Below, piece after piece: positions 1-64,000 of a DNA stretch of 64,000 nt. How positions within the stretch are numbered: the first letter of the stretch is position 1; every line of letters starts with the position of its first letter. The notes beneath the pieces are model-generated. The model ran no database searches, was not told where the DNA came from, and was given only the letters and a program-made list of their open reading frames with translations. The translations under genes were made by a program, and so were the position numbers. Source of the stretch: Candidatus Babeliales bacterium (lineage in GTDB: Bacteria > Babelota > Babeliae > Babelales > JANWKD01); contig CAVXJH010000003.1 of the NCBI GenBank assembly GCA_963762115.1, forward strand, positions 256,001 to 320,000, read 5' to 3'.

Positions 1-405
1 TACTTTATCAGCTTTATTTAATGCTGCAACAAAAAGAAAATACGATTTTTCACCAGTTTTTTTTGGTGCTAGATAATAATGGTTATCAAAATAAATTGGA
101 TTAATTTGTATTGAATCAATAAATTCTGTAATGGTAATTGACTCAGTTTTAGTTGGTTTTAATGCACGTAAATTTTCTTGCGTAAGAATAAAATAAACGT
201 CTTTTTTTAGCTTAAGTCCTTTAACGAGGTTATCCCAAAGAACTTCTTTTTGACAATGATCACACCAACGCTTATAAGAAATAGGGTTATTACAAGTGCC
301 ACAAAGCATGGTAAAACCCAATATCTTTGATTCAACAGCAGTAAAAAGAGATACGGGAATAGTAACTAATCCAAAGGATAAAAAGCCTTGCCAAATTGGT
401 TTCAT
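1..405 (-). CDS. ku: Ku (NHEJ DNA end-binding) protein, N-terminal part; runs off the window
   Basis: Hand translation from ATG at 405: MKPIWQGFLSFGLVTIPVSLFTAVESK...LCGTCNNPISYKRWCDHCQKEV..NLVKG...ITITEFID...IYFDNHYYLAP; matches the prokaryotic Ku N-terminus (W.G.ISFGLV.IPV). Not in the ORF track. Confidence 0.9.
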   Translation of the reverse strand, partial: MKPIWQGFLSFGLVTIPVSLFTAVESKILGFTMLCGTCNNPISYKRWCDHCQKEVLWDNLVKGLKLKKDVYFILTQENLRALKPTKTESITITEFIDSIQINPIYFDNHYYLAPKKTGEKSYFLFVAALNKADKV

Positions 406-486
406 TATTACACTCCATGTATTGATTTGTTTTTAGTAGTAACAAATAGCGTACATGAAACTCAAGAGATATACGTATAAAAAAAG

Positions 487-1275
487 TTATTCGTATCTTT
501 CTAAGCGAGCCAACCCTAAATCTTTACTTTGTTCAAAACATCTTTTAAAAAAGTAAAGCGAGAGCACAAAATAAAGAATGCTTAAGAGAAAACCTTTTAT
601 TAATAAACTTGTTGGCATTAATCCTGTCATAATAAAAGATCGTATACCTTCAAACAAATAAGGCTGAGGAAGACAATAAGCAAAAGATTGAAGCCATTGC
701 GGTAACACAGAAAGAGGAAAAAAAATACCGCTTAAAGGAACAAATGCCCACACGCCAACCCACATAAGCCCTTCAACATTTTGCCCACGCATAACAATAC
801 AAGATGCCGTCAAAAAACCAATACTCCACCCAACCAGAATAATTAAAGCAAGAAAGGGCACTAATTCCCAACCAATGCTTAATATGTTTAACGAATACAA
901 AAACCAAATACAAAATACACCAAAAAACAAGGTAAAAATTGATTTTAATAAGCCAATAAAAACAACGGCTGTCATCCATTCATACAAAGTAAGTGGTGTT
1001 GAAAAGACATTACAAAAGTTATTTGATCGCAATTCATCAAGCAAACTATAACAAACTTCCATATTTGCACGAAAAAGAATTTGCCAAAAAAGTAATGCTG
1101 TTAATAACATAAAAGTAATAAGAGGTGATTCGTTTTGTCCATGCCAAAGACTATTGCATCCCCATAATATAATATTTAAAAGCGGCCAATACATAATATC
1201 AGTAAAGCGCTGAAAAACACGAAAAGTTAAAAGCAAATGGCGCAAAATCATAGCATTTATTCTATATATTTCCAT
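487..1275 (-). CDS. ABC-2 type exporter permease
   Basis: About 6 hydrophobic helices; SGIFFPLSVLPQWLQ motif; follows the ATPase gene. Confidence 0.85.
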   Translation of the reverse strand: MEIYRINAMILRHLLLTFRVFQRFTDIMYWPLLNIILWGCNSLWHGQNESPLITFMLLTALLFWQILFRANMEVCYSLLDELRSNNFCNVFSTPLTLYEWMTAVVFIGLLKSIFTLFFGVFCIWFLYSLNILSIGWELVPFLALIILVGWSIGFLTASCIVMRGQNVEGLMWVGVWAFVPLSGIFFPLSVLPQWLQSFAYCLPQPYLFEGIRSFIMTGLMPTSLLIKGFLLSILYFVLSLYFFKRCFEQSKDLGLARLERYE

Positions 1276-1285
1276 AAAATATCTC

Positions 1286-2248
1286 TCAATTTTTCTTTAA
1301 AATATGTAAAAAATAATCTTCCAAAGTTGGCTTTTCAATAGAAATTTGAGAATAATCAACACCAATTTTAGCAAGTCCAACTAAAAGGTTAGCAACATCA
1401 TGTTCATCAACTTGAATTTCTATGAAATGCTCTTTTATTTCAGAGCGCCAATTTCGCTGATTGACATATTCTTGAACCTTTGCAAAATCGTGAGTTTCCA
1501 TCATAAGGTTAACGCGTGTTTTTGAAATGCTTGCTGCAATTTCTTGAGGTTTATTATCAGCAATGATAATGCCATTTTTTAAGATTAATACGCGATCACA
1601 AATTTGTTCTACTTCAGCCATATTATGAGAGGTAAATAACACAGAAATATTTCGTTCCTTTTGTTGTTTAACAATAAAATTTTTCACATCTTCTGCCACA
1701 TCAGGATCAAGTGAAGCAGTTGGTTCATCTAATAATACAATTTTTGGGTCAGCAAGAAATGCTTTTGCAAGCATCACTCGCGTCATTTGACCCGCTGATA
1801 AAGGACCGGCATATTTATGACGAACTTCCCACATGCCAAACAAAGTAAGATATTCTTCAATTTTTAGAGCTCTTTCTTTGGCAGAAAGACCATATATTCT
1901 GCCATAAATATCAAGATTTTCATAAATAGTTAATCTGCCGGGAAGTTTTGTATAGGCGCTGGCAAATGCAATGTGTTGCAATATTTCAGAGCGATGAGTG
2001 AAAAAATTCTTGCCGAAATAATTAATTACACCAGATGTTGGCGTCATCAAACTCAATAACATTTGAATGGTAGTGGTTTTTCCTGCTCCATTAGGACCAA
2101 GAAAGCCTAAAATCTCACCTTCATGCAAGGTAAACGAAATATTATTTACTGCAACGAATGACTTTTGGTTTTTGCCAAACCATTTTTTCTGTGAGAATAT
2201 TTTTGTTAACCCATCAACAGTAAGTACTGATTTTTTTTTATCTAACAT
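1286..2248 (-). CDS. ABC exporter ATP-binding protein
   Basis: Walker A GPNGAGKT, signature LSAGQ, Walker B LLDEPT, C-terminal PTLEDYF. Confidence 0.95.
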   Translation of the reverse strand: MLDKKKSVLTVDGLTKIFSQKKWFGKNQKSFVAVNNISFTLHEGEILGFLGPNGAGKTTTIQMLLSLMTPTSGVINYFGKNFFTHRSEILQHIAFASAYTKLPGRLTIYENLDIYGRIYGLSAKERALKIEEYLTLFGMWEVRHKYAGPLSAGQMTRVMLAKAFLADPKIVLLDEPTASLDPDVAEDVKNFIVKQQKERNISVLFTSHNMAEVEQICDRVLILKNGIIIADNKPQEIAASISKTRVNLMMETHDFAKVQEYVNQRNWRSEIKEHFIEIQVDEHDVANLLVGLAKIGVDYSQISIEKPTLEDYFLHILKKN

Positions 2249-2429
2249 TTTTTCACCTGCTATAAATATTTTTTATAGTCTAACATTATCTGTTGATAAC
2301 AGCAATGCATTACTGTTGGCAATAAAAAAAAATAATTATTTATAAAATATATTGCATTTAATTTGCTGAAATTGGTACTCTAACTCTAAGTTATAGAAAA
2401 AAACTATGACTAAAAATTAGGGGGAAACA

Positions 2430-3398
2430 ATGAAGAGTGCTCTTATGGTGATTAGTGCCTTATTAATTCCATCGTTATTATTAGGTGCTGAACCAAATTT
2501 CACCATACACTTTCCTCTTGAAACGATTACCACCCACTCAACTGTTTATTTATCTGCTCATGGTTTAGGCGCAACTCAAAATCAAGCACAAGCCTTATTG
2601 CCCGATAACAATAAATATTGGATTATTAACAAACCTTTAGCTGTATTTGATTTTCCTGATGCAAAGCCTACTCACATGGAATATGATACTAAACAAGTAA
2701 ATTTAGGACAGCAACCAGATATTGATCGATTGCGTTATGCTTATTATAAAACTCGTCAAGAATTACCAAATCATGATATTGTTCTGACTGGTATTTCACG
2801 AGGAGCGGTTACTGCATTCAATTGTATGGCTTTACATCAGCTTGAAAATGTAAAAGCATTAGTGCTTGAATCACCATTTGATACTTTTAATAATGTGGTG
2901 AAACATTTATTGCGAAGATTTCATATTGGTTGGATTCCCTTTTCTAAAAAGTTAGCAATTAGATATGTCAAAAAAACATTTCCATCATTTGACATAAATG
3001 GTGTTTTTCCGCTTAATGTTGCACATATGATGCCATGTGATATGCCAATATTATTGTTTCATGGACGACTCGATAGAACTATCCCTTTAAAAAGTTCTTG
3101 TCTTATTTATTGCGCATTACTTGAAAATGGCAATAAAAATGTTTATTTATTAATAGTTGATGAAGGGGATCATGGTAAATTAATTACCGGCCCACAAGGT
3201 GAACTTATTCAAAATGTTACTCATGCATTTTATAAAAAACATAATTTACCACATGATCCAATTTTTGCTCAACGCGGTGAAGCGGCTTTGAAAAATTGTC
3301 AGCCTAGTTTGCAAGAAATGAAAAAATATATGAAAAAATTAAAAAAACTAAGAAAAAAGATGAACAAAAGCAACCTCGAAACATTCGATCTTGTTTAA
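2430..3398 (+). CDS. Secreted alpha/beta hydrolase
   Basis: Signal peptide; HG oxyanion motif, GISRG nucleophile elbow, HGRLD, GDH. Confidence 0.8.
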   Translation: MKSALMVISALLIPSLLLGAEPNFTIHFPLETITTHSTVYLSAHGLGATQNQAQALLPDNNKYWIINKPLAVFDFPDAKPTHMEYDTKQVNLGQQPDIDRLRYAYYKTRQELPNHDIVLTGISRGAVTAFNCMALHQLENVKALVLESPFDTFNNVVKHLLRRFHIGWIPFSKKLAIRYVKKTFPSFDINGVFPLNVAHMMPCDMPILLFHGRLDRTIPLKSSCLIYCALLENGNKNVYLLIVDEGDHGKLITGPQGELIQNVTHAFYKKHNLPHDPIFAQRGEAALKNCQPSLQEMKKYMKKLKKLRKKMNKSNLETFDLV

Positions 3399-3430
3399 TT
3401 CTTGAACAAAAAATAGTTACTCCAGAAAAC

Positions 3431-3470
3431 AAAAAAACGTTAATAGCAGAAATGCCATTAACGTTTTTTT
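3431..3470. terminator. Bidirectional terminator-like hairpin between convergent genes
   Basis: AAAAAAACGTTAAT..ATTAACGTTTTTTT inverted repeat. Confidence 0.6.
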
Positions 3471-3553
3471 TAATTTTAAGTTTTGTGCTTTTTATTTTAA
3501 AAAAGCAGGTGAAGCGATTAATAAAACGAAATACATGACAAATTAAAATTATT

Positions 3554-4491
3554 TTAATGCTTTTTTTTCAAATCAAAATAACCTTGCCTCTTCTCTTCAC
3601 TATATACGCAATAAAGGCCAGACAAAAGAATCATTATAGAAAATACAAAATAGATGGAAATTGATTCGCTAAGAAAAAACCACCCAAACAAAGCCGCAAA
3701 TGCCGGTGTCATCAATTCGCCAAAGGTGACCAAGGTGGCCGTGTATTTTTTCAAGAGGTAACCATACAATAAATAACAAATTATATTACCAAAAAGAATT
3801 ATTAAAGTGAGGTATAGAAGAAATGGTTGCAACTCAGTTATAGGAAACCATTGAGAAATCCATAGGGGATTAACGTGACTGTCGTTTCAAAAATATAGGA
3901 AGTAATAAGTGCTGCAATACCGCCAAAAAACATACCAACACCATTAATGAATATTATTGGCAAAGCATGTTTTTTAATACCTTTTCTAATAACAACCCAA
4001 CCATAAGCAAATGAAGTTATCGCAGCAAATATTGCTAATTCTGGTAATGAAACGAATAAAACATTGCGACCTTCTGATGATGATGATGAAAAAATAATTG
4101 GTAATGAACCAAGCAAACTCAGTCCAAGCCCAACAGCTTTTTTAATGGTCATTTTTTCATGAAAAATGTAATAAGAAAAAAGCGCTGCAATTGCAGGAGA
4201 AAGACTAAATAAAAATGCTGTTTTTGCTGAAGTCATATATTGCAAAGACCAAAATTCCATGGTATAGGCAAAATAAAAACAGAAAAAGGAAACTTGTGCA
4301 AAAAGCACGTAATCCTGCTTATACAATTTTGGAAACTGTTTGTTTTTTAAATAATAATAAACAAGAAAAATAAAACCAGCAATAATAAGGCGAATGCTAA
4401 TTAGAAAAATTGGCGGTGAATAATTGAGAAGAATTTTTCCTAATGTATAAGTGCTTGCAGAAAAAGCAGAAAGTAACATTAACGGTAGCAT
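3554..4491 (-). pseudogene. EamA/DMT transporter split by a frameshift (paralog of 18572..19465)
   Basis: ORFs 3838..4491 and 3554..3832 are the N- and C-terminal parts. The alternative frame near 3870-3830 reads WISQWFPITELQPFLLY, aligning with the intact paralog. Could be a sequencing indel. Confidence 0.75.
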
Positions 4492-4503
4492 TTTTTTCCT
4501 TTT

Positions 4504-5331
4504 TTATTCTTTTTCATCGCTGACAAGATGAATGTCTTCATCAACAATACGAACTCGTTGAATATTCGTTGCCTTGCCACTTGCCGTATCAATTTCAACC
4601 CAAACACCAGATAACACCATAGGGCCTTGTATGTCAACTTCAAACTTTTGTGGCATTTGTGTTAAAAAGTTTTTTATGATTGATTCTTTTTTCATACCAA
4701 TCATAGAGTTGAGAGAACCTGCCATACCAAGATCAGTAATATAAGCAGTGCCATTTGGTAAAATTCTTTCATCAGCAGTTTGCACATGCGTATGAGTACC
4801 CACCAATGCACTGACCCGCCCATCAAGATAATAGGCAAGAGCCATTTTTTCAGATGTTGTCTCTGCATGAAAATCAACAAGAATTATTGATGTTCGAGAC
4901 TTTAAAAAAGTTAAGGCAGAGTCAGCCGCGCGAAACGGATCACTCACGTGTTCACGCATGAAAACTCTGCCTTGTAAATTTAAAACCCCAATAGAATAAC
5001 CACCACATTGATATATGCCAACACCACTACCCGGACAATCACTAGGAAAATTGTCTGGCCTCAAAAGATCTTTATTTTCTGATAGATAAGAATATATTTC
5101 TTTATTATGCCAAATATGATTGCCCGATGTAACAACGTCAACGCCATTGTGTTTAAAAAAGCGTACAATGCGCGAGGTAATGCCTCTACCTTGGCAACTA
5201 TTTTCTCCGTTTAAAACAACGAAATTAATTGAATGTTTGCTTTTAAGCTCATTAATATGCTTTTGGAAAATAATTCTTCCTGGAGATCCAACAATGTCTC
5301 CTAATAGCAAAACTCGTATTTTTGTACTCAT
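4504..5331 (-). CDS. ymdB: YmdB-like metallophosphoesterase
   Basis: GDIVG, NGEN, TSGNHIW, DFHAETTSEK, GTHTHVQTAD; downstream of rny; start taken at MSTKIR with AAGGT RBS. Confidence 0.92.
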   Translation of the reverse strand: MSTKIRVLLLGDIVGSPGRIIFQKHINELKSKHSINFVVLNGENSCQGRGITSRIVRFFKHNGVDVVTSGNHIWHNKEIYSYLSENKDLLRPDNFPSDCPGSGVGIYQCGGYSIGVLNLQGRVFMREHVSDPFRAADSALTFLKSRTSIILVDFHAETTSEKMALAYYLDGRVSALVGTHTHVQTADERILPNGTAYITDLGMAGSLNSMIGMKKESIIKNFLTQMPQKFEVDIQGPMVLSGVWVEIDTASGKATNIQRVRIVDEDIHLVSDEKE

Positions 5332-5341
5332 AGTTACCTTA

Positions 5342-6910
5342 TTATCTTGCATATTCAATTGAACGTTTTTCGCGAATAACGTTAATTTTGATTTGTCCTG
5401 GGAATGTCATTTCTTGTTCGACTTTCTTTGCAAGATCACGAGCTAGAATTGCTGCTTTTTCATCGTCCATGAATTCTTCTTCAACAATAACTCTAATTTC
5501 TCTTCCTGCCTGCAAAGCATAAGCTTTTTTAATACCATCAAATGATAACGCAATCTCTTCAAGCTTTTCAAGACGTTTTATATACGCAGACAATGTTTCG
5601 CGACGAGCTCCTGGACGAGATGCAGAAATTGTATCGGCAATCATTACAATTGGGCCATACAATGAAGTAAAGGGAACTTCTTCATGATGGGCTGCAATTG
5701 CATTGACAACCATTGGGTCTTCACCACATCGCTTTGCAATATCAGCACCAATAAGGGCATGTGGACCTTCAACTTCAGCGGTGACCGCTTTACCAATATC
5801 ATGTAAAAGTCCGCATCGTAATGCGATGGTACCATCTAATCCAAGTTCTTCGGCAATCATGCGAGCAAAAATACCAACTTCTTTACAATGCTCTAAAACA
5901 TTTTGTGAAAAACTAGTTCTGAAGTGTAATTTACCAAGCAAGGTAACAATTTCATGGTTAACTCCTTGTAAATTAAATTCGAGTACAACTTCCTTGCCAT
6001 ATTCTTCAATAATTTCATCAATATCTTTTTCACATTGTGCAACCGTCTCTTCAATGCGCGTGGGATTAATTCTACCATCGGCAATTAATTTTTCTAAGGC
6101 ACGTTTTGCAACTTCACGGCGAATCGGATTAAAACCAGAGATCGTTATTATTTCAGGTGCATCACCAATAACAAATTCCATACCGGTTGCCATTTCAAGT
6201 GATTTAATATTTCTTCCTTCTTTTCCAATGATCCGTCCCTTCATCTCTTCATTGGGAAGATGAACAACACCAGAAGAATGCGGTGCCACTTGATCGGCAG
6301 TATAACGTTGCATTGCACTTACCACTAATTGAATCGATCGATCCTTAGCTGTTGTGCGAACATCTTCTTCAACTTTTTGTATCCATTTTTCGCTGGTTAA
6401 TCTAACTTCAGCTTGTAAGGTATCAAAGAGTGATTGTCGAGCTTCATCGCGAGTCATGCCGCTAATATTTTCTAATTTTGCAATAAGTTCAGTATATAAA
6501 GATTTAATCTTATTTTCATCAATGCGCAGCCTATCATTTACGCGTGATATGTTGCGCTCTTTTTGTTGTAACTCTTGACTGAGATCGTCGAGACGTTGTT
6601 CTTTTTTTTCAATATTTTCATATTTAGTGTTAATTTTTGTTTGAAATCGTTCAAGCTCAAGACGCTCGCGCTTAATCTCAAGATCAAATTCATTTTTTCG
6701 TTTATGTAGTTCATCTTTTAGCTTTAATGAAGCTTCACGGCGTTCAACTTCAACATCTCGTTTAACATGTTTCCATTTTTCTTGAGCTTCATTGGCGAGC
6801 AAAGAAGCCTTATCAATTTTTCGTTTTGCAAAAATTAATAAAAAAATTGCAATACCAATGCTTATAAAACTGAGTAAACCCAGTAATCCAAAAGTCAAAA
6901 ATTCCATCAT
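5342..6910 (-). CDS. rny: Ribonuclease Y
   Basis: N-terminal TM, coiled coil, KH domain (KGRIIGKEGRNI), HD domain (LLHDIGK), SRPGAR. Confidence 0.97.
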   Translation of the reverse strand: MMEFLTFGLLGLLSFISIGIAIFLLIFAKRKIDKASLLANEAQEKWKHVKRDVEVERREASLKLKDELHKRKNEFDLEIKRERLELERFQTKINTKYENIEKKEQRLDDLSQELQQKERNISRVNDRLRIDENKIKSLYTELIAKLENISGMTRDEARQSLFDTLQAEVRLTSEKWIQKVEEDVRTTAKDRSIQLVVSAMQRYTADQVAPHSSGVVHLPNEEMKGRIIGKEGRNIKSLEMATGMEFVIGDAPEIITISGFNPIRREVAKRALEKLIADGRINPTRIEETVAQCEKDIDEIIEEYGKEVVLEFNLQGVNHEIVTLLGKLHFRTSFSQNVLEHCKEVGIFARMIAEELGLDGTIALRCGLLHDIGKAVTAEVEGPHALIGADIAKRCGEDPMVVNAIAAHHEEVPFTSLYGPIVMIADTISASRPGARRETLSAYIKRLEKLEEIALSFDGIKKAYALQAGREIRVIVEEEFMDDEKAAILARDLAKKVEQEMTFPGQIKINVIREKRSIEYAR

Positions 6911-7083
6911 TATAAAATCCTATTATTTAATGCAATAAAATACTATAAATTACCCGTCAATAGTAAACATACTATCATAAAACGAGGTTAAAATTTAGTA
7001 ATAAAGTTTTCAAAAAAGTGTGGGAAATAAAGAGTAGCACATTATAAAGAATGTGTTTAAGTTAATGGAACATGGTACAAAAT

Positions 7084-7359
7084 TTATAATGCAGAAGGTA
7101 TTGATGCAATAAGATGTTTTATAAAAGCCTTAGTATCATCGTATTCCAATTTGCCAGAATGTAAGTCCAAAGCAATTTTCAAAGCTGCCAACACGGCAAT
7201 TTTTTGCAAAGGCATCTCAGGTGCTTTTGCAGCAATTTCATGCATAAGTTGGTCAATATGACACGCTGCAGAAATTACGCGTTGTTCTGGCTCATCACTA
7301 AGAATGCTATAAGAATCACCGAAAACAGTAAGGCTATATTTTTTTACTTCAGGTTTCAT
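7084..7359 (-). CDS. zapA: Cell division protein ZapA
   Basis: Y.LTVFG.SY ... IAVLAALKIA; position upstream of rny. Confidence 0.85.
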   Translation of the reverse strand: MKPEVKKYSLTVFGDSYSILSDEPEQRVISAACHIDQLMHEIAAKAPEMPLQKIAVLAALKIALDLHSGKLEYDDTKAFIKHLIASIPSAL

Positions 7360-7580
7360 TGTTGATCTTGATTACCTATAAGTGAATCAATATTCTTAAT
7401 AAGATCATCAACAGCGGTTCGCGTTAATGCTTTCTCTTCTTCAAAGCATTCTTTGCCGCGAAGCATAGACGTTTCTAAAACATCTATTTTATCAAGTAAA
7501 GCAGTATTTTCTACTTTTAATTCTTTAATACGTTCTATAAGTTGCGCTATTTTTAACTCTAAAATTTGTAATGTTTCCAT
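7356..7580 (-). CDS. ZapB-like short coiled-coil protein
   Basis: METLQILELKIAQLIERIKELKVEN heptads; AGGAGAG RBS before ATG at 7580; overlaps zapA. Confidence 0.65.
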   Translation of the reverse strand: METLQILELKIAQLIERIKELKVENTALLDKIDVLETSMLRGKECFEEEKALTRTAVDDLIKNIDSLIGNQDQQ

Positions 7581-7667
7581 TAACTCTCCTTTTTTACTTA
7601 GATTTATTATTACTATCAAAAGTAACTCTATACCAATTCTAAGTAGCCACACTCATAGTTGTCAAGA

Positions 7668-8015
7668 TTATTTCTTTACAAACGTAACTAAGAGTGAAAA
7701 TGCAGCTGGATCATAAATAGCAAGCTGGCTTAACATCTTTCGATTAAGTTCAATTTTTGCTACTTTCAAGCCATGTATCATTTTATTATATGACAAGCCA
7801 TGTTTTTTTGAAGCTGCGCCAATTCTCGTAATAAAAAGTGCACGCATATCACGTTTTTTTAGCTTACGACCTTTATAAGCAAATGCCATAGCGCGCAACA
7901 ATGTTTCTTTAGCTCGCTTAATAACATTTTTTCTTTGGCCCCAGAAGCCTTTAGCTTGCTTTAAAATTCGTTTATGTCTTTTTTTGGTATTTATACCGCG
8001 TTTTACTCTTGTCAT
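7668..8015 (-). CDS. rplT: 50S ribosomal protein L20
   Basis: MTRVKRG...AKGFWG...LNRKMLSQLA. Confidence 0.98.
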   Translation of the reverse strand: MTRVKRGINTKKRHKRILKQAKGFWGQRKNVIKRAKETLLRAMAFAYKGRKLKKRDMRALFITRIGAASKKHGLSYNKMIHGLKVAKIELNRKMLSQLAIYDPAAFSLLVTFVKK

Positions 8016-8069
8016 TAATTAAATCCTTATTCTTATTATACTAACATTAAAACCTAATAAATAATCTTA

Positions 8070-8261
8070 TTAGGGAAGCAATGGTGCTATTGTATGGTAA
8101 TCAGCTTTATTGACATATGCTGATTGTCGCATGGTTCTCTTTTTACGAGTAGATTTTTTAGTTAAAAGATGGCGCCTGCCAGCCTTTGTATATTTAATTA
8201 AGCCACTTTTAAGCTTTTTAAATCGTTTGCTTGCGCCAGAATGAGTTTTCTTTTTTGGCAT
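8070..8261 (-). CDS. rpmI: 50S ribosomal protein L35
   Basis: MPKKKTHSGASKRFK...HLLTKK; infC-rpmI-rplT order. Confidence 0.97.
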   Translation of the reverse strand: MPKKKTHSGASKRFKKLKSGLIKYTKAGRRHLLTKKSTRKKRTMRQSAYVNKADYHTIAPLLP

Positions 8262-8284
8262 TTTAATTCCCTAATATGTTTTTA

Positions 8285-8833
8285 CTATTTTCCAGACTTT
8301 ACATAATATGTTCTTGACCACAATTGACCAAGCTTTGCATCTTTTTCTTGCATGAGATTGGCAACGCCGCTCTCTTGAAAGAAGGCATCGATTTTTTCAA
8401 AAAGTTGAGACCCTCGCTCTTCTTTATTGACAATTTCACGACCCCTAAATGCTACGGTAATTTTAAGATGTTTTCCTTCTTGCAAGAACTGAACACCTTG
8501 ATTCATTTTTGTTTTGAAATCATGTTCGCCAATTTTTGGTCGCACTTTAATTTCTTTAACTTGAATTATTTTTTGATGTTTTTTTGCTTCAGACTGCTTC
8601 TTCTTTTTTGCATATAATGCCTTACCAAAATCCATGATCTTAGTAAGAGGAAATCCATCACTGCCACTCTCAGCTATTAGCACTAAATCAAGACCGGCCA
8701 TTTGTGCCAATCTTAACGCCTCATCACGAGAAACAACCCCAATATTCTGTCCTTCATGCGTTATTAGTTGCACTTTAGGAAAACGAATATTTTCGTTAAT
8801 TGGTTGTGTATTTTTTTCAGCTTTTGTAATCAT
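8285..8833 (-). CDS. infC: Translation initiation factor IF-3
   Basis: INENIR, GLDLV, KIMDFGK, KEIKVRPKIGEHD; ORF begins at ATG 8833. Confidence 0.96.
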   Translation of the reverse strand: MITKAEKNTQPINENIRFPKVQLITHEGQNIGVVSRDEALRLAQMAGLDLVLIAESGSDGFPLTKIMDFGKALYAKKKKQSEAKKHQKIIQVKEIKVRPKIGEHDFKTKMNQGVQFLQEGKHLKITVAFRGREIVNKEERGSQLFEKIDAFFQESGVANLMQEKDAKLGQLWSRTYYVKSGK

Positions 8834-8855
8834 TGTTAATTATACTAATCCTTTA

Positions 8856-9956
8856 CTAATCTGCTAATGCTATAGAATCATCAACTTCTTGAGCTGCCAG
8901 TACTTTTAATTGCGCTGGTACAGCTAAAACATTTCTTACTTCTAGCAAAATGGTATTTGCAAAATCAATTTTTTCTTTTAAATACACAAGTGCTTGTTCT
9001 CTTCCTTGAGCGAATTTTTCGCCTTTAAATGAAAGCCAAGATCCTGATTGTTGGATAACGCCAAACGTTATGGCAGCATCTAAAAGATCTAATTCTTTGC
9101 TAATACCTTCACTAAAGAGTAAGTCTAATTCAACTTTTCTAAATGGTGGTGCCATTTTATTTTTTACTACTTTTATAACTACTCTATTACCAAAATGAAC
9201 GTCATTCTTTTTTAAAGAACCAATTTTTCTTACTTCCAAACGAATTGAAGCATAAAATTTAAGAGCATTGCCGCCAGTTGTGGTTTCTTTATTAGCAAAA
9301 GGCATACTGTTCATCGTGTGACGTATTTGGTTAATAAAAATTAACACTGTTTTTGATTTATGAACAACGGGTGTTAATTTACGCAACGCTTGAGACATTA
9401 AGCGAGCTTGTAATCCCATATGAACATCGCCCATATCGCCTTCAAGTTCAGCTTTTGGTACAAGCGCAGCAACTGAGTCAATGACAATAATATCAACAGC
9501 GCCGGAACGAACTAACATTTCTGCAATATCAAGTGCTTGTTCGCCATAATCAGGTTGAGATATAATTAATTCATCAATATTAATCCCAAGATTGCTTGCA
9601 TATTTTGCATCTAAAGCATGTTCAGCATCAATAAAGGCACAAATGCCGCCATTTTTTTGAGATTGAGCAATAGCCTGCATAGCCAATGTTGTTTTACCTG
9701 AAGCTTCAGGACCATAAATTTCAACAATACGACCTCTTGGAAGCCCGCCAATGCCAATTGCATTATCAATAAGGATTGAACCTGTCGAAATAGCATCAAC
9801 AACACCATGTGGCGTTGAACCTAAAAGCATAACAGAGCCTTTCCCATATTCTTTATCGATTTGGGAAAAGGTAATTTCTAATGCTTTCTTTTTTGCCTCT
9901 TTATTTTCATTTAAAGGAGCAATTATTATTTTTTCAGTTTTTGATGTTTTACTCAT
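8856..9956 (-). CDS. recA: Recombinase RecA
   Basis: [39 protein letters not shown]. Confidence 0.99.
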
Positions 9957-11928
9957 AAGGAAGGTTTTCTTCTTGTTTGTTATGAAGTGACTCTATAAAA
10001 TGTAGTGTAGCATTTCTGTATAAAGAAGCAACAAAGCCGCGTTCAATAAAGGATTGTTGCTCATCATAAAGCTCTTGTAAGAGGGCTGCTTTTTGCGCTT
10101 CAAATTCTTCATTATTAAATGGTTCAATGGCATTAAGCTTAATAAGATAACCAGTATTATGCTCATCAAAAGCAATTCCCAAAGAACCTTCTTTTTCCAA
10201 AGAAAGCATCTCTTGAACAGGAATTCCTTCTTTATGAAGTTCCTTTAATGCTTCATTATCACCCTTTTTTAAAGGACCATAAGCAGTAATAGTTGCCCCA
10301 AATTGTTTTTTTAGAAGGTCAAAAGGTTGTTCTTTTGCCACTAATTTAGCAGCCTCAAGAGCTTCTTGTTGCATTGCTTGCGCTTTGCGCACGAAAAAGT
10401 CATTTTTAACCTTATTTTCAACCTGAGCTAGTTCTGGTTTATGTGATTTTTCGATTTGATTTAGGTTAACGGCATATCCTTTATTATCATTAACAAAGAA
10501 TGCCCAATCACCAACTCTAAGCTTAAACAGCTTTTCAAGAATGGGAGAATTATCATTTTCTTGAAGGTCAATAGATTTTGATACTGCTTTTTTATCAAGT
10601 GCAAATGCTCGCAAAAGGTCAGCTGCCGTTGCCCGATTCATAAATCTGCTCATGTCATCTGAAAAGAGAGTTTTGAATCTTTGTCTCTTGAGTTCTGCAA
10701 TAATTTCAGGTTCAACCAAGGCAAATGGCTTATAAGCAGCTGGTTTTCTGGCAACACGTTGTAGTATTTCAAATCCTTCATTAGTTGCTAAAATATCTGA
10801 AATATCACCGTCTTTTTGTAAACGGAAAGCGCCGCGCTCAAATTCAGGATCTTTATCGCCTTTTTTGAAGAAATCAATAAGGCCGCCTTTGTTTGCCGAT
10901 GCTTTATCATCTGAATATTGTTTAGCTAAGCGATCAAAATCAGAAGGAGAATTGGCAAGTTCTTTTTTGATTTCTTGTGCACGGCTTTCAGCAGCTTTTA
11001 CTGCATCAGTATCAGCATTATCATTAACCTTAATTAAAATTCTTTTAACTTGTAACTGTAAGGGAGTCGCTACGTATTTTTTTGCTTTTTGATTATGGTA
11101 ATATCCTTCTGCTTCTGCCGTTGAAATAGCAATATTATAAGCTTCGGGTGAAAACTCCCACAGCACACCGGATCTTTTTTCATGAATCCAATATTTTTTA
11201 TGTTGTTTTTCAAAAAGAGAAGAAATTTCTTCTGCTGTTGGGTTTATTTCTTTTGCTTTGGCTAAGTAAGCCTTGAAGGGAAATTGTGCAATGAGGAAAG
11301 ATTTACCCAAATGTGCGGCACTATAATAATCCTTTATTTCTTGTGGAGAAACATAAGCTGATGCTGAAACCATTGAAAGAACCATTGAACGCTTTAATTT
11401 ATTTTCAATGTTTTTTTCAAAATCAGTAATAGTGAGTCGGTAATGTTGTAAATATTGATTGAGGCGGGTGGGATTGATCATCCCTTGCACTTCATCTAAG
11501 AGGTAGGGAGGGACAATATCGCCTAATTCTTTTTGTACGAGTGATGAGTTTTGTAAAATCTGTAGAATATAATCAGGAGCAATGCGTAGAGATAATGCAT
11601 CGGCTGTTTGATTAAGCAATTCTTCTTGAATAAGTGCTTGTAGTGCAACGGCCTTAGGATCATTTAAGCCTAATGATTGCAAGAGTCCTTCAGCCTGTGC
11701 GCCAAACTGCTCCCTGAAAAACTGTAGTCGTTCAGTTTCTTGAGCTACTTTACGCTCAAAGGGCAATATCTCAATAGGATGACTATTTACGGTTGCTATA
11801 GCAGCACGTCCACCGGTTTGCCGTCTAAAGAGTGCTGGAGAGAATAAGAGTGCCATAGCGATTAAAGTAACCCACAAGACAATCTTGAATCCCTGGCCTT
11901 TTAATTGATTGCGAATTTCTATAATCAT
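9949..11928 (-). CDS. PpiD/SurA-like membrane-anchored parvulin PPIase
   Basis: N-terminal TM, SurA-like N domain, parvulin motif [17 protein letters not shown]. Confidence 0.85.
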
Positions 11929-12557
11929 GAATTACCTTTCTTTTCTGCATTCACCGATGATCGCATCGAAACAACTTGTACATCTTTTATTTTTTCAATT
12001 TTTTTTATGGTATCAACCAAGGCAATAAGTTCATTATTATCTGCGTAGAGAGATGTTACTGCTTGATACCAGTGTATCATCTTACCTTGCGCAGTTCTAC
12101 TTGTACGCTGCACTACTTGAATCTTAATACCCTTTTTTTGTAATCGTTCAGCAAATTGATTAACAGCCTTTTTTGTCCCGCCAAAAAGATACGCTTGATA
12201 GAGATTCGCATCAGTAGGTGCCGGAGTAGTCTCAACAACAGTCAAAACCTCTTCTTGGGAAGTAGGCTCAGATGTAACATTCTCTACCTTGTCAGATTCA
12301 ACCGGGCTATCATTATAGGTCGAAGGATTATAAGCAGTCTTCATCGCATATGATAATTGATCGGCAAAGGCGGTACGTTCAGTTTGCAAGATTATTTCTT
12401 CTGCGCTGGTACGTTTGCCCAAAAAGTATCCTGCTGTAAAGAGAAAGAATGAGCATAATAACAAACAAGCAACAATACGGCTAGCAGAATTTCTATCGAT
12501 AATTAATGTTGCTGGATCATTGCACTGGCATGATTTTTTTTCATTAGAATGTTTCAA
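11925..12557 (-). CDS. Membrane-anchored SPOR-like cell division protein
   Basis: Single TM (FLFTAGYFLGK), low-complexity linker, C-terminal SPOR-like domain. Confidence 0.6.
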   Translation of the reverse strand: MKHSNEKKSCQCNDPATLIIDRNSASRIVACLLLCSFFLFTAGYFLGKRTSAEEIILQTERTAFADQLSYAMKTAYNPSTYNDSPVESDKVENVTSEPTSQEEVLTVVETTPAPTDANLYQAYLFGGTKKAVNQFAERLQKKGIKIQVVQRTSRTAQGKMIHWYQAVTSLYADNNELIALVDTIKKIEKIKDVQVVSMRSSVNAEKKGNS

Positions 12558-13543
12558 AATGATTCACTCTCTTTATTTAGATTTGTTATGAGAAATGACA
12601 GTTGTTTAATATATAAATCATGATCTAATAATGTCAAGTCGAGCGTAGTAATTTTTGGTAACTTTAATGGTTCCGGCGAAATATATTCATTCAATTTTTC
12701 TGCCAATCCCCGCCAGAATGTTTCTTGTCGCTTAGCATACTTCCGTGTTTTTTGAGCGATTAAGTCGATTAGAAGAGCTTTGTCATGAGAATTAGTGAGT
12801 AAATAATGCACTATGTCATCATACCCAATTATTTTTTTAGCCAGCAAGAAATCCTGCCAAGGTGTCCCCAATAAACTCCTTGTTTCTTCTAACCATCCAG
12901 CATCAATCATAGTAGCAACTCGTTCATTAATACGCGCATAGAGATCATGACGTTCACGTGTACAATACATGAACAAATACGGCGCTATTGGATCGTATGT
13001 TGGTTTTTTCAATGAAGGTTTCACCCCGGTCTCATGCCATATCTGAAGAGCTCTTTGCAGCCTATAGGTATCATGGGGATGAATTGCTTGAGCGCGTTCA
13101 GGATCAATTTCAAAAAGTTGTTGCCATACATCGCCACCCAATAAAAAATCTTTTTCATGCTGAATATGAGACGGTGTACTATATTCTTGTGGCGGGAAAA
13201 AAAGTGATTGTAGATAAAACAAAGAACCACCAACAATCACGGGAATAGTATTTCTCTGCCAACATTGTTCAATCAATGGCAAAACAAGATTCCTATATTG
13301 AATAACGGTTAATGATTGAGGGGTACTAAGAACATCAAAAAGATGGTGAGGGACCTTCTCATGCCGCCAATCAGGCTTTGCCGTACCAATGGTTAATGGT
13401 GTATACAATTGACCAACATCAGCATTGATAATCTCCAAAGGAAAACTATCAGCTAAGCGCAAAACAAAATCTGTTTTGCCAACTCCGGTTGGTCCAGAAA
13501 CAATAATAATAAATTTTTTTTGTGAAGAAAGGATATGTTTCAT
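12554..13543 (-). CDS. miaA: tRNA dimethylallyltransferase
   Basis: SGPTGVGKT, IGTAKP, VGGSLFYL, RLQRAL, TRKYAKRQETF; start taken at MKHIL. Confidence 0.95.
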   Translation of the reverse strand: MKHILSSQKKFIIIVSGPTGVGKTDFVLRLADSFPLEIINADVGQLYTPLTIGTAKPDWRHEKVPHHLFDVLSTPQSLTVIQYRNLVLPLIEQCWQRNTIPVIVGGSLFYLQSLFFPPQEYSTPSHIQHEKDFLLGGDVWQQLFEIDPERAQAIHPHDTYRLQRALQIWHETGVKPSLKKPTYDPIAPYLFMYCTRERHDLYARINERVATMIDAGWLEETRSLLGTPWQDFLLAKKIIGYDDIVHYLLTNSHDKALLIDLIAQKTRKYAKRQETFWRGLAEKLNEYISPEPLKLPKITTLDLTLLDHDLYIKQLSFLITNLNKESESF

Positions 13544-13610
13544 AGTGCTAAAAAACAATGGCGCTCAGAGAAAGAAGAAATCCATCTCTGAGCGTTTTAA
13601 TTCAAACCTA

Positions 13611-14147
13611 TTATAATGATTTATGTCTGCTAGAATGCGATACCTTGTCAATATACCCAAATACTGATCGTAAATGTTCAACTGCTTTTTCTGGCTCAAG
13701 CTTCTTTACAATTGATATTTCTTCAGCGATAAGCGCCTCAGTTTGATTCAAAAGATTTTTTTCGCCAAAAGAAAGTTCTTTTTGTTGTGCTATATGTTTG
13801 AGATCACGATATATTTCAGATATTTTCTGCAAATCTCCCGTCCTTAATTTTAATTGATACTCTTTATTTTTTTTATTCCAATTAGTTGCCGTTAATTCAT
13901 ATGAATTAATCTTTTTTGCCGGCTCCGCCAACATTTTTACAATGTCATTTATTTCATCTTGTGAACTTAATGGTCTAATGCCAATGCTTTCTGTATTTTG
14001 TGTAGGAATAAGAATCGTCATTTCTTTATTCAGAAAGGTAAGCTCATAAAACAGCGTTTGATTGCCAGCGATAATCTTTTCGACAATCTGATTAATTTTT
14101 GCAACACCATGTCCAGGATAAACAACTTTATCATTTAAGCGAAACAT
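13611..14147 (-). CDS. carD: CarD family transcription regulator
   Basis: MFRLNDKVVYPGHGVAKI, GIRPL, NWNKK, LSFGEK; start taken at ATG 14147. Confidence 0.93.
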   Translation of the reverse strand: MFRLNDKVVYPGHGVAKINQIVEKIIAGNQTLFYELTFLNKEMTILIPTQNTESIGIRPLSSQDEINDIVKMLAEPAKKINSYELTATNWNKKNKEYQLKLRTGDLQKISEIYRDLKHIAQQKELSFGEKNLLNQTEALIAEEISIVKKLEPEKAVEHLRSVFGYIDKVSHSSRHKSL

Positions 14148-14904
14148 AGGGAATCCCTCTTTTTTTTTAAGAAAACTCCCGACTACGCTTATAAACAAAA
14201 GCGATTGCCTGTACAGTTTCAAGCATAGCACGAAACTTAATTTTTTGTAAAAGAAACATTATATAAAAAATAGTGGGGAAGAGATTTACAAAGATAATAA
14301 TGTCATCGAAAACAAGGTATTACAAAAAAGCATGCTCAAAAAAATGAATGGCGCCCGTCTTCCCTTTTTAAGGAATGAACAACTTTAGAAGAAAGAAAAA
14401 GTAGTAAAGAGCAAGAGCAATACTATTAGTTTTTCAAATCAAACTAATACATAAAAAATGCTTCAGAAAAAAAGTTTTATACAAGATGAAAAAGAGTTAA
14501 AACGTGCTTAGGTTAGTGTTTATAAATTTAGTAGATGACGTGTATTGGTACATGATTAAAAGTTCCTATTTTAAGGATTTAATACGTTGTTTAATCTATA
14601 TGCGTTACCTACATGCGTGTAGAATCTTTTCTTTTTATTTTTTTTCTAGTAATCCCTCCTCTTACTTGCTTGCTATTCTTTTTTTTCTTTACTTTACTCA
14701 TAACTCATAACTTCTATACTGCGCTTTACCATATGTCACCGCATAGCAAGAACGCTAGGCTTACTCATAATACCTAATATCTATATATCTATCTCATAGT
14801 ACACCCATATACAATCATCCCTTCTCCCTTTTATTACTACTATGCCCTTCTTTACCCTTATACCCTAGCCCCTTATCTCTTTATTCATTATTCATTTGTT
14901 CTTT

Positions 14905-15062
14905 TAAATCGACGCGACATTCAACAAGGCATCTTAGCAACGTAGTCGAGAGGCCGGCAGCCCCATTAAAAACACCTTGGTAAAGCTGCCGGCCTCGAAG
15001 ACGGAGTGCCGCGGCCGCGAAAATTGAGTATTGCAATTGGCAAGGGCGCCCTACCCCGGCCA
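14905..15062. other. GC-rich structured intergenic element (candidate ncRNA or repeat)
   Basis: Perfect 12-bp inverted repeat GAGGCCGGCAGC/GCTGCCGGCCTC with extendable outer stems, in an AT-rich gap. Confidence 0.45.
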
Positions 15063-15200
15063 ACATATTGTTTTTTTCATAAGGTGAAAATTATGCGACA
15101 AAGGGGCAACTCCTACTATGATTAGATAAAAAAATCAAAAAACCTCATAAAATAATGAGTAAAGTTGAGTCACTTACACTAAAGTAATTTGAAAAAATAA

Positions 15201-15229
15201 TTGACATTTTTTAATAGAAATATTATATA
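15201..15229 (+). promoter_or_regulatory. Putative sigma70 promoter of dnaK
   Basis: TTGACA-17 nt-TATATA. Confidence 0.5.
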
Positions 15230-15289
15230 TTTTTAAATAGAAATGCTGTTAAAATCGAAACAACTTTAATATAAAACAAAGGAATTAAT

Positions 15290-17170
15290 ATGGGAAAAAT
15301 AATAGGAATAGATTTAGGAACAACAAACTCTGTTGTAGCATTCATGGAAGGCGGATCACCTAAAGTCATACCAAGCAGTGAAGGGTCAAATATAATTCCT
15401 TCAGTCGTAGCCTTCACCAAAGATGGCAAAAGACTTGTAGGCACATTGGCAAAAAGACAAGCAATAACCAATCCAGAAAACACCATTTATTCAGCAAAAA
15501 GGTTTATTGGCTGTAAATATGATGAAATGGTTAATGAATTTAAAAATATTCCTTACAAAGTAACCAAAAGAAGCAATGGCGATATTGGCATTATTGCACA
15601 AGGCAAAGAATACACTCCTGAAGAAATAGCCGCAGCAGTATTAAGTTTGATCAAACAAACAGCGGAAGATTACTTGGGAGAAAAAGTAACAGAAGCAGTC
15701 ATCACCGTGCCAGCTTATTTTAATGACTCTCAAAGACAAGCAACAAAAGATGCAGGAAGAATTGCCGGCTTGGATGTAAAACGAATCATCAATGAACCAA
15801 CAGCAGCAGCACTTGCTTATGGTGATGACAAGAAAAAAAATGGTACCGTTGCCGTATTTGACTTTGGTGGCGGAACTTTTGATATTTCTGTCCTTGAAAT
15901 TCATGATGGCGTTATCGAAGTTAAATCAACCAATGGCGACACACACTTAGGTGGTGACGATATTGACCAACGTCTTATTTCTTACCTTGTTGAAGAGTTC
16001 AAAAAAGAGCAAGGCATTGATTTACGCAATGATAAGCTTTCATTACAAAGACTCAAAGAAGCTGCCGAAAAAGCTAAAATTGAACTATCAACAGTAGGTG
16101 AAACTGAAATAAATCTACCATATATAACTGCTGATGCATCAGGACCTAAACATCTTAATGTTAAAATTACACGAGCAAAATTAGAATCACTGTGTTCAGA
16201 TTTATTCACAAGACTTCTTGAACCATGCAAAAAAGCAATCGCTGATGCAAAAATATCACGCGATGCTATTGATGAAGTAATTTTGGTAGGTGGATCAACA
16301 CGTATGCCAAAAGTACAACAACTCGTTAAAGAATTTTTTGGCAAAGAACCAAACAGATCAGTCAATCCAGATGAAGTAGTTGCCGTTGGCGCAGCAATTC
16401 AAGGTGGCGTTCTAGCAGGAGAAGTAACTAATCTATTATTGCTTGATGTAACACCATTATCTCTTGGCATTGAAACAATGGGTGGTATAGCAACAAAATT
16501 AATTGAACGCAATACAACCATTCCAACCAAAAAATCACAGGTATTCTCAACAGCAGAAGCTAACCAAACAGCTGTTGACATTCGCGTGGTACAAGGCGAA
16601 CGAGAATTAGCAAAAGATAACAAGTTCCTTGGACAATTCAGACTAGAAGGAATTCCTGCAGCTCCACGTGGCATTCCTCAAATCGAAGTAACCTTTGATA
16701 TTGATGCAAATGGTATTGTTAATGTCTCGGCTAAAGATAAAGGAACCAATAAAGAGCAAAAAATAACCATCACCAGCAGCAGCGGACTCAGCAAAGAAGA
16801 AATCGATAAAATGGTTAATGATGCTAAAGCACATGAAGCTGAAGACAAAAAAACTCGTGAAGCTATAGATAAAAGAAATCGTCTTGATGGTTTAATTTTA
16901 GATATCGAAAAAACACTCGCAGAAAACAAAGAAAAATTAAGCGAAGAAGATATCAAAACAACAGAAGATGCTTTGGTAAAAGCACGTACAGCATTAGCTG
17001 AACATGCTCAAGATCCTGAAGCGCTACAAAAAGCAACAGATGAACTCATCCAAGCTTCACATAAAGTTGCAGAATTATTATATAAGCAAGCACAAGAAAC
17101 AACACAAGGCAACACTGAGGAAAATGCTCCAGAACAAGAGCAAGGTCCAATTGACACAGACATAAGTTAA
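15290..17170 (+). CDS. dnaK: Chaperone DnaK
   Basis: [37 protein letters not shown]. Confidence 0.99.
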
Positions 17171-17179
17171 TATACGGAC

Positions 17180-17216
17180 AAAAAAATAGGGGCGGACATT
17201 AAAACATCCGCCCCTA
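17180..17216 (-). terminator. Intrinsic terminator between dnaK and the convergent gene
   Basis: TAGGGGCGGA/TCCGCCCCTA stem; T-run on the minus strand. Confidence 0.75.
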
Positions 17217-17232
17217 AAAAAATAACTACTTA

Positions 17233-17732
17233 TTAATTTTCTTCAACTAACTCATAACCCTCTGTTTCTGCTACAAACTGTCTGGCAGCAACATCACGCA
17301 TCATCGCTTGAGTGAGATTCTGTCTTTTTTTTCTCGTTACTGTAACGCCAAGATTACTCGCAAAAGAATTCAAATCCTGCGTCGCCATTTCATGCTTCTC
17401 GCGATTATCATCATCTGGTTTAGCTGAAACATCACTTTGTTCCAACACAAAGTCCCGAAGATCTAGTCGTTGATCAGAGCAAGAAGGAGAATATTGCGCA
17501 GACACATCCAAAGCAATTTCCAATACGGGTTCTGCATAAGATTCAATGCTAGAGCGCAGTTTTCTGGTTCTAGCATTTTGCCTTTTTGGCTTTTTATGAG
17601 CACCAATTCTTGGAATTTCAACCACCTTATTTTTATCCTCATTCAAACGAACTCTTTTTCTTTTTTTTCTTGCATACAATTACTACTTCCTACAAATCCC
17701 AAAAACAAAATAAATATTAGTAATTTATTCAC
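17233..17732 (-). CDS. Secreted basic hypothetical protein with a frameshift in an A8 run
   Basis: GTG at 17732 (AGGGA RBS) gives signal peptide MNKLLIFILFLGFVGSSNC-MQEKK; one extra A at 17661-17668 joins it to the 17233..17679 frame. Confidence 0.6.
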
Positions 17733-17914
17733 CAGTTGTCCCTATATTAAAATATAAAATATAATACCATACGATCACAAAGTGTATGATATTATATAAA
17801 AAAATCAATAACGCAAAAACAATATTAAGACGATTTTTTTGTTTTTTTGCAAAGGGAATTAAATAATAATTCAATACAGTAAGCTTAAATAACAATAAAA
17901 AGCGTTATTTTCTC

Positions 17915-18460
17915 TTAATTTTTTTCATGCTGACGATCACCATAACGCTGAGTCACCGGCATAATAAGCGAATCAACAACGTGAATAACACCATTTTTTG
18001 CAGGAATATCACGACTAATTATTTTTGATTTAGTAATACTCGGCGTTACAAAAAGAGACCCTGATCCATCTTTTTGGATATACACAGGCATCGTTAAAGT
18101 AGGAAATGCTGAAATGCCGCCCAATTGATAAGAAGGAATCCTTCCCAGCATAATATGCATACCGACAAGCTTTCTAACACGATTGATATCTTGAGCAATA
18201 TTATTAAGAGTGTTGGGAGAAATTTTTCTAAAAGCATACCAAACCGGCACAAAAACGGTTACTGGTGACATATCGCGCAAAGTTTTTACCATATCAGCTT
18301 TTTCTAACAATGCATAAAATTCCGGAAAATCGCGCGCAAGAATAGTAACAATATTTTGATTTGATGCACTTTCTGGCATACGCATAATTGCAGCATCAAA
18401 TGCTATCATTGGAAACACCACAAAAAAAACTAGTATATAACGAGCTCTAAAATTTTTCAT
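17915..18460 (-). CDS. Fasciclin (FAS1) domain secreted protein
   Basis: Signal peptide; TVFVP..AF and AKNGVIHVVDSLI motifs. Confidence 0.88.
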   Translation of the reverse strand: MKNFRARYILVFFVVFPMIAFDAAIMRMPESASNQNIVTILARDFPEFYALLEKADMVKTLRDMSPVTVFVPVWYAFRKISPNTLNNIAQDINRVRKLVGMHIMLGRIPSYQLGGISAFPTLTMPVYIQKDGSGSLFVTPSITKSKIISRDIPAKNGVIHVVDSLIMPVTQRYGDRQHEKN

Positions 18461-18571
18461 TGCTTGCCACCCAAAGATTTTACGTAGTATTAAATAATAT
18501 TAATTTAATAATAGAATTTTTGGGTGGCAAAAAGCAATACAATAAAAAACATAAAGATTACTATAATCTTC

Positions 18572-19465
18572 CTAAAGAGTGTAACCCTGCTTCAGTTCTT
18601 CTTGGTAAAAAATATACAAACCAATGAAAACAACGAATAAAGAAAGGAAGAAAGTCCAACTGACCATTTCACCCAAAAACAACCAGCCAAAAAGTGCGGC
18701 AAAAAGAGGAGTGGTAAAGCCAGCAAATGAAAGAAAAGTTGCTGTATAACGCGTCAGCAAGTAACCATAAAAGTTATAGAACAATATATTGGCAACCAGA
18801 ATAATAAGAGCTGTTAAACGAACAAATGGCCAAAATTGCATGATAGGAGAAATTGCCCATCCCTCAACAAAATATGAAGTAATTAAAGCTAAAATACCGC
18901 CACCAACCATGCCAACACCATTAACCATAATGGGGGAATATTCACCATCTTTTACTAACTTACGAAGCATAATCCAACCATACACTGCCGAACCAACAGC
19001 AAAAAGCATCACGACTTCAGGCAAAGAAATTAATGAAGATGCTGTATGAACAGATAAATTTGAAACTATTTCAGGTAAAAAACCACAAAAACCAATACCA
19101 AGCCCTAACCATTTTCTAGAGGTCATCTTCTCTGAAAAATAAAAATAAGAAAAAATTGCTGCGAAAAATGGCGATAAATTATAAAGAAATGACGATTTAA
19201 ATGAAGTCAAATATTGCAGAGACCACAAATCTAACATATAAGCAAAATACACATGAAAAAGAATTATTTGAAAGAATAATAACCTATCTTTTTTATGCAC
19301 AAAAAAAGCACGCCTATCTTTCAAATAGGTATAACCAAGAAGCAATAACCCGGCCACGAACATACGAATGCCCACAAAAAACAATGGTTTTACGTACTCT
19401 AACAATGCCTTACAAATAGTAAAAGTACTCGCACACAAAGCATATAACACAATAATCGAAAACAT
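18572..19465 (-). CDS. EamA/DMT transporter resembling the chlamydial SAM/SAH carrier
   Basis: About 10 TM; LSPFFAAIFSY..SEKMT, LPE, YGW..LRKL, TFLSF..PLFAALFGWLFLGE, YQEELKQGY. DMT is secure; substrate is from recalled similarity. Confidence 0.85.
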   Translation of the reverse strand: MFSIIVLYALCASTFTICKALLEYVKPLFFVGIRMFVAGLLLLGYTYLKDRRAFFVHKKDRLLFFQIILFHVYFAYMLDLWSLQYLTSFKSSFLYNLSPFFAAIFSYFYFSEKMTSRKWLGLGIGFCGFLPEIVSNLSVHTASSLISLPEVVMLFAVGSAVYGWIMLRKLVKDGEYSPIMVNGVGMVGGGILALITSYFVEGWAISPIMQFWPFVRLTALIILVANILFYNFYGYLLTRYTATFLSFAGFTTPLFAALFGWLFLGEMVSWTFFLSLFVVFIGLYIFYQEELKQGYTL

Positions 19466-19503
19466 AGTTACCCTTCTATAAAACTACTTACTTTCTCACT
19501 ATT

Positions 19504-19533
19504 AAAAAAACAGGCAACGCCAAGCATTGCCTG
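19504..19533 (-). terminator. Terminator after the cupin gene
   Basis: CAGGCAA..TTGCCTG stem followed by T7 on the minus strand. Confidence 0.6.
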
Positions 19534-19544
19534 CAACTAATTTC

Positions 19545-19886
19545 CTAATCACCCTTAGATTTTAAACGGGCAGGCTCAAACATAAGAACTAACGATCTTT
19601 CTTCTGCCTTAGGTTTGTGTTGAAGCCCCTTAGGTATAACAGCTCCTTGATTTTCTTTCAAATCAATTGATCCTTTTTCAGTATCAATGGTAATTTTACC
19701 CTTGGCAACTAGAAAAAACTCATCATCTTCATCATGACTATGCCAATGAAAATCGCCCTTAAATGCGGCAGCACGAACGACCCAATCATTAATCCGAGCA
19801 ACTTCAATAGGACTCCAATAGTTTTCACCTATTTTTTCATTAATACTATCAAGATCATAAAATTGTAAAAATTTTTTAATATCCAT
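19545..19886 (-). CDS. Cupin domain protein
   Basis: GDFHWHSH..DDEFF and IPKGLQHKP cupin motifs. Confidence 0.9.
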   Translation of the reverse strand: MDIKKFLQFYDLDSINEKIGENYWSPIEVARINDWVVRAAAFKGDFHWHSHDEDDEFFLVAKGKITIDTEKGSIDLKENQGAVIPKGLQHKPKAEERSLVLMFEPARLKSKGD

Positions 19887-19909
19887 AAAATCCTTTCAAA
19901 AATAACAGT

Positions 19910-20680
19910 TTATAACGTAACAAATATTTCTTTTCCAGCGGAAACTTTCAAATAATCTCGCGCAGAACCCTGATTAACCGCAATCTCAAGCGTGTTATTA
20001 CTTCCTTTATAACAAAGCAATTGCCCCTGCTTAACCTTATCAAATGTTATTACAAAGGGTACTTCCAAAGATTTATCATCTATCTTCAAATGTATTAACC
20101 TATCAAACCATGTAGGATCAACTTGTATATTAGTTTTAATGTTGCCAAAACTATCTATGTAAGTAATAATTTTTTGCGTTTCTAAACTATCGCACAACGT
20201 AATATCTTTTTTATCAATCGGCAAAAGAGCATTCGTATTATTTTGTGCCAGTTGAATTGCAATCGGCGTAAAAATATCTCTACCATGAAAGGTATTCGAT
20301 TTTTCCGGGAAACATGCTTCATTAATTTTAAACACTTTTACACCCTCTTGTTTCAAAATATAATGAAACAAGCCATTATTTGGCCCAATAAACGTATATG
20401 ATCCAAGTTTTACTACCAAACCATTCCGTTCGGTGCCAACGCCCGGATCAACAACCGTAATAAAATAACTATTTTCAGGAAAATAGGCATAGACCTTTTC
20501 GAGCACAAATGCCCCACTGACAATACAAAATTTTTCTATGGAATGATCAATATCAATAACCGAACAATGAGGAATTTCACGCAATAAGGTAGCCTTTATG
20601 GAGGCAACCGCAAAATCAAGCCCAAAATCCGTTAATAAACCAAAAGTAATATTTGTATTTTTTGAAGATAACAAATTCAT
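19910..20680 (-). CDS. SAM hydroxide adenosyltransferase (SAM-dependent chlorinase/fluorinase family)
   Basis: LLTDFG, VVDPGVGTER, GPNNG, TFHGRDIF, IDSFGN, LEIAVNQGSA. Confidence 0.93.
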   Translation of the reverse strand: MNLLSSKNTNITFGLLTDFGLDFAVASIKATLLREIPHCSVIDIDHSIEKFCIVSGAFVLEKVYAYFPENSYFITVVDPGVGTERNGLVVKLGSYTFIGPNNGLFHYILKQEGVKVFKINEACFPEKSNTFHGRDIFTPIAIQLAQNNTNALLPIDKKDITLCDSLETQKIITYIDSFGNIKTNIQVDPTWFDRLIHLKIDDKSLEVPFVITFDKVKQGQLLCYKGSNNTLEIAVNQGSARDYLKVSAGKEIFVTL

Positions 20681-20717
20681 AGTCAATCTCTCTCATTAAA
20701 AAATGAAATCAAATTAC

Positions 20718-20748
20718 AACAAAAGCACATCCCAAAAGGGATTCGCTT
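20718..20748 (-). terminator. Candidate attenuator hairpin between the Met-rich leader and SAM hydrolase
   Basis: Minus strand AAGCGAATCCC-TTTT-GGGATGTGCTT followed by T-rich tail. Confidence 0.5.
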
Positions 20749-20784
20749 ATAAAAAAATAATTGTGGAAAAGAAGATATATGGCC

Positions 20785-20883
20785 TTAGGCCATCATATAA
20801 AGAAGAGAAAATGACATAACCATGAATGCCAAGAACAAAATTTTGCTTGTCTGTGAAAAACAGGAAATAATGTTAAGATTCAT
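20785..20883 (-). CDS. Putative Met-rich leader peptide (32 aa)
   Basis: MNLNIISCFSQTSKILFLAFMVMSFSLLYMMA*; GAGGTG RBS; promoter directly upstream. Confidence 0.6.
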   Translation of the reverse strand: MNLNIISCFSQTSKILFLAFMVMSFSLLYMMA

Positions 20884-20922
20884 AGTCACCTCAAAGGGTT
20901 GAATTGTTAAATACTCTATTAA

Positions 20923-20951
20923 ATTCTAGAAAACAAATTCAAATTTGTCAA
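20923..20951 (-). promoter_or_regulatory. Sigma70 promoter upstream of the Met-rich leader
   Basis: TTGACA-17 nt-TAGAAT on the minus strand. Confidence 0.65.
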
Positions 20952-21109
20952 TTTTTCAAAAGTCAAAGACATACAGAACAATTTTTTGTATCCTCAGGAT
21001 ATTATTGACGCTTAGAATATTTTATAATTAATAAACATATACTTTTTCTGTATTAATGATAAAACAAGTATCTATATACCTTTATATCGTTATAGAAAGA
21101 AAACATGCT

Positions 21110-22448
21110 ATGAATACGTTTAATAAACTATTAGCAATAGCTATACTAACCTGTACTCTTGGTACTATAACCTTAGGATTTAGTATTTTTAATACAAAAA
21201 ATACTAATACGATGCCAGTCAAAAACATTATTGTTATTGGAACTGGGGCAGCTGGCATAGGTTTTATACATGAAATACTAGAACAAAAAACTCTTGCTCA
21301 CATTACCTGGATAAGCTCTGATAATCATAATCCCTATGATCGAACTAAATTAGATTCAGTAGTTTCGCAAGAAATCTCAGAAAATGCCCCTACTCTCTTT
21401 GATAAAAAGAGTAACAACATTGATCTTCTCTTGGGTAAAAAAAGTAATATCTCTTGATGCTCAGAAAAAAATAGTAGCCTTAGATGATAAAAGCACTTAT
21501 TGCTATGATTATCTTTTTTTAGCAACAGGCTCAACGCCTAATGATCTTTTCCCGGAATCTCCCAAAGCTCAATCAATTAAAGGGATTTTTAATTTTCACA
21601 CCCTAGAAGATGCAAAAAATATTAATGCTTACATCAAGCAAAATACTATAACCGATGCGACAGTAATAGGTTGTGGCATTAATGGTCTTGAAGCAGCTGA
21701 TGCACTTTTTAGACGCGGTATAAAAGTTACTATTATTGATAGAAATGAACATATTTTACAAAATACTATTAATATCGAAGCTTCTCTAGCAATTGAAAAA
21801 AATATAAAAAATATATCTTCTATCACCTGGTATCCAAAATCTTCACTTAAAAATATCATACAAAAAAACGGCAATCTGGAAGGCATAGAACTTACTGATG
21901 GCAAAATAATTAAAACAGCGCTCATAATTAGTACTATTGGTGTAAAACCAAATATATATCTTGCAGAACAAAATGGCTTAACAATAAAAAATAATGCTTT
22001 AATAGTAGATAACACTATGAAAACAAGCGATCCATCAATTTATGCCGGCGGTGATATTATTTTGATATACGATAAAGGCACAAATACCCTCATTAAAAGC
22101 TGTAAGTGGGGAGATGCAGTAAAACAGGGTCATATCGCAGCAAGCAATATACTTGGTATAGAAAAAAAGTATCAAGGTTCCCTAATAGGCTATCGAACAT
22201 CATTCTTTGGTAATACTCTTGTTATGAGTGGGCTATTAAAAAATTACCCTACACAGTACAAAACAATTGAACAATCAGGTATAGATGATATGGGTAAACT
22301 TTTTTATCACAAAATAATCTTAGATAACAATATCATCAAAGGTTTTATTCTCTGTAATAACACGCAATCAGCAAGACGATTACGCAGAGCACTCGAAGAT
22401 CAAACACCATTTAATCATGAACGATTTTTAAGAAGATATAGCAAATAA
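21110..22448 (+). pseudogene. NAD(P)/FAD-dependent oxidoreductase (NADH oxidase/NirB-N type) with a frameshift
   Basis: IGTGAAG in the first ORF; LATGS, IGCGINGLE, TSDPSIYAGGD in the second; frames join at the A7 run 21437-21443. Confidence 0.75.
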
Positions 22449-22526
22449 AATAACTGTACAATTAAGTTGCTGTCAAAAAAAATTCTAATATTTGTGCAAT
22501 CGTGCAACTATTTTTAGATTGAGCAG

Positions 22527-22555
22527 TTGAATTTTAAATTTATTCATGCTAATAT
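22527..22555 (+). promoter_or_regulatory. Putative sigma70 promoter
   Basis: TTGAAT-17 nt-TAATAT with an extended -10 TG. Confidence 0.45.
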
Positions 22556-22596
22556 GGTTATATCTTATTAGAATAAAAATAGTAATAGAGGATAGA

Positions 22597-22680
22597 ATGC
22601 CCATGAACAGCATACTTTTTTCATCCCCGAAACCTTTCCATACCACATACCCAATAGGGTATCTTTGGCTTTGCCAATAA
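22597..22680 (+). CDS. Possible leader peptide (27 aa)
   Basis: MPMNSILFSSPKPFHTTYPIGYLWLCQ*; GAGGA RBS; hairpin plus T-run at 22762-22786. Confidence 0.35.
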   Translation: MPMNSILFSSPKPFHTTYPIGYLWLCQ

Positions 22681-22859
22681 ATACCTTCCTCATAGGCTCT
22701 ATCTTACCTATTCTTTATTTTCCAATTTTCCTTATCTGACTTTTCCTTTTTGGTTAAACCATTGGGCGTAAGCCCGAATATTTTTTGCGGCTAATAACCG
22801 GATTTAAAAACTTTTTTGTTAAAAAATAGTGGTATTTTCCAAAGTTAAGGAAATTTTTT

Positions 22860-23720
22860 ATGAAGAACATTACTTTATTATCTTGTATAGTTTTATTAAT
22901 CAGTTATTCATGTTTTATAAAGGGCATGGAATCAGACATCGAATATAGACAAGCAACCAATGATGATACTGTTGGCATTGTAGATCTGATTAATACTTAT
23001 GCATATAAAGATAATGATAAAATCGTTATCGTTCCAGAAGCATTTCGTGCAGCATACATACAAAGTGCAATCCAAACCAAAAGGCTTTTTGTTGCTTCTA
23101 ATGACAAAACAATTGTTGGCTACAAAAAATTATTTTGTATAACTGACGAACATGAATGCAATGATATTTTAAATAATGAACTACGCTGCACAGAAGATAC
23201 TTCTGCAGGATGTGCATTAATATCTGCGCATGATGAATCTACACAAGATTTTTTACCTGAACAACTAACAACAATCATGTCATTGCCAATAACCTACATT
23301 TATAACGGAGCAGATTTCACCCACCCTCAATATCGTGCACAAGGTATTAATAGCTCTTTAACCAAATATGCACTTGAAGCAACTTCAGATGCAGTGCGTA
23401 AAGATATTGAGAAAAAAAAGAGTACCTATCTTGCCATGGTATATGGATTGACCAAGTCAAATGCCGGTGCCAGCATCGTGGATGGCCGAACTCATGGTAT
23501 TTTTAAACAGTTTGTTTCATTTGCGCAGGCAATAACACATACATTAAAGTGTGCCGAACCATCCCAAGTAATTCTTAGTAGGCATCATGCATTTAAACCT
23601 TCATTTGATCCTAAAGCTACAGAATGCAAGCCTCTCTCAGATAGTCAATCTATTCCAGGATATGGATATCTTGTAGCTTGTGCTTTGGATCAAAACTCCA
23701 ATGAACGAGGTGATCTATGA
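22860..23720 (+). CDS. Signal-peptide GNAT-fold acetyltransferase-like protein
   Basis: IEYRQAT..D start, LFVA...IVGY, THPQYRAQGINSSL acetyl-CoA motif A. Confidence 0.65.
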   Translation: MKNITLLSCIVLLISYSCFIKGMESDIEYRQATNDDTVGIVDLINTYAYKDNDKIVIVPEAFRAAYIQSAIQTKRLFVASNDKTIVGYKKLFCITDEHECNDILNNELRCTEDTSAGCALISAHDESTQDFLPEQLTTIMSLPITYIYNGADFTHPQYRAQGINSSLTKYALEATSDAVRKDIEKKKSTYLAMVYGLTKSNAGASIVDGRTHGIFKQFVSFAQAITHTLKCAEPSQVILSRHHAFKPSFDPKATECKPLSDSQSIPGYGYLVACALDQNSNERGDL

Positions 23721-24883
23721 TTACCTTGCTACAAAAATATTTAGAAATTAATACTGCACATCCACATCCTCAGTATCACGCTGCTATTGCATTGTTTAAA
23801 AAGCAAGCAGAAAATGATGGTTTTTTGGTTACTGAACTTATTCTTCCTTCCGGCAATCCCGTGCTTATTATTACCTTGCAAGGCAGTTGTCTTGAAATGC
23901 CTGCCCTTGCATTAAATCATCATATGGATGTTGTTCCAGCTGATAATAAAGATGAATGGCTATTTAATCCATTTGCAGGAACAGTTCATGAAGATTATAT
24001 CTATGGAAGAGGTACACAAGATTGTAAAGGTCTTGGTGTAGTTCAATATGCAGCATTAAAAATGCTTAAGCAAAGCGAATTACAATCGGCAAGGACGATT
24101 CATTATATTATGGTTCCTGATGAAGAGCGCGGTGGATTTCATGGCATGAAAGAATTTGTTGAACATCCATTATTCGCATCATTTAACATAGGATATGTTT
24201 TAGATGAAGGCCTGCCTTCAGGAGATGATAACGAATTGCTCATTAAGATTGATGAACGTACGCCAATACAAATATGCATAACAAGTAGAGGGCAACAAAG
24301 CCATGCATCAGGATTACTTAATAAAAATTGCATTCATGAATTGACTAATTTTCTGGCAAATATTGCGGCATTTCAATCCAAACAACAACAAGAAGTTGCA
24401 TTGAATCAAGCCGGGCATCATATTTCAATGCATATTACTTCATTAAGTACAAATAATACTGCATTGAATGTTATTCCTACGCAAGCGCAAGCTACGCTTG
24501 ATATGCGCATACCATCGCACTTGTCTTTGGATTACGGAATTTCTTTAATAGATGAATTAATACAAAAACATACGAGTACTACCTATGAAATTTTAGCAAC
24601 AAGTCAGGAACGTTTTAAAATAATTAAAGAAGATTCAATGTTTTACCAAACACTTGCCCAAGCTGTTACTGATCATGGCATTAGTCCAAAATCTTTTGCA
24701 TTTGAAGCGACAACTGATGCCAGATTTTATAGCCACAAAGGCATTCAAGCAATTGGGCTTACGCCATTCACGGTTACGCCAAACTTACATGGTACTAATG
24801 AAAGTATTTATATAAACGATTTGGTGCAAGGAACCGCAGTTTTATATACCTTTTTACGTGCATTTTGCACATTAAATAATTGA
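23717..24883 (+). CDS. M20 family aminoacylase (ACY1-like N-acyl-L-amino acid amidohydrolase)
   Basis: LNHHMDVVP, GRGTQDCK, PDEERGG, LDEG, TDARFY, LHGTNE. Confidence 0.88.
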   Translation: MITLLQKYLEINTAHPHPQYHAAIALFKKQAENDGFLVTELILPSGNPVLIITLQGSCLEMPALALNHHMDVVPADNKDEWLFNPFAGTVHEDYIYGRGTQDCKGLGVVQYAALKMLKQSELQSARTIHYIMVPDEERGGFHGMKEFVEHPLFASFNIGYVLDEGLPSGDDNELLIKIDERTPIQICITSRGQQSHASGLLNKNCIHELTNFLANIAAFQSKQQQEVALNQAGHHISMHITSLSTNNTALNVIPTQAQATLDMRIPSHLSLDYGISLIDELIQKHTSTTYEILATSQERFKIIKEDSMFYQTLAQAVTDHGISPKSFAFEATTDARFYSHKGIQAIGLTPFTVTPNLHGTNESIYINDLVQGTAVLYTFLRAFCTLNN

Positions 24884-24895
24884 TAAGGAAAAAAA

Positions 24896-25891
24896 ATGAA
24901 AAAACTAATTATACTATTATTAGTGATTACAGGCGCAATCACTTTTTATTATGCCAAGCAGCACCTACTTGAAAAAGAAGAGCAAACAAATACTCAACAA
25001 TTGCATATTGCACTCTTTACCCCGATAGCACATCCAGCACTTGAAGAAATTGAACAAGGCTTTAAAGAAAAGTTACAACAACTAAACTTAAAGCAATGCG
25101 TTTTTACAACATTCAATGCTAATGGCAACAGAACATTATTGCGAGCACAAGCAGAAGAAATTGTGCAAGGTAATTATGATCTAATATTTTCCATGGGAGC
25201 GATGTGTTCACAAACGATTGCTGAGCTGCTGAAGAAAAAAAACCTCGAAACGCCGCATGTGTTTGCTGGTGTTGATGGTCCTGAGTTTGCTCTTTCATTA
25301 CAATCTTTGAATGAATCAACCACAGGCGTTTATGTAAAATCAGATTATGAACAAGAGCTCAGCATTCTTTTTAAACTTAAACCGGACACAAAAAACATTC
25401 TTCTTGCATACGATCCAACCCATGGTGTCGGTTTAGAAAAACAAAAGAACGAAATCGAAGAATATAGCAAAAAACATGGTGCAACATTACACAGCGTTGA
25501 AATTTATCAAACAAATGAAATTCAACAAAAGGTTGCAGCATCATTATCTAATATAGATGTTGTGCTTGTGCTTACTGATAACACAGTGGTTGCAGGCGTT
25601 GATGCTCTTATTGCATTATGCAATCGATTTGGCGTTACTTTGATGGCATCAGATTTGCCGTCAGGGAAAAAAGGCGCTGCATTATCCTACGGAATAAGTG
25701 AATACGAATCAGGTACTGGCGCTGCGCAAAAAGCACAGATGATACTACAACAAAATAAAAAACCACATGAAGTTCCCGTAACCGCCATAACTAATTTCCG
25801 ACTCCACATCAATAAAGACACCATGAAAATGCAGAATTTGACTCTTGATCATGAGACTTTAGAACAATTAGAAAAGGAGATCTCATGTTGA
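24896..25891 (+). CDS. ABC substrate-binding protein (TrpX-like aromatic amino acid family)
   Basis: HPALE, NANG, TDNTVV, INKDT pattern; N-terminal anchor. Confidence 0.85.
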   Translation: MKKLIILLLVITGAITFYYAKQHLLEKEEQTNTQQLHIALFTPIAHPALEEIEQGFKEKLQQLNLKQCVFTTFNANGNRTLLRAQAEEIVQGNYDLIFSMGAMCSQTIAELLKKKNLETPHVFAGVDGPEFALSLQSLNESTTGVYVKSDYEQELSILFKLKPDTKNILLAYDPTHGVGLEKQKNEIEEYSKKHGATLHSVEIYQTNEIQQKVAASLSNIDVVLVLTDNTVVAGVDALIALCNRFGVTLMASDLPSGKKGAALSYGISEYESGTGAAQKAQMILQQNKKPHEVPVTAITNFRLHINKDTMKMQNLTLDHETLEQLEKEISC

Positions 25892-26766
25892 ACACCTTGC
25901 TCGTTATTATCGAGCAAACCATGTTGCACTTACCGTTAATGTTTGGAGCTTATGTAAGTTTTTCATTATTAAAAGTCCCCGATTTAAGCATTGAAAGCGC
26001 TTATGTGGTTGGTGCAATTTTAGGTTCATCCGCTCTGATCAATATTGTAAATGTTCCTATGAGTATGATGATTTTCATCATACTCATGGCCAGCTTTCTT
26101 GGTGGAGCACTGGTAGGCATGACTTCAAGTTTGCTTACTCAAAAAGCTAAATTTCCCCATTTACTAAGCAGCATTGTTACCTTTGGTTTATTCCATGGTA
26201 TTAATCAGTTTATTTCAGCAACGTATGTTTCGTTAAGTAAAATAGATAATCCGCTTAGATTGCTTAACGGTATAACTCAATATCCTGAACTGCCCGTGCT
26301 CATTGTGATCGGTTGCCTTATTACAAGTCTTATGTATGCATTATTTAAAACACAACTTGGTTATGCATATGCAGTCTATGGCAACAATTCACAATTTTTT
26401 AAAAATTATGGCACCTCAACATCATTTGTATTTATTACCGGCATTATGATTGCCAATGGCTTGGCTGGCATAAGTGGTTATATGTTTGCACAATCAAACA
26501 ACTTTTTTGAACTTAATATGGGCCTTGGCAAGGCCCTTCTGTGCATCACAGCGCTTATCCTAGGAAAAGGCATACTGCACACAAAAAAACCGTTTTCAGT
26601 TGCTGTACCATTAGTTGGAACAGGTGCCTACTTTTCATTACAACAGTTACTGCTTAAAGTTGGGTTCAATTTAAAATATTTTACTGCCGTGCAAGCATTG
26701 TTGGTATTATGCATTTTGGTATATACCTTCCGAAAACAACCATGCAACGATAATTTGGGGGTATGA
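25885..26766 (+). CDS. ABC permease (TrpY-like)
   Basis: PDLSIESAY, KTQLGY, ANGLAGISG, multiple TM. Confidence 0.85.
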   Translation: MLNTLLVIIEQTMLHLPLMFGAYVSFSLLKVPDLSIESAYVVGAILGSSALINIVNVPMSMMIFIILMASFLGGALVGMTSSLLTQKAKFPHLLSSIVTFGLFHGINQFISATYVSLSKIDNPLRLLNGITQYPELPVLIVIGCLITSLMYALFKTQLGYAYAVYGNNSQFFKNYGTSTSFVFITGIMIANGLAGISGYMFAQSNNFFELNMGLGKALLCITALILGKGILHTKKPFSVAVPLVGTGAYFSLQQLLLKVGFNLKYFTAVQALLVLCILVYTFRKQPCNDNLGV

Positions 26767-27461
26767 CTATGTTTATTAAACATCTTTCATTTAAATTTAA
26801 CAAAAAGAGTGCTCAATCCTTTTTTCAGAATATAACAATCGCATTTGCACCCAATAAGGTCCATTTTATTCAAGGTGATAATGGTGTGGGAAAATCAACA
26901 TTTTTCAATATACTACAAGGAGCCATCGGAAAAGATGCTTACTTAGAGGCATCTATACAGTTGGATGGCACCACATTTAACACACACAATACTATGTTGC
27001 CGCATGTATTTACACAACAGGTGCACGTAGTGCAGCAAAATTATGATAGTATGATTGCAAATCAATTTACCTTCATGGAAAATTTGCAATTGGCAAACTT
27101 ACCTATGTATCCACATTTAAAACCACTACCTCAAGCAACATTGTTTGATGTCATTAAAACATTAGGCATAGATCCACATAAACCTGCTTATCTTTTATCA
27201 GGCGGCCAACGCCAATTATTGGCAATACTCATGGCATTACAAAAAACAACAAAACTATTATTACTTGATGAACCAACGGCGACCCTTGATAAAAAAAATG
27301 CGGATCTCATTATGCAATGCCTATTTCAACTTGCAGAGCAACTCAAGGTAACTATGCTGATTATTTGCCACGATAAAGAACTGGTGAAACAATATGCACA
27401 GGAAAATAATTTTGTTATTCAACAGTTAGAAGATGGTACGCGAATGATACATAAAACCTAA
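26763..27461 (+). CDS. ABC ATP-binding protein
   Basis: GDNGVGKST, LSGGQRQ, LLLDEPTATLD. Confidence 0.92.
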   Translation: MTMFIKHLSFKFNKKSAQSFFQNITIAFAPNKVHFIQGDNGVGKSTFFNILQGAIGKDAYLEASIQLDGTTFNTHNTMLPHVFTQQVHVVQQNYDSMIANQFTFMENLQLANLPMYPHLKPLPQATLFDVIKTLGIDPHKPAYLLSGGQRQLLAILMALQKTTKLLLLDEPTATLDKKNADLIMQCLFQLAEQLKVTMLIICHDKELVKQYAQENNFVIQQLEDGTRMIHKT

Positions 27462-27575
27462 AAATAGTATCCGATGTGTAATAATTAAAGCTGGGTTATT
27501 ATTTTAATTATTATTAAATGTATTATACTTGTATTAATCGAATATAATTTTCAAGATAAACAGTTAGGAAAACAT

Positions 27576-28558
27576 ATGCATAGAAAGAAAAAATTATCCA
27601 AATTATTTTTTATATCATTATTAATGTGTACTGCACTATTAAATGGCATGGAAGAAAAAAAAAACAATTTTTCATGTGATTTATTTAATACAAAAAAATC
27701 AGAATTACAAGCAATACCCCGTAAATGCTGTAAGCAGTATAAAAAATTATCAAAAATAGATAATACATCACTAACAACACTCTATGCATGGAGAGGAAAT
27801 GCCACGCCGCTGCTATATATGCCTCAAGAATATTTTGATTCAACGCAAAATGATTCTATGAACTTGAAAGCATTGTTTGAAAACTGTCAATTAGTTTCTG
27901 ACAACAATGTATTTATGCTCCATGATGAACCTAAGCCATGGGTGGAAAAAGAGCACAAGGGCAAGAGGATTTTTTACCTCGTTTGTATCAACCAAGAATT
28001 TCTTTAGATGCACTGCCGCAGCTATTACATAATGCAAAATCTATTCTTAAAGCCTTTTTACCTAGCGAAGAATTTATTTTTGACAAACAAAAATTTATTC
28101 AAAAAGGCGGTGCCATAGATCGGCTTTTTACCTATGCTAAACTGCAGCGCACTATTCAAGAAAAACAATTGTCGAATGTTTCTCTTCCACGAAAATTACT
28201 TATTATACAAGATAAAGAAAGTGGTAAATATATTGATAGTCAAAGCGCTCAAAATATTTTAGATGATGCACTAAAAATTGCTGTTTTGTATTCAAGTGCC
28301 GTTGAAATCAAAATGAATTGTTATTCACACAAATATGCTTTACTGATTTTTGCAGAAAGAAAAATAAACCATAACACACCATTAAATCAAGCAGCATTCG
28401 AAGATTTAAAAACACTCACTGCTGAAGCGCCATTTGATGTTGGCTATGATAATATTTTTAGTGATGAAAATGGCAATGCAATTGTTATAGATTCAGAATT
28501 TAAGGGCGAACCAGCTGAAACTTCCATACTAAAATTGAATCGATATAAACACAATTAA
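27576..28558 (+). pseudogene. Secreted hypothetical protein, probably one gene split by a frameshift
   Basis: Signal peptide (..LLNG-MEE) ORF 27576..28007 overlaps 27938..28558 in another frame across a T6 run (about 27970); no clear RBS for the second ORF. Confidence 0.5.
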
Positions 28559-28597
28559 TCAAGATTTTAAAGTATCTCTTTTGACAACTTCGTACAC

Positions 28598-28641
28598 GGA
28601 TGAAGGAGAAGCCGCTGCTTAACAAAGCTTCTCCTTCATCC
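28598..28641. terminator. Strong hairpin between convergent genes
   Basis: GGATGAAGGAGAAGC / GCTTCTCCTTCATCC 15-bp inverted repeat. Confidence 0.6.
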
Positions 28642-28649
28642 ATGGTTAT

Positions 28650-30023
28650 TTACTGCACACTTCTTTTTTTTACTTCTTGAGCAATTTCATACATACGATG
28701 AGTCATAGCTGAAAGCCCTTTTGGATCCATTAAAAGATAAAAATTCATAACCGTGTTTTTATCTTTATTCACGGTATCATATTCAATAATATCAGAATGT
28801 AAAACCACTCTTGATTGAACATACGGCAATAATTCCTTGTATTGTTCCTGTAATTCCATAACAGAATAATCACCAGCTTTAACACCAAGCATTTGTGAAA
28901 CATAACACCATTGTTCAGCTTTCTTTCGCGGTATCATCATTTGTAATAATCCTGCACTTGCTTGTTTTTCATAGTCATGGAGCTCAGCTTTATATTTTTC
29001 ATAAAGATCTTCTGCACCATAGTCTTTGAATATCTGCTGTATAATTGTTGTATCAACATCCTTTGCCAAAGTATCAAATAACATAGGCAAATAAACAACA
29101 TCAGAAGGATTTTTAATAAGAGCACTCACAATTTTTGGAAGAACCATCACTTGCGACATGAGCAGACCAACAACATTTAAAGAAACATCAGCAGTTTGAT
29201 ATGCCCACGAACACGGCTTTGCAATAAATTCTATGCTTGACTCTTTTCTTGGATTATTTATCCATGAAGTATTCCCATACAATCCTGCATTAACACTGAG
29301 AAGCTCTTCTCGATTATCAGTAAGATCCATATAAACCATCTCATTTCCTGTTGGAACTGGGTTACCATAAAGTATAACCCGCATTTCTTTAACCCGTGGT
29401 GCTTTTTTATAACGATCATCGTAATATTCTTGTGCATTTGCTTGTTGTATTTTGTTTTTTGCTTTTTGCACATCTCTTATTTGCACAAAATGTTCTTTAG
29501 GAGCATCATGCAAAACTTCATCGAAAATAGTTCTTAAAAGCATTGATGCACCTTTATGCGTTCCATGCACACAGCAGAAATAATCCTGCTCTTTATAAAC
29601 ACCCTCTTCATGACAAACATATTCAGTAAGATTATTCAATTCTTTGCGCATCTTAGGCATTACCACCCAACTTTCAGCTAATGAAAGCCTATTTATTTGC
29701 GCTCTACTCAAAATGGATCTATCACTAGGCGTAGCTAACGATAACACACTATCATGGTTAATCTGATCCTTTGTTACCGATGCCACGATTTTTTTCTCTT
29801 TATAATGCGCAAGAAGATTACTCACTTTCTTAGGTGTGGCTGGCGAACTTACTTCAATCATCTCTCGTGCATCATAACAATCTGCGACATATGCTGCCGC
29901 TGTTAAAATCCCCAGCGTTGCAATCTCTTTTTTATGAAGATACAGTTTTTCCATACCCAAAAGAGCATTACTTAATAACAACAAGATGAATGGCATACAC
30001 CACTTTATAAGTTTTAATATCAT
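28650..30023 (-). CDS. Secreted hypothetical protein (457 aa)
   Basis: Long ORF, AAGGA RBS, signal peptide ending LLG-MEK; no family recognised. Confidence 0.8.
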   Translation of the reverse strand: MILKLIKWCMPFILLLLSNALLGMEKLYLHKKEIATLGILTAAAYVADCYDAREMIEVSSPATPKKVSNLLAHYKEKKIVASVTKDQINHDSVLSLATPSDRSILSRAQINRLSLAESWVVMPKMRKELNNLTEYVCHEEGVYKEQDYFCCVHGTHKGASMLLRTIFDEVLHDAPKEHFVQIRDVQKAKNKIQQANAQEYYDDRYKKAPRVKEMRVILYGNPVPTGNEMVYMDLTDNREELLSVNAGLYGNTSWINNPRKESSIEFIAKPCSWAYQTADVSLNVVGLLMSQVMVLPKIVSALIKNPSDVVYLPMLFDTLAKDVDTTIIQQIFKDYGAEDLYEKYKAELHDYEKQASAGLLQMMIPRKKAEQWCYVSQMLGVKAGDYSVMELQEQYKELLPYVQSRVVLHSDIIEYDTVNKDKNTVMNFYLLMDPKGLSAMTHRMYEIAQEVKKRSVQ

Positions 30024-30173
30024 AGTTTTATTCCTTTAAACGTATTACTACGTATTTTTATCGTTCTATTTATATACATACAAGGTAATCAACATTTTCA
30101 CGAAAAAAGACGTGAAGGTGCCGGACACAATGATCACGAATTAAGATCGCAATCACCATTCATTAAAAAATAA

Positions 30174-30326
30174 TTAAAAACTAAAGGGAAAGAAAAAAGA
30201 AAAAAATGGACAGGGAAAAAGAAGAGTAGATTTGAATGAAAGATGTGGCGAAATATTCAGGAGCATTTTTGCTTCTATCCTGAGCTTTCTTTTATTAGAT
30301 TCGCAAGGTTTTTGTTGAGATAACAT
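30174..30326 (-). CDS. Putative Phe-rich leader peptide (50 aa)
   Basis: MLSQQKPCESNKRKLRIEAKMLLNISPHLSFKSTLLFPCPFFSFFFPFSF*; AAGGAAGG RBS; TTGACA-16 nt-TAAGCT at 30402-30375. Confidence 0.55.
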   Translation of the reverse strand: MLSQQKPCESNKRKLRIEAKMLLNISPHLSFKSTLLFPCPFFSFFFPFSF

Positions 30327-30549
30327 GACCTTCCTTTTCTTTAAAATGGTAAAAATAATACATGCTTGTGTATAAGCTTACAATATATAAATTTAATGTC
30401 AATATGAAATTAAATGTTTTTTAAAATTACAATATCAAATCAGGATTATTCTTAAATTTTCAAAAAAAAATTTCTTCTACTTTAAAGCTTATCTATAACC
30501 AAAAAACTAGTTCTTGCTATTTGTATTATTTAATGGTATAAATAATAAT

Positions 30550-30696
30550 ATGAAGATTAAAAAACCTACTATTCACAACTCATCCTTAGGTGCTAAAGCT
30601 TGTGGCCTTAACAGAGCCAAAAGCCAGAATTGCGCCCTTTCTTATATCAATTCTTATTATTTTTATTTTATATATGAGGGGTCGCATTATGCCTAA
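30550..30696 (+). CDS. Putative Tyr-rich leader peptide (48 aa)
   Basis: MKIKKPTIHNSSLGAKACGLNRAKSQNCALSYINSYYFYFIYEGSHYA*; followed by a terminator. Confidence 0.65.
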   Translation: MKIKKPTIHNSSLGAKACGLNRAKSQNCALSYINSYYFYFIYEGSHYA

Positions 30697-30731
30697 ATTA
30701 TAAATTTGAAAAATTATAAGGCAATTTGCGC

Positions 30732-30764
30732 AAAACCCCCGTTAAAAAACGGGGGTTTTTTTTT
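30732..30764 (+). terminator. Attenuator terminator upstream of ilvE
   Basis: AAAACCCCCG-TTAAAAAA-CGGGGGTTTT stem plus T9, lying between the leader and the CDS. Confidence 0.85.
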
Positions 30765-30813
30765 GCCAAAAACTTACATGTTGTTGTTAACAATTAATAA
30801 AAGGAAAACAAAG

Positions 30814-31713
30814 ATGAATCAATCAGTTATATGGCTTGACGGAACCTTAGTTCCATGGGATCAGGCTACAATTCACCTAATGACCCACACATTGCATTAT
30901 GGTTCAGGAGCTTTTGAAGGCATTCGATGCTATGCAACAGAACAAGGTCCCGCAATTTTCAGATTATCTGATCATGTTGATAGATTATTGCATTCATTTT
31001 CTTGTTTTGGCACCAAAATTCCCTGGACAAAAGCAACATTAGAACAAGCAATTATTGATACAATAAAAGCAAATAAACTTGATAACTGTTATATCCGCCC
31101 TCTTATTTTTTTTGGATCAGAATCACTCTTATTAAGTCCAAAAAACTTATCGGTTCATTGCGCTATTATTGTTATTGGCATGGATAAATATTTAGGAAAA
31201 GAAGCTATCAATGTTGGCATTTCTTTGATTAGACGTATTAACCCTCAATCAGTGCCAATACATAACAAAATAAATGGTTATTACGTTAATTCTATTTTTG
31301 CTTTTCATGAAATAAAAGATCGTGGATTTGATGAAGCCTTATTGCTCGATCATGAAGGAAATATCTCAGAAGGCTCTGTAGCTAATATATTTTTCGTTAT
31401 TGATGGCATACTCAAAACACCACCCCCCACATCAATTTTGCCGGGCATAACACGTGCATCAGTATTAACTATTGCTCAAAAATTAAATATTAAAACCAGT
31501 GAAGAAACAATAACCTTGCATGATATTACCCGAGCAACAGAAGCATTTTTTACCGGAACAGCAAGCGAAATTACATCAATTAAACAAATTGAACAAAAAG
31601 AATTTTCATTAACTCAAAATAAATTCACACAAAAAATAAAGAATTCTTATCATAATTGTATAACAGGAAAAGATACCTCTTTTAAATCTTGGTTAACACA
31701 TATTAATAATTAA
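30814..31713 (+). CDS. ilvE: Class IV (branched-chain-type) amino acid aminotransferase
   Basis: THTLHYG.GAFEG, YIRPL, KINGYY, EGSVANIF, ILPGITR, FFTGTASE; start moved to MNQSVIW (AAGGA RBS). Confidence 0.92.
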   Translation: MNQSVIWLDGTLVPWDQATIHLMTHTLHYGSGAFEGIRCYATEQGPAIFRLSDHVDRLLHSFSCFGTKIPWTKATLEQAIIDTIKANKLDNCYIRPLIFFGSESLLLSPKNLSVHCAIIVIGMDKYLGKEAINVGISLIRRINPQSVPIHNKINGYYVNSIFAFHEIKDRGFDEALLLDHEGNISEGSVANIFFVIDGILKTPPPTSILPGITRASVLTIAQKLNIKTSEETITLHDITRATEAFFTGTASEITSIKQIEQKEFSLTQNKFTQKIKNSYHNCITGKDTSFKSWLTHINN

Positions 31714-31738
31714 TCGTTATATAAGAAAAGGACCCCAT

Positions 31739-32704
31739 ATGAAAAAAATGATTTTGATTATAGTAATCATAATAACAGTTGTTACGAGCTTTATTATTAT
31801 TAAACGTACAAAAAAAACAGGCTCACCAACCGCCCTCACTATTGGCATACTGCAAACAGCATCACATCCAGCACTCGATGCTTCTCGTGATGGTTTCATC
31901 GAAGAATTAAAAAACAAAATGGGCAACAACATTGAATTTATCACTCAAAATGCACAAGGCTCAGTAGCTCAATCTCATGCAATCGCACAACAATTTCATG
32001 CTAACAAAAATATTACAGGATTCTTTGCAATTGCTACCCCTGCAGCGCAAGCCATGAGTGCTCTTGAAAAAGAAAAGCCTATTTTTATTGCCGCGGTAAC
32101 TGACCCCAATGCTTTAGGGTTATTACATCCAACAACAAATGTATGTGGTGTTAAAGATATGATTAATGTTAAAGCTGAAATAGAAATGCTTACTCAATTA
32201 ATACCTCATGCAAAAACAATTGGTCTCATCTACACTTCAGGAGAAACAAATTCAATTGCTTTAACACAACAAATGCAGGCGGAACTTGAAGCACAAGGAT
32301 TAAACCCTGTTAGTTTTGCAATAAGCAATGAATCAGACATACAAGCCATAGTTGAGTTAGCATGTAGAAAAACTGATGTTATCTTGGCTCCGACGGACAA
32401 CACCATCGCGTCGGCTATTAGCCTCATTGCAGAAATAACAATCAAAAACAAGAAGCCTTTAATAGTGAGTGATAATATGCTCGTTAAATTTGGCGCACTC
32501 GCTGCACGAGGGGTTGATTATAAAGCAAGTGGCAAAAAAGCAGCACAAATCGCTTATGAAGTACTCGTTAACAAAAAAAAGCCACATGAGCTACCCGTTG
32601 AACAAGCACAAAGCGAACAAATAGTTATTAATAAAAATACTCTAAAAACTCTCGAATTAACCATTCCTGAGTCTTTAAAAAAACATATTACTTTAATTTC
32701 GTAA
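31739..32704 (+). CDS. ABC substrate-binding protein (TrpX-like)
   Basis: QTASHPALD, NAQGS, IATPAAQ, AVTDP, PTDNT. Confidence 0.9.
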   Translation: MKKMILIIVIIITVVTSFIIIKRTKKTGSPTALTIGILQTASHPALDASRDGFIEELKNKMGNNIEFITQNAQGSVAQSHAIAQQFHANKNITGFFAIATPAAQAMSALEKEKPIFIAAVTDPNALGLLHPTTNVCGVKDMINVKAEIEMLTQLIPHAKTIGLIYTSGETNSIALTQQMQAELEAQGLNPVSFAISNESDIQAIVELACRKTDVILAPTDNTIASAISLIAEITIKNKKPLIVSDNMLVKFGALAARGVDYKASGKKAAQIAYEVLVNKKKPHELPVEQAQSEQIVINKNTLKTLELTIPESLKKHITLIS

Positions 32705-32712
32705 GGAAAAAT

Positions 32713-33672
32713 ATGAATTATAAAAAAATTGGATTAATCATTCTAACTCTTATAGCAGTAACAAGCGTTACGCTAGTGATCAGAAAAAAACAACCTACCA
32801 TAAAAAATGGTATTACCATAGGCATACTACAAACAGCATCACATCCCTCTCTAGATGAAGCTCGAGAAGGATTTGTTACCCTCATCAAGAAAAAATTAGG
32901 GAATAATATTAATTTCATAATTCAAAATGCTCAGGGATCGATTGCTAATGCTCATTCAATTGCTCAGCGCTTTCATGCAAGCAATGGTATTAAAGCCATT
33001 TATGCTATAGCAACTCCTGCCGCACAAGCTATCGCTGCCATTGAAAAAGAAAAACCAATTGTTATAGCAGCCGTAACAGACACAACTCTGTTGCCTAATC
33101 AGTCAAATATTTGTGGTATCAGCGATATGATTGATATACAAAAATTAATTGACATGATACATCAACTCGCACCAAACTTAAAAACTGTGGCACTCCTCTA
33201 TAGTAATGGGGAAGCAAATTCTCTTGTGCAAATTAATCTTATCAAAAATGAGCTAAAAAAAATTAAAATAGATGCACTTGAAATCGGCATTGCACAGGAA
33301 AGCGATATACCAACTGCAGTTTCTATGGCATGTCGTAAATCTGATGCATTGATTTGCCCTGCTGACAACATGCTTGCTTCAGCTATGGAACTTATAGCCT
33401 CTATTGCACTTACCAATAAAAAACCACTTTTTGCCTGCTATAACCAAGCAGTTGTTCAAGGTGCCTTAGCAGCGTATGGAGTTGATTATAAAAATAGCGG
33501 TGAACAAGCAGGAGAAATTACTCTTGCAATACTTACAAAAAACAAAAATCCACGTGATTTTCCACTAGAAAAATCAAAAACTAACAAAATATATATTAAC
33601 AAAAATACGTTAACAACACTTGAATTAACCGTTCCAGAAACATTAAAAAAAGACGTTATTATTTTTGTATAA
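32713..33672 (+). CDS. ABC substrate-binding protein (TrpX-like), tandem paralog
   Basis: QTASHPSLD, NAQGS, IATPAAQ, PADNM; clearly similar to the preceding gene. Confidence 0.9.
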   Translation: MNYKKIGLIILTLIAVTSVTLVIRKKQPTIKNGITIGILQTASHPSLDEAREGFVTLIKKKLGNNINFIIQNAQGSIANAHSIAQRFHASNGIKAIYAIATPAAQAIAAIEKEKPIVIAAVTDTTLLPNQSNICGISDMIDIQKLIDMIHQLAPNLKTVALLYSNGEANSLVQINLIKNELKKIKIDALEIGIAQESDIPTAVSMACRKSDALICPADNMLASAMELIASIALTNKKPLFACYNQAVVQGALAAYGVDYKNSGEQAGEITLAILTKNKNPRDFPLEKSKTNKIYINKNTLTTLELTVPETLKKDVIIFV

Positions 33673-33684
33673 AGGAGAAATAAA

Positions 33685-34530
33685 ATGATTGAATTACTAC
33701 AAATAACACAAGGTATTATTGAACGCGGATTAATTTTCGGCATTATTGTTGCAGCGGTGTATCTTGCATCACGGCTTATTAATTTTGATAATTTAGCAGT
33801 TGAAGGCGCTTTTGGACTTGGCGGCGCCATCACTGCTTTCATAATCAGTTATGGAATTAATCCTTGGATTGGCCTCATTGGAGCATCAATTGCTGGTGCC
33901 CTATCAGGCATAGCTACCGGTTTGCTCAATACTAAATTAAAATTGAATGCATTAATAAGCGGCATCGTTGTTACCACAGGATTATTCTCAATCACCTTAA
34001 AAATAGCAGGATCAAACATGACCTTAGGCGGTAACTCAACTATTTTTAAACTCTTGCCTTCCCTATTAGATCCATATGCATCATTACTCCTTTTAACACT
34101 CATATGCATCATATTATTTTCTCTTATTAATTGGTTTTTAAAAACAGAAGTTGGATTCTTGCTGCATGCAGTTGGTGATACACCGCAAATGCTTACTAAC
34201 GTTGGTAAAAGCATAGATGGTTATACAATTTTAGGACTAACGCTCTCTAACACATTAGCAGCATTAAGCGGCGCATTGTTTGTTCAATATGCCGGTTATT
34301 TTTCAATTTGGGCCAGCGTTGGCGTTTTAATTATCGGATTGGCTGGCATGATACTAGCCCAAACCTTCAGTGCAAGCTTTGGAGTTGCCATTCTAATCGG
34401 CTCCATTGCCTACCAAGCAATTATTGCACTTACTTTTGAATTACAACTTGATCAAGATTGGAACAAATTAATTACAGCATTACTTATTGTTCTCTTACTC
34501 ATAATAAAACAACAACTCAATAAAAAATAA
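33685..34530 (+). CDS. ABC permease (TrpY-like)
   Basis: DNLAVEGAFGLG, KTEVGFLL.AVG, SNTLAALSG. Confidence 0.88.
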   Translation: MIELLQITQGIIERGLIFGIIVAAVYLASRLINFDNLAVEGAFGLGGAITAFIISYGINPWIGLIGASIAGALSGIATGLLNTKLKLNALISGIVVTTGLFSITLKIAGSNMTLGGNSTIFKLLPSLLDPYASLLLLTLICIILFSLINWFLKTEVGFLLHAVGDTPQMLTNVGKSIDGYTILGLTLSNTLAALSGALFVQYAGYFSIWASVGVLIIGLAGMILAQTFSASFGVAILIGSIAYQAIIALTFELQLDQDWNKLITALLIVLLLIIKQQLNKK

Positions 34531-34540
34531 GGTAATAACC

Positions 34541-35290
34541 ATGTTAAAACTTAAAAATATTAATGTATCATTTGGCAATAACCATATTTTACGTAATCTT
34601 TCTTGCGATGTGCAACCAGGCGATTTCATTGTCATTGTAGGAGCCAATGGCGCAGGGAAAAGCACTTTTTTTGATACCATTGCCGGTAAAATCAAACCCA
34701 AAAATGGCTCAATCACCCTTGATAATGCTGATATAACTCAATTAAATGAGCAGCAAAGATCTGGTATGATTACCCGCATTTTTCAAAACACACGCTTAAA
34801 TTCAGTAGGATCATTCACCGTAAAACAAAATCTTGCTATAGCACAATATAGCCGCCGCAATGCACGCCTTGTTAACGGCATGCAAGCAATGCCCAACGAG
34901 CGAGCAGAACAATTAATACTAAATCTCGGTATGGATCCTTCCATTTTAGAAAAACCTATGAATGCACTATCAGGCGGCCAAAGACAACTTATTGCCTTTG
35001 TGATGGCAACGCAACTCACCCCTAAAATACTCTTACTTGACGAGCCTACTGCAGCCCTTGATCCTCAAGCTGCTACAAAACTTCTTCACTATGCCGCACA
35101 ATTTATTAAACAACATCATATCACTACCTTATTGATAACTCATGATCCACATATTGCCCTAAATATAGGTAATAAAATTTGGATTTTAGAAAATGGTACA
35201 ATTTCCAGACAATTTTCATCAGAGGAAAAGAAAAATTTAAATCCTGATAAACTTATTGGCCAAATTGATTATGAAAAAATTGCTCAATAG
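34541..35290 (+). CDS. ABC ATP-binding protein
   Basis: GANGAGKST, LSGGQRQ, LLLDEPTAALDP, ITHD. Confidence 0.94.
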   Translation: MLKLKNINVSFGNNHILRNLSCDVQPGDFIVIVGANGAGKSTFFDTIAGKIKPKNGSITLDNADITQLNEQQRSGMITRIFQNTRLNSVGSFTVKQNLAIAQYSRRNARLVNGMQAMPNERAEQLILNLGMDPSILEKPMNALSGGQRQLIAFVMATQLTPKILLLDEPTAALDPQAATKLLHYAAQFIKQHHITTLLITHDPHIALNIGNKIWILENGTISRQFSSEEKKNLNPDKLIGQIDYEKIAQ

Positions 35291-35408
35291 AGATAAAACG
35301 TGTTTTTATAATATTTAACGTCAATTTGAAACATTTGTTACAATTTTTTATTTTTATGGTGCTATTTTAATAGTAGTTATTTATTTATTACTTTATAAGG
35401 AGTTAATC

Positions 35409-35561
35409 ATGTTATCCAACATGCAAACTAATAATTTCACTCAATCCCCCCAGGGGTCTTCTCAAAGATCTTTACGTGCTTTCCCTGCACTTTTTTCCCC
35501 TTCAATCATCACCCCTGATTCTAGCTTTTATTACCTATCTTTTTATTATTATTGCGTCTAA
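35409..35561 (+). CDS. Putative Tyr-rich leader peptide (50 aa)
   Basis: MLSNMQTNNFTQSPQGSSQRSLRAFPALFSPSIITPDSSFYYLSFYYYCV*; AAGGAG RBS; 13-bp hairpin over the YYY codons and stop. Confidence 0.65.
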   Translation: MLSNMQTNNFTQSPQGSSQRSLRAFPALFSPSIITPDSSFYYLSFYYYCV

Positions 35562-35747
35562 CGCAATAATAATCTCACAAATTACTAAATATTTATTTTT
35601 AAACATTTTTAGATTTATCCAATATTTCTTTATAACAATTTTGCATCATCTAAAAAAATAATATTTTTTAGTAAATTTATTTTTTATAATTACCATTTTT
35701 CAAATTTATTTTAACTATAAAATTTAAACCTAATAAGGAAGCACTTT

Positions 35748-36764
35748 ATGCATTTAAAAAATATTTTTATATTAGTATTAATAGCTATTTCTATCTTGAG
35801 TTGTTTTCATAGCTATAAAAAAAGAAATAACAAAAACACACTTGCTCAGAAAATCTATACGATATTTGAACAGCACTTAGTCACCTATGATATTGATGAG
35901 CGGAGTATTAGCGCGAATGTAGATACAAACGACCAACCTATATCAGGACAACAACTTTTTATCAATCAGATTTGCAAGCATATGCAGACACACAAACCAA
36001 TTACAATGCTCTTAATTGGATTTCCTTTCAAAGCCGTTAATACTGAAAAAAAAGTTATTAGTAGATTACCCGATATGGCAGAACGAAGATCACTTGAATA
36101 CCTACAAACGATGCTGGATAAGATCAAGTTGGTTTATGAACCTGGTGCACAAATAACAATTTTTTGTGATGGCGTTCAATTTGCCGAATTTTTTGAAATA
36201 CCACTCGAAGATGTAGAGCATTATGAACAAACACTAAAAATACTCATAAAGGACTTACCGAATATTAAGCTTTACTGCTCAGCAGAATTTATCGAAGATA
36301 ACAATCTAAATCATGCATCAGAAATTAATACTGTTATCGATCAATATGACCCTAGTACCGAAAATTTCAAAAAAAATTTACCACCAATACTAGAGCTTGC
36401 CAAAAGGCGCATTAGTTTGGATTTTGATTGCAAAAAAAGCAAAAAAGTCTTGGAACATCATTCGCTTGATTCTATTGTCATTGATTTATTAGCACGTGAA
36501 GCAAGGTTACGCAATTATATTACTAAAATGTTTCCAGCTGAAAAATTCATTCGTCTAACCGTACATTTCTCTCAGGATATAAGCAAAAAATTTGGCATAA
36601 AAGTTTCACCTTCGTCATACATTACGCCTTATCATGGAGTACTTGTACAAGACAAAAATAACAATTGGAAAATTCAATTTAAAAAAGATGTTGACACGAC
36701 TAAATACAAAATAACATCAACAATGATTAACGGCATTCGATGCCCATATTTTATAGAAATTTAA
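35748..36764 (+). CDS. Isocyanide synthase family (PvcA/IsnA/Dit1) protein with N-terminal hydrophobic segment
   Basis: GFPFKAVN..KV...LPDMAE, YEPGAQITIFCDG, IRLTVH, KFGI, TPYHGV. Confidence 0.85.
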   Translation: MHLKNIFILVLIAISILSCFHSYKKRNNKNTLAQKIYTIFEQHLVTYDIDERSISANVDTNDQPISGQQLFINQICKHMQTHKPITMLLIGFPFKAVNTEKKVISRLPDMAERRSLEYLQTMLDKIKLVYEPGAQITIFCDGVQFAEFFEIPLEDVEHYEQTLKILIKDLPNIKLYCSAEFIEDNNLNHASEINTVIDQYDPSTENFKKNLPPILELAKRRISLDFDCKKSKKVLEHHSLDSIVIDLLAREARLRNYITKMFPAEKFIRLTVHFSQDISKKFGIKVSPSSYITPYHGVLVQDKNNNWKIQFKKDVDTTKYKITSTMINGIRCPYFIEI

Positions 36765-36799
36765 TTTTTATTTTTACCATTAAAGTTAAGGAAATAATC

Positions 36800-38065
36800 A
36801 TGCTTTGTTTTAAAAAAATTCATATTATTATTACATCTCTACTTATTACTTCTTCATCACTTATTGGCATGGAAGATGGATTTTCCGACCAGACCACTAT
36901 TAAACAATTCGATCAAGAAAATTTTAACTTCCCCCTCATACATCCCATTCCACAACAATTAAGAAACCTTCCAGAAGCATTCATGCGTTATGTTAACCAA
37001 CTTCCACGCATAACCATGGATAATGGTTCTATTGAAATTGAAAGCACTATCACTGAATTTATTTGTAAATTTAGCAATAGCCATAATCCTATAACAGGCA
37101 AAGAAGTACTTATAGAAAAAATAAGGCGTAACATTAATCAAGGATCGCCAATCTCATTCATGCTTTTAGGATTTCCCATAAAATCCCCTAATTCTGATAG
37201 CAAAGTAATTGCCCCATCATTAGATATGGCAGAACTTTGTGCACTTCTTACGCTTAACCATATTGCTAAAGAAATCGAAACTGTGTACTCATCTGGCGCT
37301 CAAATCAAACTTTGTACAAGAGAGCCGTTCATATTTGATTTCAATAATGCAGCAAAAAAAGGCGGGGGCATCGAACTTTTCTCAGAAGAAAAAGTTGAAA
37401 AATACCAGAGACAACTAAAAAGTCTTGTTGACTATTTTTTTCCCACTTTGCAAATAGATAATATAAGTGATATTAGGCAACTCTATAATGAAAAATATGC
37501 TCATGAACCCGCAGCAATTAATAAATCTGATAAGGCTAACTATAGTGTGTTTATGCAAGAAGAAATTAGATATGAAGCCTTTTTAGATTCGCTAAGAACA
37601 GAAGTATTGGCTAATAATGATATGGTTAGAGCATCTGTTAATAAAAAATTTAAAGAGGCGCAAGGTCATAATTTCATGAGTATGAAACAACATTTTGATC
37701 TCAGTACAATAGAAAAAATAAAAAAACTCATACCCATCAACGCTGAAATTAAAAAAATTGCCGAAGCCCTTAGCGTTCATGCTGCTCTTGGGGCCATACG
37801 AATGCGCAAATTAATTGAAGAAAACTATGCCACTGAAAATTATATACGCCTTTCGATTCATCCAAGCAAAGACGGTGATGTAAGTCAAAAATTAGGAATC
37901 AATCTTATTCCAGGATCAACATTAACACCTTGGCATGCGGCAGCAGTGGTTACCCGCGAAGGCATGGTTACTTTAAAACACACAAAAGAAGTTAAAAAAA
38001 AGGCGGTAAAACATTACACTACAGCCCATAACCTTAATCTTGCGTACCTAGAGGAAAACTTATGA
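36800..38065 (+). CDS. Second, divergent isocyanide synthase family protein with signal peptide
   Basis: GFPIKSPN..KV...DMAE, YSSGAQI, IRLSIHP, KLGI, TPWH; start taken at MLCFKK (AAGGA RBS). Confidence 0.8.
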   Translation: MLCFKKIHIIITSLLITSSSLIGMEDGFSDQTTIKQFDQENFNFPLIHPIPQQLRNLPEAFMRYVNQLPRITMDNGSIEIESTITEFICKFSNSHNPITGKEVLIEKIRRNINQGSPISFMLLGFPIKSPNSDSKVIAPSLDMAELCALLTLNHIAKEIETVYSSGAQIKLCTREPFIFDFNNAAKKGGGIELFSEEKVEKYQRQLKSLVDYFFPTLQIDNISDIRQLYNEKYAHEPAAINKSDKANYSVFMQEEIRYEAFLDSLRTEVLANNDMVRASVNKKFKEAQGHNFMSMKQHFDLSTIEKIKKLIPINAEIKKIAEALSVHAALGAIRMRKLIEENYATENYIRLSIHPSKDGDVSQKLGINLIPGSTLTPWHAAAVVTREGMVTLKHTKEVKKKAVKHYTTAHNLNLAYLEENL

Positions 38066-38138
38066 CCTTCCCATTCACCACAAAACGGGTTAGACTACGT
38101 TAAAAAAAGTAGGTATACATTAAAAAAGTGAGAAATAC

Positions 38139-39686
38139 ATGAAGCACAAAAAAATCATATCGATAATCACAACGCTTTTATTTAGCTTATTTTTATCAGT
38201 ACAAGCTGATAACAGCTTTGATGATCATCGGGAAACATTCGGAAAAACTTTTTTCAATCCACGCTCACCAAGCTTAAATAAAGCACAAGAATCATCCGGC
38301 GTTGCTCGCTTTATGTGGCCTTCGCAAGATTGCACTATTAACGGATTTGCTTCAGTAGCTTCTGAATTTGCTATTTCTTTCAACAAGAATGCCGTTGGGC
38401 AATATATTTTTTTCAATGGTTCAAGCACCATGAAAACAGGAACCGCTGCAGGACCAGGTGTTGATATTTTTGGCCCAAACTTTTTACTCAATGATAATTT
38501 TACCGATGCCATCACTGCACGGCCACAAGTAAAAACAGAGGTCATAGATTTCAGTTTTTATGCACAATTAGATTCAATTTTAGATGGTCTCTATATTATT
38601 GCTCATGTACCCATATGTTGGGCTCATTGGGGAGTTGATTTAATTGAAAGTAACAGTTTTGTCGGAACCACAATTGGAGCACAAGAACTTGGTAATCCAA
38701 TAGCAACACAAGCACCCTTTAATTCTTTAATCGATGCTTGGAATGGACAAGCAACTTTTTTTGACGTCAAACAACCTATGAACTATGCACGAATTGATGG
38801 CATACAAAAAAAATTCAAAGGCGGCGATGTTGAAGTCGCTCTTGGTTACACTTTCATACAAGATGAATGCAATTATATTAGCTTAAATGCCCGCGGAATA
38901 TTCCCCACCAGCAACAGACCTGAAGCTATCTTTTTGTTTGAACCATGCACAGGAAATTTTCATCATTATGAAGTCGGGTTTGGCATTCTTGCTGGATCAG
39001 AGTTATGGTATTGCGATAACAACAAAACATTACATGGATTTGTTAATGCGAATCTCTATCACTCCTGCAAAACACGACAAAAAAGAACATTTGATTTAAA
39101 AGAAAATGGCCCTGGAAGTCGTTATTTACTCTTTAAAAAATTTGATAGCACCGGACACTATGCAGGAGAAATCGTCCGCGGACCAAATATACTCACTCTT
39201 GATATAAATACCCATAATATGGCGCATGGCGATGCGGTATTTATGCTTGATTATAATCAAAAAGGATTCAACTGGAACATTGGTTATAATATTTGGGGGC
39301 GAACACGCGATGAAATTACCCTGAATCAAACCATACCCGAAGCAACCTATGGCATTGCAGGGCTAACCGGAACGGATCCCGCTAAGGATAGAAATAGAAC
39401 TGCCAGCAAAACAACAATAAGTGGCGAAAATGCCTCTGATCCTGATGGTGGCACAATGGGCTCATTTCTTAATAATGTTTACCTCACCACTGATGATATC
39501 AATATCAGGTCTGCAGCCCATCCTGGGTGCTTTACGCATGGTATTTTCACCTATGTTGGCTATGTTTGGGACTGCTTTGCCCTGGCTCCTTTTATGGGCA
39601 TTGGCACTGAAGTCGAGTTTTCAGGTTCAGGAAACGATGCTTTCAGAATGTGGCACGTTTGGGGAAAACTGGGTTTAAGCTTTTAA
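38139..39686 (+). CDS. Putative outer-membrane beta-barrel protein
   Basis: Signal peptide; alternating-pattern strands rich in aromatics and Gly; ends VWGKLGLSF (C-terminal Phe, beta-signal-like). Confidence 0.6.
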   Translation: MKHKKIISIITTLLFSLFLSVQADNSFDDHRETFGKTFFNPRSPSLNKAQESSGVARFMWPSQDCTINGFASVASEFAISFNKNAVGQYIFFNGSSTMKTGTAAGPGVDIFGPNFLLNDNFTDAITARPQVKTEVIDFSFYAQLDSILDGLYIIAHVPICWAHWGVDLIESNSFVGTTIGAQELGNPIATQAPFNSLIDAWNGQATFFDVKQPMNYARIDGIQKKFKGGDVEVALGYTFIQDECNYISLNARGIFPTSNRPEAIFLFEPCTGNFHHYEVGFGILAGSELWYCDNNKTLHGFVNANLYHSCKTRQKRTFDLKENGPGSRYLLFKKFDSTGHYAGEIVRGPNILTLDINTHNMAHGDAVFMLDYNQKGFNWNIGYNIWGRTRDEITLNQTIPEATYGIAGLTGTDPAKDRNRTASKTTISGENASDPDGGTMGSFLNNVYLTTDDINIRSAAHPGCFTHGIFTYVGYVWDCFALAPFMGIGTEVEFSGSGNDAFRMWHVWGKLGLSF

Positions 39687-39885
39687 TTCATTACGTATAC
39701 CATTTTTCAAAATCTAATCATTTCAGGGTATTTACAGCCAAAAACATTTCAGATTGAATAGAATAATTAAAAAAATATTGATTTTTAGATTCTAATTGTG
39801 CAATACTGAGAATTGTCCATACAAGCGTACGTTGTAGCGGACATATGTAGTAAAAACAATTTAACCTTTATTAAAGGAGAATCTA

Positions 39886-40155
39886 ATGAAAAAGCTTTTA
39901 TTAGTTACCTTATTTACCCTAGGTTTAGGCTTAGCGGTTGTTGATGCAGACGCTCGTTATAGAAATTCAAACTGTGGTACATGTGCAAGATCATGTGAAA
40001 CAGCTTGTGAAGTTATTGAAGAACCACGCCCAACTCCACCTTGCTGTTTAACAGCGGTCGAAGTTCCTGCTAAAGCAGTTAAACACATCAGCTGGTCATA
40101 TTACTGTCCTAAAGGTTGTAGATCAACCGGCGGAGAAAGTAGCTTCATGGAGTAA
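39886..40155 (+). CDS. Small secreted Cys-rich protein
   Basis: AAAGGAG RBS; signal peptide ending ADA; 8 Cys in the mature part; own terminator. Confidence 0.8.
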   Translation: MKKLLLVTLFTLGLGLAVVDADARYRNSNCGTCARSCETACEVIEEPRPTPPCCLTAVEVPAKAVKHISWSYYCPKGCRSTGGESSFME

Positions 40156-40190
40156 TTTGTGCTCTTAGAGCATATTTATCTAGTATCTTA

Positions 40191-40225
40191 AAAATAGCGT
40201 CGAGAAATCGGCGCTATTTTCTTTT
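40191..40225 (+). terminator. Intrinsic terminator
   Basis: AAAATAGCGTCGA-GAAA-TCGGCGCTATTTT followed by CTTTT. Confidence 0.8.
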
Positions 40226-40291
40226 AAAAAAATCTATTTTATCTTTCGCACTAAGGCGTTATACTATAAAAAACATTAAAAAAATCTCAAA

Positions 40292-41668
40292 ATGGAACAT
40301 CATTTTATGGCAGACAACGTCGGTTATCAATCAAAAACGTGGCATTCAACATCGCCTCACAAAAGCCTTGAAGAAGTTCATAAATCAATAACCATTAACA
40401 AAAACGCTTCATTTTTTAAAAAACTATTAGCATTCACGGGACCAGGTTATCTCGTTGCGGTGGGTTATATGGATCCTGGCAATTGGGCAACCGATTTGGC
40501 CGGTGGATCAAAATTTGCTTATTCATTGTTATCAGTCATTTTAATGTCAAATTGCATGGCAATTATTTTGCAATATTTGGCACTCAAATTGGGAATTGTC
40601 ACCGGACGCGATCTCGCGCAAGCATGTCGTGATCATTATTCTCGTCCACTCTCAATTTTCTTATGGATTTTAGCTGAAATAGCAATTATCGCGTGTGATC
40701 TTGCTGAAATTATTGGCTCAGCACTTGCATTAAATCTTCTCTTCAACATACCTCTTGTTGCAGGTGTCACGGTAACTGCATTAGATGTTTTCTTGTTATT
40801 ACTGCTACAACATCGCAGTTTTCGTTACTTAGAATGCATTGTTATCATATTGATTTTTACCATTTTAAGCTGCTTTGCAATCAATATCTTTTTATCATCA
40901 CCTTGTTTATCCGAGCTAATGCTTGGTTTCATACCAACAACACAACTCATTACTGACCCTGAAATGCTGTATATTGCCGTGGGAATTTTGGGCGCAACGG
41001 TCATGCCTCATAATCTTTACTTACATTCTTCAGTTGTTCAAACACGTTCATATGAAGAAAATGATGGAGCAAAAAAAGAGGCTATTTTTTTTAGCACAAT
41101 TGATTCAACCGTTGCTCTCTGTTTAGCTTTTTTAGTAAATGCAGGAATACTCATTGTTGCTGCAGCTGTTTTTCACACGCGAGGCATGCATGAAATTGCC
41201 GAAATTCAAGATGCTTATCAATTATTAACCCCTCTTCTAGGCACACAAACGGCAAGCATCGTTTTTGCCCTCGCCTTATTAGCTTCCGGACAAAATGCTA
41301 CCATAACGGGCACTTTAGCTGGTCAAATTATCATGGAAGGGTTTACCAAAATTCATATGCACCCTTGGCTGAGAAGATTCATCAGCAGAAGCTTGGCAAT
41401 CGTACCTGCCATCATTGTTGTTTGGTATTTTGGACAAAATGGCTTAGCACAATTACTACTTTTTAGCCAAGTCATTTTAAGTTTACAACTACCCTTTGCT
41501 GTTTTTCCTTTAGTAAAATTCACCAGCCAATCTGATAAAATGGGCATTTTTGCCAATTCAACCCTATTATATATAACTGCTTATTGCATTGCTTTTATCA
41601 TTGCTGCTTTAAATATATGGTTATTGTATAGCACATGCATTATTTTTCTCCCTCAATTATTGCAATAA
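40292..41668 (+). CDS. mntH: Nramp divalent metal (Mn2+) transporter
   Basis: GYMDPGNW, GATVMPHNLYLHSS, QVILSLQLPFA. Confidence 0.96.
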   Translation: MEHHFMADNVGYQSKTWHSTSPHKSLEEVHKSITINKNASFFKKLLAFTGPGYLVAVGYMDPGNWATDLAGGSKFAYSLLSVILMSNCMAIILQYLALKLGIVTGRDLAQACRDHYSRPLSIFLWILAEIAIIACDLAEIIGSALALNLLFNIPLVAGVTVTALDVFLLLLLQHRSFRYLECIVIILIFTILSCFAINIFLSSPCLSELMLGFIPTTQLITDPEMLYIAVGILGATVMPHNLYLHSSVVQTRSYEENDGAKKEAIFFSTIDSTVALCLAFLVNAGILIVAAAVFHTRGMHEIAEIQDAYQLLTPLLGTQTASIVFALALLASGQNATITGTLAGQIIMEGFTKIHMHPWLRRFISRSLAIVPAIIVVWYFGQNGLAQLLLFSQVILSLQLPFAVFPLVKFTSQSDKMGIFANSTLLYITAYCIAFIIAALNIWLLYSTCIIFLPQLLQ

Positions 41669-41753
41669 ATAAACCCCACCTTAGGCTTTAGACCAAAGAT
41701 GAGGTTTATTTAATCAAAATAATGGATCTTACAAAAAAATTATTATGAATATA

Positions 41754-42170
41754 TCAAAGACAAGCTAAACACGCAGCATAAACAATAGACATTACTGCAT
41801 AATTCTTCGATGTACTCGGATTTTGTTTTAATTCTTCATTTAATAGTTGTTGGAATAAATTAAACGTATTTTTTAAAGCATCATCTTTTAAAAATTGAGC
41901 TATATCCGCACCAATCTCTGCTAAAATTTCCTTAGCTTGCGGTGTATTTACAAAATTTGGATCAATAACACATTGATCGGCAAGTGTTTTACAACTTTGC
42001 AAATACTGCTGAAACAATGCAAGCTCGGAACTGGTAAGATTAACTGATGCGCACCAAGCATTAATTTTTGCATAATCAATAATAGGATCACTTGCTTGCA
42101 TTTTCATATGCATAGAAAACACAACGAGTGAAATGTATAATAAACGCTTCATAACAATATTCTCCTTCAT
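41754..42170 (-). CDS. Small secreted hypothetical protein
   Basis: Signal peptide MKRLLYISLVVFSMHMKMQA; helical; 4 Cys. Confidence 0.65.
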   Translation of the reverse strand: MKENIVMKRLLYISLVVFSMHMKMQASDPIIDYAKINAWCASVNLTSSELALFQQYLQSCKTLADQCVIDPNFVNTPQAKEILAEIGADIAQFLKDDALKNTFNLFQQLLNEELKQNPSTSKNYAVMSIVYAACLACL

Positions 42171-42183
42171 TTGAATAACGATT

Positions 42184-43011
42184 CTACCAATTCAAATCTT
42201 TTTCATACCCTAAATCAATTAAAAGCTGCCCTGCAACTTTTTTAAAGGCAACCTTATGTTTTTCCAGAAAATATTCTTTCCAAGAACCTATTTTACCCTC
42301 CCGAAAAGTTAATGTTCCACCAAATAACAAATTAGCAATAACCTTTGCTTCAGATAATGATAAGTTTTTACCAATATGAAAAGCTATATTAATTATCTCG
42401 TTAAGCTGCACTTCATCACTACCACCACCTTTAGCACCTATCAATTTTTCAAAAGAGGTAACATATACATTGGGTTCAAATCGCCAAGGCAAATAAAGAT
42501 TATAAAATGAAGTTATATTTTCTAGATTTTTCCAAGGCTCATCAGACAAAAATATTGTTGACCAAATAGAACTACCACCAGAAATTAATTCATCAATAAG
42601 CTCTTCTATACTCCATTCACTTTCCGAAACTCGTGGTATTGTTTTTATCCAAAAAGCTGCTGAAACAATTTGATCTCGAGGATCCCTATAAATAAATATC
42701 TTTTTTATAGAATCATCTGCTAATTTACTACTATTTTCATTATTATAAATTGCATGTGATAATAATATAAGTCGTTGATTTTTAATAAAACTATTAATTA
42801 TTTCTTCATCTAACAAAAAAAACCGCCTACGACCGGTAACACCAATAAAATCATCCGTAGCAAGTATTAATTTTAACAAAAGATGCGTGCCACATTTTGG
42901 CATTGAAACCAATGCAACATGATTTGAAGTGGTATATGAAAAAAAACATGTATTAATAACTATAAAAAAAGTAGCAATTAATATTTTTTTTAAATTTTTC
43001 ATACATTTCAT
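42184..43011 (-). CDS. PAPS-dependent sulfotransferase with N-terminal signal/anchor
   Basis: 5'-PSB loop SMPKCGTHLL, 3'-PB YRDPRDQIVS, C-terminal FREGKIGSWKEYF. Confidence 0.88.
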   Translation of the reverse strand: MKCMKNLKKILIATFFIVINTCFFSYTTSNHVALVSMPKCGTHLLLKLILATDDFIGVTGRRRFFLLDEEIINSFIKNQRLILLSHAIYNNENSSKLADDSIKKIFIYRDPRDQIVSAAFWIKTIPRVSESEWSIEELIDELISGGSSIWSTIFLSDEPWKNLENITSFYNLYLPWRFEPNVYVTSFEKLIGAKGGGSDEVQLNEIINIAFHIGKNLSLSEAKVIANLLFGGTLTFREGKIGSWKEYFLEKHKVAFKKVAGQLLIDLGYEKDLNW

Positions 43012-43046
43012 CTTAGTATATCACCATGCTAAACATTAAAAACTAT

Positions 43047-43072
43047 AGGTAGAAGGCATATGCCTTCTACCT
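43047..43072 (-). terminator. Perfect 26-bp palindrome, likely terminator of the Cys-rich cluster
   Basis: AGGTAGAAGGCATATGCCTTCTACCT, followed by ATAGTTTTT on the minus strand. Confidence 0.65.
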
Positions 43073-43116
43073 CAATCAAAAAAATTATTGCATTATTAAC
43101 ACTATTGCTATTCTTA

Positions 43117-43992
43117 TTAACATGGGCCAATCGGAAATATAGTCTTTAAAACACAGTTACTATTTCCAGCAAGACCATTTAAGTTTGCTAATGGACCCTC
43201 TAAAAAGCTAAGTTCCTGACTAATAGTTACAAGTAAGTCTGTCATAGTAGCACAACAGATAGCAAGCTGACTTCCAGCTAAATTAAAACAACTACCAATA
43301 AGTATCTCCAAATTTATTAATTCATTTAAATAATTATTTAAACCAACATTAATACTAAATCCGTTATACAAAATACTATAAGTACTATTAAAACCAACAC
43401 TTAATACTGAAAAAGTACCATTAAAATCATTTACAATACTATTACAACATGCAGTAAGTGTATTTTTTATATCAAATAATGTTGTAAAGGTACTATTAAA
43501 TCCAACAGTATTAGCGTTACAACAACTTACAACCAATGAATGTACTTTTTCATGTAAAAAATTAGCGACTGCAGACAAATCACAATGCATATTTTCCGCC
43601 CAAGGCTGACCTATATTAATACGCAATGCTTCCGATTGCGCTTTTTCTAGGGCATGTTCTAAATCGGGAAAAGCACTTATGAGATCCTCCGTTAAAAATA
43701 CATTCTTATCATAAATTATGTTTTCATAGCATTGTAATAACCCAGGAGATAACTTATGTACTACACCCTCTTGCAATGCATTTTCAACAACCGCTACTAC
43801 AAACAATTTAAAGTGTTGATCATCAATTACAACAGATAATGGTGCCAGATTTTCTATATATTCATCCTGCGTAATACAACTCACATTCTCTTCCTGTTTA
43901 TTTTGCTCATGAAAAATTTCGCTTGCACCTAAATTCATCACAAAGCTCATATAAAAAATTAAAAACAACCTCAAGCTATTCGTTACCTGCAT
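43117..43992 (-). CDS. Secreted Cys-Cys/FNxTF-repeat protein, paralog 4
   Basis: Signal peptide, LL.CYE domain, CDL, CC pairs, FNSTF/FNGTF repeats, ends FPIGPC. Confidence 0.8.
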   Translation of the reverse strand: MQVTNSLRLFLIFYMSFVMNLGASEIFHEQNKQEENVSCITQDEYIENLAPLSVVIDDQHFKLFVVAVVENALQEGVVHKLSPGLLQCYENIIYDKNVFLTEDLISAFPDLEHALEKAQSEALRINIGQPWAENMHCDLSAVANFLHEKVHSLVVSCCNANTVGFNSTFTTLFDIKNTLTACCNSIVNDFNGTFSVLSVGFNSTYSILYNGFSINVGLNNYLNELINLEILIGSCFNLAGSQLAICCATMTDLLVTISQELSFLEGPLANLNGLAGNSNCVLKTIFPIGPC

Positions 43993-44044
43993 ATCTATAC
44001 TCCTTTTTTTATTATTTTATATCATAAATTTTCATTACCACGAA

Positions 44045-44905
44045 TTAGCAAGTTGTTAAGGGGAAATTAAAATTAAGTATACAATTAGTTTGAGCCTCAA
44101 TATTATGCAACTGACCTACTAATACGGTAGCGTTTGCAACAGAACTTTGAAAAGCACTTAGTATATTCGTAACTTGAGTACAACAGCTCTCGAGATCCGC
44201 TATAAAATTCTCACAAAAACAATTCGTAAAAGTGACTATCGCACTGTTACTATTAATTGCTTCAATTATAGTGAAGGTTCCATTAAAATTTACGTCTAAT
44301 AAAGAAAAAGTACTATTAAACCCAAAGTTTAAGGCCGAAAATGTTCCAGCAAATTCTGTTGCAACAAAGGCACAACAATCAGTTAAAGTATCTTCGAGAT
44401 CACCCAATGCAGTAAATGTCGCATTAAATGCAGCACTGTTGTTAGCACAACATTGAGAAAGCAATTCAAACAATTCTCTTACTAATCTATTAACCTCAGA
44501 GAGATCACATGTAGTTGGACCTACCATGCTTTCCATTAAACTTGGTCGTGGTGCTTTTGTTTCTAAAATAGTTAATCCATACATTAATTCAGGCAATATC
44601 TGCTTAATATGCTCCACCGAAAAGGTATTATCGCCTTGGCATACTTGCTCATAACAAGTAAGAAGATCATTTGAAAGGTTATATAAATAACCTTTTTCTA
44701 TCGCATCTTTTACCAATTCAATAACAAACAATTTGAAATGTGGACTGTCAATTGTTATTTCAATCAAATTACCCTTCTTTACTATCTCAGACTCTATCAC
44801 CAAATCTAATTCACGCAATGATTCGGAAAAAGTTTGCCCTTTCAAAAAAAACACACACGGTATTTGCATTATAAAAAATAGAGTAAAAAAATATTTTATA
44901 TTCAT
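44045..44905 (-). CDS. Secreted Cys-Cys/FNxTF-repeat protein, paralog 3
   Basis: Same architecture; KAPRP..VGP..CDL; ends FPLTTC. Confidence 0.8.
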   Translation of the reverse strand: MNIKYFFTLFFIMQIPCVFFLKGQTFSESLRELDLVIESEIVKKGNLIEITIDSPHFKLFVIELVKDAIEKGYLYNLSNDLLTCYEQVCQGDNTFSVEHIKQILPELMYGLTILETKAPRPSLMESMVGPTTCDLSEVNRLVRELFELLSQCCANNSAAFNATFTALGDLEDTLTDCCAFVATEFAGTFSALNFGFNSTFSLLDVNFNGTFTIIEAINSNSAIVTFTNCFCENFIADLESCCTQVTNILSAFQSSVANATVLVGQLHNIEAQTNCILNFNFPLTTC

Positions 44906-44928
44906 ATTCGTAGCTCCTTAAAAAAGTT

Positions 44929-45801
44929 CTAACAAGGTCCAATAGGAAAGCTTATTCTTGCAATACAATTACTAGCATCAATATATGGGTCTAATCGAAC
45001 TAATACATCATATACATTAGTTTGAAAATTGTTATAAAGAGCACTAGACGTTGCTATAAGCTGAGTACAACAATTATTAAGTTGTGTAGTTAAACTATTA
45101 CAGCAATTATTAATCGCGTTAACAAGGCTATTATTTCGCGTTTCAAGGTTGGTCAATACAGTAAATGTTCCATTAAACTCTAGAGTTAAATCAGGATACA
45201 AACCACTAAAAAAATGATTTATAACGGTAAATGTTCCATTAAATTCATTAGTTATATTGGCACAACATTCAATAATAGTGTTTTTTATATCTTCAATTAA
45301 AGTAAAAGTGGCCTCGAAAGAGACTTCATTCTGACTACAACAACTGAATAATAATGATGATATTTTCTTTATAAGTCTCTCAACCTCACTAAGATCGCAT
45401 GGCAAAGGACCTACAAGAGCATTATTAGAATCTGACATATTGGGACGTGGCGCTTTAAGCGAGATTAGTTTCAACCCAAAAATCAAGTCTGGAAGAGCGT
45501 CCTGCAAATCTTCGAGCTTAAATGTATTATTATGGTGACCAATTTGCTCATAACATTTCAGTAATCCATTAGAGACATTGCGCAATCTGCCGTTTTTCAG
45601 GGCATTTTTTATGAGCTTTTTCACTAATAATTCAAAATGAATATTTTCGATTGTCATATATCGCGCATCATCACATTCAAAAACCGTTATACCATCAACA
45701 TCATCTGACAATGGCCATGATTCTATATTATTCCCTGCATGTAAAAAATGTATACTTATGCAGCCAAATAATACGAACCCTATAATATGCCTTATTTTCA
45801 T
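44929..45801 (-). CDS. Secreted Cys-Cys/FNxTF-repeat protein, paralog 2
   Basis: Same architecture; ends FPIGPC. Confidence 0.8.
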   Translation of the reverse strand: MKIRHIIGFVLFGCISIHFLHAGNNIESWPLSDDVDGITVFECDDARYMTIENIHFELLVKKLIKNALKNGRLRNVSNGLLKCYEQIGHHNNTFKLEDLQDALPDLIFGLKLISLKAPRPNMSDSNNALVGPLPCDLSEVERLIKKISSLLFSCCSQNEVSFEATFTLIEDIKNTIIECCANITNEFNGTFTVINHFFSGLYPDLTLEFNGTFTVLTNLETRNNSLVNAINNCCNSLTTQLNNCCTQLIATSSALYNNFQTNVYDVLVRLDPYIDASNCIARISFPIGPC

Positions 45802-45846
45802 AAACTTCCTTTTTCTAAGACGTTACTAAAAATATCAACCCAAAAC

Positions 45847-46740
45847 CTAAAAACAAAACGAAAGTGTTGGACACCCAGTTGTGGGATATGCTATTGCAAG
45901 TATACAATATGATGAACATTCATAATTAAATGCCCTAGTAGCTAAATTTGCAAGAGGACTTATCAGTGGCCCCAGAGTAGCAAGATCATTTATAATGGTA
46001 GTGCAACAATTACCGAGTGAAGTGGCAAGATTATTACAACTACCACCAAGAACGTCAGTAACAATAGTAATTTCAAGGTTAATTGCTTGAGCAAGAGTAA
46101 ACGTAATATCAAATCCGGTCCTAAAAGTAGTATAAGTATTCGTAGACCCTTCAAGCAATACCGAAAAGGTAGCATTAAAATCATTAATAATATTAGCGCA
46201 ACACGCCGTTAAGGTTCCCTTTATATCATATAATGCCGTAAAAGTGCCATTAAAAGCGATTGATGATTCTTGACAACATACAAAGAGCAAGTTGTAAATT
46301 GAATTCAATAGTGCGTTAACGTCTGCAAGATCACAATCTAGAGGCCCAACAATAGGATGAACTTCTCCAGGACGTGGCGCTTTCTCTTGCATTTTTACCA
46401 ATTCAGGCATCAAATCTTCCCATGCTTCTTTCAAATCTTCTGCAGCAAATACACAATCATTTTTACAACTTTGCTCATAACATTTAAGTAAACCATTTGA
46501 AAACGTATGCACTCTTCCTTCCTCTAAAGCATTTTCAACCACAGAAATAATAAAATTTCTAAAGCATGGATTAACAATCTTAACTCCAACATCATAATTA
46601 AATTTTTGCACAACAATATCTTCAATATTAGAATATTGCTTCTCTTCATGCATATTAATTACATCAGAAATTTCTATACCACTAATCAATGATATATGAA
46701 CCACCGAATAAAAAATTATACCCGCAAGATTTCGCATCAC
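45847..46740 (-). CDS. Secreted Cys-Cys/FNxTF-repeat protein, paralog 1
   Basis: Same architecture; AAGGAG RBS; ends YPTTGCPTLSFCF. Confidence 0.8.
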   Translation of the reverse strand: MMRNLAGIIFYSVVHISLISGIEISDVINMHEEKQYSNIEDIVVQKFNYDVGVKIVNPCFRNFIISVVENALEEGRVHTFSNGLLKCYEQSCKNDCVFAAEDLKEAWEDLMPELVKMQEKAPRPGEVHPIVGPLDCDLADVNALLNSIYNLLFVCCQESSIAFNGTFTALYDIKGTLTACCANIINDFNATFSVLLEGSTNTYTTFRTGFDITFTLAQAINLEITIVTDVLGGSCNNLATSLGNCCTTIINDLATLGPLISPLANLATRAFNYECSSYCILAIAYPTTGCPTLSFCF

Positions 46741-46913
46741 TTACTCCTTTTTTTAAATGATTATTATTTCTTAGTTTAAGATAGTAAGAACTAATAAAAT
46801 TAAACAATAATTTTGTAAGAATATGTAAAAAAAGAGCGAATAACCGGTCCTAGATAACTAAAAAAAATCGTACTAAGCATTATGAAAAATCATCATTAAA
46901 AATTAAAAAAAAG

Positions 46914-47034
46914 CTTGACAAATTCTATTTGCACGATCTGGCTATTTTTAATATAAATTGTTGACTATTTGTAATTTATAGGTATACTGAGAATAAAGAA
47001 AGTTATAAAATACCTAAAAAAAGGGCTAAAACTT
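46914..47034 (+). promoter_or_regulatory. Duplicated upstream region, copy 1, with sigma70 promoter
   Basis: CTTGACAAATTCTATTTGCA box; TTGACT-16 nt-TATACT (46961-46988); repeated at 47978. Confidence 0.75.
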
Positions 47035-47892
47035 ATGAAATTTATAAAATTAAACCATATTGCACTGTTAACCATTTTTGTTGGTTCTTATTATTTCTTA
47101 TATTCACTTGGCACAACAAATAAAATTGCCCCTGTTATTCAAATTTCAAACAATGAAGTAATTAAGCCAAATCTTATTGAACGATTACATTTCAATCAAA
47201 TTTTAGAAAGTAACTCAAAGGAAACTATTATCGCTGAACTTGATAAGCAAGAAAACGAAATTTGGCAAAATCTAGAAAAAATTATTCATATTAATAAAGA
47301 AGAATGCAATAGACTAAAATCAAATGAGTGGGCAGAAACTTATTCAAAGACAGAAAAATCCTTAATTATGCAATATGAACACGTAAAAAAACTGTCAGAA
47401 AAGAATTATAACATTGCTTGTGAAGTGTTATCTGATTGTGGAATTAATCCGGAAACTATTACTATTACTTCATGGGATCATCCCTCAGCCGCAGCTGCAA
47501 CAGATAATGCATTATTTATTAATGAAGATATATTTTCTCCGTTATCACTATCAATTAAAAAATTTGCTCTTGCTCATGAAATAACTCATATGATTAAGAA
47601 AGATTATTCAACAAAATATATAATTGAAAAAATAAAAATCACCAATAAAATAGATTCTGATGAGCTAACTCACACACTTGCTTTATTAACACAATTTACC
47701 GAAGCAAGAGCTGATATCATAGCTACTTTGCGCAACTCAGAATATGCTCAAGGCCAAGTTCAGTTCATGATTAATCAATTAGAAACATTGGGAAACCCAG
47801 AATATAAAGAATACCCAACAAATAGTTTACGCCTTGAAATAGGCAAAAAAATTCTTGCTCTCCACACAACAAATCAACCCGTAGTAAGTTAA
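47035..47892 (+). CDS. M48-like Zn metallopeptidase, membrane-anchored
   Basis: AAA..N.LFIN, KFALAHEITH, EARAD, YPT...RL. Confidence 0.75.
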   Translation: MKFIKLNHIALLTIFVGSYYFLYSLGTTNKIAPVIQISNNEVIKPNLIERLHFNQILESNSKETIIAELDKQENEIWQNLEKIIHINKEECNRLKSNEWAETYSKTEKSLIMQYEHVKKLSEKNYNIACEVLSDCGINPETITITSWDHPSAAAATDNALFINEDIFSPLSLSIKKFALAHEITHMIKKDYSTKYIIEKIKITNKIDSDELTHTLALLTQFTEARADIIATLRNSEYAQGQVQFMINQLETLGNPEYKEYPTNSLRLEIGKKILALHTTNQPVVS

Positions 47893-47900
47893 CATTAAAT

Positions 47901-47937
47901 AAAAGCCTGAATAATAAAAAAACTATTCAGGCTTTTA
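47901..47937 (+). terminator. Terminator hairpin
   Basis: AAAAGCCTGAATA / TATTCAGGCTTTT. Confidence 0.7.
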
Positions 47938-47977
47938 GCCCTATTATTCTTTTTCCCTATCAAACCTGTAAATATAC

Positions 47978-48100
47978 CTTGACAAATTCTATTTGCATGA
48001 TCTAAAAAGCATTTAAAATAAATTATTGACTATTTGTATTTTATGGGTATACTGAGTATATAAAGTGAGAGAAAAAGTACCTAAAAAGGAGTAAAAACCT
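47978..48100 (+). promoter_or_regulatory. Duplicated upstream region, copy 2
   Basis: Same box; TTGACT-16 nt-TATACT (48026-48053); AAGGAG RBS. Confidence 0.75.
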
Positions 48101-48940
48101 ATGAATTTTAATAATAAGAATATCATATTAATTATAGCCGCAATCATTGGTATTGTACCTGCCATCATATTTAATACCAAAAACAGAACAACTGCAATAA
48201 CCCCGAATTTGATTGCAACTATTCAACTTGATAAACATATAACAAAAAACGATTATTACACTGACATTTCGCCTAATCAAAACAAAGGTGATAAAGAAGC
48301 GTATCTTGCTTGGTTAAAACAAGAAGAAGAAGCTCTTTGGAAAGACGTAACAACATTAACTAACGTTACCTTTGATGCATGTAAAACATTACGACAAGAA
48401 TTTCAAGAAGCACATGACAAAGAAACAGCAGAATTAAAACAACAATTAAGCCTTGGCAAAGAAGTTGCACCACATATTAGAGAAGTTATTGAAAGTGTTG
48501 TGCGCGATTTAGGATGTCAGCCGCTTGAAATTATTTCATGTGAATATCCTGTTGCCGCTGCAACACATGGCCCCGTTGTTTTTGTTAATGAAGAAATATT
48601 CAATACAATGTCGACTCTCGCACAAAAATTCGTTGTTGCCCATGAAATTATACATATTTTATTGCAAGATGACGAAACGCGCTTTGTATTCAAAAATAAA
48701 GGTTTTTTCACGAATGATTCATCACTCGATTATGCAATGAACAAATTATATCGCTTTCAAGAATTACGTGCCGACATGCTTGCAGCACTCACTAATACTG
48801 ATTATGCTCGCGGTTACAATGAATATGTTCACAATGCGTTATCACGAAGAGACGGCGAAGAAATCACCGAATTATTTTATCCAACCTACGCACTCAGACA
48901 AACAACAAGTGAAAAGATTGAACAGTTATTAGTTGTATAA
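48101..48940 (+). CDS. M48-like Zn metallopeptidase paralog
   Basis: KFVVAHEIIH, ELRAD, YPT. Confidence 0.75.
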   Translation: MNFNNKNIILIIAAIIGIVPAIIFNTKNRTTAITPNLIATIQLDKHITKNDYYTDISPNQNKGDKEAYLAWLKQEEEALWKDVTTLTNVTFDACKTLRQEFQEAHDKETAELKQQLSLGKEVAPHIREVIESVVRDLGCQPLEIISCEYPVAAATHGPVVFVNEEIFNTMSTLAQKFVVAHEIIHILLQDDETRFVFKNKGFFTNDSSLDYAMNKLYRFQELRADMLAALTNTDYARGYNEYVHNALSRRDGEEITELFYPTYALRQTTSEKIEQLLVV

Positions 48941-48958
48941 AAAACCAAGGATTATCTA

Positions 48959-49804
48959 ATGAAAAAAGTAAATAATAAAAAAATTATTGCCCTATTTATC
49001 ATATTAGCTTGCACGATGCTATTCACTGTTTGCTACAGAGCTCAACAAATTACCAACAACAAAGACAATAGCACAATTCAACCAAATTTAGTTGATCGCT
49101 TTAATTTTTCTGATTTTGTTGATTGCACTTCACCAAAAGAGTACTTAACAATAGTCGATAAAAAAGACAAAAGCATATGGCACGCAATAGAAAGCGCTCT
49201 TGGCATTACACAAGAACAATTTATAGCTATGAAAAATGAAGATGCATGGCAAGAAAAATATAATGCAGTAATGAATGACATGGCATCACATTATGCACAA
49301 GCAAAAGAAATTTCAAAAGAAAACTATCAACTTGCCACAGAAATACTTAGCTTATGCGGCTTGGATAATAAAAATATTAAGATTATTGCTTGGGATGGGC
49401 CAGCTCCGGCAGCTTCAACAGATACTCTTTTGCTCATTAACCAAGAACTTTTTGAGCCGTTATCTCTTGAAATTAAAAAGTTCATTATAGCTCATGAAAG
49501 CAGTCATATAATTAATAAAGATCATTCGACAAGTTGCATGCTTGAAGATTTCAACGAACTTCAAAAAGATAACTCAAAAACTTTATCAAAGGTAATGAAT
49601 GAATGTTCACATTTTTGTGAGGTTAGAGCTGATATCTTTGCTACATCACACGGAATAGAATTTGCACAAGGTCACGTTTTGTTTGCTGAGCATGAATTAA
49701 AATTACTCGGCAACATAGTGCATCCACATTATCCATCAAATGGCGAACGCCTTGAAATTGGCCAAAAATTATTAGCAATGATTAAACAAAACAATAAAGT
49801 ATAA
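48959..49804 (+). CDS. M48-like Zn metallopeptidase paralog
   Basis: KFIIAHESSH, EVRAD, HYPSNGERL. Confidence 0.75.
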   Translation: MKKVNNKKIIALFIILACTMLFTVCYRAQQITNNKDNSTIQPNLVDRFNFSDFVDCTSPKEYLTIVDKKDKSIWHAIESALGITQEQFIAMKNEDAWQEKYNAVMNDMASHYAQAKEISKENYQLATEILSLCGLDNKNIKIIAWDGPAPAASTDTLLLINQELFEPLSLEIKKFIIAHESSHIINKDHSTSCMLEDFNELQKDNSKTLSKVMNECSHFCEVRADIFATSHGIEFAQGHVLFAEHELKLLGNIVHPHYPSNGERLEIGQKLLAMIKQNNKV

Positions 49805-49827
49805 AAAATTAAATAAAAGGAAAAACA

Positions 49828-51285
49828 ATGAAAAAGATACTCTTAATAACAATTCTAAGTTTAATGGGAATGACATTTGCTATGGAACAAAAGCAAATTG
49901 GCTTTCGAGTGACTCAATCTCAAAAAAATATAGCTTTATCACAAGCAACAGTAAATAATAATGAGAATTATGTCCTACGATTATTAGCGATAGGCGCAAA
50001 TCCAAATACCATTACAGAACAAAAACTCGGGCCATTATCTTTGGTTGAAATAGCAGTTACACAAGGAAATTGCGGTACTTTGAAAGCATTAATTGAAGCT
50101 GGAGCAAATTTAGAAACAAGAAACCTTGAAGGCCACACACCACTTATTCGTGCAGCATATGCAAATATGACCGAAGTTGCGCAAGAACTTTTAAAAGGCG
50201 GAGCCGATGTTAATGCAAAAAGTTTGAGAAGTCAAAAAACAGCTCTTTATAATGCACATCAAAATAGAAATTATCATTTGATAGAGCTACTCATTGCTTT
50301 TGGCGCAAACCTTGAAGAATTTAATAGAAGCGAACGACAAGAAATTTTCTCTGTTCTTAATACAAAAGGATATACTGATTTACATCCAATGAAATTTTTG
50401 TTTGAAGCAACACAAAATAATCCTACTATTTTGTTAAGAAAAGGTAATGATCTTAAACCAGCTTTGCATTATCTTCTTGAATTATTTTATTCTGATGTTA
50501 ATGATATGCAACAACTTAAAGCTTTCTATGAAAATTTAGAAAATAACACTAGTGAAGTCCTTCAGTCTGCTAAGGGCAGAGTATTTCAATTAATTAATGT
50601 GCAGATTCAAAAAGAATTTAACATTGATAAAAGCGATACTAAAGCGCAAACTCCGTTATATTTCGCATTAGAAAATGCCGATGAACAAATGGTACATCGC
50701 CTACTCCATCGTGGCGTTTACCAACCTATGAAAAATGGAATAACCACCATTTTAGGCCATATGATGGTCCCAGGCGAAAGCTTAGCGAATCCTTTTCATT
50801 ATGTTCTTACACAATTAAAAAATAATTACCAACTCAGAAATCTTTATCCCAATTATGCAGCAAAATATGAAGCTTATCTTTCCATTTTTAAGCTTCTTTT
50901 AAAGTATAATGAAGATCTGGCTCACGTAAAACTTAATTTCGAATTAGGAAGGTCATATGAGACGATGACACCTAAAGAATTTGCAGAAAAATATACTCTA
51001 CATGAAGTTATTAATCTATTACCAGAAAAAAGAGTACCTTCATTAAAGAAATTAACAAGCAAAAAAATAATCTCTAATGTGTTACAAGCAGATGATTTTA
51101 ATGAAAGTAAAAAATATCTATCTAGCTTGTCAACAGACATACTTGCTTTATTATTAGAGGAAATTAATAAACAAACTACATTTTTAAGTTGTAAACATGA
51201 TCAGGAAATATACAAACATCAAGAAAAACTTACTAGCCTCAAAAACGTTATACATACCTTGATGAATTTCAATGTAGCTATTTAG
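49828..51285 (+). CDS. Secreted ankyrin-repeat protein
   Basis: Signal peptide; GANPN, GHTPLIRAA, GADVNAK, QTPLYFAL. Confidence 0.88.
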   Translation: MKKILLITILSLMGMTFAMEQKQIGFRVTQSQKNIALSQATVNNNENYVLRLLAIGANPNTITEQKLGPLSLVEIAVTQGNCGTLKALIEAGANLETRNLEGHTPLIRAAYANMTEVAQELLKGGADVNAKSLRSQKTALYNAHQNRNYHLIELLIAFGANLEEFNRSERQEIFSVLNTKGYTDLHPMKFLFEATQNNPTILLRKGNDLKPALHYLLELFYSDVNDMQQLKAFYENLENNTSEVLQSAKGRVFQLINVQIQKEFNIDKSDTKAQTPLYFALENADEQMVHRLLHRGVYQPMKNGITTILGHMMVPGESLANPFHYVLTQLKNNYQLRNLYPNYAAKYEAYLSIFKLLLKYNEDLAHVKLNFELGRSYETMTPKEFAEKYTLHEVINLLPEKRVPSLKKLTSKKIISNVLQADDFNESKKYLSSLSTDILALLLEEINKQTTFLSCKHDQEIYKHQEKLTSLKNVIHTLMNFNVAI

Positions 51286-51529
51286 TGCGCAGACGATTAA
51301 TATTATCAACAGCTTCTTGCACCGTCTTAATATTTGCCGCTTCATCGTCATTAATTTCGATACCAAAGGTATCTTCAAATTTCATGATGATCTCAAGCAT
51401 ATCAAGAGAATCAGCACCAAGCAGCTCAAAAGATGATTGTGGCGTTATCGATGCTTTATCGATTGCCAAAGTATCAACAATAATTGCTATAACTTTTGCA
51501 TTGGTATCTTGTATATCAAATTGTGTCAT
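51278..51529 (-). CDS. acpP: Acyl carrier protein
   Basis: LGADSLD phosphopantetheine site. Confidence 0.95.
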   Translation of the reverse strand: MTQFDIQDTNAKVIAIIVDTLAIDKASITPQSSFELLGADSLDMLEIIMKFEDTFGIEINDDEAANIKTVQEAVDNINRLRTK

Positions 51530-51645
51530 AAAAATAACTCCTGCGAAACTAATTTTTTATTTCGAAATTATTAAAAAGGAATATCGTTAGTATACCGCAC
51601 AAAATACGAGTATCCAATATTTATAGAGAAATTTTAGAAATAATA

Positions 51646-52596
51646 TTACCGTGTGGATACAGACATTTCTGATACAACTTTTTTAAGTTCTTCAATATCA
51701 GAACGATTATTAACCGTGATAATTGGCTTATCAGGATACATATAACGAATTAACGGCGTTAATGTTTTTCCAGGACCGACTTCAACAATCAGATCCCAAT
51801 CGATGCAATGTTGTAAAACCTTTTTCCACAAAATCGGTGCATGCAATTGCTTCATGACACGTCGCTTGATAAGCTCACCTTTACTCACCACAGAACCATT
51901 GATACTTGCAATCAGAGGAACATTCGTATTTTTAAAATCAATTTTTTCAGAATATTGTTCTAAGATTGTCACAACCGGATCCATAAATGAGCTGTGCAAA
52001 CCAGCATCAACAGAAACTTCTTGCATAACACCATTTTTTTGATGCACCTTCTGCTCCAAAGCAGCAAACAACTCAGCAGAACCAGTCACCACATGTTCAT
52101 AATCATTATTATAAGCAGCAATTGAAATACTCAAATCACCCTTGCTTAATTCCGCACAAAAACGTTTAAGAAGCAAAGCGCTAATACCTTTTACCGTGAA
52201 TGCACGCACATTTAATTGTGGTAAAAGTTCTTTATAAAATAACGCATATTTTTGCAAAAAATAAAGACCATCGGGCAAGCTAATCCCATCAGCAGCACAT
52301 ATCGCACTCAATTCACCAATACCATAGCCTGCAACTGCTGCAATTGATATTCCTTCTTGCTTTACTAAAGCAGCAAAAGAAACACTTGTTAAAAAAAGCG
52401 CAACATATGCATTTTCAATTGATGATAATTCAGCATCAGATGAAGCAAAACAAAGTTTTACAAAATTAATCGAAAGGCAATTATACGCTTCTTCAAAATA
52501 TTCTTGCATGAGACGAGATTCATCATAGAGATCTTTTCCCATGCCCACAAACTGACTGCCATAATCAGGAAAGAGCAATCCAATCTTCATACGCAA
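51646..52596 (-). CDS. fabD: FabD-like malonyl-CoA:ACP transacylase with altered active site
   Basis: FP..GSQFVGMGKDL and LHS..M fold motifs, but GYGIGE in place of GHSLGE. Confidence 0.8.
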   Translation of the reverse strand: MRMKIGLLFPDYGSQFVGMGKDLYDESRLMQEYFEEAYNCLSINFVKLCFASSDAELSSIENAYVALFLTSVSFAALVKQEGISIAAVAGYGIGELSAICAADGISLPDGLYFLQKYALFYKELLPQLNVRAFTVKGISALLLKRFCAELSKGDLSISIAAYNNDYEHVVTGSAELFAALEQKVHQKNGVMQEVSVDAGLHSSFMDPVVTILEQYSEKIDFKNTNVPLIASINGSVVSKGELIKRRVMKQLHAPILWKKVLQHCIDWDLIVEVGPGKTLTPLIRYMYPDKPIITVNNRSDIEELKKVVSEMSVSTR

Positions 52597-52603
52597 TATC
52601 CCT

Positions 52604-54034
52604 TTAAACGAGGAACACCTTACTGTGTGCAGAAAATTTTTGTAAACGCCGCAGTGTTTCTTCTTTACCTAAAAGTATCATCAATTCAACTATGCCAGGA
52701 CTTGCCGTTGTTGCGGTGAGCGCAAGACGAATTGGTTGTGCAAGCATTACCAGCTTTATAGCATATTGCGCACAAACATCCTTTAGCAATATTTTTAATG
52801 AATCGGTTGTAAATGCATCCAGATTTGAAATTCTTTCTTGTAGAATTGCAAGTTGTTCAATAGTGTTTGCAGTAACCCACTGAGCAACATCTTCTTTTTT
52901 TGGCACATCGTGAAGATCATGTAAAGATTGCAATACGTGCATTAATTCAACTAATGTTGTTGTTCTTTCTTTGAATAAACCTATACCCAAAAGAATCTGT
53001 TCATGCTGCCATCCATTCAATCGGGAAGGCCATGTTACATCAATATCATTCACTATGCATTCAAAAAGTTTTTCAGCTGTATACGCTCGCATATAAACAC
53101 TATTCACCCATTGTAATTTTTGATGATCAAAAATAGCTCCATGCTTCCCAATCGCTGCCATCGTGAAATAATCGATCAGCTCTTGGCGCGTAAAAATTTC
53201 TTGATCCCCATGCGCCCAACCCAACCGTACAAGATAATTACATAATGCATCGGGCAAAAATCCATTCTTTTTATATTCAAGCACTGAGGTTGCACCATCA
53301 CGTTTACTTAATTTTCCACCAGACGGTGATAGAATGAGTGGTAGATGAGCAAAGAGTGGCAGCTCAAATCCTAATGCTTTATACAACAAAATTTGACGCG
53401 GCGTATTAGGAATATGTTCTTCTCCACGAATGACATGAGTAATTTTCATTAATGCATCATCAACAACAACAACAAAATTATAAATTGGCGTTCCATCTGA
53501 ACGCGCAATGATAAAATCATCGATCTGATCAAGCGCAAAGGTAATTGGCCCGTGAATAAGATCATCAAACATAATTTCATTTTGTTCCCGGGGAACCTTT
53601 AAACGAATCACGTATGGTTGCTCAGGATCATTATTTTGTGGTGTCTTTAATCTGCATTGCGCATTGTATTTAAAATAATTTTCACCATCTGCCGCCGTTG
53701 ATTGCACCGGACAATAGCACCGATACGCTTTTCCTTCATGCACCAATTTCTTAATCATTTCTTTATGTTCTGCAATAAATTCTGATTGAATGTGCAACGT
53801 TTCATCGCTCACAATATCGGTCCATGCTAATGAATCAATAATTGAATGCACATATTCCGCTTTTGATCGAACAAGATCAGTATCTTCGATGCGAACAACA
53901 AAAACACCTTTATGGTGACGTGCAAACAAAAAATTAAACAATGCCGCACGCAATCCTCCAATATGCAAATGCCCCGTTGGAGACGGAGCAAAGCGCACAC
54001 GCACTAATGATTTTTTTTGATCGGAATGACTCAT
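52604..54034 (-). CDS. gltX: Glutamate--tRNA ligase
   Basis: RFAPSPTGHLHIGG, HVIRGEEH, KLSKR; start taken at MSHSDQ. Confidence 0.96.
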   Translation of the reverse strand: MSHSDQKKSLVRVRFAPSPTGHLHIGGLRAALFNFLFARHHKGVFVVRIEDTDLVRSKAEYVHSIIDSLAWTDIVSDETLHIQSEFIAEHKEMIKKLVHEGKAYRCYCPVQSTAADGENYFKYNAQCRLKTPQNNDPEQPYVIRLKVPREQNEIMFDDLIHGPITFALDQIDDFIIARSDGTPIYNFVVVVDDALMKITHVIRGEEHIPNTPRQILLYKALGFELPLFAHLPLILSPSGGKLSKRDGATSVLEYKKNGFLPDALCNYLVRLGWAHGDQEIFTRQELIDYFTMAAIGKHGAIFDHQKLQWVNSVYMRAYTAEKLFECIVNDIDVTWPSRLNGWQHEQILLGIGLFKERTTTLVELMHVLQSLHDLHDVPKKEDVAQWVTANTIEQLAILQERISNLDAFTTDSLKILLKDVCAQYAIKLVMLAQPIRLALTATTASPGIVELMILLGKEETLRRLQKFSAHSKVFLV

Positions 54035-54066
54035 ATATTCCTTATGAACTAAGTAATGTTGAAAAA

Positions 54067-54738
54067 CTATGCTGTGTATTCTTTTAATTTTTCTTGCGCC
54101 AATACGGTCCAAGGCGATGAAGCAAGACCACCTTCAGGGAAAGCAACAATAAGCTGATTTAAAAGTTCTTGAGCACGATCCCCTGATCCTTGCATCGCAA
54201 AATAGTGTGCTAAATAATATAATGCTTGATCTCTATTTTTATTTTTTAAATTTATTGCCAATGCTTCTAGATCGCGCAATCCATTATTTTTTAATGACTC
54301 ATCATCACTATCAAGTTTCATGCGTGCAGCTTGAATTGCATAGGTAAAATATAATGGTGAGCTTTTTGATATCATGCCAACAACACGATCCAATGAGTTA
54401 ATCGCTTCATGTAACTTTCCTTGTCCAATCAATGATTGCACTTCAAGGGCAAGAAAATATGGCGCTAATGATGAACCACTATGTTGGCGATAACCTGTCA
54501 TCGCCGCTAAAGCAACGGTAGGCCACAAAGCAGGATTATGTTGAGCACCATTAAATTCTTGAATACAAGTGACAAAAGCAAGCTGAGCAGCCTCTTCTTG
54601 ATGATTACGATACAGCCAATAACCAAATGTTGCTGCAGCACTTAATCCCATAATGCCAACAACAATAATTATTCCTTTTGTATAACGATTAATAAATGAT
54701 TGTAAGTAAGGCAAAGATATATAATTTGTCATGATCAA
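54067..54738 (-). CDS. YfgM-like membrane-anchored TPR protein
   Basis: Single TM followed by TPR-like helices (ALYYLA..AQELLNQLIVAFP). Confidence 0.6.
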   Translation of the reverse strand: MIMTNYISLPYLQSFINRYTKGIIIVVGIMGLSAAATFGYWLYRNHQEEAAQLAFVTCIQEFNGAQHNPALWPTVALAAMTGYRQHSGSSLAPYFLALEVQSLIGQGKLHEAINSLDRVVGMISKSSPLYFTYAIQAARMKLDSDDESLKNNGLRDLEALAINLKNKNRDQALYYLAHYFAMQGSGDRAQELLNQLIVAFPEGGLASSPWTVLAQEKLKEYTA

Positions 54739-54797
54739 TGTTTCTCCTATTATTAAATTTTGAATTTATCAAAACTTACCATACTCTGATGAAACAC

Positions 54798-55868
54798 TCA
54801 AGACGAACTCATCTCAAATGATAAGTCAAGATCGCGAACAGCAGTAATGGTAATCGATTGTTTTACTAATTGCTCTGATAACAAGGCGTTAAATTTTTTT
54901 ATTGTTTGTTTTTGCACAACAGAATGAGCAAAAAGAATTGCATTTTCAATTGCTTTAGCATTTGAGCAACCATGAGCAACAATGAGAGGATGATTCAACC
55001 CAAGCAATAATGCCCCACCCTGCTCACGATAATCAATTTTCTCTTTGAGTGGTTTCATCAAATTTTTACTTAATAACCCTAATAATTTCCCATACCACGA
55101 GCAACCATATGCTTGTTTCATCCAATCAAAAAGTGCTTGAGCTGTGCCTTGAACCGATTTTAATAAGATATTACCCACAAAACCATCACACACCAGCACA
55201 TCAGCAGCACCATTAAAAATTTCTCGCGCTTCAAGATTACCGATAAAATTAAGCGACATACTATTTTCTAATAATTCATATGCTTGCTTGACAGCTTGCG
55301 AACCCTTATAAGGTTCTTCACCATTAGAAAGCAAAGCGACACGAGGTTCAGAACACGCTGTTGTTTGCTGCACAAAGAGAGTGCCCATAAGAGCAAATTG
55401 TCTGAGATATTCAGCTTTGCAATCAGTGTTTGCACCAACATCAATAACAAAAACCGGATCTTTTTTGGTAGGCAAAAAGGTGCCAAGAGCAGGTCTTGCC
55501 AGCCCCGGCACCCTTCCTAATACCATAATTCCAGCAACAAGCGCCGCCCCTGAATTACCAGCGGAAACAACTGCTTGTGCTTTTTGTTCTGCAACTGCTT
55601 GAATTGCAGAAAACAATGAAGAATCTTTTTTTCGTAACAAATCTTTGGTCGGCTCATCACCCATGCCAACCACCGTGCGGCAATCAACAATTTTTATAGG
55701 TAAAGCACGCCAATATTTATCACATTCACCTAATACCTGTTCAATGACTTCTTGATGCCCAAAAAGCGTAATGGAAACCTTACTTGAGGTGTTCATTACT
55801 GCATTATAAGCACCCTGAACGACAACTTTTGGTGCAAAATCGCCGCCCATAGCATCAACAGCTATCAT
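54798..55868 (-). CDS. plsX: Phosphate acyltransferase PlsX
   Basis: IAVDAMGGDFAP, SAGNSGA, DVGAN, CDGFVGN, GGALLLG. Confidence 0.97.
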   Translation of the reverse strand: MIAVDAMGGDFAPKVVVQGAYNAVMNTSSKVSITLFGHQEVIEQVLGECDKYWRALPIKIVDCRTVVGMGDEPTKDLLRKKDSSLFSAIQAVAEQKAQAVVSAGNSGAALVAGIMVLGRVPGLARPALGTFLPTKKDPVFVIDVGANTDCKAEYLRQFALMGTLFVQQTTACSEPRVALLSNGEEPYKGSQAVKQAYELLENSMSLNFIGNLEAREIFNGAADVLVCDGFVGNILLKSVQGTAQALFDWMKQAYGCSWYGKLLGLLSKNLMKPLKEKIDYREQGGALLLGLNHPLIVAHGCSNAKAIENAILFAHSVVQKQTIKKFNALLSEQLVKQSITITAVRDLDLSFEMSSS

Positions 55869-55871
55869 TTT

Positions 55872-56138
55872 TTATTCTTCTGATTGAGTATCGATTGGCG
55901 CTTCTTTGCTGCTTTTTGCTGATTTTGCTTGTTGCGATTCAACGCGCTTGATCCCACGTTCGATCTTAGTTTCAAGAACTTTTGCTCCCTTATAAAAACC
56001 ACAGCTTTTGCACACTTGATGTGGCGCTATTGCAGTTTTACACTGAGCGCAAGCAGTAAAAGCTTGAACTTTGATACCTTTATTAGCAAATCTTTTATCT
56101 CTGCGGGCTTTCGACCGCTTCCGTTTTGGTACTGGCAT
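55872..56138 (-). CDS. rpmF: 50S ribosomal protein L32
   Basis: MPVPKRKRSKARRDKR, CxxC..PH.VCxxCG; upstream of plsX. Confidence 0.96.
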   Translation of the reverse strand: MPVPKRKRSKARRDKRFANKGIKVQAFTACAQCKTAIAPHQVCKSCGFYKGAKVLETKIERGIKRVESQQAKSAKSSKEAPIDTQSEE

Positions 56139-56248
56139 ACGTAATTACTCCGATAACTATAAAATAAGGCGTTTAAGCCAACGAATTTTACTAGTTACTT
56201 TACCAGATTTACCAAAAAAGACAATTTTTACCTTTTTTTTAAAAAAGA

Positions 56249-56284
56249 AAGAGTAGCTTTTTTCATGCTAAAAAAAGCTACTCT
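56249..56284. terminator. Inverted repeat downstream of the 56293 gene
   Basis: AGAGTAGCTTTTT / AAAAAGCTACTCT; T-rich tail on the minus strand. Confidence 0.55.
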
Positions 56285-56292
56285 CTTATTAC

Positions 56293-57513
56293 TCAGTATA
56301 ATACATGAAACCCTGGTTTTTCCTCAACTGAATGCCCACGCAATAAAACACTTGAGAGTTGATGCAAGGATCCCTGCAGCTCTATTAAAGATTTTTTAAG
56401 CATCTCTTCTTGTTGAGCTTTCAATAATACAGCTCTTTCACGAGCTTCTTGCTCAGCCTGTCTTCGCGCTGCTTCTTCGGCTTCTTTGAGCTTAGCATCT
56501 TTTTTCGCAGCTTTTCTTTGCATTTCAGCTTCGCGCTTCTGCTTTCTCTCTAAGGCAATTTTTTCAGCTTCTTGTCTTGCAATTTCACGTTGTTTTTCTT
56601 CTGCTAACATCTCGGAAGGAGATAGGAACTGAGATTCTTCTGCTTTTTTTTCTGGCAATGGCTCACCGGGAGCAAATGACGGAAACTCTACTTCTTCAGC
56701 AGCAACCGCTACCTCTTCCGGAACAGGTGGCAATTCTAGCTCTTCTTTTATGCGCTTTTCAATTACCGATGCCCCGAGTTCACGAGATTCTGATTCTTCT
56801 TTGGGCAAACCTACAAAAAATTCTTTAATAGTTTCAAGAATACCACTAGGTTCTTCTTTTTTTGCAATCGGCGAAACTGGCTTTAGTGGTTGTAATTTTT
56901 CTTCTTCAAGCACAGCCTCTTTAGCAAAAGCCTTTTTAATCTCTTCTGGGCTCAAGGGCGCACCCAAGCTTTTAGGACGAGGCCTAAAGAGTTTTTTTCC
57001 TGTAACAACTGGCTCTTCACGAGTTAAAACTGCAAATGGTTGCTCTGGTTGTGGTTTGCCTCCAGCTTGAGCACCACCTGTTTTTCTAAGAGACGATCGT
57101 CCCTCAGCTCCTATCACTGGCAAATTTATAGGTTGCCCTGGACGTTGATATCTAGCGCTTTCAACAGTCGGCTCACTAAATGTTTTTATTACTTCTCTTC
57201 CTTCAACAGGTTTGGGAGTAACTGAAATAGAAGGAATTGTTTTTTTACGTCGAGGACGCTTAAACGATCTTAATCGTTTTCCTGCTCGTTTTTTTTGCTC
57301 GCGGATCAAATTACTTTGTTCTTCTGCTACTATTTCAGACAACTCACCTTGTTGCTCGAATACAGCCCCAATTTCTCTTAATCTATTTTCAATCTGTTCA
57401 TCACTCAACACTGAATAATCAGGAGCACCTAGCTCTTCCATACCCCACAAAGAACCCGTGCTCACATTTAAGCACAGCGTAAATAGAAAAATTTTATACA
57501 ATTGCTTCATCAC
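56293..57513 (-). CDS. Secreted low-complexity/coiled-coil hypothetical protein
   Basis: Signal peptide ..LWG-MEE; Pro/Glu/Lys-rich; C-terminal amphipathic motif shared with its neighbour. Confidence 0.75.
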   Translation of the reverse strand: MMKQLYKIFLFTLCLNVSTGSLWGMEELGAPDYSVLSDEQIENRLREIGAVFEQQGELSEIVAEEQSNLIREQKKRAGKRLRSFKRPRRKKTIPSISVTPKPVEGREVIKTFSEPTVESARYQRPGQPINLPVIGAEGRSSLRKTGGAQAGGKPQPEQPFAVLTREEPVVTGKKLFRPRPKSLGAPLSPEEIKKAFAKEAVLEEEKLQPLKPVSPIAKKEEPSGILETIKEFFVGLPKEESESRELGASVIEKRIKEELELPPVPEEVAVAAEEVEFPSFAPGEPLPEKKAEESQFLSPSEMLAEEKQREIARQEAEKIALERKQKREAEMQRKAAKKDAKLKEAEEAARRQAEQEARERAVLLKAQQEEMLKKSLIELQGSLHQLSSVLLRGHSVEEKPGFHVLY

Positions 57514-57583
57514 ACTTCTCCTTTAAAACTCATCTCAGCCTTTGATAAAACTAAAAAAAACGTTATTCGCTTTATTCACAAAT

Positions 57584-58639
57584 TTATACATACCTCAATG
57601 TATTAGCCAAATACAATAAAGCTTGCTGCAATTCTTCTAACATTTTTTTAAGCTGCATTTCATATTGTTTTTCCATTTCTTTTCGTTTTTCTCTTGCAAT
57701 AGGTTTTATTAATTGTTTGGATTGAGGAATTGATTTTTCTGGAGAAAATATTAATTCTTTTTCAAGTGATTGCTCAATAGCCGGAGAAATATATTTTTCC
57801 TTGAGCAATTTTTCTGCTCGTTTTTTCTCTCTTTCCGGTCTTTGTGCCTCATACTCTTCAACCGATTCAGCCCATCTTAATCTTTTTCCTGGCTTTAATG
57901 GCTCTACAGGAGCAAGTGGTTTTTTTGAAATTAATGGAGGTTCCTCAGAAAATCTCTCTGCAGGCAAAATAGGCTTATCACTAGGAAATCTCTCATTACG
58001 ATAAATTTCATAAATATAGGCCGGCGTTCTTTCGTCTTTTACTAATTTTATCATTTCATTATCAACATTTGTTAATGCTTCATTAACTTTCTGATAATCT
58101 TCATAATCAGTTTTATCTGGACTCATATCATTTTTTTTATTTTGCAACTGATGATAGCGCGCTAACATTTGTCGTAATCTTTTTTCAATTATATCAGGTT
58201 GCCACGCGGCTTGATAATATAAATCCGCTCGACTGGCTCTAGCAAGAAGTTCATGTGCAGGTATTTCTGGAATAGAAATACCTGCGAGACCTGCATCCTT
58301 TGACAATTCACCAACAAATTTCTCAAATTTTTTAGATTGTTTTTTTTTCTTACGTAATTCTTCAACTAATTTTTCTGTTTCTTTAGCAATTGCATCTCGT
58401 TCTTCCCACACAACATAAAATTGTTTTTCATCTTCTTCAGTTTTAAACGAATCATTATTCGCCTTATAAGCATTCAATAACTCTAAATATTTATCTTTTA
58501 TAAGCTCATATTGTTCTTCTAATTCATTCAATCGTAGTAAAATTGCTTTTTCTGAATTATAGATACTTCCCCGCTCTTCCATACATAACAATACTGAAAA
58601 ACAACAGAAAGCGATCATCACTAAAAGTTTTTTCATCAT
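57584..58639 (-). CDS. Secreted coiled-coil hypothetical protein
   Basis: Signal peptide ..LLC-MEE; start taken at MMKKLL after AAGGGG. Confidence 0.75.
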   Translation of the reverse strand: MMKKLLVMIAFCCFSVLLCMEERGSIYNSEKAILLRLNELEEQYELIKDKYLELLNAYKANNDSFKTEEDEKQFYVVWEERDAIAKETEKLVEELRKKKKQSKKFEKFVGELSKDAGLAGISIPEIPAHELLARASRADLYYQAAWQPDIIEKRLRQMLARYHQLQNKKNDMSPDKTDYEDYQKVNEALTNVDNEMIKLVKDERTPAYIYEIYRNERFPSDKPILPAERFSEEPPLISKKPLAPVEPLKPGKRLRWAESVEEYEAQRPEREKKRAEKLLKEKYISPAIEQSLEKELIFSPEKSIPQSKQLIKPIAREKRKEMEKQYEMQLKKMLEELQQALLYLANTLRYV

Positions 58640-58739
58640 GCCCCTTTTTACCATGAATAATTTCATTATTAGTAAAAAGAGTAAAAAAGCTTAATGACGA
58701 AAGTCAATATAAAGATGGCAAACACATAACAGCAAAAAG

Positions 58740-59861
58740 TTATTGTGTATGCCACATACCCATAAAATTTTGTATAATTTTTCCTTCAAGTTGCAAATCA
58801 AACAATGCAGTTTGCAACTCTAAGAGAGAACGATTTGTTTTTTGTTCTAATTCATCAATTGAGATAGGATATTTACATAAGGAAAGCAACGGGTCAGCTA
58901 CAACAGCAGTTTCTGTTTCCGTTGGTATTGTTGTTTGTATGAACGCCTCGCCCGTAGTGCACACGTCATTATTTTGAGTAATATGCCCACATTCCTGCAA
59001 AATGTCTTGTGCCGATGTTGCTGCATGAGCACCCTGCTTGAGCAAGGCATGGCAGCCAGAACTCATGGGATCATCAAACTGACCTGGAACAGCAAAAACT
59101 TCTCTTCCTTGCTCTAAGGCAAATGATGCCGTAATCAGTGAACCACTTTTTTGTGCCGCTTGCACAACAACACATGCTTTGCTGAGGCCTGAAATAATGC
59201 GATTACGTGCGGGAAAATGGCCTGGCAACGCTTCTATTCTCATTGAAAAAGATGAAAGCAAGGTGCCACCGCGCTCAAGTACAGCAGAAAACAATGCTTT
59301 ATTTTGACGCGGGTAAAGATGCATTAATCCTGAGCCAAGCACCACCGTTGTTTGACCACCAGCCTGCAAAGTAGCTTGATGCGCTAAAGTGTCAACACCT
59401 AATGCACCGCCACTGACAATATGCCAACCTTGCTCTACTAACGGCGGAATAAACGCATCGACAACCTTTTTACCATACGCTGTTGCTGCGCGTGCGCCAA
59501 CAAAAGCAATAGCAGGAACATTATTGTACGGCGCTTGTCCTTTATAATAGAGAACAGCGGGCGGCATATAAATAGCGCGCAAAAGTGATGGATAAGCATC
59601 ATCCAAAACCGTAAGAATCTGCACATTTTCTTTTTCAATCAATGCACATTCTTGCTCAAGCACCTTCTGATCTTCTAATCCAGCAACAAGATCGAGTGCC
59701 ATTTGTAATGACAAACCACACTGATTCACAAAATCTGATGCCGACCACGCATACAGATCAGACAAATGATCAGCGGGAACGATTTCTAAAATGCGACTGA
59801 TAACAGCAGAACCTGCACCCTTCACTAATGAAAGGTGCAGCATACTTGTGCGATTACTCAT
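58740..59861 (-). CDS. dprA: DNA-processing protein DprA
   Basis: YPSLL, AFVGAR, VSGGALGVD, FPARNRIISGL, SGSLITA, GREVFAVPG. Confidence 0.96.
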   Translation of the reverse strand: MSNRTSMLHLSLVKGAGSAVISRILEIVPADHLSDLYAWSASDFVNQCGLSLQMALDLVAGLEDQKVLEQECALIEKENVQILTVLDDAYPSLLRAIYMPPAVLYYKGQAPYNNVPAIAFVGARAATAYGKKVVDAFIPPLVEQGWHIVSGGALGVDTLAHQATLQAGGQTTVVLGSGLMHLYPRQNKALFSAVLERGGTLLSSFSMRIEALPGHFPARNRIISGLSKACVVVQAAQKSGSLITASFALEQGREVFAVPGQFDDPMSSGCHALLKQGAHAATSAQDILQECGHITQNNDVCTTGEAFIQTTIPTETETAVVADPLLSLCKYPISIDELEQKTNRSLLELQTALFDLQLEGKIIQNFMGMWHTQ

Positions 59862-59862
59862 G

Positions 59863-62463
59863 TTAGATAAAATCAATGCTTTCGTCAGAATCAACGCTTA
59901 TGTCTTCTTGATTTTCATTTTCAAGAGCATCAAAATCTGCAATTTGATCATCATAAGAATCAAACTTTATTGGCTTGTCGTTCTTTGGACCTTTTTGCTC
60001 AATACTATTTTCACCTTCTTCTTGAACTTCTTCAAATGAAACAACGGAAGACAATGTTTGATCATCATTCAAACGAATTAGGCGAACACCTTTTGCTTGG
60101 CGACCCATTGTGCGAATTTCTGTTGGGGAAAGACGAATAATTTTACCCGCCGTATCAATGAGCAACACATTAGCGATATCACTGACAACAGCCAAACCGA
60201 TAACATTACCATTTCGTTCTGTTGTTGGAATCGTTCTTACGCCATAACCGCCTCGATGTGCAACTCTAAAGTCATCTGCTTTCACGCGCTTACCAAAGCC
60301 ACGTTCTGTTGCAAATAAAATATCATTGTCATCATGAATAACTTCCATGCCGACAACATAATCTTTCGCCTTCAAACGAATACCCATCACGCCAGATGCT
60401 TGTCTGCCCATCTGACGAACTTCTGTCTCCTTGAAGCGAATACCTTGTCCTTTTGCTGTTGCAATAACAATTGAATCATCGCCAGAACTAAGGGCACAGA
60501 AAATTAAATGATCATTTTCGCGTAAGTTAATTGCACGAATACCAGAGCTACGAATTTTGGCAAATGCCATTGCATCAGTACGCTTAATAATACCCGCTTT
60601 GGTTAACATCACTAATGATTTACCTTCTAAATCACGAGCAGGCAATAATTTCACGACTGACTCATCTTGTGTCAGTGGCAACAAATTAACAATAGCACGG
60701 CCTTTTGCAATTCTTGAACCTTCAGGCACTTCAAAAACATTCAAACTATATACACGACCTAAGTTAGTGAAGAACAACAGTTCATCATGGGTTTTGGCTA
60801 CAAAAATATCCTGAATTAAGTCACCAGATTCATCCAAGGCAGTCATGCCCATTTTGCCCCTACCGCCACGATGTTGAACGCCGTATGTTTCTAACGGAAC
60901 ACGCTTGATATAACCTTTGCGGGTTAACGTTACAACAACTTCTTCATCCGGAATAAGATCAGCTTCAGTGAGAATATCGATTGGTCCTTCAATTCTTGTG
61001 CGACGCTTATCAGCATATTCACTTTTAATAGCAACCAATTCTGCTTTTACTTCAGCGCGCAAAATAGATTTATCAGCAATAATTGATTTATAATATTGAA
61101 TGGTCTTTTTTAATTCTTCCATTTCAGCATAAATTTTTTCTTGTTCGAGTCCAGTCAAACGCTGCAGACGCATTTCCAAAATTGCTTTACCTTGCTCAGG
61201 TGTTAATAAAAAGCGTTTGTTCAATTGAACAATTGCTTCATCGGCAGATCGTGATTGTTTAATTAAAGCAATGACTTCATCGATGCTGCTTAAAGCAATA
61301 ATGAAACCCGCAAGAAGATGCTCACGCATTTCTGCTTTTTTCAAATCATACACAGTACGTTTATAAATAATTTCATGACGATGCACGAGAAACTCATGCA
61401 ACAATTGACGCAAGTTAAATACTGAAGGCTTATTATCAAGCAATGCAAGCATTAAAATCGAAACGGTCGTTTGCAATGAAGTATACTTATACAGTTGATT
61501 CAAAATTACTGTCGGAATTTCGCCTTTCTTCAACTCAATAACTAAGCGCATTCCCTTTTTATCAGATTCATCACGAATATTTGAAACGCCTTCAATAATC
61601 TTATTCTTAACTAAGTCAGCAATTTTGATCGTTAATTCTGCTTTATTTGCTTGGAATGGCAATTCAGTAATAACAATTGCCGTACCTTTTTTGGTTTCTT
61701 CTGTTTCAACAACACCGCGCAAGATTAAGTTTCCACGACCTGTTTTATACGCACGAATAATACCGGCTCTACCACAAATAATACCGCCTGTTGGAAAATC
61801 TGGTGCGGGCACTAAGGTAAATAATGTTTCATCATCAAGAGATTCATTATCTAGATAGGCCAAACAAGCATCTATAATTTCACCTAAATTATGAGGTGGA
61901 ATAGAAGTTGCCATACCAACAGCAATACCAGCAGTACCATTAATTAATAAGTTAGGTAATCTGCTTGGTAAAATAACCGGTTCCACCGTTGAATCATCAA
62001 AGTTAGGAACAAAATCAACCGTTTCTTTATCTAAATCAGTCAGAATTTCAGCAGCAATTTTTGCCATACGAACTTCTGTATAACGCATTGCTGCAGCATT
62101 ATCACCATCAACTGAACCCCAGTTACCTTGGCCGTCGAGCAACGGATACCGTTTGGAGAAAAGTTGCACCAAACCAACCATACTGTTATACACAGCTTGA
62201 TCGCCGTGTGGGTGATATTTACCAAGAACTTCACCAACAACACGCACTGATTTGTGATAAGGCTTATTATGATAAAAACCAAGCTGTGCCATCGTATAAA
62301 GAACACGTCGATGCACTGGTTTTAGACCATCACGCACATCAGGAATTGCACGACTAACAATAACTGACATTGCATAATCAAGAAACGAAGTCTTTAATTC
62401 ATCTTCTATCAGGATCGGCTTAATGCCAAATTTTGCTATTTTTTCTTGATTATCAATTGCCAT
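59863..62463 (-). CDS. gyrA: DNA gyrase subunit A
   Basis: RDGLKPVHRR, YHPHGD, AAMRYTE, GyrA-box QHRGGRG, C-terminal pinwheel repeats. Confidence 0.98.
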   Translation of the reverse strand: MAIDNQEKIAKFGIKPILIEDELKTSFLDYAMSVIVSRAIPDVRDGLKPVHRRVLYTMAQLGFYHNKPYHKSVRVVGEVLGKYHPHGDQAVYNSMVGLVQLFSKRYPLLDGQGNWGSVDGDNAAAMRYTEVRMAKIAAEILTDLDKETVDFVPNFDDSTVEPVILPSRLPNLLINGTAGIAVGMATSIPPHNLGEIIDACLAYLDNESLDDETLFTLVPAPDFPTGGIICGRAGIIRAYKTGRGNLILRGVVETEETKKGTAIVITELPFQANKAELTIKIADLVKNKIIEGVSNIRDESDKKGMRLVIELKKGEIPTVILNQLYKYTSLQTTVSILMLALLDNKPSVFNLRQLLHEFLVHRHEIIYKRTVYDLKKAEMREHLLAGFIIALSSIDEVIALIKQSRSADEAIVQLNKRFLLTPEQGKAILEMRLQRLTGLEQEKIYAEMEELKKTIQYYKSIIADKSILRAEVKAELVAIKSEYADKRRTRIEGPIDILTEADLIPDEEVVVTLTRKGYIKRVPLETYGVQHRGGRGKMGMTALDESGDLIQDIFVAKTHDELLFFTNLGRVYSLNVFEVPEGSRIAKGRAIVNLLPLTQDESVVKLLPARDLEGKSLVMLTKAGIIKRTDAMAFAKIRSSGIRAINLRENDHLIFCALSSGDDSIVIATAKGQGIRFKETEVRQMGRQASGVMGIRLKAKDYVVGMEVIHDDNDILFATERGFGKRVKADDFRVAHRGGYGVRTIPTTERNGNVIGLAVVSDIANVLLIDTAGKIIRLSPTEIRTMGRQAKGVRLIRLNDDQTLSSVVSFEEVQEEGENSIEQKGPKNDKPIKFDSYDDQIADFDALENENQEDISVDSDESIDFI

Positions 62464-62715
62464 GAAAACGACCTTTCAACAGGATCAGAATTTAATTTTT
62501 ATTTGTTACAAAAAGTATAACGAAAATAGTTTTTTTAACAAGAATGTGACATGTATTTTCTTTTTTAAATCAAGAGATCTGCCTGAGTCAAGGAATATGA
62601 AAAAAATTTTGGAATTGTCATTCTGAACATAAGCGAAGCTCAAAACGATAAACTTTAAATTTAATACGCAAACGTAAATCAAAATACTCAAAATTAATGG
62701 TTTGTTATAACCCAC

Positions 62716-62854
62716 ATGTCTTCCCGAGGCACATTGTGCCGTGGGGATCCAGATTATAATGTTCTGATAAATAAAATTCCTAAAAATGAACGGAAAATGA
62801 ATAGAATTTTATATGCTGGGTTGCCACGTCGACAATGTCGACTCGCAATGACAT
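62716..62854. repeat. Paired palindromic REP/MITE-like element
   Basis: 62716-62752 and 62816-62854 are imperfect reverse complements of each other, each with an internal ACATTGT-centred hairpin. Confidence 0.65.
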
Positions 62855-62906
62855 TTTGTGAGATTTTATTTATTTTCTTCGTTACTTACTAATATAATAG
62901 CCCCTG

Positions 62907-64000
62907 CTATTTCTCTTGAATTGTTTTTTCGCGTAGCTGAGTAATCTCTTGAATTGCTTCATATGCTTTCTGTTGTTCCGATAGTGGTTTTTCAAAAATA
63001 GAAGTAAGGGATTTTTGTTTTTTCTTAAGGCGTAAAGGTTTATTACTACGCATGATTCTGCTCTTTAGTTCTTTAAATTTTTTTTCATACTCTGATGCAT
63101 TAATTGGTTTGAAATTCCACCATTGAGGTTTAAATATGTCTGCTGCTTCCCAATGAAAGGCTTCATACTTATATTCCCACGCTGTTTTATTTATTTGAAA
63201 TCGTACTATTACAACCATGCCATATTCATCTTGTGTTTCAATGCTTACATTATATAAAACAACATGCTCTCCATCACCTGGCAATTCTTTTTCAAGAGGT
63301 TTTTCATGAGGATTATTTGCAATTGCTCGAGCTGCTTTTAAAATTAAAGAAATATCATTCGGCCCTTCTAACGTTTCAATATAAAAAGTTTTGAGTGTTG
63401 GCCTTTCGGTTAGATTGCAAAATGCATCCCGAAACGCCATAAATATACCACCCGACCCTTTAAAAGCATCGCCTTCAACAACTATTTTGCTCAAATATTG
63501 AGACGCATTGCCATGTGTCATTGAAATAATATTAGGATAAAGATATTGATTATCCTTTAATAATGCGCTATCAATTTTTTTGGTAAAGATAGACTGTTGT
63601 TTCTCTTCATCAAAAAATTTTTCATTACGCGTTATAATATCTGAAAATGTTGGCAAATTTTCCCATTGTCTTTTTGCTAGTTCTCGCAGATTAACATCTA
63701 AAGGAAGATGGGATGAACGCACTATAAGAGGTACATTAATTATTGGTGGATATACAAGCACATTCAACACATAGTCAAATTTTGGGTCATCATGCAGTTT
63801 TTTTGGATATACCTGAATAGGCCTATTTTCAAGTTCTGCAGTGCGTACTTTTACTTTACCAAGTACCATAACATTATTGCTAGAAGTGAATGATTGAATT
63901 TCAATGCCTCCAGGCAAAATAATTTGAGGAATATTAGTTTGAGCATGAATATCTTGGGATGTCTTATTAATTTCACCGAGTATACTCAACAAATTTTGAA
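62907..64000 (-). CDS. Hypothetical protein, C-terminal part; start lies outside the window
   Basis: Frame stays open to the window edge; no family recognised. Confidence 0.7.
   Translation of the reverse strand, partial: QNLLSILGEINKTSQDIHAQTNIPQIILPGGIEIQSFTSSNNVMVLGKVKVRTAELENRPIQVYPKKLHDDPKFDYVLNVLVYPPIINVPLIVRSSHLPLDVNLRELAKRQWENLPTFSDIITRNEKFFDEEKQQSIFTKKIDSALLKDNQYLYPNIISMTHGNASQYLSKIVVEGDAFKGSGGIFMAFRDAFCNLTERPTLKTFYIETLEGPNDISLILKAARAIANNPHEKPLEKELPGDGEHVVLYNVSIETQDEYGMVVIVRFQINKTAWEYKYEAFHWEAADIFKPQWWNFKPINASEYEKKFKELKSRIMRSNKPLRLKKKQKSLTSIFEKPLSEQQKAYEAIQEITQLREKTIQEK

Follow-up and report, generated by a model that had tools for sequence, protein, structure and literature searches.

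The window, by which we mean the whole 64,000-nucleotide stretch of Babeliales DNA analysed here, carries a short leader followed by a gene for a SAM_HAT (DUF62) protein of 256 aa (19910..20680); all features given with coordinates lie on the minus strand. Both domains of the protein, SAM_HAT_N and SAM_HAT_C, exceed the Pfam cut-offs (PF01887, 153.8 bits; PF20257, 68.8 bits), and its best solved relative is PH0463 (E 8e-36). The nearest NCBIfam models, named '(R)-S-adenosyl-L-methionine hydrolase', were matched at 146 bits against a cut-off of 470 (NF053629) and at 135 bits against 350 (NF058624). Judged by its sequence, the protein is a clear member of the SAM_HAT family, placed below equivalog level. 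Residues D78, R85 and H132, which we take to be the Asp/Arg/His active-site triad of the family, are invariant in a four-sequence alignment and lie within DPGVGTER and TFHGRD blocks common to PH0463. SAM_HAT enzymes are described as converting SAM and water to adenosine and L-methionine, and the characterised archaeal members as preferring the inactive (R)-sulfonium epimer (bioRxiv 10.1101/2025.08.29.672840, available part).

Downstream of SAM_HAT lie a small cupin gene (19545..19886; 113 aa, Pfam Cupin_2) and a gene for a two-domain EamA/DMT transporter (18572..19465; Pfam EamA in two stretches), a candidate SAM (SAM/SAH) carrier. A homologue of the EamA protein with 60% identity carries the source name SAM/SAH transporter, and a Waddliaceae DMT protein is 52% identical. 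Given that a strong intrinsic-terminator-like hairpin (11 bp and T7; 19510..19534) stands between the cupin and EamA genes, it is uncertain whether EamA is co-transcribed with the leader in the window genome. On the other side of the leader, 5' and divergent, is a frameshifted pyridine-nucleotide-disulphide oxidoreductase gene.

An earlier note on this DNA had described a promoter, a ribosome-binding site, a 32-aa upstream ORF (uORF) with four terminal Met and a hairpin with the stop codon in its loop, and direct reading of the minus strand recovers every one of these elements. The sigma-70-type promoter, TTGACA-17-TAGAAT (20923..20951), is near-consensus with 11 of 12 matches, and the Shine-Dalgarno (SD) sequence of the leader ORF, GAGGTG (20887..20892), can be read directly. 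The leader ORF, MNLNIISCFSQTSKILFLAFMVMSFSLLYMMA, has 32 codons plus TAA (20785..20883; ATG at 20883, TAA at 20787..20785), and its 3' end reads ...FMVMSFSLLYMMA-TAA. The ORF list also contains a version with a GTG start and 34 codons. Four Met codons fall within the last 12 codons, at -12, -10, -3 and -2 from the stop (20823-20821, 20817-20815, 20796-20794 and 20793-20791). The last of them, Met(-2), forms together with Ala(-1) the 5' arm of a perfect hairpin, ATGGCC/TAA/GGCCAT (hairpin 1; 20779..20793), which has the stop codon as its loop and was labelled terminator-like in our scan.

Hairpin 1 is followed by a U-rich, G-poor tract of T-run, CC and T-run (20748..20778), predicted to be unstructured, and then by an intrinsic-terminator-like hairpin 2, AGCGAATCCC/TTTT/GGGATGTGCT and then TTTGTTGTA (20715..20747), which is lineage-specific. 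The core of hairpin 2 spans 20742..20729, with an extension to 20747..20724 (dG -11.1). A GAGAGAG-type SD precedes the SAM_HAT start codon (ATG 20680).

Some of these elements are not unusual when taken singly. The promoter scan gave 12 sites compared with 10.5 expected from shuffles, which is no excess. Similarly, at least four Met in the last 12 codons were found in 12 of the 13,705 ORFs of 15-60 codons in this genome of 1.53 Mb and 34% G+C, and thus the Met richness of a single uORF is not beyond chance. Some of the 11 others in this genome (G000) are out of frame, and the single one checked lies inside an opposite-strand gene. What lifts the leader above chance is its conservation at the orthologous place in 21 loci.

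Conservation of the leader

SAM_HAT is rare in the phylum, being present in 4 of 41 close relatives and in 16 of 261 genomes. Looking for Met-tailed uORFs before the orthologues, a check that the earlier note had proposed, gave a positive answer: 14 of the 16 SAM_HAT-carrying genomes of the phylum, as well as seven metagenome contigs, have such a uORF with its hairpin 5' of the SAM_HAT operon. In the 14 genomes, which belong to four families (f1, f3, f12 and f19), the uORF is short, equipped with an SD and ends in ...M-A-stop (M-G-stop in locus L119), and the GC hairpin begins at the Met(-2) codon. The SAM_HAT match is split or fragmentary in the two genomes that have no leader (G049 and G214). 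The metagenome scan, for which a four-protein SAM_HAT alignment served as the query, yielded 21 loci. Among the 13 with at least 47% SAM_HAT identity, seven have the leader, two are cut off 5', and four have a radical-SAM gene directly 5' and no leader; the Met-tailed uORF is absent from all eight more distant loci. This gives a total of 22 uORFs across 21 leader loci. One of these, L121, has two complete leader and hairpin units in tandem with a promoter on the first unit only, as would be expected of self-contained termination modules.

The leader appears to be confined to this setting. Among the best 80 genome-contig SAM_HAT loci it occurs only in L033, which is the G002 locus again, and none of 88 other SAM_HAT loci scanned has a Met-tailed M-A-stop uORF. 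We regard a Met-rich ORF in L082, the end of which is not MA, as a chance occurrence. The Parcubacteria loci closest to the window SAM_HAT (L149-L151 and L155) have an HD-domain gene or other sequence 5' and no Met leader. A strict leader pattern matched 20 times in the 261 genomes (four times when the pattern was read in reverse as a control); ten of the matches are leaders and the other ten all lie inside long ORFs, and thus the pattern search brought up no further members of a regulon in these genomes. Five matches to an exact 18-mer in non-Babeliales genome contigs have no SAM_HAT nearby and were likewise set aside as chance.

EamA adjoins SAM_HAT in 16 of the 20 assessable leader loci. 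No carrier gene stands beside SAM_HAT in L118, L121 and L122, and L115 has a gene of the Na_H_antiporter family in place of EamA; MetT, an NhaC-type protein, was reportedly once predicted to be a methionine transporter. The cupin is also part of the operon in L003, L012 and L018. In L018 the cupin separates the leader from SAM_HAT, and the gene order is leader, cupin-SAM_HAT-EamA-MetRS.

Within the leader itself, Met accounts for 79 of 264 residues (30%) in the last 12 positions of the 22 uORFs and for 4 of 429 (0.9%) upstream of these, start codon excluded, and the background in long ORFs of the window genome is 1.9%. Cys is also more frequent in the last 12 residues (5.7%) than upstream (1.4%). 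Met occupies -2 in 21 of 22 uORFs and -3 in 16, and one to three additional Met lie 5-12 codons before the stop at variable spacing (for instance -12/-10, -11/-8, -7/-5 or -6). The peptides range from 18 to 45 codons, with N-terminal parts that are unrelated between families. By an estimate from base composition, a random 30-codon frame would be open about one time in ten. Thirteen of the 22 leaders carry an exact TTGACA -35 element 30-55 nt 5' of the start of the uORF, and most of the 22 starts are preceded by cores of the GGAG, AGGA or GAGG type, as judged by eye.

The uORF, its SD, the Met-rich tail and the stop-codon hairpin are thus kept over four families and the remainder of the peptide drifts. 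On this comparative evidence the element is a real, conserved cis-regulatory leader peptide, and given the conserved ORF and SD it is probably translated. The core idea of the earlier note, that a leader of Met codons governs a SAM-cleaving enzyme, finds strong support here. The counting of loosely spaced Met codons would be easier to reconcile with a sensor of tRNA charging than with a structured arrest peptide.

The stop-codon hairpin and the spacer

All 22 leaders can form a stem at the Met(-2) codon that has 4 bp or more, including three or more G-C pairs; in 19 of them it reaches 5 bp or more. Around all 3105 ATGGC sites of the genome, which served as a control, 162 (5.2%) have a stem of at least 4 bp and 2.9% one of at least 5 bp. 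L115 has G-C in place of C-G as its innermost pair, L119, whose last sense codon encodes Gly, has its second pair swapped, and L122 carries a U.G pair; loops vary from 3 to 6 nt. Given the compensatory pair swaps, the U.G pair and the variable loops, hairpin 1 is best understood as an RNA structure, and we ruled out the reading of the palindrome as a DNA operator on account of the U.G pair and the loop sizes. In L118 the stop codon has shifted three codons 3' and the hairpin is retained, which suggests that the constrained element is the hairpin and not the stop-in-loop geometry.

Together with its T-rich tail, hairpin 1 was scored as terminator-like in the window and in L122-L124. Given that the stem is 4-6 bp in most leaders and that the first T-run, judged by eye, lies 4-12 nt away in about half of them, hairpin 1 would nevertheless make a poor canonical terminator. 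The 60 nt 3' of hairpin 1 contain on average over the 22 leaders 52% T, 15.5% C and 8.9% G, and only 1% of 891 control upstream windows in the window genome are equally T-rich and G-poor. A succession of T-run, CC(C) and T-run recurs by eye in these spacers, which are 83-276 nt long before the first gene and are predicted by folding to be unstructured. With 15.5% C the spacer is U-rich rather than C-rich, and thus not a textbook rut site. Matches to Rho_RNA_bind in five of five genomes indicate that rho is present.

The earlier note had also pointed to a terminator-like hairpin before the gene. It is there in the window but does not belong to the conserved part of the leader: a comparable second hairpin is found in L001, L002, L117, L120, L122 and, weakly, L121, that is, in only 5-6 of the 22 leaders. 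In the remaining 16-17 no second hairpin with a T-run was found, and in leaders with neither hairpin scored as terminator-like no canonical intrinsic terminator was seen between the leader and the first gene. Constraint folding of five leaders (L001, L002, L117, L120 and L122) gave no sign of an antiterminator, as hairpin 2 stayed intact whether the ribosome was masked at Met(-3), over the stop or at the upstream Met cluster. With no antiterminator alternative predicted, the leader is not a classical trp-type attenuator. No Rfam family matches it at E up to 10 (19000-22000 of the window).

Possible modes of control

We suspect that the leader peptide senses Met-tRNA and controls the uptake of host SAM and its cleavage to methionine, a reading to which we assign a probability of about 60%. 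In this scenario, the 32-codon ORF would encode a leader peptide with a regulatory role, its translation gauging how much charged elongator Met-tRNA is available. A strong promoter would start the transcript, with the leader as its first ORF, and the only conserved coding features of the leader appear to be the Met in the last dozen codons and the terminal Met-Ala. When Met-tRNA is scarce, the ribosome would pause on the Met codons, and a pause at Met(-3) or Met(-2) would cover hairpin 1 and the start of the U-rich, G-poor spacer. Covering the spacer may prevent premature transcription termination, such that RNA polymerase could enter the operon, with its SAM-cleaving enzyme and, in most lineages, the EamA carrier as a candidate SAM importer. 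When Met-tRNA is plentiful, the ribosome would terminate and leave, and most transcripts would end in the spacer. Termination there could be Rho-dependent, as in tnaC and as proposed for actinobacterial Cys leaders, or alternatively could consist of weak intrinsic termination or a pause at the hairpin and U-tract. Relief of premature termination in the spacer is the output step that we favour. We infer the stalling, the termination step, the direction of control (starvation = ON) and the substrates of the enzyme and the carrier.

The direction of control might also be the opposite. Translation under Met-replete conditions up to the stop-codon hairpin could melt the hairpin or terminator, as in coupling of the pyrBI type, and a ribosome stalled upstream during starvation would let the hairpin form and shut the operon. 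Most leaders have their first Met cluster 8-12 codons before the stop, from where, by geometry, a ribosome would probably miss the hairpin; a ribosome stalled at the upstream cluster (-12..-8) would free hairpin 1, and thus the sign of regulation is not derivable from sequence. The terminator-like score of hairpin 1 in the window and in L122-L124 would also fit this opposite sign. However, an enzyme that releases methionine would make poor physiological sense if produced only when methionine is plentiful, and the most conserved Met, at -3 and -2 (16-21 of 22), lie in or next to the hairpin arm, as expected if a stalled ribosome masks the hairpin. We therefore consider the opposite sign unlikely. 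An arrest peptide of the TnaC or SpeFL kind, with free methionine or SAM in the exit tunnel causing a stall at the stop codon, seems to us quite unlikely. Its C-terminal M-A-stop (21 of 22) and the confinement of conserved residues to the last ~12 positions, the part residing in the tunnel, would be in keeping with such a peptide, and a long spacer and a rho gene are likewise reminiscent of tna. Known arrest peptides, however, keep a fixed spacing of residues, whereas here only Met and the terminal Ala are conserved, Met spacing varies and the peptides have anything from 18 to 45 residues. The hairpin arm offers another explanation for the terminal Met-Ala codons, and in L118 it is the stop that moved while the hairpin stayed.

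The product of the uORF might instead be a small hydrophobic protein with a function of its own, such as a partner of EamA in the membrane, with the hairpin a mere stabiliser or the remnant of a terminator. Small membrane peptides that accompany transporters are known, and many of the uORF peptides are hydrophobic and about 30 residues long. Yet there is no conservation between families outside the Met positions, some versions are short (18 aa in L115) or polar (L123 and L124), and the uORF is retained in loci without EamA (L115, L118, L121 and L122); moreover, L121 has two tandem copies and the uORF has no Pfam match. Of the explanations weighed here we give this one the least credence. Slightly less improbable, though still very unlikely, is translational attenuation as in ermC or the mycobacterial polycysteine sORFs, in which a stalled ribosome would open a duplex that hides the SAM_HAT ribosome-binding site. 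The Cys precedent is described as acting in this way (bioRxiv 10.1101/834739, available part), and in the MFE folds of L001, L002, L003, L014 and L015 the pyrimidine-rich 3' part of the uORF pairs with the purine-rich SD of SAM_HAT. Masking a stalled ribosome did not, however, raise SD accessibility in the 11 leaders so treated, and pairing of the SD region equals that of dinucleotide shuffles (mean z -0.08, with 2 of 21 at or below the 10th percentile, some gene starts in the second set of loci being guessed). With no signal in either the masked-ribosome folds or the shuffle control, sequestration of the SD by the uORF is not supported, and the tandem leaders of L121 would also be hard to fit to this type of control.

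Methionine and SAM in the Babeliales

Sensing of Met-tRNA would be in line with the gene content of these bacteria. Searches with the Pfam families S-AdoMet_synt_C, archaeal AdoMet_Synthase, Meth_synt_2, S-methyl_trans, AdoHcyase, PNP_UDP_1 and MetQ lipoprotein gave no match for metK (of either type), metE, metH, AdoHcyase, Pfs or MetQ in the five genomes searched each time, and in control genomes all of these families were matched. MetRS is present in the genomes searched. Given that the genomes are 64-99% complete and that the searches relied on Pfam, these genes are better called not found than absent. The Babeliales in question thus appear to be without SAM synthetase and methionine synthesis, and the module would let an obligately host-dependent cell make methionine from host SAM on demand. 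Read together, this suggests host-dependent cells that take up SAM and are able to turn it into methionine, with the leader coupling that conversion to Met-tRNA supply.

From the perspective of known systems, control by leader peptides is textbook for Trp, His, Leu, Thr, Ile/Val and Phe and, more recently, Cys. The Babeliales leader resembles trpL, hisL, pheL, leuL, thrL and the ilv leader of E. coli in being a short, SD-driven ORF behind a promoter, with codons of the supplied amino acid clustered at its end. As in the trp 1:2 arrangement, where the stop codon is at or next to the loop, the regulatory codons of the Met leader would occupy the 5' arm of a hairpin and its stop codon lies at the loop. 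It differs from trpL-type attenuators in that Met would be sensed and that no mutually exclusive pair of antiterminator and terminator was found, and its operon is not biosynthetic but consists of a cofactor-cleaving enzyme and a carrier. In E. coli tnaC-tnaA, Rho-dependent attenuation is lifted when a ribosome stays on the last part of the leader ORF, and free tryptophan is sensed via the nascent chain at the stop codon. Shared with tnaC are the critical positions at the uORF end, the long untranslated spacer and the presence of rho; unlike in tnaC, the conserved feature is a set of variably spaced Met codons and the spacer is U-rich. The established controls of Met and SAM genes are S-box/SAM riboswitches, Met T-boxes and MetJ. 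These too have methionine or SAM supply as the variable that controls genes of the Met/SAM node, but the sensor here would be a translated ORF rather than an aptamer, a tRNA-binding leader or a repressor.

The closest published parallels are the Cys leaders. Actinobacterial Cys leaders are reported to have Cys codons by the stop and no hairpins, with Rho sites proposed (Seliverstov et al. 2005, PMC1262725, available part). For mycobacterial Cys sORFs, which are leaderless and unmask a downstream RBS, ribosome pausing is reported to have been shown to be the sensor (Canestrari et al., bioRxiv 10.1101/834739, available part). Like these, the Babeliales leader has sulfur amino-acid codons near the uORF stop and, in most loci, no classical terminator hairpin that could be found. 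It differs from the mycobacterial sORFs in the use of Met instead of Cys, and the unmasking of an RBS is without support in Babeliales. The stop-codon hairpin is a feature of the Babeliales leader, and none is described for Cys leaders in the available parts of PMC1262725 and bioRxiv 10.1101/834739.

Proven SAM/SAH carriers, CTL843 of Chlamydia and RP076 of Rickettsia, are described as DMT proteins with two EamA domains and about 10 TMS that import host SAM in metK-less intracellular bacteria (PMC3104491, available part). The EamA protein of the window shares the two-EamA architecture and occurs in genomes where metK was not found, a likeness by architecture. The available part of PMC3104491 mentions no link between CTL843 or RP076 and a SAM-cleaving enzyme or leader peptide.

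The earlier note knew of no established Met leader-peptide attenuator, and a full-text literature search agrees with this: it turned up neither a published Met leader peptide nor any report that Dependentiae scavenge SAM. For Actinobacteria, one comparative study reports explicitly having seen no RNA element ahead of the methionine operons (PMC1262725, available part). Leader-peptide control is of a kind already known, and what is new in the Babeliales leader is the proposed sensing of methionine, the lack of an antiterminator and the stop-codon hairpin. Tentatively, and with rather more doubt than we attach to Met-tRNA sensing as such, we put forward a minimal, antiterminator-less methionine attenuator, in which a ribosome on the last two sense codons blocks Rho-dependent or hairpin termination, joined to EamA import of host SAM and its hydrolysis as a regulated source of methionine in obligately intracellular Babeliales.

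Given that the leader is simple, conserved over four families and unlike the trp architecture, it could serve as a compact test case for antiterminator-free control of termination by a stalled ribosome. The DUF62 enzyme and its EamA neighbour in Dependentiae would gain a physiological role in the scavenging of host SAM for methionine, and a prediction that can be tested follows for the nutrients on which this uncultured, host-dependent phylum relies. If true, this would be a previously unrecognised nutritional pathway, with host SAM as a regulated methionine source in obligately intracellular Babeliales.

Composition, duplication and start context of the leaders

Cysteine is four-fold enriched in the tails of the 22 leader uORFs (the short Met-tailed ORFs upstream of the SAM_HAT operon), at 5.7% versus 1.4%, and often falls within Met-Cys (ATGTGC), as in loci L003, L004, L016, L018, L122 and L123. 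The explanation is either joint sensing of the sulfur amino acids or a structural role for palindromes of the GCATGTGC type.

In locus L121 (943-1274; genome G070), two complete Met-tailed leaders stand in tandem behind one promoter with 92 nt between them, and each has a separate stop-codon hairpin. The shortest leader of the set, 18 codons, belongs to L115 (genome G220).

On the minus strand of the window, the uORF (20877-20887) and the SAM_HAT gene (20674-20684) have in common the 11-base start context tgactATGaat, and the peptide and the protein both begin with Met-Asn. In L002 and L003 the context common to uORF and SAM_HAT is ATGAAT only. The match could be due to chance, or could be a trace of the leader's origin.

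Apparent decay and gene starts of SAM_HAT

SAM_HAT looks to have decayed in some lineages (genomes G256, G049 and G214). The gene in G256 (L117) has an in-frame TAG and the leader is retained; in G049 (L125/L127) and G214 (L126/L128), SAM_HAT matches are split or fragmentary, and both genomes are without a leader. In four genomes (L119-L122), the SAM_HAT frame is already open 30-48 residues before the Pfam domain. Either the protein is extended at its N-terminus or the start has been mis-placed, and the leader-to-SAM_HAT spacer lengths of these loci are therefore uncertain.

Genes beside the operon

The divergent neighbour of the leader in the window (21110-22448, plus strand) is assigned by Pfam to the pyridine nucleotide-disulphide oxidoreductases (Pyr_redox_2). 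It consists of two overlapping ORFs, 21110-21457 and 21384-22448, which combined cover the Pfam model contiguously, and its reading frame breaks close to an A7 run (21437-21443). The split gene is either a frameshifted pseudogene or the product of a homopolymer sequencing error.

A methionyl-tRNA synthetase gene (L018, 3318-3740; metagenome contig) lies immediately 3' of the leader, cupin, SAM_HAT and EamA series, and in L115 (107-1390) an Na_H_antiporter (NhaC-type) family gene takes the place of EamA after the leader-preceded SAM_HAT. In relatives, eukaryote-like domains also adjoin the operon, namely a C1q domain in L003 (3267-3761, minus strand) and ankyrin repeats in L120 (3255-3743) and L126 (637-1188). 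Such neighbours are in keeping with a host-associated lifestyle.

Follow-up and report, generated by a model that had tools for sequence, protein, structure and literature searches.

Five short reading frames in the window (the whole 64,000-nucleotide stretch of Babeliales DNA analysed here) appear to work as sensors by ribosome stalling, through which an intracellular bacterium with a reduced genome would turn on uptake and salvage genes for the very amino acid in short supply. We consider it very probable that these upstream open reading frames (uORFs) sense amino acids. The full explanation that we prefer, held with moderate confidence, is that they are cis sensors of charged tRNA, acting by attenuation in one design (class A) and by Rho in the other (class B).

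All five uORFs picked out by an earlier note are present and start with ATG: those at 20785..20883 (32 aa, Met) and 30174..30326 (50 aa, Phe) on the minus strand, and those at 30550..30696 (48 aa, Tyr), 35409..35561 (50 aa, Tyr) and 22597..22680 (27 aa, Trp) on the plus strand. Their stop codons lie 104, 150, 117, 186 and 179 nt, respectively, from the gene that follows, within the 100-190 nt proposed. Of 2000 dinucleotide shuffles of each leader's own region, none reached the observed codon count of the Met leader, the Phe leader or either Tyr leader, and 81 reached that of the Trp leader; this test is post hoc, amino acid and codon window having been picked after inspection. A genome-wide scan of 614 upstream regions (SD of -4 kcal/mol or lower, at least 40 aa, enrichment score of at least 2) gave 11 uORFs, against a shuffle mean of 0.4 (maximum 2 in 100) and 4 in antisense, the total of 11 including ordinary small genes too. 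All five uORFs recur across the order Babeliales, and the Trp leader, the weaker fifth of the earlier note, is backed by its relatives. None of the five peptides matched a family in an NCBIfam search, and no Rfam family matched within the window.

Conservation and the match of codon to function support the earlier idea that ribosome stalling controls uptake and salvage and not biosynthesis, as does the fact that chorismate synthase, MetK and, by covariance model matching, T-boxes were not found in this 95%-complete genome. The single common design and the local 15-kb cluster were not upheld: there are two designs, uORF 30550 differing in its SD, the position of its Tyr run and its strong terminator, and the system is order-wide, with at least three further leaders (Thr, BrnQ and Ile, all class B) elsewhere in the same genome. 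Other claims stood in part. Sensing codons are packed at the C-terminus in the Met, Phe, Trp and 35409 leaders but not in 30550, whose main Tyr run breaks off 6 codons short of the stop; a hairpin that holds the stop codon in its loop was scored in the Met (-7.3) and 35409 (-12.3) leaders and in none of the Phe, Trp and 30550 leaders. The sensed amino acid suits the downstream function for Met (SAM hydrolase) and for Trp and Tyr (transporters). Gating of secreted proteins holds as gene context, but the amino acid sensed is not fixed among relatives.

The codon and feature counts reported below rest on a rule-based choice of the upstream uORF, with one fixed rule for all gene families, which passes over some genuine leaders, that of L059 (Met) being one. 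Excluded from the codon table were loci at a contig edge or partial (L024, L030, L035, L041), second pieces of one gene (L072, L075), weak partial matches (L080, L081), and loci whose first gene had no usable upstream sequence (L115, L123, L127). The SDF set comprises 30 loci from 40 genomes and the BrnQ set the best 30 of 191 genomes; the genomes are related, so that locus counts are not independent.

Tyr and Trp leaders of TrpX-like transporter operons

The class A leader (30550..30696, plus strand), predicted to sense Tyr (or Tyr and Phe), precedes an operon (30814..35290, plus strand) for an IlvE-family aminotransferase, two TrpX-like SBPs (31739-32704 and 32713-33672), a permease and an ATPase, with a predicted role in the uptake of Tyr (and Phe). 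Of the two SBPs, the one at 31739 is predicted to bind Tyr, and the one at 32713 may take Phe. It has no usable SD (-2.8, almost none), and a conserved -35/-10-like promoter (30514..30542, plus strand; the -10 is imperfect at this locus) ends 7 nt 5' of its ATG, for which reason the mRNA is probably leaderless; the promoter abuts the ATG in this way in 12 of the 13 class A loci. Homologues of the peptide occur in 9 other genomes of 261, over 6 families, and class A leaders show in-frame indels. A G-run in the last codons is predicted to pair with the 5' C-run of the terminator (antiterminator at 30677..30741, plus strand), in place of an intrinsic terminator with a U tract (30732..30764, plus strand, -18 kcal/mol). 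The alternative fold is predicted in 13/13 class A loci, and a terminator of -10 kcal/mol or better in 7 of 8 rule-picked class A leaders. Among the 10 closest sequences one antiterminator pair covaries (GC in 6, AU in 3, broken in 1); RNAalifold returned a consensus antiterminator for these ten only and none across all 13. On these predicted folds 30550 is likely, in our judgement, to be a classical terminator/antiterminator Tyr attenuator. A ribosome stalled on the Tyr run would free the G-run to pair with the 5' arm of the terminator, allowing read-through; a ribosome that reached the stop codon would cover the G-run, and the terminator would form.

The Trp-sensing leader (22597..22680, plus strand; class B, SD-led, with one Trp among its last 4 codons) precedes a related operon (22860..27461, plus strand) for an unknown protein, an M20 aminoacylase-like enzyme, a TrpX-like SBP (24896-25891), a permease and an ATPase, with predicted Trp uptake. 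Trp stands in the last 6 codons at 14/18 loci of one TrpX-like SBP clade versus 7/69 and 3/26 in the comparison sets, and at least three Tyr stand in the last 16 codons at 9/12 loci of the other clade versus 0/18, 0/16 and 0/69. The leader codon and the pocket residue of the SBP, as aligned, agree: at the pocket position that excludes Trp (assigned from the relevant part of PMC6816091), Tyr is found in 13/13 SBPs under Tyr leaders and 0/10 under Trp leaders, while 7/10 of the latter carry Glu or Gln. SBP 24896-25891 itself has Glu there, where the Trp binder has Gln. Leader codons serve as substrate labels that divide one transporter family into Tyr and Trp clades, matching the pocket residues.

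Met, Phe and Tyr leaders of class B

The Met-sensing leader (20785..20883, minus strand; class B, SD-led, 4 Met in the last 12 codons) lies behind a sigma70-like promoter (20923..20951, minus strand; 11/12 matches, a consensus match only). It ends in a candidate pause hairpin with the stop codon in the loop (20779..20793, minus strand; 4 consensus pairs in 14/14 sequences), followed by a pyrimidine-rich tract and a terminator-like hairpin (20723..20748, minus strand; -12 kcal/mol, imperfect U tail). The operon behind it, also on the minus strand, encodes a SAM hydroxide adenosyltransferase (DUF62 SAM hydrolase; 19910..20680; PF01887 and PF20257), a cupin (19545..19886; PF07883) and an EamA/DMT transporter with two EamA stretches (18572..19465; PF00892), a candidate SAM importer by inferred substrate; the EamA/DMT family includes rickettsial and chlamydial SAM transporters, as a portion of PMC3104491 describes. 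At least two Met occupy the last 6 codons at 13/16 SAM-hydrolase loci of the order, versus 1/69 non-Babeliales SAM-hydrolase loci and 1/102 in six other sets. Met leaders have only these last codons in common, and the family consensus structure is the stop hairpin alone; a hairpin of -10 kcal/mol or better occurs in 2 of 13 rule-picked Met leaders and is not general in the family. As a target finder in 261 genomes, the 17-nt DNA pattern of the Met end gave 13 matches, 6 at known SAM-hydrolase loci and 7 by chance, and no new targets. In this genome the Thr leader has its 3' block in common with the Met leader; among the 26 SDF loci with upstream DNA the Thr leader is found in the window's own genome and is absent from the other 25.

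The Phe-rich leader (30174..30326, minus strand; class B, SD-led, 7 Phe in the last 12 codons; region fold z -1.39, not significant) precedes a 457-aa protein of unassigned function (28650..30023, minus strand) with a hydrophobic N-terminus, from which export was inferred by eye. This protein has no Pfam or NCBIfam match, matches in 6 of 261 genomes, and an unusable AlphaFold model (pLDDT 42.7, from a 5-sequence alignment) with no usable structure-atlas match; by eye it resembles an ADP-ribosyltransferase, which we do not claim. Over the 5 loci of its family the leader carries Phe in 2 (the window's and that of G003) and Ile/Val in 2 (G020 and G037).

The second Tyr-rich leader (35409..35561, plus strand; class B, SD-led, 5 Tyr in the last 12 codons) has a predicted 13-bp hairpin over its stop codon (35545..35573, plus strand), then a nearly G-free tract, without a terminator. 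Downstream lie two proteins of the DIT1/PvcA family (isonitrile synthase-like; 35748..38065, plus strand; PF05141), each with a hydrophobic N-terminus; they score far under the NCBIfam PvcA cut-off and match PDB 3e59 with E 2.8e-18. At least three Tyr were counted in only 2/11 PvcA-like loci, and among the first 60 relatives PvcA was found only in G022, without a leader. For the PvcA-like and 457-aa targets, function matching is weak in these comparisons, and relatives swap the amino acid that the leader would sense.

Mechanism of the class B leaders

Class B leaders are SD-led and C-rich, with a pyrimidine tract past the stop codon, often a hairpin with the stop in its loop, and rarely a terminator. 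The sample comprises 53 leaders, 15 of them BrnQ leaders admitted by length and SD and not by codon, against 75 control picks and 1384 ordinary genes. C exceeds G in 49/53 class B leaders versus 37/75 controls; downstream pyrimidines reach at least 60% in 41/53 versus 10/75; the stop hairpin is present in 25/53 (absent in 28/53) versus 4/75 controls and 62/1384 ordinary genes. A terminator of -10 kcal/mol or better follows 3/53, the window's Met leader among them. Past the stop, U outweighs C in the tract (C about 0.16, G 0.09), which sets it apart from a textbook rut site. Rho and NusG are encoded in the genome.

Rho-dependent attenuation is our best guess for class B, put a little above an even chance; translation, direction of control, pausing and Rho are all things that we infer. 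Together with the pyrimidine tract behind its stop, the long C-rich leader would form a Rho loading zone, and the stop-in-loop hairpin would hold RNA polymerase until the ribosome gets to the last codons. Under scarcity the ribosome would stall on the cognate codons and block Rho, leaving the downstream operon on; a released ribosome would let Rho terminate within the 100-190 nt spacer. Such a scheme would account for both the length of class B leaders and the position of their sensing codons at the C-terminus. A Tyr-consuming enzyme switched on at Tyr shortage is counter-intuitive and speaks against this explanation, as do the 28 class B leaders without a stop hairpin, the U-rich make-up of the tract, the U-tailed -12 kcal/mol hairpin of the Met leader, the -8.9 hairpin of the Trp leader, the ability of both these leaders to pair with the downstream RBS region, the 25 SDF loci without a Thr leader and the PvcA-like loci, most of which lack a Tyr leader.

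Control might instead be translational, as in the mycobacterial polycysteine sORFs, the 3' codons of the leader pairing with the downstream RBS until a stalled ribosome frees it, with any effect of Rho a secondary polarity. Such pairing has a precedent (the portion of 10.1101/834739 available), and the Met and Trp leaders pair well with their own initiation regions (-14.8, equalled in 3 of 100 shuffles, and -13.7, in 0 of 100), as does the Met family on average (-10.95 versus -8.4 for shuffles). Over all 53 leaders, however, no RBS-pairing signal emerges (p 0.12 versus other leaders and 0.50 versus shuffles; 6/53 at or below 0.05), the post-stop tract pairs with the RBS less well than in controls, and removing the leader from the fold hardly opens the SD region (Met 0.10 to 0.22, Trp 0.15 to 0.15); we regard this alternative as unlikely. 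Less probable again is that class B uses intrinsic terminators that are weak or degenerate, with NusA/NusG perhaps assisting and with antiterminators particular to each locus; class B would then be ordinary attenuation missed by the terminator test. Some class B leaders, the Met and Trp leaders of the window among them, are indeed followed by a hairpin with a U-rich tail (-6 to -19 kcal/mol); against this, 50/53 have no hairpin of -10 or better, and the Met family consensus keeps only that at the stop.

Action of the peptides themselves, by TnaC-type nascent-chain arrest with the free amino acid as inducer or as small membrane proteins, seems very improbable. The class A peptide is recognisable over 6 families, many leader C-termini are hydrophobic, and Tyr as inducer would be fitting for a PvcA-like enzyme that consumes it; yet a conserved arrest peptide was not found, Met leaders being alike only in their last codons and peptide constraint being weak (pN/pS 0.25-1.12 over 6 pairs), no family match exists for the five peptides, and cognate-codon runs ahead of importers suit starvation sensing. 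That the uORFs arose by chance in intergenic DNA rich in AT and pyrimidines is scarcely credible and already largely refuted: Phe, Tyr and Ile codons are AT-rich, shuffles reached the Trp leader alone and the Met-end pattern had its chance matches, but family-specific Met and Trp enrichment uses G-containing codons, and the in-frame indels of class A and the accord of pocket residues with codons also tell against chance.

Building on the Rho-dependent reading, we tentatively propose, at somewhat less than even chance, that Babeliales handle most of their amino-acid sensing with a portable terminator-less cassette (SD, long C-rich ORF, sensing codons next to the stop, pause hairpin with the stop in its loop, pyrimidine tract, Rho output) that would be copied to new genes and retuned by swaps of the last codons. 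It would include attenuation on Met and Tyr codons and tie exported, possibly host-directed proteins to starvation for a single amino acid. Retuning is suggested by the 3' block common to the Met and Thr leaders, and by the exported protein, which has Phe leaders in one family and Ile/Val leaders in another.

Significance and relation to known systems

These auxotrophic parasites of protists gain a regulatory layer that is predicted and can be put to the test. In a genome where MetK was not found, a SAM hydrolase and EamA operon under a Met-starvation leader suggests that methionine is salvaged from the SAM of the host; this bears on a question posed as open in a part of PMC12120602, namely why DUF62 enzymes hydrolyse a molecule as costly as SAM. 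If class B is Rho-gated, it would offer general starvation sensing without a terminator, a modular sensor part, and a design missed by terminator-based scans. The literature listings contain no report of leader-peptide attenuation in Babeliales or Dependentiae; the word "attenuation" is absent from one TM6 genomics paper (PMC4776705), and the Babeliales lineage does not appear by name in the four supplements of PMC4833913, although comparative attenuator surveys may list Tyr- or Met-codon attenuators.

Class A resembles trpL, hisL and pheL of E. coli in its cognate-codon leader and mutually exclusive antiterminator and terminator; it differs in sensing Tyr, in its length (about 48 codons, trpL having 14), in being apparently leaderless and in controlling an importer. 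Class B differs from them in generally lacking a terminator; a pause hairpin released by the ribosome is known from classical attenuators (a section of PMC1183508). Comparable to class B are the uORF-Rho attenuators (tnaC, speFL, Bordetella cruR, mgtL, corL), in which a ribosome near the uORF stop shields the Rho site, as we propose here; the Rho site of cruR lies within the uORF, according to passages in PMC12360218. The tnaC/cruR type answers to free ligand, nascent peptide or RNA refolding, whereas class B apparently answers to cognate-codon starvation and, unlike these five, uses one architecture for Met, Trp, Tyr, Phe, Ile/Val and Thr. The actinobacterial polycysteine leaders ("Cys ribulon") share with class B cognate codons near the stop, the lack of a terminator and several ribosome-controlled operons; Rho has been proposed for them (part of PMC1262725) and RBS sequestration shown at one locus (10.1101/834739, in part). 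The Cys ribulon serves one amino acid through leaderless sORFs, while Babeliales serve six or more through long, SD-led class B leaders without general anti-SD pairing. In Streptococcus suis the same transporter family, trpXYZ, is turned on by Trp shortage via tRNA charging under T-box control (as an extract of PMC9382623 has it); in the genome analysed here no T-box was found, and a translated leader would take on that task.

Leaders, targets and chance expectation

The five upstream reading frames (uORFs) claimed in the earlier note are all present in the sequence as given, two of them on the minus strand, 104 to 186 nt ahead of their genes. The Met leader (20785-20883, minus strand; 32 aa) precedes genes for a DUF62 SAM hydrolase, a cupin and an EamA transporter; the Trp leader (22597-22680; 27 aa) an unknown protein, an M20 aminoacylase-like enzyme and a TrpX-like ABC system; the Tyr leader at 30550-30696 (48 aa) an IlvE-family aminotransferase and a second TrpX-like ABC system with two binding proteins; the Tyr leader at 35409-35561 (50 aa) two PvcA-like proteins; and the Phe leader (30174-30326, minus strand; 50 aa) a 457-aa protein with no assigned function. 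Outside the window, the same genome (1.53 Mb in 7 contigs; 95% complete) has a Thr leader ahead of an SDF symporter, an Ile/Thr-rich leader ahead of BrnQ, and an Ile leader ahead of an unknown gene whose downstream neighbour encodes an I/L/M/V-class tRNA synthetase, which we take to be IleRS. A possible Leu leader (G000, apparently this genome, C5:88234-88416) is a uORF of 60 aa that is rich in Leu at its end, has a hairpin across its stop and lies ahead of the gene for an unknown protein. An 18-aa SD-led uORF upstream of mutL (C6:20166-20222) has five Thr in its tail; no functional link was seen.

In a post hoc test the observed count exceeded all 2000 shuffles of the leader's own region for four of the five, while that of the Trp leader was matched by 81 of 2000. 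The genome-wide comparison with shuffled sequence that had been proposed covered 614 regions: 11 long uORFs had both an SD and a biased tail (some of them ordinary small genes), where shuffles gave 0.4 and the antisense control 4. With a composition rule fitted to these same leaders, the candidates numbered 15, compared with 4.3 from shuffles and 3 from the antisense control. Four of the 15 lie inside the window, so that with 30550 five of about eight well-supported leaders fall within 15 kb: the proposed cluster is real, but it is not the whole system.

Some other features of the region were recorded. A pyridine nucleotide-disulphide oxidoreductase (21056-22448) is broken close to an A-run (about 21435-21441), so that two ORFs overlap, through either a frameshift or an assembly error; an overlapping ORF pair without Pfam matches (27576-28558) is possibly a single frameshifted gene. 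Seven ORFs at 43117-49804 (279-297 aa; six without a Pfam match, one with a weak Peptidase_M78 match) are possibly a paralogue array, judging from their similar size. A dispersed intergenic repeat that contains a small GC hairpin has at least six copies in the genome (C3:424289, C3:513783, C6:27571, C6:147042, C6:236722, C6:394246), one adjoining a transposase-like gene.

Recurrence in relatives and the binding pocket

Conservation was scored by a fixed rule, taking the best-SD uORF, otherwise the longest ATG uORF, upstream of each locus's first gene; the counts include the window's own genome and, since the genomes are related, are not independent. At least two Met in the last six codons occur at 13 of the 16 SAM-hydrolase loci of the Babeliales, versus 1/69 homologous loci outside the order and 1/102 in six other sets. 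The substrate-binding proteins (SBPs) of the TrpX-like systems form two clades: Trp is found in the last six codons at 14/18 loci of one (versus 7/69 and 3/26), and at least three Tyr in the last 16 codons at 9/12 loci of the other (versus 0/18, 0/16 and 0/69). Long SD-led leaders stand upstream of 15 of 30 BrnQ loci. The Thr leader is found at only one of 26 SDF symporter loci, this genome's own; of the 11 PvcA-like loci, two have at least three Tyr, a third has two, and one has Ile; and the five loci of the 457-aa family have Phe in two and Ile/Val in two. These three cases speak against the reading. One genome (G042, L071:1027 and 1257) has a tandem pair of Met leaders ahead of a single SAM hydrolase gene; in another (G220, L063) a PF03553 Na+/H+ antiporter-family gene takes the place of EamA after the Met-led hydrolase. 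The PF03553 family includes methionine transporters.

The SBP pocket offers an independent check on the leader codons. A named pocket position is Tyr in Tyr and Phe binders and Gln in a Trp binder (excerpt of PMC6816091), and corresponds in the alignment to residue 261 of the 31739 protein. It is Tyr in 13/13 SBPs under Tyr leaders, four of which were found via the leader itself, and in 0/10 under Trp leaders (6 Glu, 1 Gln, 2 Phe, 1 Ser). The second SBP (32713-33672) carries Tyr at a position that is acidic in Tyr binders, and may bind Phe, which would agree with the mixture of Tyr and Phe codons in the 30550 leader.

Two leader designs

The leaders follow two designs, not the single one proposed earlier: four window leaders are class B (SD-led, C-rich), and 30550 belongs to a terminator/antiterminator type (class A). 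Its peptide was matched in 9 other genomes of 261, from six families, each time with the same transporter downstream. No usable SD was found at 30550, and a -35/-10-like promoter ends 6-8 nt ahead of the ATG in 12 of 13 class A loci, from which a leaderless mRNA is predicted as likely. Internal indels preserve frame in the ten closest ORFs, and across six leader pairs pN/pS ranges from 0.25 to 1.12; by these comparisons the frame is kept and the peptide only loosely constrained. In predicted folds, a ribosome on the Tyr run lets the leader G-run pair with the terminator 5' arm (13/13), and placing the ribosome at the stop allows the terminator to form. At one antiterminator pair, six of ten sequences have GC and three AU; no antiterminator consensus was obtained over all 13 sequences. 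As modelled, class A is classical attenuation. In G012 and G003 (L025, L027) the leader ahead of the Tyr transporter is class B, and in most other genomes it is class A: one gene is served by two mechanisms.

Among 53 rule-picked class B leaders, compared with 75 control picks, 52 are SD-led, C exceeds G in 49 (controls 37), a pyrimidine-rich tract follows the stop in 41 (controls 10) and a stop-in-loop hairpin is present in 25 (controls 4), including 12/13 Met leaders; only 3/53 have a terminator of -10 kcal/mol or lower. Rho and NusG are encoded in the genome. The best model, by analogy with the uORF-Rho switches tnaC and cruR (excerpt of PMC12360218) and the known pause role (excerpt of PMC1183508), is that the hairpin would pause polymerase and Rho would gate output. 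Control through RBS sequestration, demonstrated in a mycobacterial polycysteine sORF (excerpt of 10.1101/834739), finds no general support among the leaders here, but the Met and Trp leaders of the window may use it. The hairpin and following block common to this genome's Met and Thr leaders suggest that a class B leader may have been copied, then retuned.

Biological role and precedents

That the targets are importers and salvage enzymes implies that the leaders switch them on under starvation. The lineage is described as lacking amino-acid biosynthesis (excerpt of PMC4776705), and searches of this genome, which is 95% complete, turned up no chorismate synthase, MetK or T-box. DUF62 enzymes convert SAM to methionine and adenosine, to a debated purpose (excerpt of PMC12120602), and EamA proteins serve as SAM importers in Rickettsia and Chlamydia (excerpt of PMC3104491); with no MetK found, this suggests that the Met-led operon may salvage Met from host SAM. 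A host-directed programme triggered by starvation is our guess at why PvcA-like proteins and putatively exported proteins without assigned function come under leaders of this kind.

Each ingredient has a precedent: classical attenuators, polyCys leaders without a terminator (excerpt of PMC1262725) and uORF-Rho switches. Search listings, which did not cover subscription papers, gave no report of leader attenuation in this phylum. New here are the lineage and the sensing of Met and Tyr codons, a classical attenuator that is probably leaderless, and a single terminator-less design serving at least six amino acids.
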